DNA of 31,075 bases. It comes from Alphaproteobacteria bacterium (GTDB taxonomy: Bacteria; Pseudomonadota; Alphaproteobacteria; JBFXJJ01). The notes beneath the pieces are model-generated. The model saw nothing but the letters and a program-made list of their open reading frames with translations. It made no database searches and was not told where the DNA came from. The translations under genes and the position numbers were made by a program. Positions 1-31,075 of the stretch are shown here, in pieces. The stretch covers positions 1-31,075 of the forward strand of contig JBFXJJ010000020.1 in the NCBI GenBank assembly GCA_050175015.1. Direction: 5' to 3'. Each line of letters starts with the position of its first letter. Positions within the stretch are counted from its first letter, which is position 1.

Positions 1-1
1 A

Positions 2-655
2 AACAGAATAATTCAATATTCAGAAGATGAAAGCAAACTCTTGATAAACTATGTTATTCGCACTTCTATAAAACCAATATTATTTGTTGAAGGAATATCA
101 GACGTTGACATCTTAAAAACAGCATACAAAAAACTATATCCTGATGAGGATATGCCAATTCTCGTGCAAGATGCTTTTGATAGAGGCTTTATAAAAATAT
201 TAATGTCTAGAGATGAGCTTTTTGTAAATTATCCCGATAAATGGTTTTTTTCACTATTCGACTTTGATAAAGCTTATGAAGATTGGAGGGATTTGGGTGG
301 CAACATAGAAATAACCGATATAGAAAAAGGAATGTGCAGAAAAAAAGATGGTAAAAAGGCTTATGCTTTTATGCTTCCAATACCTAATAATAAGCTAAAA
401 AAACAAGTTTGGAATGATGACAATCCCGTTGAAAAAATAATAAGTAACCCCCATTTTACTATCGAACATATTTTTTGGAATAAAACCTCTTTAGCTAGTT
501 GGTTTATAAAAGACGAAAAATCTGGTTTTATAAGATTTAAAGGAGATAAACATAAAGTAAAATTTGCTAAAGATATTGTTCCAACACTTGATGAAAGCTG
601 TTTTAAACCATTCCGCCCAATGTTTGAGTTTATAAAAAAGACCATAGGAAATTAA
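2..655 (+). CDS. C-terminal part of an OLD-family-like (probable ATPase-TOPRIM) nuclease; 5' end outside window
   Basis: Frame is open from position 2 (NRIIQYSEDESKLL...), so the start at 41 is probably internal. TOPRIM-like motifs ILFVEGxSD and FDFD, plus a later TIEH motif. Confidence 0.6.
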   Translation, partial: NRIIQYSEDESKLLINYVIRTSIKPILFVEGISDVDILKTAYKKLYPDEDMPILVQDAFDRGFIKILMSRDELFVNYPDKWFFSLFDFDKAYEDWRDLGGNIEITDIEKGMCRKKDGKKAYAFMLPIPNNKLKKQVWNDDNPVEKIISNPHFTIEHIFWNKTSLASWFIKDEKSGFIRFKGDKHKVKFAKDIVPTLDESCFKPFRPMFEFIKKTIGN

Positions 656-658
656 ATA

Positions 659-2521
659 ATGATGACGAATTTAAAAAATAAAATTGATGCTGATGACAAA
701 AACATTCAACAGTTATTAAAAGACCAAAAGTTTACAATTGATTATTTTCAAAGAGAGTATCGTTGGCAGGAAAAACATATTAAGCTCTTAATCGAAGACC
801 TTACATCAAATTTCTTAAAATCTTATCAACCAAACCATCAAAGAAAAGAAGTCGCAAACTATCAAAGTTATTATTTAGGTTCTGTTATTTTTAGCAATGT
901 TGATGGAAAAAAGTCTATTGTTGATGGGCAACAGCGAATAACCTCCATAACTTTGTTTTTAATTTATTTAAATCACTTACAAAAAAATAGCGAACACAAA
1001 GTATCCTTAACAGACCTTATTTTTTCAGAAAAGTATGGTGAAAAATCCTTTAACATGTCCGATGAACAAAGAGAACCTTGTTTAAAAGCTTTGTTTGAAA
1101 AAGGAGAATATGATTTAAAGGAAGACGATGATGAAACCGTAAAAAATCTTGTTTATCGCTACGAGGATATTACTAATTCTTTCCCATCTTTTCCAGAAAA
1201 TATTGATGAAGAAAAAGTTTTACCGTTCTTTATAGATTGGTTTATTGAAAAAGTTGTTCTTGTTGAAATAACTTCATATTCAGATGAGAATGCTTATAAC
1301 ATATTTGAAACAATGAACGATAGAGGATTAAACCTTACTCAAGCAGAAATGTTAAAGGGTTTTATACTATCAAAAATATCAAATAAAACATATAGAGAGG
1401 AAATAAACGACATATGGCGAAGAGAAATCCAGAAACTTTTAAGATATGAAGGAAACAAAGAATTAAGCTTTTTTCAGGCATGGTTCAGAGCGAAATATGC
1501 GGAAACTATGAGACCAGGAAAAGCTGGAGCTGAAGACCAAGATTTCGAATTAATTGGCTCTCGTTTTCACAGTTGGTTCAAAGAAAAGCACGTCGATCTA
1601 TTTAAACTAAAAGATTCTGATGATTTTTATAAATTCTTCAAAGAACAATTCCCATTTTTTGTAAAAGTTTATCTAGAAATACTAGATACAAAAACAGATT
1701 TTTCAAACGATATACCCCATATTAATTATATAAACCAATGGGGCATTGCTGATTCATTACAAGAACCGTTGCTTTTAGCAACAATAAACTGCGAAGATTC
1801 TAAAGAGATTATTTGCAAAAAAATAGATTTTATTGCTAGGTATATTGAGACTTTTACTGTCAAAAGAGCCATAAATTATAAAAAGTTTGGTCAGACATCT
1901 ATACGTTACACCATGTTCAATGTAATAAAAAAAGTTAGAAAAAATAGCGATATTCATTCTTTCGCTAGTATTTTATCAGAAGAAATCAAAAATATTCCTG
2001 AAAAATTTGATGGTATTTGTGATTTCAGATTACATGGTCAAAACAAATTCTTTGTCAAACACCTTCTATCCAGAATTTCTAGCTATATTGATAACATTAT
2101 TGGAAATGAAAACGTAAATTATGCCTATTATCATCACCCAAAAGGCAAACAGTTTGAAATTGAACATATATGGGGAAATAATTTTGAAATGCATAAATAT
2201 GAGTTTGAACAAGAAAACGATTTTCAACTCTGGCGAAACTCTATAGGAGCATTATTACTTCTTCCAAATGGCACCAATCAATCATTTAAAGATGAGTCAT
2301 ATGAAAATAAACTACCCCATTATTTAAAACAAAACACTTTTGCACAAACACTTCATAAAGAATACTACAAAAAAAATCCAAACTTTTTGAACTCAAAAGA
2401 AATTAAGGAGTTAAATTTTAGTTATCATGAGCAATTTAATAAAAATGATATTACTGAAAGACAAAAACTGGTAAAAAGAATATGTGAAAAAATTTGGTCA
2501 ATAGATTATTTCAATGTTTAA
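659..2521 (+). CDS. GmrSD-family modification-dependent (type IV) restriction endonuclease (DUF262 + DUF1524/HNH)
   Basis: FQREYRW, IVDGQQRITS and FETMNDRG motifs of DUF262; C-terminal EIEHI...SIGALLLL...NQS His-Me finger motif. Confidence 0.88.
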   Translation: MMTNLKNKIDADDKNIQQLLKDQKFTIDYFQREYRWQEKHIKLLIEDLTSNFLKSYQPNHQRKEVANYQSYYLGSVIFSNVDGKKSIVDGQQRITSITLFLIYLNHLQKNSEHKVSLTDLIFSEKYGEKSFNMSDEQREPCLKALFEKGEYDLKEDDDETVKNLVYRYEDITNSFPSFPENIDEEKVLPFFIDWFIEKVVLVEITSYSDENAYNIFETMNDRGLNLTQAEMLKGFILSKISNKTYREEINDIWRREIQKLLRYEGNKELSFFQAWFRAKYAETMRPGKAGAEDQDFELIGSRFHSWFKEKHVDLFKLKDSDDFYKFFKEQFPFFVKVYLEILDTKTDFSNDIPHINYINQWGIADSLQEPLLLATINCEDSKEIICKKIDFIARYIETFTVKRAINYKKFGQTSIRYTMFNVIKKVRKNSDIHSFASILSEEIKNIPEKFDGICDFRLHGQNKFFVKHLLSRISSYIDNIIGNENVNYAYYHHPKGKQFEIEHIWGNNFEMHKYEFEQENDFQLWRNSIGALLLLPNGTNQSFKDESYENKLPHYLKQNTFAQTLHKEYYKKNPNFLNSKEIKELNFSYHEQFNKNDITERQKLVKRICEKIWSIDYFNV

Positions 2522-2885
2522 TAAAAAATATATCGACATACCTCACATTGGAGAAGTCTTACAGGAAGAGTTTTTAGACCCCTTAATGTTATCTCAAAAT
2601 GCTCTTGCAAAGGCTTTAGGGATACCTCAAAACCGCATTAGCGATATTATCAATGGCAAAAGAGGCATAACCGCAGATACCGATTTAAGGCTTACTAAAT
2701 ACTTTGGTTTGTCTGAAGGTTATTTTTTAGGCATTCAAGAAGATTTTGAAATTATCAAAACAAAGCGAAAAATCGCCAGTGAACTTGAAGCTATCGTTCC
2801 TTATAACAAAGAACCTCAAACCTCTACATCTCTACAAGCAGGAAAAGACAATAGACACAAGCGAAACAAGCCCTCTACATCATAA
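2514..2885 (+). CDS. higA: HigA-family Xre-HTH antitoxin, orphan, with C-terminal extension
   Basis: PHIGEVLQEEFL, LSQNALAKALG..NRISDIINGKRGIT..TDLRL signature; near-identical to 19417..19716. Confidence 0.85.
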   Translation: MFNKKYIDIPHIGEVLQEEFLDPLMLSQNALAKALGIPQNRISDIINGKRGITADTDLRLTKYFGLSEGYFLGIQEDFEIIKTKRKIASELEAIVPYNKEPQTSTSLQAGKDNRHKRNKPSTS

Positions 2886-2949
2886 ATTTTGTGTAGAGGG
2901 CTGTTTTCTCTGTAAGCCTCAGTTATCAACACTTGTAGAGGTGCAGAGG
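2821..2949. repeat. Nested inverted repeat (cruciform-forming)
   Basis: Outer arms CCTCTACATCTCTACAAG (2821-2838) and CTTGTAGAGGTGCAGAGG (2932-2949); inner arms GCCCTCTACA (2870-2879) and TGTAGAGGGC (2892-2901). Confidence 0.8.
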
Positions 2950-3051
2950 GTTATTTGCCCCTGCTACCAATAAAAAAGCATTTTATATCCATAAAAGAAT
3001 CTCCTTATAAAAAATCTTGTGGGTAGTTTTTTAATGGATTTTAACGCACGT

Positions 3052-3071
3052 TGCGGCAATGATGCGGCAAT
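3052..3071. promoter_or_regulatory. Putative integrase arm-type sites of island 1
   Basis: TGCGGCAAT twice with 11-bp period, about 65 bp from the att core. Confidence 0.5.
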
Positions 3072-3074
3072 AGA

Positions 3075-3105
3075 AAAAAGCCCCGAGAATTTCTCGAGGC
3101 TTTTT
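3075..3105 (-). terminator. Rho-independent terminator-like hairpin downstream of the tRNA 3' fragment
   Basis: AAAAAGCCCCGAGAA-T-TTCTCGAGGCTTTTT stem flanked by A/T tracts. Confidence 0.65.
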
Positions 3106-3134
3106 ATTTTGTAACATACTGATGTTTATATCAA

Positions 3135-3186
3135 ATTTTGGTTGCGGGGGCAGGATTTGAACCATGCGACCTTCAGGTTATGAGCC
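3135..3186 (-). repeat. att site: 3' half of tRNA-Met(CAT), anticodon loop to CCA
   Basis: Minus strand GGCTCATAACCTGAAGGTCGCATGGTTCAAATCCTGCCCCCGCAACCA; 5' half absent; 50 bp identical to 20714-20763. Confidence 0.92.
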
Positions 3187-3313
3187 AAATTTTTAAGTGT
3201 TTTCTTGACATTTGCTAAAATTTATTACAACATATTTTCTATTATAAAACAATAGGTTATTTAACTTTCTAACATTATCTTGTTTTATTAAGATTAATAA
3301 AAATTTCTAAAAT

Positions 3314-3336
3314 GTGTAGCACCAGCGTAGCACCAG
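3314..3336. promoter_or_regulatory. Putative integrase arm-type sites, left end of island 2
   Basis: GTAGCACCAG tandem with 11-bp period; GTGTAGCACCAGCGTAGCAC recurs exactly at 20627-20646. Confidence 0.7.
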
Positions 3337-3359
3337 AAATTTTGCAAGGGGGTAAAAAT

Positions 3360-4229
3360 ATGAAAAAACAAACGCTAATGTTAATTCCTTACATATCATC
3401 TTTTTTGTTAGGATTTTTATTTTTTAAATTATCCTTAATTATCAGCAACGATGACTATAAGAGCATAATATCAAGTATATCCGCTTCTTTTATATCTATA
3501 CCAATTCTTTTTTTAGGATATGACTCAATAAAAAGCATATCCTCTAAAAAATTAAATAAAGAGATATTTGATTATGCCAAAGTTCATATAGACAAAGAAT
3601 TTTTATCATCACTAAATAAAATACATAAAATAATATATCCTAATGAAGAAAGAACATTCAGTAATCTTGAAAAAATGTTACACATACAAAGTCCTGAAAT
3701 CATAAAACAACAAATACAAGATAAAAAAATTTTAGGATTCACAATACTAAAACAGTGGGAAGAAGAACAAAAGAAAATAGAGGATATAATTAAAAATCCA
3801 TTAATATTAAAAGCTATTGATGATGATGGTATTATATCCCTTATACAAACATTAAAATCCATACGAGCAATTGAACGTATAGTTTTTAGAGATGATTTCC
3901 TTACTGAAAAATCAAAAAACAGAGAAACAACATACGAACTTGTTCCCCCAAACGATAACAATCCTGAATATCCAGAACGATATCTTTTGCTAACCAAATT
4001 AAATGGTAACAAAGGCATTGTTACGGATTTTGGTGATATAAAGAAATATAGCCTAAAAGATGTTTTGCACTCTTTTAAAATAGCTCCGCAATATCAAGAA
4101 ATATTTTCAAGCCTATTATTTAGTTTGATTAAAGATTTTAACTATTGGTTCTCTACAACAGGAAAAGAAATATTAATCGATACCAAAGAATTTAGAATAA
4201 TAGAAAAGAGAAATCCTGAAAATGCCTAG
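3360..4229 (+). CDS. Hypothetical protein with two N-terminal transmembrane segments
   Basis: ATG at 3360 follows a G-rich RBS-like run; two hydrophobic stretches in the first ~55 aa; stop overlaps the integrase start. Confidence 0.7.
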   Translation: MKKQTLMLIPYISSFLLGFLFFKLSLIISNDDYKSIISSISASFISIPILFLGYDSIKSISSKKLNKEIFDYAKVHIDKEFLSSLNKIHKIIYPNEERTFSNLEKMLHIQSPEIIKQQIQDKKILGFTILKQWEEEQKKIEDIIKNPLILKAIDDDGIISLIQTLKSIRAIERIVFRDDFLTEKSKNRETTYELVPPNDNNPEYPERYLLLTKLNGNKGIVTDFGDIKKYSLKDVLHSFKIAPQYQEIFSSLLFSLIKDFNYWFSTTGKEILIDTKEFRIIEKRNPENA

Positions 4230-5385
4230 CCATAAAATAAATTTTACCAAGCCGACACTTGCCAAACTTGCACCCGCTGAGAGTGGCAAGCGAACCTATT
4301 ATTATGATGAAACCGAAAAAGGACTTGTGCTTGATGTTACCAAAACAGGGGCAAAAAGCTTTTATCTGTATCAACGCATAAACGGCAAGCCAGAGCGGGT
4401 TTTTCTTGGTCGCTTTCCTGATATTTCAATTGAAAATGCCCGCAAAATGGCAAGAGAGAAAAAAGGCAAGATTGCCGAAGGCAAAAATCCTCAAAATGAA
4501 AGGCGGGCTTTACGGGCAGAAATGACCTTTAAAGAACTTTTTGATTTATATATGGAAAGATACAGCAAGCCTCATAAACGCTCTTGGAAATATGACGAAA
4601 GAGAAATTAACAAGTTTCTGCCTCATTGGTTTAACCGCAAAATATCATCTATCAGAAACGATGAAGTTTTAATGCTTCATAAAAAGATAGGTGAAAACAA
4701 TGGCATTTACGCCGCCAACCGCTTACTTGAAAGAATACGCTCCATTTATAACAAAGCGATTGAATGGGGTTATGACGGTTTAAATCCTGCTTTAAAAATC
4801 AAAAAGTTTAAAGAAAAATCAAGGGATAGATTTTTATCACCTGATGAACTGCCCCGATTTTTTGAAGCTTTAGAAAAAGAAGAAAATATCTCTGCTAAAA
4901 ACTTTATTTTAATGTCGCTTTTTACAGGGGCAAGAAAATCAAACACGCTTGCCATGGCTTGGAATGAAATAGATTTTAATCTTAGAACTTGGCATATTGA
5001 CGAAACTAAAAACGGTGAAAGTTTAACCCTGCCCCTGCCCGATAAAGCAATTGAACTTTTGCAAGAGATTAGAAAAACTTCAAACAGCGAATGGGTTTTT
5101 CCAAGTCCCGTTGATAAAAGCCAGCACCTTGCCGACCCTAGAAAAGCCTGGCATAGAATATTAAATGAAGCTGGCATTGAAGATTTAAACATTCACGATT
5201 TAAGAAGAACCTTTGGAAGCTATCAGGCTGTAACTGGTGCTAATAGTTACATAATCCAAAAGTCTTTGGGGCATAAAAGCTCACAATCAACCGCCGTTTA
5301 TGCAAGGCTAAACCTTGACCCCGTAAGGGCATCAATCAATACCGCAACCGATATGATTATGAATCTTAGCGCTACCAAGAAATAG
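4222..5385 (+). CDS. int: Tyrosine integrase (P4-like, with N-terminal arm-binding domain)
   Basis: N-terminal YYD..EKGL.L.V...G.KSF and LGRFPDISIENAR; catalytic motifs TGARK, HDLRRT and LGH...T..Y. Confidence 0.95.
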   Translation: MPSHKINFTKPTLAKLAPAESGKRTYYYDETEKGLVLDVTKTGAKSFYLYQRINGKPERVFLGRFPDISIENARKMAREKKGKIAEGKNPQNERRALRAEMTFKELFDLYMERYSKPHKRSWKYDEREINKFLPHWFNRKISSIRNDEVLMLHKKIGENNGIYAANRLLERIRSIYNKAIEWGYDGLNPALKIKKFKEKSRDRFLSPDELPRFFEALEKEENISAKNFILMSLFTGARKSNTLAMAWNEIDFNLRTWHIDETKNGESLTLPLPDKAIELLQEIRKTSNSEWVFPSPVDKSQHLADPRKAWHRILNEAGIEDLNIHDLRRTFGSYQAVTGANSYIIQKSLGHKSSQSTAVYARLNLDPVRASINTATDMIMNLSATKK

Positions 5386-5393
5386 GAAAAAAT

Positions 5394-6002
5394 ATGGGCA
5401 AGAAATACGATAAAAAATTTGAAGAAAAATATAGGTCTCGTTTGGAAAAAATAGACCTTCATTTAAAGGCGCTGGAAGAAAAAGAAGATTATATAAACAA
5501 CTACGCTTTTCATGCTGATTCGGCTATGAATCAGTTATCTTTTATATTGCTATCAATGACAGGGAACAGCTTTAGAGATGTAACAGAAGCTTATTTAAAA
5601 CACTGTGGCAAAGCAAGATGCAAACTAAAATATCCACGAAGCAAAAAACTTGCTTACTGTGATATAATCACAATCCTTGTCAATCGAGGCTCGCCGAAAT
5701 CTCAAGCGGTGAGTTTAGTTGCTAAAACCCGCAATAACTCAAAAATAAGCGTATCTGGTTTTGAAAAAGAAATGAAAAAATCGCTTTCTGCCTATAAAAA
5801 CAAAGCAGAAAACAACCCTAAAGACATAACTTTTCCAGAGAGCTTCATATTAGAATCTTATATTATAAAAGCACTTCTTAAAGAAATGAGAGATAATGCC
5901 GACTTTGAAGAGCTGGATAAAGAATGCCCCAAAGCATCAAAGGCTTTTAAATCAGTTTTAGAAGAAGTTGAAAAACATCACACGCCGTTAGATGCCTTTT
6001 AA
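5394..6002 (+). CDS. Hypothetical protein
   Basis: 202-aa ORF with AGGA RBS directly after the integrase; no recognised family. Confidence 0.65.
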   Translation: MGKKYDKKFEEKYRSRLEKIDLHLKALEEKEDYINNYAFHADSAMNQLSFILLSMTGNSFRDVTEAYLKHCGKARCKLKYPRSKKLAYCDIITILVNRGSPKSQAVSLVAKTRNNSKISVSGFEKEMKKSLSAYKNKAENNPKDITFPESFILESYIIKALLKEMRDNADFEELDKECPKASKAFKSVLEEVEKHHTPLDAF

Positions 6003-6123
6003 AAACAAGTTTTAAAAACCAATTTATTTTTAGGGGAAGTTTCGATTTCCCCTATATTTTTAAAGCAATTTTACTTCAAATAATCCTGTTAGAAAAAACT
6101 TTTAACTATCAGGAGAAACAAAA

Positions 6124-6324
6124 ATGACTTTAAGTAAATTGCTAACCCCTAAAGAGGTTTCAGAAATTCTTGGGGTATCCATAGAAACCTTGAATATCTG
6201 GAGAACGACCAAACGTTATCCCTTACCTTATGTAAAATCTGGAAGGCTTGTCCGTTATCGGGAAGAAGACATTGAAACCTTTATTGCTAATCGCTTGCAA
6301 AATGAGACTGTAGCTCAAATTTAG
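6124..6324 (+). CDS. Excisionase / helix-turn-helix DNA-binding protein
   Basis: LLTPKEVSEILGVSIETL..WR...LPYVK.GRLVRYR signature; AGGAG RBS. Confidence 0.88.
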   Translation: MTLSKLLTPKEVSEILGVSIETLNIWRTTKRYPLPYVKSGRLVRYREEDIETFIANRLQNETVAQI

Positions 6325-6339
6325 CTGGGATTCAAGCCA

Positions 6340-6582
6340 ATGAAATACATTAACGCCAAGCTCGATTTGATTATCAATTTAGGCAAAATCAAAGAAATGC
6401 TTAAAAAGGGCTTTTCTAAACTAAACATCTATCAAGAGCTGAAGCAAAAAGGCGAAATTAGATGTTCGCAAGCTTCATTTTATCGAGTTACTCGAAAATA
6501 CATTGATTTAAACGAAATTGATAACGCCATCAAGACCGAAGAACAGCCTAAAAAATCCCTGTTCAAAAACAACAACTTTTAA
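6340..6582 (+). CDS. traK: TraK-family oriT-binding accessory protein (IncP-like)
   Basis: IKEML.KGFS...IYQELK..GEI..S..SFYR..RKYI resembles the TraK family pattern; lies directly upstream of the traL-like gene. Confidence 0.65.
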   Translation: MKYINAKLDLIINLGKIKEMLKKGFSKLNIYQELKQKGEIRCSQASFYRVTRKYIDLNEIDNAIKTEEQPKKSLFKNNNF

Positions 6583-6594
6583 GGAGACCAAACC

Positions 6595-7326
6595 ATGCAG
6601 ATACATATTTTTTCACACACCAAAGGCGGAGTAGGAAAAACCTATATCGCTTATTTACTAGCTCAATATTATGCAAGCAAAAAGCTTGATACCATAATCA
6701 TTGATGCCGACCCCGTTAATGAAAGCCTTTTTGGCTTTAAAGGCTTAAACGTAAAAGCCCTAAACCTTATGGAAAACCATAAAATCGATATGGAAAAACT
6801 AAAACTGCTTTTCGAGAACCTGCCAAACGCCGATAAAATGATTATTGATATTGGTATGAGCTTGGTTTTGCCGTTTTATAAATATATGGCTGAAGGCAAT
6901 GTCATAAAGGCATTAGAAGAGCAAGGACACGAAGTTTTGCTTCATTCGATAATCACCAATGGAAGCGAGCAGGAAAGCTCTGTAAAAGGCTTGCAAATGC
7001 TTTCTGATAAGTTTGCAGACAGCAAGATTATGGTTTGGCTTAATAACTTTCTTGGAGCTAGAAAGCTAAAGCCCGATGAAATCGCAATCTTAAATGACTT
7101 AAAGGCAAAAGATCGCATTTGTAACTATGCGATTTTGCCAGATGCTTTTGCAATAGACAGGCAAAATAATAAAACCATTCTCAGCGACAACTTAAACAAA
7201 CTGTTAGCAGAAAAGCTGACCTTTAATGAAGCCAGCGACTGTCAAAGTTTGGACTACCCCGCCATTGAAAAGCTGTTAGAATTTAAAAAGCTTAATTATC
7301 AAGTTATCGAAAGCGTAAATTTATAA
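6595..7326 (+). CDS. traL: TraL-like ParA/MinD-type P-loop protein (IncP Tra1)
   Basis: KGGVGKT Walker A; AQY, IDADPVN, GFKGLNV, EQGHEVLLH, VWLN and KLTFNEA segments collinear with RP4 TraL as recalled. Confidence 0.8.
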   Translation: MQIHIFSHTKGGVGKTYIAYLLAQYYASKKLDTIIIDADPVNESLFGFKGLNVKALNLMENHKIDMEKLKLLFENLPNADKMIIDIGMSLVLPFYKYMAEGNVIKALEEQGHEVLLHSIITNGSEQESSVKGLQMLSDKFADSKIMVWLNNFLGARKLKPDEIAILNDLKAKDRICNYAILPDAFAIDRQNNKTILSDNLNKLLAEKLTFNEASDCQSLDYPAIEKLLEFKKLNYQVIESVNL

Positions 7327-7342
7327 TCCTTACCCACCGACC

Positions 7343-7380
7343 AAAATCCCCTTGTAATCCTAGCGTTACAGGGGGTTTTT
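7343..7380 (+). terminator. Rho-independent terminator after traL
   Basis: AAAATCCCCTTGTAA and TTACAGGGGGTTTT arms followed by T run. Confidence 0.7.
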
Positions 7381-7643
7381 GGAAAAGTTTAAAAATATCT
7401 ACTTTATTAGGTTCTGCCATAATAATCGCATCAACAAGGGTAATTTTAAGGAAACAATTCTCTTAAAATTATAAATTTGTTGCAAGAATCCTAAACGTTT
7501 TAATATTTATTGTCAGCCCCTTTAACTAAGTGTCTAAATTATTCTGACGACAAACAACACCAACAACACAATTGTTTTTACTTGCATCACACTGCTATCA
7601 CTAATAAGTTTAATAACAAGCACTTATTAAAGGAAACTTTGTC

Positions 7644-8330
7644 ATGTTTAAAATTATACTTCTTAGCTTAATCATAACAATATTCAACACACCCATTGCC
7701 ATATCACAAGAAACAAAAGAAAAACTATACGATAAAATTCCCTCTAAATTATTTAATAAGAGTATAGGCACTGTTGGTGGTGGAGACTTTGAAGCTTTCA
7801 ATTATAGAATGATTGCCCCTTTTAGAAGTTCCACCAGAGGCAAAATGTATCTAGAAAGAAGTGATATTAAAGATATGATAGATGCTAAAATCTATGAATT
7901 CAGAATGTTCAAAGTTATTTCAATGCTTTCACGCGATAAAAATTATGATGGCGTAATATCTCAAGAAGATTTAGATAAAATCTTAAAAGCTAAATTTCTC
8001 GAAAACCCAACAACCGAAGAACAAAAAAAAATAAATGAAGAACAAGCCGAAATTATGAAGGATGACCTAAATAAAGATGGTGAAATTTCACTAAAAGAAG
8101 CTAACTATGTTGATGATGAATATAAGAATAAAATAATCGACGACATAAAAAATCGTTTGGAACCATATTTTGAATATGGAGACTTTAACAACGATAATAT
8201 TGTAACTCTTGATGAAATGAGACAATTAGTAAGCAATATATTTAATATTTTAGATTTAGATGGCAGTTCTTTCATATCAACAGAAGAATTTCAAGCCTAT
8301 AAACAATACAGAGAAGAAAAAGGACTATAA
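7644..8330 (+). CDS. Secreted EF-hand calcium-binding protein (paralog 1)
   Basis: Signal-peptide-like N-terminus; loops DKNYDGVISQED, DLNKDGEISLKE, DFNNDNIVTLDE, DLDGSSFISTEE. Confidence 0.85.
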   Translation: MFKIILLSLIITIFNTPIAISQETKEKLYDKIPSKLFNKSIGTVGGGDFEAFNYRMIAPFRSSTRGKMYLERSDIKDMIDAKIYEFRMFKVISMLSRDKNYDGVISQEDLDKILKAKFLENPTTEEQKKINEEQAEIMKDDLNKDGEISLKEANYVDDEYKNKIIDDIKNRLEPYFEYGDFNNDNIVTLDEMRQLVSNIFNILDLDGSSFISTEEFQAYKQYREEKGL

Positions 8331-8376
8331 CAACGCAACTTTTTGACTCACATTATAAACAAAAGGTAATTTAACT

Positions 8377-9051
8377 ATGTTAAAAATTATATTTCTTAGC
8401 CTAATCATAACTATATTTAATACACCATTTGCAGTATCACAAGAAACTAAAGAAAGCCCATATGATAAAGTGCCAACAAAATTATGGGGAAAGAATTTAA
8501 TAGTAATTGATAGTGACTACGAAAGTTTTATGTTTAACAGATTACAGCCATTCAAACTGATGCATAAAAAAGATAAAACCAAGTTAGTAAGAAGTGATAT
8601 AAAAGACAAAATAAACACTGAAATTGATAATTTAAGAACGAGTAAATACTACGAAATCTTCATACATGATATGAATTTTGATGGCATCATCTCTAAAGAA
8701 GATTTAGATGAAAGTTTAAGACTGGAATATTTAGCTTTACCTATGTCAGATCAACAGAGGCGAAGAGATAATAAACGTAAAAAAATCATGGAAGCTGACC
8801 TGAATAATGATGGTGAAATTTCATTAAAAGAAGCTAGCACTATTGACGAGGAATATAAAAACAAAAAAATAGAGGATATAAAAAATCGTTTAGAACCATA
8901 TTTTGAATATGGAGATTTAAATAATGACGATATAGTAACACTAGATGAAATGAAAGAATTAGCTAGTAATACATTTAAAATTCTAGACTTGGACGGCAAT
9001 TCAGTAATATCAATAGAAGAATTTCACGCTTATAGGGAATACACGAAATAA
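8377..9051 (+). CDS. Secreted EF-hand calcium-binding protein (paralog 2)
   Basis: Same architecture; loops DMNFDGIISKED, DLNNDGEISLKE, DLNNDDIVTLDE, DLDGNSVISIEE. Confidence 0.85.
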   Translation: MLKIIFLSLIITIFNTPFAVSQETKESPYDKVPTKLWGKNLIVIDSDYESFMFNRLQPFKLMHKKDKTKLVRSDIKDKINTEIDNLRTSKYYEIFIHDMNFDGIISKEDLDESLRLEYLALPMSDQQRRRDNKRKKIMEADLNNDGEISLKEASTIDEEYKNKKIEDIKNRLEPYFEYGDLNNDDIVTLDEMKELASNTFKILDLDGNSVISIEEFHAYREYTK

Positions 9052-9460
9052 AAAAGATTATAATGAAATAACATTTTTAGATATATAAAAAAATAGGCAA
9101 TAAACCAATAGAATAAGAAATTAAAAAAATCAAAATACTTTAGAAATTATTGAAAAAGCTACTGCAAATTAACCAGCCTCAGTTGCCTTTTTTAGTTTTT
9201 TCAACAATCTAATTTTATTTTTTATGTAATTTGGGAATCTTGTTCCAAAATTGCAAGGTAAATTTTAAAAGGCAACTTTAAATATGGGTGTTTATGGGCG
9301 TGATTTTGGTTTTTAAACGCAATCTTGACAATAGCTTGTTTTATAAGGCTTTTATCTTTTTTTATTTTTAATTATCATTTTTTATAAAAATTTATCTGCA
9401 AAATGATTTTGGATTAAAATAAAACGCTTGAAATCATTGGAAAACATAGGCTTTATTATT

Positions 9461-9617
9461 AATTATCAAAAATTATCAAATTTTATCCAAGCTGTTTTTG
9501 CAGGTAGAAACATGCCCGCTTTTAAGGTAAATCTAGCAAAATAAAACTCTTAAAAATCAACAGCTTTATCAAAAATTATTAAATCTTATCAGCTTTTAGG
9601 GTTTATCAATTTTTATC
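9461..9617. repeat. Phased TTATC iteron array
   Basis: TTATC at 9463, 9473, 9483; 9566, (9576), 9586; 9603, 9613, in 10-bp steps. Confidence 0.65.
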
Positions 9618-9626
9618 ACGGTTTTA

Positions 9627-9706
9627 GAAGGCAGGATAGTATCAGCAATATTGCTAATATCCTGCCCATAAATGGGATTACCTTATTCGCAATTTCATTG
9701 CTCAAC
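9627..9706 (+). other. IncP oriT-like element, copy 1
   Basis: GGCAGGATAG...TATCCTGCC hairpin followed by CTTATTCGCA-N7-TGCTCAAC; both blocks and their spacing resemble RP4 oriT as recalled. Confidence 0.65.
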
Positions 9707-9760
9707 AAGGTTAAGTATGCACCAAAATACCTTTTAAAACTTTGGAAAGCAACAGACAAG

Positions 9761-11509
9761 CTACGTTCCAATATGTCTTTCTTGGTAATCATCAATGACA
9801 GCGACAATTCTATTAAGGATTGGTCTAAAACCATCAAAATTTATATTTTTATAGTTAGGTTTAATAACCTTTTCTGCAAAAATATGCTTTCCATACTGAT
9901 TTGTGTTGCCTGATGAAGTGTTTTCAACATTAAAAGTTTTGCCTTCAAGTGGTGTATTTAAAACGCTTTGTTCAAAAAAATCTTCTATTTTTGTTAGCTT
10001 ATTATCTATTTTGGGAATTGGAACAACATAAAGGTTTTCTTTGATATAATAGAAGTCTTTATCTCCTACTATTTCTTGGTCTGGATTTGCTTTTTTCTTT
10101 TTTTTCTTTTTATCATTATCGGAAGGAAAATAAATTTCTTTGATTGTAGAATATATCTCTCTTGCTCCATCATCATTATCAATTAAAAATATAACAGGGT
10201 GCTGTTTTCCGTTACATTTATAGGGCAATAAAAGCCGTTCATAGGCAGATATTAAATATTTCATACCACTTGTGCCTTCGGCTAAATTACAAACATTTGC
10301 TATTCTTTTGGTATAATTAAAAAATTTAAAATTATTTTTAATTATGTTGTTCTCTTGATAGGCAAGCTTAGGGTAATTTTGCCAAAGAATATTTACTGCA
10401 CATTTTATATAAACCTTGTCTGTTTTGCCTTCACAATAAATTACTGGTTTATCTAAAAAGTAAAAATTCTTAAAATAAATAAACTTCTCATATAATTTTC
10501 TTATTCCTTCAATTGTATTAGATGTTTTGCTTATATTCTTTACATAAAAAATATGCCCTAAAATGCCTTGAAGTTGATTAATAGTGTTTTTGGGTTTTGA
10601 TGTTTTTTCTTCACCTATTTCTTCTTGTTTAGAACCATTGATATAAAAACTACCAGTTCTAAATAATGAGTTACACATTGAACGAGCGTGATAATAATAT
10701 TCTTTTGTAACATTAGCTCTTTTATTAACCACCAAACCTGTAACCGATTGTCTTGAAAGTTTATACTGCATACGGCTTTTTTTAGAATTAATGCTAAAAC
10801 CTGAACCTTCAATAATTTTTGTTAATTCTTCGCCTGCACCCCATTTAGATTCTTCATCATTTAGTTTAAAAGCAACCTCGCATGGGAATGTTTTTTTGTT
10901 CGTAGAAAAAGTAATATCATCAGCATATCTTGAATATGTTAAGCCATATTTTTTTGCCAACTTTACTAGTCTAACATCTAATATCTGAGCAACTAAATTT
11001 GATATAACTGGGGAGCAAGGACTTCCTTGTGGTAATTGGTTATTGTAGCAGGCAATTTGGGCGATAATAGTTGCAACTTTTTCAGTTAAATTAAAATTAT
11101 TGTTTTTAATAAAAAAACCTCTTACACGACCGAAGTTAATTGATGGAAAAAAATCAGATAAATCGATATTAAAAACATAACGTTTCCCTGTATGAAGTTT
11201 GGCATTAGTTACTATTGATAAGTTTTTTTGGAATCCGTGAGAAATTGGCTTGTTTTTATGGTTTTTATTTATTTCTTCAACGCAATCATAAAGTAGTTCA
11301 GTTAATCGTTTTTGTAATAGTTTTAATTTTTCTGTAGGTGCTGTAATTTCTCTGTTGCCACCAGATTTTTTTGAGATTTCAAATTTAGTATATCTTTCTT
11401 CTTCTAAAATTTTATATAAAATAAAAGACAAATACTTAGGCTCATAGCCTAATAGTTTAGCCAAATCTTTTAAATTTGTTGTTTTTTTTAAATCTTCTAA
11501 CCTACTCAA
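9761..11509 (-). CDS. Retron Ec67-type reverse transcriptase fused to a TOPRIM nuclease (type I-C)
   Basis: NAKLH (NAxxH), DLSDFFPSI, LPQGSPCSP, YADD and VTGL motifs; C-terminal YCEGKTD...DNDDG TOPRIM; TTG start. Confidence 0.93.
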   Translation of the reverse strand: MSRLEDLKKTTNLKDLAKLLGYEPKYLSFILYKILEEERYTKFEISKKSGGNREITAPTEKLKLLQKRLTELLYDCVEEINKNHKNKPISHGFQKNLSIVTNAKLHTGKRYVFNIDLSDFFPSINFGRVRGFFIKNNNFNLTEKVATIIAQIACYNNQLPQGSPCSPVISNLVAQILDVRLVKLAKKYGLTYSRYADDITFSTNKKTFPCEVAFKLNDEESKWGAGEELTKIIEGSGFSINSKKSRMQYKLSRQSVTGLVVNKRANVTKEYYYHARSMCNSLFRTGSFYINGSKQEEIGEEKTSKPKNTINQLQGILGHIFYVKNISKTSNTIEGIRKLYEKFIYFKNFYFLDKPVIYCEGKTDKVYIKCAVNILWQNYPKLAYQENNIIKNNFKFFNYTKRIANVCNLAEGTSGMKYLISAYERLLLPYKCNGKQHPVIFLIDNDDGAREIYSTIKEIYFPSDNDKKKKKKKANPDQEIVGDKDFYYIKENLYVVPIPKIDNKLTKIEDFFEQSVLNTPLEGKTFNVENTSSGNTNQYGKHIFAEKVIKPNYKNINFDGFRPILNRIVAVIDDYQERHIGT

Positions 11510-11530
11510 AATAAAAAACCTTTAAAAATA

Positions 11531-11669
11531 AAGCTTATGGACACTCTTATGCGAGCACAGGGTTAAAGTATTATATTTTCCTCTGCCGTTCAAAGATTAT
11601 AGTAGCAAACGAAACCTAACAATGTTTCCTTATATCGTGATACACGATAACAAATCTGTCCATAAGCTT
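11531..11669 (-). ncRNA. Retron msr-msd non-coding RNA
   Basis: Perfect 13-bp inverted repeat AAGCTTATGGACA (11531-11543 and 11657-11669); unpaired G at 11656 in AGATTTGTT context as in Ec67; hairpin TATCGTG-TAT-CACGATA; directly upstream of the RT. Confidence 0.85.
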
Positions 11670-11710
11670 AAAAAATATATTAAAAGCTATTTTCTTAAAA
11701 TCAATTTAAA

Positions 11711-11802
11711 AATCGTTGAGCAACATCGTTGCGAATAAGAATTTTCCGCATTGGAACAAGGGGCAGGTGAAAAGTAGTATTACTTTTACTATCCTGCCCT
11801 CT
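11711..11802 (-). other. IncP oriT-like element, copy 2 (inverted relative to copy 1)
   Basis: Minus strand GGGCAGGATAGTAAAAGTAATACTACTTTTCACCTGCCC...CTTATTCGCA-ACGATGT-TGCTCAACGATT. Confidence 0.65.
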
Positions 11803-11964
11803 TAAATGCTGATAAATTTTAAGAAATTGTAATTTTTGATAAAAATTAAAAAACTCATATGTTCATCGCAAAAAACATATTGAAGAAAAATAACTTTGCT
11901 TAAAAGTTTAGCTGTGATATATTTTAATATATAACCATAATTTTTGATATATTGGAATATATTT

Positions 11965-12252
11965 ATGATAGCATCAATTAAACCGATTATTGCCCGATTA
12001 AAAAAGGCTCGAGAAGACAAAGGCTTAAATCAAAGAGCTTTAAGCTCTAAAATTGCTATTCCTCAAAGTCATATTTCAAAAATTGAAGCGGGCGATGTTG
12101 ATATAAAATTATCAAGTCTTGTTGAAATTGCAAGAAACCTTGATTTAGAGCTTATGCTTATACCAAGAGAAAAAGCAACGCTTGTAAATAATATAATAGA
12201 AAATAATGGAGATAATTCTTCGCCAGCCTATTCGTTAGATGATGAGGAATAA
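11965..12252 (+). CDS. hipB: HipB-like Xre-HTH antitoxin
   Basis: LKKAREDKGLNQRAL...IPQSHISKIEAG...KLSSL; 2 bp upstream of hipA. Start could extend to 11944. Confidence 0.8.
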   Translation: MIASIKPIIARLKKAREDKGLNQRALSSKIAIPQSHISKIEAGDVDIKLSSLVEIARNLDLELMLIPREKATLVNNIIENNGDNSSPAYSLDDEE

Positions 12253-12254
12253 AA

Positions 12255-13478
12255 ATGGCTGAAATTGATGTTTTAAAAATCTATTTAAATGATTATTTAG
12301 TTGGAACGCTTAACTTGCTTGCCTCTGATAGAAGCATTTTTATTTTTGATGAGAATTATTTAAACGACAAAAACCGTCCTGTTTTAAGCTTGTCTTTTAA
12401 AGATAAATTTGGCAAAATCATAACCAGTCAGCCGATTATTCAAACCAAGATACCGCCCTTTTTCTCAAATCTACTGCCAGAAGGTCATTTGCGAACATAT
12501 TTAGCTAATCTTGCTGGCGTTAAAGACAAACGAGAGTTCTTTTTACTAAAAGCGTTGGGGGAAGATTTATCGGGTGCGGTTATTGCTAAGCCTATTGAGA
12601 ATAATCCTTATTTAGATGAAACTCTTATCAATGAACAAAAAGCCGAAGAAAATCAAAATATTTTAAAGTTTTCATTGGCTGGCGTGCAGTTAAAATTTTC
12701 GGCTTTATTAGAAGCAAGCGGAGGCTTAACTATTCCAGCACATGGAGTTGGTGGTTCTTGGATTGTAAAACTTCCCTCTGCTAGTTTTGAAAACGTGCCA
12801 GAAAATGAATTTTCGATGATGATGCTGGCTAAAAAAATCGGCATTGATATTCCAGAAATTAAGCTGATAGACATTAAAAGCATTTCTAATCTTCCCGAAG
12901 GTATCGGGAGCATCAAAGGCAAAGCTTTGGCAGTTAAGCGTTTTGATAGAGATGATAACCAAAGGGTTCATATTGAAGATTTTGCTCAAATTTTTGGGCT
13001 TTTTCCTGAAGAAAAGTATGGTAAAGGCAGTTATAAAAATATTGCCGAAGTTATTTGGGCTGAAATCGGCGAAGACGGCATAACCGAATTTGTAAAAAGG
13101 CTCGTTTTCAATGCTTTAATCGGCAATGCAGATATGCATATGAAAAACTGGTCATTGATTTATAAGGACGGAAGAACCGCAAACCTTGCTCCTGCTTATG
13201 ATTTGGTTTCAACGATTGCCTATATTCCAGATAACAATATGTCGTTAAACTTGGTTAAATCTAAGAGGTTTGATGAATTAACCCTTGATGCCTTTAAACA
13301 TTTTGCTGGCAAAGCAAAACTTCCTGAAAAAATGGTTATCAAAACTGTTACTGAAACCGTTGAAGCTTTTAACGATTTATGGAAAGAAGCAATAAAAGAC
13401 CTGCCCCTTGCAAAATCAACCATTGAAACCATTGAAAAACATATGCAAACACTGCCAATTGCAAACCATAGAAACTAA
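12255..13478 (+). CDS. hipA: HipA-family Ser/Thr kinase toxin
   Basis: PPFFSNLLPEG, FSLAGVQLK, KRFDR, HIEDFAQ, GNADMHMKN and LAPAYD motifs. Confidence 0.95.
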   Translation: MAEIDVLKIYLNDYLVGTLNLLASDRSIFIFDENYLNDKNRPVLSLSFKDKFGKIITSQPIIQTKIPPFFSNLLPEGHLRTYLANLAGVKDKREFFLLKALGEDLSGAVIAKPIENNPYLDETLINEQKAEENQNILKFSLAGVQLKFSALLEASGGLTIPAHGVGGSWIVKLPSASFENVPENEFSMMMLAKKIGIDIPEIKLIDIKSISNLPEGIGSIKGKALAVKRFDRDDNQRVHIEDFAQIFGLFPEEKYGKGSYKNIAEVIWAEIGEDGITEFVKRLVFNALIGNADMHMKNWSLIYKDGRTANLAPAYDLVSTIAYIPDNNMSLNLVKSKRFDELTLDAFKHFAGKAKLPEKMVIKTVTETVEAFNDLWKEAIKDLPLAKSTIETIEKHMQTLPIANHRN

Positions 13479-13568
13479 TTCACAACCAGACATTATAAAT
13501 AGAAATCAAAAGTGGTTTGTGGTATTAAAAAACTAATCAAGAGAATAATTTAAACTTTGAGGCATGAC

Positions 13569-16313
13569 ATGAGTTTATCTTGGAATGAAATAAGAGATAG
13601 GTCTATAGAATTTCAAAAAGAATGGGAAAATGCTGGATATGAAAAAGGCGAAACTCAAAGTTTTTACAATGATTTTTTTCAGGTTTTTGGAGTAAATAGA
13701 AGAAGGGTTGCATCATTTGAAGAACCAGTTAAAAAATTAGGTGATAAAAGAGGTTTTATCGATTTATTTTGGAAGGGTAAGTTACTTGTTGAACAAAAAT
13801 CGAAAGGACGTGACTTAAAAAAAGCGAAAGAACAAGCATTAGACTACTTTCCCAATTTAAAGGACACGGAATTACCTCGTTATATCTTATTGTCTGATTT
13901 TCAAAATTTTGAGTTTTATGATTTAGAAGAAGATACTGAATATAACTTTCCTCTTAAAGAATTTTCCAAAAATATTCATTTGTTTGGTTTTATAATTGAT
14001 CGTGAAACATATAAAATTACAGAACAAGAAGAAATAAATATAAAGGCATCAGAATTACTTGGTAATTTGTTTGATGAATTAAAAACATCTGGCTATAGAG
14101 AACATGATATTGAATTATTTTTAGTAAGAGTTTTGTTTTGCTTGTTTGCTGAAGATACAGAAATTTTCAATTCTGGACAATTTACTCAATTTATTGAAAA
14201 GAAAACTAACATTGATGGGGCAGATTTAGGTTCGAAATTAGTTGAATTATTTCAAGTTTTAAATACCCATGAAAATAAACGAAATACTAACTTAGATGAT
14301 GATTTAAATGCATTTTGTTATATTAATGGCTCATTATTTGAAACTTTAACAACAATTCCTTCCTTTAATTCAAGTATGAGGAAAGCACTTTTAAAGTGCT
14401 GTCATTTTGATTGGAGCAAAATATCTCCAGCTATTTTTGGTTCATTATTTCAATCTGTTTCAAATCCTGAAAAAAGACGAACGCTAGGGGAGCATTATAC
14501 ATCTGAAAAAAACATCTTAAAAACTATAAAACCTTTATTTTTAGATGATTTATGGGCTGAATTTAAAAAGAACCGTAATAATAGAAATAAGTTAAAAGAG
14601 TTTCATAAAAAAATATCTAAATTGAAATTTTTAGACCCTGCTTGTGGTTGTGGCAATTTCTTGGTTATTAGTTATAGAGAAATTAGACGACTTGAAATAG
14701 AAGTATTAAAAGAATTAGGAAAAGAAAAAAAGCAGTTTGAATTAGATACTAAAATCCTTTCTTTATTTGATGTTGATAATTTTTATGGTATTGAAATTGA
14801 AGAATTTCCAGCAAAAATTGCAGAAGTTGCTATGTGGTTAACAGACCATCAAATGAATCTAGAATTGTCTAAAGCTTTTGGAAAATATTATGCTCGAATT
14901 CCACTAAAAAAATCTGCAAAAATAATAAATAAAAATGCTTTAAGATTTGATTGGACTGATATCGTTAAACCAAGTGAATTAAGTTATATTCTGGGCAACC
15001 CTCCCTTTATCGGCAAACAAGAGCAAGAAGAAGAACAAAAAAAAGATATAGAATTCGTTTTTAATAATTTTCAAAATGCAGGTGTGCTTGACTATGTATG
15101 TTGTTGGTATATTAAATCCGCTCAATACATAAAAGGAACTAATATAAAAGTCGGCTTTGTTTCAACTAACAGCATTACCCAAGGAGAGCAGGTTGGCATT
15201 TTATGGAACGAATTATTAAATAAATATAAAATTAAAATACATTTTGCTCACAGAACCTTTGCTTGGGATAATGAAGCAAGAGGTAAAGCCAAAGTGCATT
15301 GCGTTGTTATTGGCTTTGCCAACTTTGATACTAAAAACAAAACAATCTTTGATTACCCTAGTTCAAAATCAGATCCCATTGAAAGAAAAGCTAAAAACAT
15401 AAACCCCTATCTTGTTGATTACAAAGATACTTTATTGTTAAGCAGAAATAGTCCTATTTGTAATATTCCTGAAATTGTTTTTGGTAATATGCCTAATGAT
15501 GGCGGAAATTTCCTTTTCACAGAAGAAGAAAAAAAAGAATTTATTAAAAAAGAACCTAAAGCAAAAAAATATATCAAACACTTTTTAAGTGCTAAAGAGT
15601 TTATTAATGGAATTAATCGTTACTGCTTATGGCTAGTTGATGCAACTCCACAAGAATTAAAAGAAATGCCCCTTGTTATGGAAAGAATTAACAAAATTAA
15701 AAATAGGAGAACTAATAGCACTAGAAAAGAAACAAAATTATTAGCGGAATACCCAACAAAATTTGGAGAAATAAGGCAACCTCAAAAAGAGTATATTCTT
15801 ATTCCAAGACATTCGTCGGAAAGAAGAAAATATATACCATTAGGTTTTTTTAAGCCTAACTTTATTGTAGCCGATAGCTGTGCCTGTGTTCCAAACGCAA
15901 ATCTTTATCATTTTGGCATATTAACTTCAAAAATGCATATGACTTGGACACAAGCTGTTTGTGGAAGATTAAAAAGTGATTATCGTTATTCAAATACTAT
16001 TGTTTATAATAACTATCCATTTCCTAAAGAACCAACAAATAAAGCAGTTAAAAAAGTTGAGGAAAAAGCTCAAAAAATATTAGATGTTAGAAAAAAATAT
16101 AATGATTGTTCTCTTGCAACTCTTTATGACCCTAATTTTATGCCCCCTGACTTGGTAAAAGCACATAATGAATTAGATAAAGCAGTTGACGCTTGCTATG
16201 GATTTAAAAAAGAAACCGACTTAGAAAGAATTTCCTTTTTGTTCGAGCTATATGAAGAATACACTTGCGAGTTACTTTCTAAAACTAAAAAACAATCCAA
16301 GTCAAAACCATAA
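13569..16313 (+). CDS. MmeI-like type IIL restriction-modification enzyme (endonuclease, N6-adenine MTase, TRD)
   Basis: MSLSWNEIR N-terminus, GFIDLFW...LLVEQKS nuclease motif, DPACGCGNF motif I, GNPPF motif IV, GRLKSDYRYS. Confidence 0.92.
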   Translation: MSLSWNEIRDRSIEFQKEWENAGYEKGETQSFYNDFFQVFGVNRRRVASFEEPVKKLGDKRGFIDLFWKGKLLVEQKSKGRDLKKAKEQALDYFPNLKDTELPRYILLSDFQNFEFYDLEEDTEYNFPLKEFSKNIHLFGFIIDRETYKITEQEEINIKASELLGNLFDELKTSGYREHDIELFLVRVLFCLFAEDTEIFNSGQFTQFIEKKTNIDGADLGSKLVELFQVLNTHENKRNTNLDDDLNAFCYINGSLFETLTTIPSFNSSMRKALLKCCHFDWSKISPAIFGSLFQSVSNPEKRRTLGEHYTSEKNILKTIKPLFLDDLWAEFKKNRNNRNKLKEFHKKISKLKFLDPACGCGNFLVISYREIRRLEIEVLKELGKEKKQFELDTKILSLFDVDNFYGIEIEEFPAKIAEVAMWLTDHQMNLELSKAFGKYYARIPLKKSAKIINKNALRFDWTDIVKPSELSYILGNPPFIGKQEQEEEQKKDIEFVFNNFQNAGVLDYVCCWYIKSAQYIKGTNIKVGFVSTNSITQGEQVGILWNELLNKYKIKIHFAHRTFAWDNEARGKAKVHCVVIGFANFDTKNKTIFDYPSSKSDPIERKAKNINPYLVDYKDTLLLSRNSPICNIPEIVFGNMPNDGGNFLFTEEEKKEFIKKEPKAKKYIKHFLSAKEFINGINRYCLWLVDATPQELKEMPLVMERINKIKNRRTNSTRKETKLLAEYPTKFGEIRQPQKEYILIPRHSSERRKYIPLGFFKPNFIVADSCACVPNANLYHFGILTSKMHMTWTQAVCGRLKSDYRYSNTIVYNNYPFPKEPTNKAVKKVEEKAQKILDVRKKYNDCSLATLYDPNFMPPDLVKAHNELDKAVDACYGFKKETDLERISFLFELYEEYTCELLSKTKKQSKSKP

Positions 16314-16336
16314 TGACTAAAATATAGGTAAATGTT

Positions 16337-16936
16337 ATGCCCACACGCATAGAAACAAACTATTTTGAACTCGCTTTTTATATTATTGGCTCTTTTGGAG
16401 GTGCAGGAGCTATTATTTTGGCAGTATCTTCTTGGTTGGGCAAAATTTGGGCTAATCGTGTTATGGAAAAAGACCGAGCAAATTACTCTAAAGAGCTTGA
16501 AAAATTAAGAGCAGAACTTGAAAAATCAAACAACAAAGAAATTGAAGAGATTAAAAACGAACTTTCTATATATAAAGAGCAATATTTAAAAGGTTTTAAC
16601 GACAAGATTAATATTTATCGTATGGTAGTTGATATTGTATCTGAAGCTTTAGGAGAATTTAATGCCGCAGAGCTTACTAAAATACCTCTAAACATAAAAA
16701 CTCTTAATCAAATTGATCGATTACGCATAAAAGCCTATGGCTATCTTGCAATGATGGCTCCACAAAACGTTATGGATAAACAAGATGTCTTGATGGACTA
16801 CCTTTTAAATGTTGCTTATAGCAATGAAAAATATGATTGGAAACGAACCAGAGCTTATTCTTTGGATTTGTTAAATGAAATACGCAAAGATTTAAAATTT
16901 GATGAAAACCCTATAACGTATAATGGCAAACTATGA
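16337..16936 (+). CDS. Hypothetical protein with N-terminal TM helix and coiled coil
   Basis: Hydrophobic IIGSFGGAGAIILAVSSWLG then an E/K/L-rich segment; ATGA overlap with the next gene. Confidence 0.75.
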   Translation: MPTRIETNYFELAFYIIGSFGGAGAIILAVSSWLGKIWANRVMEKDRANYSKELEKLRAELEKSNNKEIEEIKNELSIYKEQYLKGFNDKINIYRMVVDIVSEALGEFNAAELTKIPLNIKTLNQIDRLRIKAYGYLAMMAPQNVMDKQDVLMDYLLNVAYSNEKYDWKRTRAYSLDLLNEIRKDLKFDENPITYNGKL

Positions 16937-19050
16937 ATGAAACAACAGTTCCCTCAACTCTAAACGGATTAATGAAGACAATAAAAAAGTCTAAATATCC
17001 TTTAGCTCCAATTTACGAAGCCATATCAAATTCTATGCAGTCTATTAGCCAAAAAGGAGCAAGAAGCAAAGAAAACCCTGAAATAACAATAATTTTCAAT
17101 TTCAGAAGCCTTTTTAACGATATGCGAAATCTTGAAACTATTATTATCTCAGATAATGGCATTGGCTTTACAAATGAAAATTTTAAACGATTTGAGACCT
17201 TTCTTGATAACAGCAAAGGATTCAACAACAGAGGAACAGGAAGGCTTCAATTTCTCCATCGTTTTGATGATATTGAAATTGAAAGTTTTTATACCGAACA
17301 AAATACTTTTTACAAACGTAGTTTTTCTTATAACAGTCAAAATGCAATATATAATTCAGAATTAACAGAACAAACCGAAGATACAAAGCAAGTGAAAACA
17401 ACCTTAACTTTTAAATTAGGGGCAAATCTTGATAAGGAAAAAGAGTATTATAATTCATTAATAATCGAAAGTTTTGCAAAAGAAATAAAAAAGCATTTCC
17501 TGCTGTATTATCATCTTGAAAATACACCACCAACCATAAATATAAAATTTAATAACAACGAACAAGAAGAAGCCGTTTTAACCATCAAACCAAGCGATAT
17601 GCCCAAACCTAATAAAACAGGAAAGCTGTCTTTAAATTACTCAAAGTTTAACTATAACAAAGAAAAAGAAATTGAATGGCTTAATGTTCCAGATAAAAAA
17701 GAGCCTATTAATTGGGCTTATTTTAAATTATCTGAAAACGATTTTTCGCATAATGCTGTTTATTTGTGTAGCAACAACGTTGTTATCGAGCATTTTAACT
17801 GTGAAATAATCAGAAAAAATGATGCGGTGAATGGATATTTTTATTTAACCTTATTTTATGGTGATGTTTTTGATAAAAACACAACTCATTCGGTTGATGG
17901 CTTCACATTTCCAGGCAAAAAGGAAAAAGAAAGCACGATTAGACAGTTAGATTTTCTATGCCCAGATGAAGAATTTTTATTTTTTGACACAATCAAAGAA
18001 GAAATAAGCAAAATTATCCCTAACATATATGTCGATATTGTAGAGATAAAAAAAGAACAAGAGGTAAGAGTTAAGGAAATTGCAGAAAAGCACGGAATTC
18101 CTTCTGAATTAGCAGAAAAAATCAAAATAGATGTAAACGATGACGAAGATAAAGTTACAAATAAGCTTTATAAAGCACAGGCTGAAAACTTTGCCTCTGG
18201 TAATCAAAAAATCTTTAAAATTTTTGAACAATTAAATTCTTTAACACCTCAATCTGATAACTACCAAGAAGATTTGCGAGCAAAAAGCACAGAATTGCTA
18301 TCACTCATACCTCAACAAAACAAAGAGGAATTAAGCCGTTATATCATTCGTAGAGAAATAGTAGCTGATATTCTCAAAAAAATTCTGAATAACGAGTTAG
18401 ATTATCAAAAAATTGATACTGACAAGAAACAAAGAAAGGATAAAGAAGGTTTAATTCATGATTTAATATTTAAGAGAAAAAGCCCAAACACCGAATCCTT
18501 AAATGATCTATGGATACTTAATGAAGAATTTGTTCATTTTGAAGGGTGTTCTGATCTTCCCTTAAATCAAATAGCAGATTCTGAAGGGCAAAAAATATTA
18601 CAAAACATAGACGATAATACATTAAAAAAATATGGCATAAAGCCATTAAAACGACCAGATATCTTTCTTTATATAGAAGAAGGTAAATGCATACTTGTAG
18701 AATTAAAAGCGATTGATGTTGATTTATCAGATTGCCTCAACCAAATGACTAAATATTGTAATGTAATTGCTAATTTTTCATCAAAAAGATTTGAAAAATT
18801 CTTCTGTTATCTTATTGGCGAAAATATAAATAGAATTGACTTGCCTGGTGATTATGAACCAACAATAACAGGAGATTGGATAAAAAGACCTGATTTGCCT
18901 ATAAAATCTATTGAAGAAGGAAAAGAAGATATAACTATTGCAACAATTCAAACTGAGGTTATAAAACTATCATCAATTTATGATAGAGCATATAGACGCA
19001 ACAAGAGTTTTGCTGACAAACTAGGATTAAGGCAAAAAACATCAAAATAA
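16933..19050 (+). CDS. GHKL (HATPase-like) ATPase fused to a C-terminal PD-(D/E)xK nuclease-like domain
   Basis: EAISNS, DNGIGF and RGTGR GHKL motifs; RPD...ILVELK nuclease-type motif. Confidence 0.8.
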   Translation: MNETTVPSTLNGLMKTIKKSKYPLAPIYEAISNSMQSISQKGARSKENPEITIIFNFRSLFNDMRNLETIIISDNGIGFTNENFKRFETFLDNSKGFNNRGTGRLQFLHRFDDIEIESFYTEQNTFYKRSFSYNSQNAIYNSELTEQTEDTKQVKTTLTFKLGANLDKEKEYYNSLIIESFAKEIKKHFLLYYHLENTPPTINIKFNNNEQEEAVLTIKPSDMPKPNKTGKLSLNYSKFNYNKEKEIEWLNVPDKKEPINWAYFKLSENDFSHNAVYLCSNNVVIEHFNCEIIRKNDAVNGYFYLTLFYGDVFDKNTTHSVDGFTFPGKKEKESTIRQLDFLCPDEEFLFFDTIKEEISKIIPNIYVDIVEIKKEQEVRVKEIAEKHGIPSELAEKIKIDVNDDEDKVTNKLYKAQAENFASGNQKIFKIFEQLNSLTPQSDNYQEDLRAKSTELLSLIPQQNKEELSRYIIRREIVADILKKILNNELDYQKIDTDKKQRKDKEGLIHDLIFKRKSPNTESLNDLWILNEEFVHFEGCSDLPLNQIADSEGQKILQNIDDNTLKKYGIKPLKRPDIFLYIEEGKCILVELKAIDVDLSDCLNQMTKYCNVIANFSSKRFEKFFCYLIGENINRIDLPGDYEPTITGDWIKRPDLPIKSIEEGKEDITIATIQTEVIKLSSIYDRAYRRNKSFADKLGLRQKTSK

Positions 19051-19065
19051 TTTATTGTATAGAAA

Positions 19066-19347
19066 ATGATAATATCTTTTAAGTGTAAAGAAACAGCCAA
19101 AATATGGCACGGAGAAACTTCAAAAAAGCTTCCTTTTGATATTCAAAGAAGAGCGATAATCAAGCTTGCTATGATAAATAGGGCTAAAAAGATTGAGGAC
19201 TTGAAAATCCCTCCATCTAACAATCTTGAAGCGTTAAAAGGCGATAGAAAAGAGCAACATTCAATAAGAATAAACGATAAATGGCGAATATGTTTTATTT
19301 GGCAGGACAAAGATGCTCACAATGTTGAAATTGTTGATTATCACTAA
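19066..19347 (+). CDS. higB: HigB (RelE-like) toxin
   Basis: MIISFKCKET, DLKIPPSNNLEALKGDR..QHSIRINDKWRICF.W...VEIVDYH. Confidence 0.95.
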   Translation: MIISFKCKETAKIWHGETSKKLPFDIQRRAIIKLAMINRAKKIEDLKIPPSNNLEALKGDRKEQHSIRINDKWRICFIWQDKDAHNVEIVDYH

Positions 19348-19416
19348 AAACCTTGACTTTATAGGTTATCTGTATTATATATAAGTAATGATATTTATTT
19401 ATAAAGGCTTATCAAA

Positions 19417-19716
19417 ATGGAAAAATATATCGACATACCCCACATAGGCGAAGTTCTTTTTGAAGAGTTTATGGAGCCTTTAGGATTATCTCAAAATGCT
19501 CTTGCAAAGGCTCTAGGGATACCTCAAAACCGCATTAGCGATATTATTAACGGCAAGAGAGGTATAACCGCAGACACCGATTTAAGGCTCACTAAATACT
19601 TTGGTTTATCCGAAGGTTATTTTTTAGGCATTCAAGAAGATTTTGAACTTATCAAAACCAAAAGAAAGATCGCCAGCGAACTTGATGCTATTGTTCCTTA
19701 TAACAAAGTTGCTTAA
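19417..19716 (+). CDS. higA: HigA antitoxin
   Basis: HigA HTH signature, downstream of higB. Confidence 0.92.
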   Translation: MEKYIDIPHIGEVLFEEFMEPLGLSQNALAKALGIPQNRISDIINGKRGITADTDLRLTKYFGLSEGYFLGIQEDFELIKTKRKIASELDAIVPYNKVA

Positions 19717-19728
19717 GCTTAAATAAAT

Positions 19729-20580
19729 ATGAATGATGTTTTTCCTAATACCATCTATCAAGTAGTTTCTTACAAAAAGATAGGAGATTATGATTTTTAT
19801 GGCTGTCATGGAACAGCTTTTACTGTATATTACAATAATAAAATTTTTGTTATAACAGCAAAGCACTGTTTAAAAGTTCCTTTATCAGAACAAGAATTAT
19901 GTTTTTGCAATTTTACACACAATGACGCTTTTAACCTGCCATATAAAAAATTAATCACATCAAAGGATAAAAATGGCAACGATATGGATATTGCTGTTTT
20001 TGAAGTTGATATGAATGCAATGCAAGAGAACATTAAAAATAATGCAGAGATAAAAAGTCCTGATTATCTAGCTAATAAATTATTATCTCTTCCTCACATA
20101 CAAAAAATCTTTAAAAAATATTCACCAGATAAAGCATTAAAAAAATTAAAAAAAACGAATGCATATAAAAAGCAAAATGATGAACTTTTTAAAAATTTAA
20201 AAAATTCAAAAACATCTTTAATAAATGTTAGATGTTTAAAATTTGAAGAAATTACAAAGGTTGATATTAATAATGATTTTAGCATATTAGGTTATCCCTT
20301 AATCAACAACCTTCAAGAAATAGAATATGATGAAAATGGCAATGTTTTTGGAATAAAACAACACCTACAAAAAATTACTGGAACATACTTATCAAAAAGC
20401 AAAACAACTGATCTATATTCTTTAAAAATCAAAGAAGAAAACTGGTCTAATTTAAACGGCTTTAGTGGCTCACCTGTAATTCAAAACAACCGTGTTGTTG
20501 GTATGGTAACAAACGGAGGCAATAATCAAATTCATTTTTTACCATTTGATTTAATATATGAGCATATAAAAATCATCTGA
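19729..20580 (+). CDS. Trypsin-like serine protease
   Basis: GTAF, ITAKHC (His), DIAV (Asp) and GFSGSPV (Ser) motifs; no signal peptide visible. Confidence 0.8.
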   Translation: MNDVFPNTIYQVVSYKKIGDYDFYGCHGTAFTVYYNNKIFVITAKHCLKVPLSEQELCFCNFTHNDAFNLPYKKLITSKDKNGNDMDIAVFEVDMNAMQENIKNNAEIKSPDYLANKLLSLPHIQKIFKKYSPDKALKKLKKTNAYKKQNDELFKNLKNSKTSLINVRCLKFEEITKVDINNDFSILGYPLINNLQEIEYDENGNVFGIKQHLQKITGTYLSKSKTTDLYSLKIKEENWSNLNGFSGSPVIQNNRVVGMVTNGGNNQIHFLPFDLIYEHIKII

Positions 20581-20626
20581 ATATCTTTGATAAAAGCTTC
20601 CCAAAGTTGATAAAACACTTCCCAGA

Positions 20627-20646
20627 GTGTAGCACCAGCGTAGCAC
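20627..20646. promoter_or_regulatory. Putative integrase arm-type sites, right end of island 2
   Basis: Identical to 3314-3333. Confidence 0.7.
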
Positions 20647-20680
20647 TGTGATTTTTTACACAAGATTCTCCAGACAAGCA

Positions 20681-20713
20681 AAAAGCCCGTAAGTTGTTGA
20701 ATTTACGGGCTTT
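20681..20713 (-). terminator. Terminator-like hairpin after the tRNA 3' fragment
   Basis: AAAGCCCGTAA and TTACGGGCTTT arms, a few bases from the CCA end. Confidence 0.7.
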
Positions 20714-20763
20714 ATTTTGGTTGCGGGGGCAGGATTTGAACCATGCGACCTTCAGGTTATGAG
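20714..20763 (-). repeat. att site: 3' half of tRNA-Met(CAT)
   Basis: Identical to 3135-3184; identity stops at the 5' edge of the anticodon loop CTCATAA. Confidence 0.92.
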
Positions 20764-21039
20764 ACGGATTTGGGGTAAAACACCACAATCACCAACAAGC
20801 AAAAACAATAGGTTTTTCAATGCTTTGAGGTTGTTTTACGAGTTGTCCATTTTTGCCATTTTTTGCCATTTTTTAATATGAAGTGCCCCAAATTTGCCCC
20901 ACAGAATTTTCTTAAAACCCACCGATTCTCATGGACAATAAACAGCAACAAAAAAACAACTTTATAATTTTTGTATTTTAAAAGCAATTTATAATAAAAA
21001 TGCTAAATTTGATTGATAAACAATATTTATTGATGTAGC

Positions 21040-21078
21040 ATGTCCTTACAATCATTTTTTTAGTGATTTTAGGGACAT
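21040..21078. promoter_or_regulatory. Inverted-repeat operator of the abiE operon (putative)
   Basis: ATGTCCTTACAATCA and TGATTTTAGGGACAT arms just before the start codon; AbiEi proteins autoregulate at such repeats. Confidence 0.6.
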
Positions 21079-21079
21079 A

Positions 21080-21886
21080 ATGACTATAGATAATTACATA
21101 AAACAAATAAGGCAAAATGGAAAACGTTGCTTTTCTTTAAAAGATCTTGTTTCTGATTTAAAAATATCAGAAACCAACGCTCTTAATATGATTTCTTCCA
21201 AAAAAGAACAGAAAGACATTATAAGCCCTTCCAAAGGCTTTTATGTGATTGTGCCACCAGAACATCAATCGCAAGGTTCTATTCCTCCAGAAGAGCTTAT
21301 TCCGCTTCTTATGAAACATTTAAACTTAGATTATTATGTTTCTTTATTATCTGGAGCTGGATTTTACGGAGCTTCCCATCAAAAGCCTGCAAAGTTTCAA
21401 GTTGTAACTAACAAACGAATTAAGCACCCCCTTGATTTTGGTAAGGTTAAAATAGAAATTATTTATAAAAAATCTTTAGAAAATCTACCTATTAAGGACT
21501 TTACCGTCAGCACTGGATATTTAAAAGTTGCCACCCCTGAACTTATAACTTATGACCTTTTCTGCTATAAAGACAAATCTGGCGGGCTTAACCATATAGC
21601 AACCGTCCTATCAGAACTTGTTGAAGCAATAGACACTGAAAAGCTAATAGCTTTAGCAAACATAATTAATGAAAACACTTGGTTGCAAAGGTTTGGTTTT
21701 ATATTAGAACAAATTGATACTATGGACGATGACAAAAGACTGCTGATTATAAAAAGCCTAGAAAGCTACTTAAGCAACAAAAGATTGTTATATGTTCCCC
21801 TTGCCCCTGAAATTCCCAAAAAAGGCTTTAAACGCATAAAAAAATGGAAAATTATTGCCAACACTGAAATTGAGAGTGATTTATGA
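21080..21886 (+). CDS. abiEi: AbiEi-family type IV antitoxin / transcriptional regulator
   Basis: KGFYVIVPPE, YYVSLLSGA.FYGASHQ.P and VATPELI..DL motifs; ATGA overlap with the toxin gene. Confidence 0.88.
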   Translation: MTIDNYIKQIRQNGKRCFSLKDLVSDLKISETNALNMISSKKEQKDIISPSKGFYVIVPPEHQSQGSIPPEELIPLLMKHLNLDYYVSLLSGAGFYGASHQKPAKFQVVTNKRIKHPLDFGKVKIEIIYKKSLENLPIKDFTVSTGYLKVATPELITYDLFCYKDKSGGLNHIATVLSELVEAIDTEKLIALANIINENTWLQRFGFILEQIDTMDDDKRLLIIKSLESYLSNKRLLYVPLAPEIPKKGFKRIKKWKIIANTEIESDL

Positions 21887-22668
21887 TACCTGAAATTTTT
21901 ATTGAAAGCTGGAGAGAAACTGCAAAATGGCAAACTCTGGCTATGGTGGAACAAGACTTAATCATAAGTCGAGCTTTAATTGAGCTTTATAACAATCCCA
22001 ACATAAGCAACAGTCTTGTTTTTAGAGGCGGAACAGCTTTAAACAAGCTTTTTCTTAATCCTCCAGCCAGATATAGCGAAGATATTGATTTTGTTCAAAT
22101 CAAGCCAGAACCAATTGGAGCAACTATCGATACGATAAGAGAATTGTTTTCTTCTTGGCTAGGAGAGCCAAAAAGAAAAATCACCGAAAGAAGTGCAAAG
22201 CTTTTATATCAATATCAAGCAATAAACGGCTTGCCTTCAAAACTGAAAATAGAAATCAATACCACAGAACATTTTCAAGTTATGCCTCTTAAGAAAATGC
22301 CTTTTGATGTTAATTCAGAATGGTTTAATGGCAAAGCCGAAATTATTACCTATGAGCTTGAAGAGTTAATAGCTACCAAACTTAGGGCTTTATACCAAAG
22401 AAGAAAGGGGCGAGATCTTTTTGATTTATGGTATGTTTTAAAAGACCACAATCTTGATATTGATAACATTATTGAGACATTCAAAAAATACTGTGCTAAT
22501 GACGATATAACAATCTCAAAAGATGTTTTTCTGGAAAACTTGGAACAGAAAAAACTAAACATCGATTTCCAAACAGACATGAATGTTTTGCTCCCCAACC
22601 ACATAAATTGGGACTTTGAAAAAGCCTTTGATTTTGTTAAAACCAAAATTATTGAAAAGCTAAACTAG
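21883..22668 (+). CDS. abiEii: AbiEii-family nucleotidyltransferase toxin
   Basis: EQD, FRGGTAL, RYSEDIDF, KIEIN and KLRALYQR.KGRDLFDL motifs. Confidence 0.92.
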   Translation: MIPEIFIESWRETAKWQTLAMVEQDLIISRALIELYNNPNISNSLVFRGGTALNKLFLNPPARYSEDIDFVQIKPEPIGATIDTIRELFSSWLGEPKRKITERSAKLLYQYQAINGLPSKLKIEINTTEHFQVMPLKKMPFDVNSEWFNGKAEIITYELEELIATKLRALYQRRKGRDLFDLWYVLKDHNLDIDNIIETFKKYCANDDITISKDVFLENLEQKKLNIDFQTDMNVLLPNHINWDFEKAFDFVKTKIIEKLN

Positions 22669-22724
22669 GGGACAGGGTCATCTTTAGCAATGTTTTGTGA
22701 AAAATAATTATCAAAAAGCACATC

Positions 22725-22759
22725 TCATGAAAAATCGTTACAAGTCATGAAAAATCGTT
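22725..22759. repeat. 15-bp direct repeat
   Basis: TCATGAAAAATCGTT at 22725 and 22745. Confidence 0.7.
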
Positions 22760-23142
22760 TTATTTTCGATTTTTTGCGAAAAATGATTATGACTCTATCT
22801 TGCCACCTATTTTTTTCTTAAATTTTCAGCTCAAAATATACTCTTGGTTTAGTTACAGCATAAATTTTAAGAAGAATTTCTCTTAAAAGCATATTTGAAA
22901 GCAAAAACACAATGTCGCAATACTCAAAAATATATCGCAATAAGCCACATAACGTCGCGATAAAATTTTGCACCTGATTTTTGCAACAGATAAAACTGGA
23001 AATTATTTTAACCACTTTCGCCCCAAACTGGTAAAAAAATCACACCAATTTTCTTGACCGTAAAACACATTTAAGGAAAAACAGTTCAAGCCCAAAACTT
23101 GTCTTAAAAAGTCTTAAAAGTCTTTGTACTGCCCCCCAATTG

Positions 23143-23883
23143 TCAAGCAGCGTTTAGGAGAGTCAAGAAAGCGGTTTCGACCTGCATAGGCGTTTTGTAT
23201 TTCAGTGTCGAATGCAGGTAAGAATAGTTATATTTTTCAAGCCATGATTTTAACTCCGTCATAAGTTCATCTGCGCATTTCCAGTCTTGCAACCACGCAC
23301 ATTCTTCTTTCAACGTCCGCATAAAGCGTTCGGTATCGGCGTTGCCTTTGGGGTTGCAATACGCCGTAAAAATCTGTTCAACGTCAAGCGTTGCACATGT
23401 TTTCATAAAATTTACGCTGGTCGGTTGGCAACCATTATCGCTGATCAGTTTCAGGTTTTGCGCCCGCGATCCGTATTTAAACTGACGGTTTAAAGCCATA
23501 TCCAACGCTTGTAACCAATGTTCAGATTTGCTTTGCAAACCAATGTGATAGCCGACTACTTTTTTAGTAAACCAATCTAAAACAATAGTCGTATAGACCC
23601 AGCCTGTAGGCGTTAAAACTTTGGTCATATCAATGCCCCAATACTGGTTTGGCGCAGTTGGTTGAGGTTTTTTGGCTTGCGTCCGAAGTGCTTTCAAATG
23701 AACGTTTTTGCGGCATAACAGATTGTTTTGCTTCATTAAATCGTACACGCGTTTGTGATTAACGTCGAATTGTTCAACATATTTTAAAGTTGCCAAAATT
23801 CTGCGATACCCCCAAAAAGGGTGCATGCTTTTAAGGTAAGTAATGCGGTTCAAGATTTGAGTATTTTTAGCTTGGCAAGCCAA
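23143..23883 (-). CDS. IS3-family transposase OrfB (DDE)
   Basis: WGYRRI, WGIDMT, SDNGCQ, ERFMRTLKEE and HSTL.Y.TP motifs. Confidence 0.92.
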   Translation of the reverse strand: MACQAKNTQILNRITYLKSMHPFWGYRRILATLKYVEQFDVNHKRVYDLMKQNNLLCRKNVHLKALRTQAKKPQPTAPNQYWGIDMTKVLTPTGWVYTTIVLDWFTKKVVGYHIGLQSKSEHWLQALDMALNRQFKYGSRAQNLKLISDNGCQPTSVNFMKTCATLDVEQIFTAYCNPKGNADTERFMRTLKEECAWLQDWKCADELMTELKSWLEKYNYSYLHSTLKYKTPMQVETAFLTLLNAA

Positions 23884-23892
23884 GTATTTTCC

Positions 23893-24174
23893 TCATTTTT
23901 TACCAGTCCTCATTTTTTTAAGCTCCAAGGTAAGCTCGGCAACACATTGTTTAAGTTTGCGATTTTCCAATGAAAGCTTGGTTTCTTTCGCATTGGTTTT
24001 ATCAACTAAAAATACTTGTTCGCCTTTTTGTAAGAACTGGTCACGCAAACGATAATAATGTGCCTGACAAATACCATAAGATGCGCAAATTTCTGCGACA
24101 GATCGTCCTTTTATGCCTTCAATAACCAGTTGAAACTTCTGGCTGTTGGTAAGTTTTATGTTGTTTTTAGTCAT
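23893..24174 (-). CDS. IS3-family transposase OrfA (HTH and leucine zipper)
   Basis: SVAEIC..YGI....YY and EN.KLK..VAELTLE motifs. Confidence 0.88.
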   Translation of the reverse strand: MTKNNIKLTNSQKFQLVIEGIKGRSVAEICASYGICQAHYYRLRDQFLQKGEQVFLVDKTNAKETKLSLENRKLKQCVAELTLELKKMRTGKK

Positions 24175-24329
24175 GTTTTCCTTGCTCTAAATGACGGCAT
24201 TTAAAAAATTTAGCTTATATGGGCTATTTTTAAAATGCCTGAGGTTAAATGACTCTCATATTTTTTGCGTCACCAATTCGGGAACAGTATATGTATTCTT
24301 CAATAAGCGGTTCATTTTCTCTCCTGTTT

Positions 24330-25040
24330 TCATTCGATACTCCTTCCTTCTCCCGTTTCTTCATGCGTGATGCCGTCACGGATATGATAGATACGCTTGA
24401 AGGTTGGAATAATTTTCTCGTCGTGGGTCACGACAATAATGGCCGTCTCATATTCCCGTGCCATAGTGTTAAGAATACGAATAACAGCCATAGCGCGTTC
24501 AGAGTCAAGAGGGGCGGTTGGTTCATCGGCAAGGATAATGGGGGGACGGTTTACAAGCCCCCGCGCTATCGCCACACGTTGCTGTTCCCCGCCTGAAAGC
24601 TGGGATGGCATCGCGGTTGCCCTGTGCTGGACATCCAAAGCCGTGAGCAAATCCTTAGCTCGCCTCCGTGCTTCCTCGTTTGGAACACCTGCCAACATGG
24701 GCAAAAGGGCGACATTGTCGATCACATCAAGAAAAGGAATAAGATAGGGGGCTTGAAATACAAATCCGATTTTATCGCGGCGCAAGGCCCGCAGGTCGCC
24801 TACCTTCCAACCGTTGTCAAAGATGACCTCATCGCCTAGGGTCATGCGCCCTTCCGTTGGATCAATGATCGCGCCCAGACATTTAAGGAGCGTCGTTTTT
24901 CCAGAGCCGGAAGGGCCTATCAACCCGACAACCTCTCCAGCGTCAACCTGCATATCCACGCCCTTTAGGGCATAAACAGCTGTATCACCTTCGCCATATC
25001 GCTTCTTCAGCCCTTCAATGCGGATTCCTTTCCCTGCCAT
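24330..25040 (-). CDS. ABC transporter ATP-binding protein (MacB/LolD-like)
   Basis: [25 protein letters not shown] and VTHD motifs; ATG at 25040 follows the permease stop. Confidence 0.93.
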
Positions 25041-25041
25041 T

Positions 25042-26247
25042 CTATCCTCCGATGGCCTCTGCTGGATCAACTTTTATTGCAATCCGAATAGCGATGACAC
25101 TGGCCAGCGTGCAAATCAGCATTACAACAAAAAATCCCGCGATAGAGTCTTGAGGAATCAAGAGCACATATTTTGGAAACGCAGGGGCCGCGAACGTCGC
25201 CGTGATTTTGCCGACAATGAACCCGATAATCCCAAGAGCCAAAGACTGCTGCAAGATCATAGAGGCTATCGTACGGTTTCTTGTTCCGATCAGCTTAAGC
25301 ACCGCGATCTCTCGTATTTTATCCATTGTGAGGGTATAAATGATAAACGCCACGATGGCCGCGCTGACCACGGCTAAGATAACAAGAAACATGGCAATCT
25401 GTTTAGCGGAGGTGGCAATCAGCTTCCCAATTAATATCGTTTCCATTTGCTCCCGCGTATAAACAGTCAGTCGTTTCCAACGCGCGATATTTTTTGCCGC
25501 TTCTTCCGGAGAAGATGTGGGCGAGACTTTAACCAAAACAGCATTCACATAGCTGTTCGTATTTTGTGTGGCCAGAGTTGCCTCAAGAAGATCGGGGATA
25601 GCGGGTTGATTGAATATGGGGTTCTCTGAGGTCCGCCGACGATTTTGCAAAATAGCGTCATTGTCTTTCAGAAACTGGGCCTCCTGCGCATCTTTGAGCG
25701 GGATAAAGATCATGGGATCGCCGCTGGAAGAGACCATGCGGCGCGTCAAACCAACCACTTCATATGTGTTGCGGCGAATGGTAATTTTGTCCCCAATATT
25801 GAATCCTGTTTTTATATCGGCGACGGCCTCGTAATGAGAGCGTGTTATGTGTCTCCCCGCGACAAGATAGGGTGGCCATCCGGACGAAGTCGGTCTGGAG
25901 CTTGGCATTATCCCGACAATCATCGCCCTTACGTCTTGTTGTTCCCTTCTGACCTGCATGGTTAGATAGGTCACATTCACGGCCTCCTGCACCCCTGGCA
26001 TCAACAGGATAGAACGATAGAAGTCATCATTGATGCTTGATGATTCGGCATAAGGGCCCAGCGTGTCTTTCTGCACAACCCACAAATCCGACCGACTGTT
26101 ATCGAGCAAGGCCTTTCCATCATCGACCATGCCACGATAAACGCCAGCCATGACAAGCGTGACACCGATCAAAAGACCGAGGCCAATGCCGGTAAAAACA
26201 AACTTACCCCAGGAATGAAGAATATCCCGACCGGCAAGACTAATCAT
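25042..26247 (-). CDS. ABC transporter permease (MacB/FtsX-like)
   Basis: One N-terminal TM, large periplasmic domain, three C-terminal TMs, REIAVLKLIG. Confidence 0.9.
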   Translation of the reverse strand: MISLAGRDILHSWGKFVFTGIGLGLLIGVTLVMAGVYRGMVDDGKALLDNSRSDLWVVQKDTLGPYAESSSINDDFYRSILLMPGVQEAVNVTYLTMQVRREQQDVRAMIVGIMPSSRPTSSGWPPYLVAGRHITRSHYEAVADIKTGFNIGDKITIRRNTYEVVGLTRRMVSSSGDPMIFIPLKDAQEAQFLKDNDAILQNRRRTSENPIFNQPAIPDLLEATLATQNTNSYVNAVLVKVSPTSSPEEAAKNIARWKRLTVYTREQMETILIGKLIATSAKQIAMFLVILAVVSAAIVAFIIYTLTMDKIREIAVLKLIGTRNRTIASMILQQSLALGIIGFIVGKITATFAAPAFPKYVLLIPQDSIAGFFVVMLICTLASVIAIRIAIKVDPAEAIGG

Positions 26248-27398
26248 TGCTTGGCCTCTTGGATTTTATCGACGATACGGATGCGGCTTCGCGGCGAGAG
26301 GTTTTTTTCGCTGTAGAGAATTACATTTTCTCCCCCTTTCAAGCCATCCCTGACCTGAACCTGTCCTTCCAAATCCGCGCTGCCCAGAACGACAGGAACA
26401 AAAGAAAGATTTCCGTCTGTTATTTTCCAAACACCTGTCTTTGCGTTCATGCTTTGGATAGAGGCATTCGGAATAACCGGAGAGGCAGGAAGAAGCGGCA
26501 ATTCCACGGTCACTTCCGCAAGCTCCCCCAATGGCGGGAGAGGATCAGGAATGGCATCAAAAACTACCTTTGCCAAGGTTTCTTCGGTCACGGAATCGGC
26601 CTTTGGCTCGACGTAGAGAACATGGCCGACGACAGACTCTCCCTTCTTTGAGCGAAGAACGATCTGGGCAGGAAGTCCCTTTTTTAGTCCCGAAGAACGG
26701 ATCTGGTCAAATCTGGCGTTAACCCAGATGGACTTAGGGTCAATGATTTCATAGACCGACTGGCCTGCTACGACCGTCGTTCCCATTTCTGCATTGCGTA
26801 GAACCACAATGCCATTGATCGGAGAGACTAGGCGCGCATTATCAAGTTGATTTGTAACGGCATCATACTCTGATTTTGCGCGAGCCAAATCCTCCTTCGC
26901 TACAAGGAGAGCAGATTCAGCAACACGCAATTCTTTGCGTCTGACATCAAGAAGCGATTTGCTAACCGCTCCTGCGGGGAACAGTTTTTCCGCTCGTCCC
27001 GCTTCATCACGGGCGTAGATATGTGTTGCTTCTGCCTGCTGTAGAATAGCCTCGGCACGTCTGATGTTCGCCGACTGCGAAGCAGAGCGGCTTTCAAGGT
27101 CAACGGGGTCTATCTCGCCAAGCAACTGTCCGGCTTGAACAAAATCACCGACATCAATGTTCAGGCTCTTGATCCGTCCCGCCGTCGTCGGCCCTATTTT
27201 GTGGGAATAACGAGCTTCAACGGTTCCAATCCCAAACAAGGAAGGAGATATCGGTTTTATATCGACTTTTATCGTTGTCACAGAAACGGGCGCAAGGGGG
27301 CCCGAGCGCACCCCGACATAAACAAAAACGAGGATAAGCGGAAGCAAGACAAGGATGATTCCAATTTTCCTGCGTGTGATAGGAGATAGTTTTTTCAT
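26244..27398 (-). CDS. Efflux membrane-fusion (periplasmic adaptor) protein
   Basis: N-terminal TM, lipoyl-like halves (GRIKSL..DVGDFV.AGQLL; SPINGIV), alpha-helical hairpin. Confidence 0.9.
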   Translation of the reverse strand: MKKLSPITRRKIGIILVLLPLILVFVYVGVRSGPLAPVSVTTIKVDIKPISPSLFGIGTVEARYSHKIGPTTAGRIKSLNIDVGDFVQAGQLLGEIDPVDLESRSASQSANIRRAEAILQQAEATHIYARDEAGRAEKLFPAGAVSKSLLDVRRKELRVAESALLVAKEDLARAKSEYDAVTNQLDNARLVSPINGIVVLRNAEMGTTVVAGQSVYEIIDPKSIWVNARFDQIRSSGLKKGLPAQIVLRSKKGESVVGHVLYVEPKADSVTEETLAKVVFDAIPDPLPPLGELAEVTVELPLLPASPVIPNASIQSMNAKTGVWKITDGNLSFVPVVLGSADLEGQVQVRDGLKGGENVILYSEKNLSPRSRIRIVDKIQEAKQ

Positions 27399-28000
27399 GC
27401 TTTTACTGCGACCCCGCGCTGATAAATTTCAAACAAAGACGGACCGGCGGCCCGCATGGCCGTCATGTCGCCAGAAAGAAGTGATTGCATGACAAGTCCT
27501 TGTACCATCCCAATGAACAGAACTGCGCCCGCTTCGATATCGAGGGAAGGCAAAATCTCACCACATTTTTTCCCCTTTTCAATTAAAGCATGAAGGCGTT
27601 TCCTGTAGTTCTTGATAAGCGTCTGGGCCATCCGTTTGGCGGGAGTTGATCCTGCGCGTTGAAGTTCGCCAAACATCATACGCGGAACTCCTGGATGATC
27701 TGCGACGAAGTCTATGTGACTCATAAACATCGCTTTCATGGACGCCATTGGAGATGATGCGTCCTTGGCGGCGCGATCCAAACGATCAAGCAAGCGGACG
27801 GAAACCCATTCCATGACGGCCTGCCAGATGTCATCTTTCGTGGCGTAATGCCGAAACAAGGCGCCTTGCGTTAGGCCCATATGCTTTGCGATGGCAGCGG
27901 TTGTGATCTCGCTGGGATTTTGCCGCCCCGCAAGCTCAATAACCGTCTCAATCGTTACATTTTTCCGATCTTCAGCCGAAAGTTTAACGTGCGCTTCCAT
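27395..28000 (-). CDS. TetR/AcrR-family regulator
   Basis: ITTAAIAKHMGLTQGALFRHY.TKDDI helix-turn-helix. Confidence 0.93.
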   Translation of the reverse strand: MEAHVKLSAEDRKNVTIETVIELAGRQNPSEITTAAIAKHMGLTQGALFRHYATKDDIWQAVMEWVSVRLLDRLDRAAKDASSPMASMKAMFMSHIDFVADHPGVPRMMFGELQRAGSTPAKRMAQTLIKNYRKRLHALIEKGKKCGEILPSLDIEAGAVLFIGMVQGLVMQSLLSGDMTAMRAAGPSLFEIYQRGVAVKA

Positions 28001-28019
28001 CTTGCCCAGCCATGTTAGT

Positions 28020-28063
28020 TAGTAATCAATTACTATCCTAATGTATTGTGCCGTGATTGTCAA
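28020..28063 (-). promoter_or_regulatory. Sigma70-type promoter with adjacent palindromic TetR operator
   Basis: Minus strand TTGACA-N17-TAGGAT; palindrome TAGTAAT-CA-ATTACTA at 28020-28035. Confidence 0.7.
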
Positions 28064-28299
28064 CGCATGATCCTTAAGGGCGGCACTCTCTTTTCATCGA
28101 TATTGAGGTTAATGGAAGAGGACAATCTTGATCTGGACGCTCTTCCAGTAAAATCATACCACCAAAGAATGTCGGGTGCGGGCTGAACTCTTTTTTGTTC
28201 CGTTACATTTGGCAGCATCGCTCCGCATAGCAAACGGGCAATGTCTCGGTAGGAATGAGGAAACATAGGCAAATGCTGGGGTGCATCTTAGACGCATTC

Positions 28300-28325
28300 A
28301 GGTTCGAGTCCTCCGCCCACCGCCA
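28300..28325 (+). other. tRNA 3'-end fragment (T-loop to CCA, possibly Ser), att-like relic
   Basis: AGGTTCGAGTCCTCCGCCCACCGCCA; upstream sequence gives no matching 5' half. Confidence 0.55.
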
Positions 28326-28361
28326 TAACAAAATACCCCCATTTGGGGGTATTTTGTTATG
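28324..28361. terminator. Perfect 17-bp hairpin, terminator-like
   Basis: CATAACAAAATACCCCC-ATTT-GGGGGTATTTTGTTATG. Confidence 0.75.
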
Positions 28362-28646
28362 CTCGGACGTGGGCAGATTTGAACCCACGTGGGTTCGGAA
28401 TCGTAGCGAAGCGAAGATGAACGAGCGACAGCGAGGACAATCCCACTTAACTTCATTATTATCCCCATTTGGGGGTGTTTTTTATGCGGAAAGGGGTAAG
28501 GTGAACGAACCCATGTTCACCGAGAATACGACCTGAGGAGCATTCGAGGGACGTTTGGCAATAGCCAAACGGTCTTGAGCAAAGCGAAAGATAAAAATCA
28601 GTATAAAATTTGATTTTTACAATCCCAATGTACTGCCCCCCAATTG

Positions 28647-29387
28647 TCAAGCAGCGTTTAGGAGAGTCAAGAAAGCGGTTTCGACCTGCATAGGCGTTTT
28701 GTATTTCAGTGTCGAATGCAGGTAAGAATAGTTATATTTTTCAAGCCATGATTTTAACTCCGTCATAAGTTCATCTGCGCATTTCCAGTCTTGCAACCAC
28801 GCACATTCTTCTTTCAACGTCCGCATAAAGCGTTCGGTATCGGCGTTGCCTTTGGGGTTGCAATACGCCGTAAAAATCTGTTCAACGTCAAGCGTTGCAC
28901 ATGTTTTCATAAAATTTACGCTGGTCGGTTGGCAACCATTATCGCTGATCAGTTTCAGGTTTTGCGCCCGCGATCCGTATTTAAACTGACGGTTTAAAGC
29001 CATATCCAACGCTTGTAACCAATGTTCAGATTTGCTTTGCAAACCAATGTGATAGCCGACTACTTTTTTAGTAAACCAATCTAAAACAATAGTCGTATAG
29101 ACCCAGCCTGTAGGCGTTAAAACTTTGGTCATATCAATGCCCCAATACTGGTTTGGCGCAGTTGGTTGAGGTTTTTTGGCTTGCGTCCGAAGTGCTTTCA
29201 AATGAACGTTTTTGCGGCATAACAGATTGTTTTGCTTCATTAAATCGTACACGCGTTTGTGATTAACGTCGAATTGTTCAACATATTTTAAAGTTGCCAA
29301 AATTCTGCGATACCCCCAAAAAGGGTGCATGCTTTTAAGGTAAGTAATGCGGTTCAAGATTTGAGTATTTTTAGCTTGGCAAGCCAA
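28647..29387 (-). CDS. IS3-family transposase OrfB (DDE)
   Basis: Translation identical to 23143..23883. Confidence 0.92.
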   Translation of the reverse strand: MACQAKNTQILNRITYLKSMHPFWGYRRILATLKYVEQFDVNHKRVYDLMKQNNLLCRKNVHLKALRTQAKKPQPTAPNQYWGIDMTKVLTPTGWVYTTIVLDWFTKKVVGYHIGLQSKSEHWLQALDMALNRQFKYGSRAQNLKLISDNGCQPTSVNFMKTCATLDVEQIFTAYCNPKGNADTERFMRTLKEECAWLQDWKCADELMTELKSWLEKYNYSYLHSTLKYKTPMQVETAFLTLLNAA

Positions 29388-29396
29388 GTATTTTCC

Positions 29397-29678
29397 TCAT
29401 TTTTTACCAGTCCTCATTTTTTTAAGCTCCAAGGTAAGCTCGGCAACACATTGTTTAAGTTTGCGATTTTCCAATGAAAGCTTGGTTTCTTTCGCATTGG
29501 TTTTATCAACTAAAAATACTTGTTCGCCTTTTTGTAAGAACTGGTCACGCAAACGATAATAATGTGCCTGACAAATACCATAAGATGCGCAAATTTCTGC
29601 GACAGATCGTCCTTTTATGCCTTCAATAACCAGTTGAAACTTCTGGCTGTTGGTAAGTTTTATGTTGTTTTTAGTCAT
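29397..29678 (-). CDS. IS3-family transposase OrfA
   Basis: Translation identical to 23893..24174. Confidence 0.88.
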   Translation of the reverse strand: MTKNNIKLTNSQKFQLVIEGIKGRSVAEICASYGICQAHYYRLRDQFLQKGEQVFLVDKTNAKETKLSLENRKLKQCVAELTLELKKMRTGKK

Positions 29679-29795
29679 GTTTTCCTTGCTCTAAATGACG
29701 GCATTTAAAAAATTTAGCTTATATGGGCTATTTTTAAAATGCCTGAGGTTAAATGACTCTCATATTTTTTGCGTCACCAATTCGGGAGCAGTATA

Positions 29796-29938
29796 TCTTG
29801 AATATTCTTAATTTTTCTCAAAAAATCTTAAAAAGTCTTAAAGTGTCTCAAAAAGTCTTAAAATTTATCATTTTTTCTTTAAAAATCTTAAAAAATCCCA
29901 ATTTGTCTTAAATGTCTTAAAAGTTCTTATTTGTCTCA
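29796..29938. repeat. Phased (G)TCTTA iteron array, continuing 23100-23124 across the transposon
   Basis: TCTTA/TCTCA at 29806, 29816, 29826, 29836, 29846, 29856, 29886, 29906 and others, mostly in 10-bp steps. Confidence 0.7.
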
Positions 29939-29946
29939 TAATTTAG

Positions 29947-30032
29947 GAAGGCAGGACATGAAAAGTAATATCACTTTTCTCCTGCCCATAAAATGGGGAT
30001 ATTCTTATTCGCAATTCCATTGCTCAACGATT
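29947..30032 (+). other. IncP oriT-like element, copy 3
   Basis: GAAGGCAGGA...TCCTGCCCATAAAATGGGGAT..CTTATTCGCA-ATTCCAT-TGCTCAACGATT. Confidence 0.6.
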
Positions 30033-30075
30033 AACAAATTTTAATACTATTTTTTTGCTAAGCAAAATTTTTATC

Positions 30076-30948
30076 TTAAGATATTAAACTTTCAAAATAA
30101 TCAATAGTTTTTTTAGAACTAAAAATATTTTTAGCTTCCAATATGGTTTGTTTTATATGCTCTTCATTAAGTGCTTTTTTTATTGAAATTAATATTTTTT
30201 CTGACAATTCTTTATCATTTAAAGTTGCAGAACAATAATCTATTCCTGTCAGATTTCCTATTTTTTTAGAATCTCCTGTGTTTCTTATTATTACCTGTGT
30301 TCCAGAAAATAATGATTCTGCAATTACTCTAGAAGGATAATTAGTTACTTCTTGGAGGGATAAAAAAACCGAAACGTTTTGTAAAAAAGAGGGGGTATGA
30401 ACTTCTCCTGCCATTGATATTGGAATGCCATTTTCTTTTAATAATAAAGTTTGCTTTTGTGCAAAATCAAAAAGATTCCCTTTGCCAGCAATTATAAATT
30501 CAATATTTTTTGGAGCTTTAATTTTTATTTCTTCCCAGAGTTTAGGCAAAATATTTAAAAAATCGGTAAGTCCTTTGCCTTCGGTTAACCTACTTAAAAA
30601 AACAACATAAGGTTTTTTGCTCAACGCTTTGTAATCATTAGCAAAAACAAAACTGCCGTTAGGGGTTTGAGAGCATTTTTGTTTAAGCATAAAAGATTTT
30701 TTTAGATTATTAAAAATATCTGAGCTTAAAACGTCAATTTTATCGGCAAAAAGTCCTGCAAGATATGCTCGCACTTTATAACTTTTCAGCGAAAATAAGG
30801 ACGGGGTCATGGTGCAGTCGCAGTAAGATACGGTTACTTTATCTTTTCTAAAAAAATGCAGAAAAAAAAGGCTATTTAAAGGATAGTGAAAAGCTGATTT
30901 TGGGGGGAGGGCTTTTAAAACCTTATAATATTCTTTAATAAAATTTAA
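30076..30948 (-). pseudogene. GT-B (family 4-like) glycosyltransferase, 5' part cut off by an IS
   Basis: FLSRL..GKG, IAGKG and NYPSRVIAESL..G motifs; the ORF-track start lies inside an IS terminal repeat. Confidence 0.7.
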
Positions 30949-31075
30949 TGGACTGTCAACCAAAATTAGGACAGTAATTGTTAGGAATATTTATTTGGCT
31001 TTTTTTGCTTTCAAATTCTGCTGGCGACAAATACCCATTTGCAGAATGTAATCTTTTTCGATTATAAAATACTTC
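30949..31075 (-). mobile_element. End of a second, different IS3-family element (partial)
   Basis: Terminus TGGACTGTCAACCAAAATTAGGACA; minus-strand translation EVFYNRKRLHSANGYLSPAEFE is a typical IS3 OrfB C-terminus (stop at 30956-30958). Confidence 0.85.

Follow-up and report, generated by a model that had tools for sequence, protein, structure and literature searches.

Putative IncP-type transfer origins on both sides of a retron on a genomic island of an uncultured alphaproteobacterium

A Retron on an oriT-Only Island

The DNA analyzed here (the window) is a stretch of 31,075 nucleotides, positions 1-31,075 of the forward strand of contig JBFXJJ010000020.1 in assembly GCA_050175015.1, from an Alphaproteobacteria bacterium assigned to GTDB JBFXJJ01. 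The host is uncultured and low in GC, with a genome of 2.5 Mb, whose other contigs are named below as C2, C3, and so on. The window contains an island of 17.5 kb (3135-20771) which is flanked by tRNA-fMet fragments and carries an integrase, TraK- and TraL-like genes, and elements resembling transfer origins (oriTs). Its genes and boundaries are as follows.

3135..3192, minus strand: left attachment repeat, 3' half of initiator tRNA-fMet (58-nt direct repeat with 20714-20771, 95% identical)
4222..5385, plus strand: tyrosine integrase of the island (Pfam Phage_integrase 1.1e-29, Arm-DNA-bind_3)
6340..6582, plus strand: TraK-like small protein (45% identical to a DUF5338-like protein beside the C2 relaxase)
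6595..7326, plus strand: TraL-like P-loop ATPase (37% identical to R751 TraL over 155 aa, E 1e-34)
9761..11509, minus strand: retron reverse transcriptase (RT) fused to Toprim, type I-C, Ec67 family (PADLOC RT-Toprim_I-C 737.7 bits)
11531..11669, minus strand: retron ncRNA region bounded by a1/a2 inverted repeats (13-nt perfect inverted repeat, 113 nt between the arms)
11944..13478, plus strand: HTH (HipB-like) and HipA toxin-antitoxin pair, reading away from oriT copy 2 (Pfam HTH_3; HipA_C 7.7e-53; Couple_hipA)
20714..20771, minus strand: right attachment repeat, 3' half of tRNA-fMet (direct repeat with 3135-3192)

Contig C18 ends in an intact tRNA-Met(cat) gene, whose 3' half the attachment repeats match, and no whole tRNA was found in the window by ARAGORN. 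The TraK-like protein matches R751 TraK weakly (26% over 39 aa, pairwise E 5e-7), and the TraL-like ATPase scores 136.5 bits against NCBIfam TraL, under the cut-off of 360 bits. Pfam and profile-type gene searches found no relaxase gene between 3135 and 20771 or elsewhere in the window, and no primase or Rep gene was found in the island. With an integrase and TraK/TraL-like genes but no relaxase, the island is therefore an oriT-only "hitcher" island.

The retron was assigned to type I-C from its RT-Toprim fusion and an upstream ncRNA region with a1/a2 repeats (11531-11543 and 11657-11669). The RT scores 720.9 bits against NCBIfam retron_Ec67_fus, over the 450-bit cut-off, and the ncRNA region has no Rfam match.

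Anatomy of the oriT Copies

Three oriT copies were found in the window, each adjoined by a repeat array.

9453..9621, plus strand: iteron array 1, TTATCA-type repeats with a period of ~10 bp, upstream of copy 1 (direct-repeat family D15; all-copy alignment)
9630..9706, plus strand: oriT copy 1, with a hairpin bearing nick-motif arms (9630-9666), a small hairpin, and box 2 (9682-9706)
9707..9744, plus strand: conserved tail behind box 2 of copy 1, common to the C2 oriT (blastn 9623-9744 vs C2:76148-76025, 79%)
11715..11798, minus strand: oriT copy 2, with box 2 (11715-11739), a degenerate small hairpin, and the hairpin (11762-11798)
11803..11860, minus strand: iteron array 2, TTATCA type (inverted repeat I3 with 9565-9605; alignment)
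29796..29935, plus strand: iteron array 3, GTCTTAAA type with a 10-bp period (direct-repeat family D4)
29950..30028, plus strand: oriT copy 3, with the hairpin (29950-29986) and box 2 (30004-30028)

The first-pass annotation had described two related elements which face inward and closely bracket the retron, each with a GGCAGG...CCTGCC hairpin followed by a spaced box, and this description was borne out. Copy 1 (plus strand) lies 54 bp from the end of the RT reading frame at 9761, and box 2 of copy 2 (minus strand) lies 45 bp from the a1/a2 repeat. The common block order is an iteron array, the nick-motif-armed hairpin, a small hairpin, and the box 2 hairpin (CTTATTCGC...GCTCAAC). The pattern CTTATTCGCA-N5-10-TGCTCAAC has three matches in the window (9682-9706 on the plus strand, 11715-11739 on the minus strand, and 30004-30028 on the plus strand) and none in 100 shuffles. 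All three GGCAGG...CCTGCC hairpins (9630-9666, 11762-11798, and 29950-29986) fold as single-stranded DNA, with z-scores of -3.5 to -5.6, and their stem interiors vary among copies yet stay complementary.

In copies 1 and 2, the nick motif TATCCTGCC is carried by the strand opposite to that of the element. It occurs three times in the window, at 9630-9638 (minus), 9658-9666 (plus), and 11790-11798 (plus), and at least three occurrences were seen in 0 of 100 shuffles. Copy 3 and three other copies in the genome contain TGTCCTGCC in its place. Copies 1 and 2 are 77-80% identical to the oriTs on C2, C3, C4, and C8 by blastn. Copy 3 is 97.7% identical to the C3 oriT over 88 nt, and the flanks of the two are unrelated. 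In the alignment of the genome's copies, the hairpin types of copies 1 and 2 were not found beside any relaxase gene. A promoter scan of the window returned fewer sites than shuffled sequence (9 vs 14.3) and was uninformative.

Relationship to IncP oriT

The elements were compared with the oriTs of R751 and of the IncP-1 alpha plasmid R702. The R751 oriT reads GGGCAGGATG...CCTTATTCGCG-N7-CGCTCAACG, and that of R702 reads GGGCAGGATAG...CCTTATTCGCA-N8-TGCTCAACG. In both plasmids GGCAGGAT, CTTATTCGC, and GCTCAAC(G) follow one another at a spacing of 54-55 nt; the spacing is 52-59 nt in the genome's copies. The resemblance to IncP oriT, which the first-pass annotation had pointed out, holds on both R751 and R702, with matching block order and spacing. 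The shared order runs from GGCAGGAT (with the nick motif on the complementary strand) through an inverted repeat to CTTATTCGC-loop-GCTCAAC(G), with compensatory changes. In a set of 14 sequences chosen by pattern, three of the five base pairs of the box 2 stem change on both sides and 98.6% of cells pair, a score reached in 0 of 500 shuffles.

Alignment to IncP oriT, which had been proposed as a check, gave a divided result. A 23-base gapped pattern, tuned after the R751 sequence had been inspected, has a single match in R751, at the oriT (between traJ and traK), and none in the remaining 50 kb; the same pattern has three matches in the window and none in shuffles. However, a profile built from eight copies ranks the R751 oriT first across the plasmid with an E-value of only 2.3, and nothing in the window, the three copies included, reaches an Rfam gathering threshold, which for RF01760 is 40 bits. 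This family, "traJ-II", represents the IncP oriT core (CTTATTCGC...GCTCAAC hairpin). Its best score among the window copies is 17.9 bits (copy 2 box 2, E 5.6), compared with 111.7 bits for R751. When copy 1 was searched by blastn in 72,556 plasmids, the only two matches were at chance level (E 0.3).

The MOBP nick-region consensus is YATCCTG|Y, on one strand. Features of an oriT present in the copies are a nick-region motif, an inverted repeat directly 5' of the nick on the nicked strand, and CTTATTCGC-hairpin-GCTCAAC at an IncP-like distance. A gathering score for RF01760 and a MOBP relaxase encoded nearby are absent from the window. It had also been suggested that the nick motif forms both hairpin arms here in distinction to RP4. 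Copy 1 does have TATCCTGCC on both strands, but IncP oriTs contain a second, inverted ATCCTGC after box 2, in the outer stem of RF01760, so these copies are not alone in having a nick motif on each strand. The difference is confined to its position, as the second arm here stands before box 2 and closes the first hairpin.

Further differences from IncP oriT were found. The genome's copies are AT-rich and under the Rfam threshold, have an extra small hairpin, and are adjoined by short iterons of varying type instead of a TraK-binding region. Behind box 2 they have cargo genes instead of traJ-traI, and in the relaxase-bearing islands of this genome the relaxase gene is found on the iteron side, pointing to the oriT. 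As in IncP systems, TraI (MOBP) relaxases and TraJ/NikA-, TraK-, and TraL-like proteins are encoded in this genome. The comparison supports the elements as relatives of IncP/MOBP-type oriTs, with putative roles in nicking and mobilization.

Copies and Relaxases Elsewhere

The genome contains nine copies, eight full and one degenerate. Among these are one convergent pair and one divergent pair, and five copies have no partner within 18 kb. The divergent pair, on C8, stands head-to-head with only iterons between its members and no cargo. PF03432 (MOBP relaxase) has nine matches in the genome, six of them at E<=3e-27, and the relaxase genes on C2, C3, and C8 lie 3.3-4.5 kb from an oriT copy. The C2 relaxase scores 335 bits against NCBIfam TraI_MobP (cut-off 250) and is 34% identical to R751 TraI over 380 aa; on the same contig, HsdM cargo lies directly behind box 2. 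Type IV secretion genes in the genome comprise three coupling-protein loci and one VirB4.

A strict box 2 pattern was found at 11 metagenomic loci and gave 0 matches in viral contigs. Five of the 11 were true elements by eye and by regex; the other six have no hairpin and look like chance or coding matches. None of the five is paired. Metagenomic locus L029 has PLD-SNF2 helicase and methylase cargo directly behind box 2, and locus L034 shows the canonical oriT-traJ-traI order. Among 200 relatives, whose closest relatedness is the same class, a single genome matched, that of another alphaproteobacterium (G094). On its contig C151, a complete oriT is followed by a methylase, a PLD-SNF2 helicase, and a decayed oriT facing the first, which makes a second convergent pair and could point to a recurrent process.

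A search for cargo between inverted pairs had been proposed, and its yield was small: the pair in G094, one member of which is decayed, stands beside a single convergent pair in the genome itself and oriT-like elements at 0 of 7 loci of retron relatives (39-54% identical). That inverted pairs recurrently bound cargo is not supported, in view of the five unpaired copies, the cargo-free C8 pair, and a C3 slot which is filled beside one oriT.

A Variable Cargo Slot Behind Box 2

The extent of the exchanged DNA was judged from a short conserved sequence that marks the far edge of the inserted block.

13474..13531, plus strand: "leader" at the distal end of the inserted block (immediately next to the oriT on C4)

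By blastn, 13463-13526 matches C4:195881-195945 at 84.6%, and 13481-13531 matches C3:7161-7111 at 90%. On C4 the leader adjoins the oriT and the slot is empty; on C3 the two are 1.87 kb apart, with AbiEi/AbiEii between them and no second oriT; in the window they are 3.76 kb apart. The window slot holds a block of 3.7 kb (~9745-13473) with the retron, copy 2, and HipBA, and so extends past copy 2. Homology to the other islands ends at ~9744 and ~13473, at least 80 nt from the nick motifs. The argument for an empty slot uses similarity of 51-65 nt among three loci of one genome. From these alignments, the DNA just behind box 2 is read as a variable cargo slot in this island family, whose block junctions are placed away from the nick sites. 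That the elements sit at cargo boundaries is supported.

No support was found for an exchangeable or invertible module with the inverted pair as its ends: the variable block takes in copy 2 and HipBA and so does not stop at copy 2. Inversions and circles had been suggested as signs to look for, and no credible inversion or excision joint was seen in contigs. For this, contigs of four runs, which drop rare forms, were mapped on 2500-21500, and among the joints listed, whose sides are under 40 nt and which other oriT copies account for, none was credible as an inversion, excision, or circle. The joints 9714>13472 and 11853>9623 were rejected as rearrangements: their sides are 28 and 37 nt, and they arise where the oriT-leader junction of C4 and the head-to-head pair of C8 map onto the window. 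A joint of 3185 to 20717 in run X4 has one side of 21 nt and is not credible as an island excision joint. Runs X2 and X3 gave only pieces at 88-96% identity and were uninformative on linkage. A cassette-shuffling device is not supported by these results.

Origin of the Inverted oriT Pair

From this, it is proposed that the elements are MOBP-type oriTs on a trans-mobilized island and that the retron became bracketed through modular recombination at oriT-adjacent hot spots, an account that we consider probable. If IncP plasmids are a guide, nicking of the strand reading ...CTATCCTG|CC would fall to a TraI-type relaxase with the aid of a TraJ/NikA-like protein, and the nicked strand would be piloted, iteron side first, through a type IV secretion system. 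Since the window island is without a relaxase, it would depend on one of the genome's MOBP relaxases for mobilization in trans. Its backbone oriT is copy 1. The 3.7-kb block, in which copy 2 is accompanied by two divergent cargo units, the retron on the box 2 side and HipBA on the iteron side, would most likely be a piece of another island or of a small mobilizable replicon, captured inverted. The boundary of the exchanged unit would then not be the oriT pair, and the pair around the retron is most likely a by-product of an origin-plus-cargo block landing beside another origin rather than a special cassette-swapping device.

A different role for the pair would follow if the nick motif on both hairpin arms allowed either strand to be cut, such that HUH strand transfer could excise, insert, or swap the retron in the form of a single-stranded circle. 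TrwC of R388 is reported to mediate oriT-oriT recombination and integration (PMC3264647), a Mob/oriT tool is described in Bacillus (PMC4902927), and two oriT copies in cis, as found here, resemble the substrates for relaxase strand transfer in those reports. The window offers same-strand TATCCTG|CC sites (TATCCTGCC, plus strand) at 9658-9666 and 11790-11798, each 3' of an inverted repeat. Iteron and hairpin types are shuffled among copies, with homology breaking near the nick, and the convergent pair in G094 also flanks defense cargo. In the TrwC and Mob/oriT systems, however, recombination joins fall at the nick, whereas the ends of homology at the window slot lie away from it and no recombinant form, deletion, or circle at these sites was seen among the joints listed in contigs. 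The C3 slot filled without a second oriT, the C8 pair enclosing no cargo, and the retron relatives devoid of such elements also speak against this mechanism. Relaxase-mediated insertion at the nick was rejected as the main interpretation, since homology breaks off at other points. That cargo enters and leaves the slot through relaxase strand transfer between nick motifs of the same strand, with the retron as one such cassette and the G094 methylase-helicase pair as a second, is thus held to be very unlikely. Mis-assembly at repeated oriT copies is less plausible still, to the point of being almost negligible. The genome has nine related copies and several contigs end in repeats, but copies 1 and 2 have different hairpin interiors and spacers, each of them is at most ~80% identical to any copy on another contig by blastn, and a contig of the separate run X1, probably from the same reads and not fully independent, covers 3155-19149 with 0 differences.

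Two other readings concern the function of the sites. The conserved part might be mainly an RNA leader controlling the gene behind it, rather than a DNA site, as the IncP oriT core has an Rfam entry as a cis-regulatory RNA, traJ-II (table entry, PMC2864571). Copy 2 has the same orientation as the retron, and box 2 keeps a covarying stem. Among the window ORFs, however, no co-oriented gene lies behind copies 1 and 3, in R751 and R702 the motif falls on the oriT, between traJ and traK, and the genome has the six strong MOBP relaxase matches. An RNA leader as the main role appears unlikely, and such a role could coexist with oriT function. Iterons and hairpin could also be sites of island replication or partition, with arrays for a DUF3631 primase/RepAM-type initiator, rather than transfer origins. 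A ~10-bp-period repeat array adjoins every copy, and the C2 island encodes a Toprim-DUF3631 primase. Against this, the core of hairpin and box 2 is homologous to IncP oriT, and the window island has neither primase nor Rep gene. TraK binds the iteron-equivalent side of the nick in IncP, and a TraK-like gene is present here. Replication or partition in place of transfer is therefore given little credence, slightly less than the RNA leader, and the iterons may well have a separate function beside the oriT.

Known Systems and Significance

The favored account, trans-mobilized oriTs with modular recombination beside them, has parallels in described elements. Features of iOriT/MGI-like elements are present in the island, namely an integrase with flanking attachment repeats and an oriT related to those of co-resident relaxase-bearing elements in the absence of its own relaxase. 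A preprint on such islands (bioRxiv 10.64898/2026.01.13.699239) describes the same traits and reports that oriT-only islands are common, that defense genes and systems concentrate near the oriT, and that 15% of oriT-bearing islands, a minority, carry more than one oriT. That study concerns six clinical Pseudomonadota species (bioRxiv 10.64898/2026.01.13.699239), whereas the present host is an uncultured alphaproteobacterium. Here, moreover, the two oriTs are non-identical, inverted, and 2 kb apart, and TraK/TraL-like genes are retained.

According to the same preprint (bioRxiv 10.64898/2026.01.13.699239), plasmid R6K and ICEclc each carry two oriTs. The window island shares with them the presence of two oriTs on one element. 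In R6K, studied by Avila et al. in 1996, and ICEclc, studied by Miyazaki and van der Meer in 2011, both oriTs are reportedly used by the relaxase that the element itself encodes; the window island lacks one, and one of its oriTs would have arrived with foreign cargo. Integron cassettes and invertase switches are similar in that short structured sites lie by defense cargo and a variable slot occupies a fixed backbone position. In contrast to those systems, the sites have no dedicated integron integrase or invertase beside them and do not form direct repeats around each cassette, and filled slots with one site exist.

These findings reveal a large family of IncP-type oriTs in one uncultured low-GC alphaproteobacterium, with nine copies in 2.5 Mb. 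The origins lie on tRNA-integrated islands with anti-phage cargo directly behind them, including a retron, AbiE, restriction-modification, and toxin-antitoxin pairs. This agrees with the recent picture of oriT-only islands as common hitchers and of defense genes gathering near oriTs, and it provides concrete combinations of oriT and relaxase that are usable for cross-mobilization tests.

oriT-Like Elements Around the Retron

Two inward-facing elements resembling the origin of transfer (oriT) of IncP plasmids bracket the retron, copy 1 at 9630-9706 (+) and copy 2 at 11715-11798 (-), and a third copy lies at 29950-30028 (+). Pattern, hairpin and folding searches all recovered the pair reported in the first-pass annotation, so that both elements are real. 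The pattern CTTATTCGCA-N5-10-TGCTCAAC, which covers the conserved hairpin block at the element end (box 2), matched three times in the window, at 9682-9706 (+), 11715-11739 (-) and 30004-30028 (+), and never in 100 shuffles. Single-stranded DNA folding of both strands of the three copies gave z-scores of -3.5 to -5.6, well beyond shuffles. The further claim that copy 1 carries TATCCTGCC on both strands also held, at 9630-9638 (-) and 9658-9666 (+). The stop of the reverse transcriptase (RT) ORF lies 54 bp from the end of copy 1, and the retron a2 repeat 45 bp from box 2 of copy 2. PADLOC (737.7 bits) and NCBIfam (720.9 bits, cut-off 450) identify the RT as an RT-Toprim fusion of type I-C, Ec67 family.

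Features of the window
3135-3192 and 20714-20771: 58-nt repeats, 3' half of the initiator tRNA-fMet gene
9453-9621, 11803-11860 and 29796-29935: iteron arrays
9630-9666, 11762-11798 and 29950-29986: GGCAGG...CCTGCC hairpin ahead of each box 2
9630-9638 (-), 9658-9666 (+) and 11790-11798 (+): TATCCTGCC
9761-11509 (-): RT ORF, 582 aa
11531-11543 and 11657-11669: retron a1/a2 repeats

Comparison With the IncP oriT

The traJ-traK intergenic region of R751 reads GGGCAGGATG..., an inverted repeat and then CCTTATTCGCG-N7-CGCTCAACG. The IncP-1 alpha plasmid R702, used in place of RP4, reads GGGCAGGATAG...CCTTATTCGCA-N8-TGCTCAACG, identical to the RP4 oriT string quoted in the first-pass annotation. 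The gapped pattern GGCAGGA-N35-60-CTTATTCGC-N7-11-GCTCAAC, which was adjusted with R751 already seen and is not blind, had its one match in R751 at the traJ-traK site, with none across the remaining 50 kb; the window gave three matches and the shuffles none. The Rfam family traJ-II (RF01760) represents the IncP oriT core, and R751 scores 111.7 bits against it. No window copy reached its gathering score, the best being box 2 of copy 2 (17.9 bits, E 5.6). When a profile of eight copies from this genome was run against the whole of R751, the oriT was top-ranked, but at E 2.3. At the level of sequence, the elements are homologous to the IncP oriT, whose core occurs widely and matches 411 plasmid records.

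The stem layout differs. In RF01760 the partner of GGGCAGGAT is an ATCCTGC after box 2, whereas in the window copies the partner arm precedes box 2. Five metagenome elements and a second alphaproteobacterial genome, G094, have the same rearranged layout; the elements sharing it form a low-GC subfamily rather than a one-off.

The Copies and Their Mosaicism

The assembly comprises 2.53 Mb in 49 contigs, and the window is the entirety of contig C20. Eight full copies were found by regular expression: the three in C20 and others at C2:76064-76141, C3:9032-9110, C4:195799-195873, C8:54699-54776 and C8:75034-75108. A profile built from these eight revealed a ninth, degenerate copy at C8:75375-75445. 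All copies share one block order, namely direct repeats, hairpin, small second hairpin and box 2. The direct repeats occupy 100-140 bp in every copy as short units of ~10-bp period, their type varying by locus. The main hairpin has GGCAGGA/TCCTGCC arms and an interior that is variable yet complementary, and the centre of box 2 is a 5-bp palindrome. In 14 sequences, all chosen by pattern (the eight full copies, G094, four metagenome elements and R751), both partners have changed in three of the five box 2 pairs and 98.6% of cells pair; the covariation score was reached by none of 500 shuffles. Two oriTs of G094 (C195, locus L052 9251-9307; C200, locus L053 2948-3004) have two tandem box 2 hairpins 33 bp apart.

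At least four repeat types (TTATCA, GTCTTAAA, TTTGCAA/TTCTCAA and TTCCAC) occur beside the oriT copies, freely combined with four hairpin types. Neither hairpin type B (copy 2) nor type C (copy 1) adjoins a relaxase gene. Iteron and hairpin types are mixed freely among copies; moreover, copy 3 (29943-30030) and the C3 oriT (C3:9030-9117) are 97.7% identical over 88 nt with both flanks unrelated. This 88-nt core looks like a discrete unit of recombination or conversion. From these two observations, the conserved core behaves like a movable segment of homology whose two ends act as recombination break points.

The Island and the Transfer Genes

The two tRNA-fMet repeats mark the boundaries of an island, and the intact tRNA-fMet gene forms the end of contig C18. 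Between them lie an integrase, a TraK-like ORF, a TraL homologue, two EF-hand proteins, copy 1, the retron, copy 2 and HipBA, then an MmeI-type enzyme, two unknown ORFs, HigBA and a trypsin-like ORF. Since no relaxase was found in the interval (3135-3192 to 20714-20771), nor a primase, it is an oriT-only island. The EF-hand proteins (7644-9051, between the TraL-like gene and copy 1) are tandem paralogues of 228 and 224 aa, 78-81% identical in DNA, an unusual cargo for a bacterial island. Two ORFs between the MmeI enzyme and HigBA (16337-19050; 199 and 705 aa) had no match in Pfam or PADLOC and are candidate unknown defence genes. A HigA-like HTH gene is duplicated at 89% identity (2524-2811 and 19421-19708), each copy just inside one of two successive tRNA-fMet fragments, which points to related islands arrayed in tandem. 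A TetR-HlyD-MacB efflux operon (25042-28000) lies between two IS3-family copies (23125-24300 and 28629-29800) that are identical across 300 nt or more, a layout resembling a composite transposon. Window 1-305 is 97% identical, inverted, to C3:1-305, a repeat shared at contig ends.

MOBP relaxases and secretion genes are encoded elsewhere in the genome. Of nine PF03432 matches, six have E<=3e-27. The C2 relaxase scores 335 bits against NCBIfam TraI_MobP (cut-off 250) and is 34% identical to R751 TraI over 380 aa, the HxDxxxHxH region included. Its locus reads primase, TraK-like (DUF5338), NikA/TraJ-like, relaxase, chemoreceptor, ParD-ParE, iterons, oriT and type I methylase. Relaxase genes lie 3.3 kb (C2), 4.5 kb (C3) and 4.1 kb (C8) from an oriT copy; that of C4 is 4.1 kb from its oriT, but past a tRNA-fMet fragment. 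Three coupling-protein loci and one VirB4 were also found.

The Cargo Slot and the Inverted Pair

The DNA behind box 2 forms a cargo slot whose variability is evident from sequence comparison. A stretch separating hipA from the MmeI gene (window 13463-13526) matches C4:195881-195945 (84.6%; blastn, window against the rest of the genome), directly behind the C4 box 2. The matching conserved leader of ~58 nt (AACTAATTCACAAYCAGACATTATAAA...; 13474-13531) also matches C3:7161-7111 (90%). It precedes the MmeI gene here and HsdR on C3; on C4 it stands directly behind the oriT without a co-oriented gene. In C4, oriT and leader adjoin with nothing between; in C3 they are separated by 1.87 kb that holds AbiEi/AbiEii, convergent on the oriT, and a type I HsdR gene follows the leader. 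Because homology of copy 1 to the C2 oriT tail stops at 9744 and the leader begins at ~13474, the variable block can be placed at ~9745-13473, a span that takes in the retron and HipBA as well as copy 2 and its iterons. The block retains the IncP layout of two divergent units about an oriT, with the retron in the traJ-traI place and HipBA on the TraK side. In metagenome relatives, what comes after box 2 is a NikA-like gene and relaxase (L034), a NikA-like gene alone (L030), or a PLD-SNF2 helicase and methylase (L029).

The first-pass annotation had proposed that paired inverted sites delimit an exchangeable or invertible cassette. The nine copies include one convergent pair, in the window, and one head-to-head pair, on C8 (C8:75034 and C8:75375). 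The latter (C8:75029-75447; L013 10030-10447) is 260 bp apart, with only iterons between, beside a tRNA 3' fragment. Its second copy has lost the right hairpin arm; the remaining hairpin resembles that of copy 1 and the iterons those of copy 3. None of the other five genome copies has a partner within 18 kb, nor did any of five true metagenome elements in stretches of 1.2-12 kb. The strict pattern had no match in viral contigs, and the element is absent from all seven retron relatives (39-54% identity) found in 185,579 species genomes. We infer instead that the cargo slot of copy 1 captured, in inverted orientation, either a fragment of another island carrying an oriT with its cargo or a small mobilisable replicon. 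The block junctions fall away from nick motifs, which argues against a relaxase-catalysed insertion.

Against the capture of such a fragment counts a second convergent pair about defence cargo. G094 has the element at six loci. On C151 (L051 6989-16550) a decayed oriT faces a complete one and the genes that follow it: an Eco57I-like methylase of 1340 aa, a PLD-SNF2 helicase of 1121 aa and an ORF of 112 aa. We read this pair as a junkyard juxtaposition, since the decayed copy sits amid remnants of RepC and of broken recombinases. L029 has the methylase and helicase types, in reversed order, directly behind its oriT. Contigs of four sequencing runs were also compared with window 2500-21500. One from the probable source run covers 3155-19149 with no difference, so misassembly in this one record does not account for the arrangement. 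The joints listed have sides below 40 nt and are matched by other oriT copies, in a comparison of contigs that rare variants could escape.

Proposed Transfer and Place Among Known Islands

In IncP plasmids, TraJ binds the repeat and TraK the adjoining DNA; the relaxase nicks YATCCTGY before the final Y, 3' of the repeat, and transfer proceeds 5' to 3' from the nick. By analogy, the nicked strand would be the complement of each element, the iteron side would be transferred first, and the island would be mobilised in trans. For cargo swapping, homologous recombination within the core would suffice, with no dedicated enzyme needed.

In a preprint that treats them at scale, oriT-only islands are described as frequent, defence systems as concentrated near the oriT, and more than one oriT as present in 15% of oriT-carrying islands (bioRxiv 10.64898/2026.01.13.699239). 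The arrangement is of a known kind, in which an integrative mobilisable or oriT-only island bears an IncP-type oriT, sometimes a second one, and carries defence cargo close to it. What is new is the membership, that of an uncultured alphaproteobacterium from landfill-type metagenomes, together with the inverted pair and the rearrangement of the stem.
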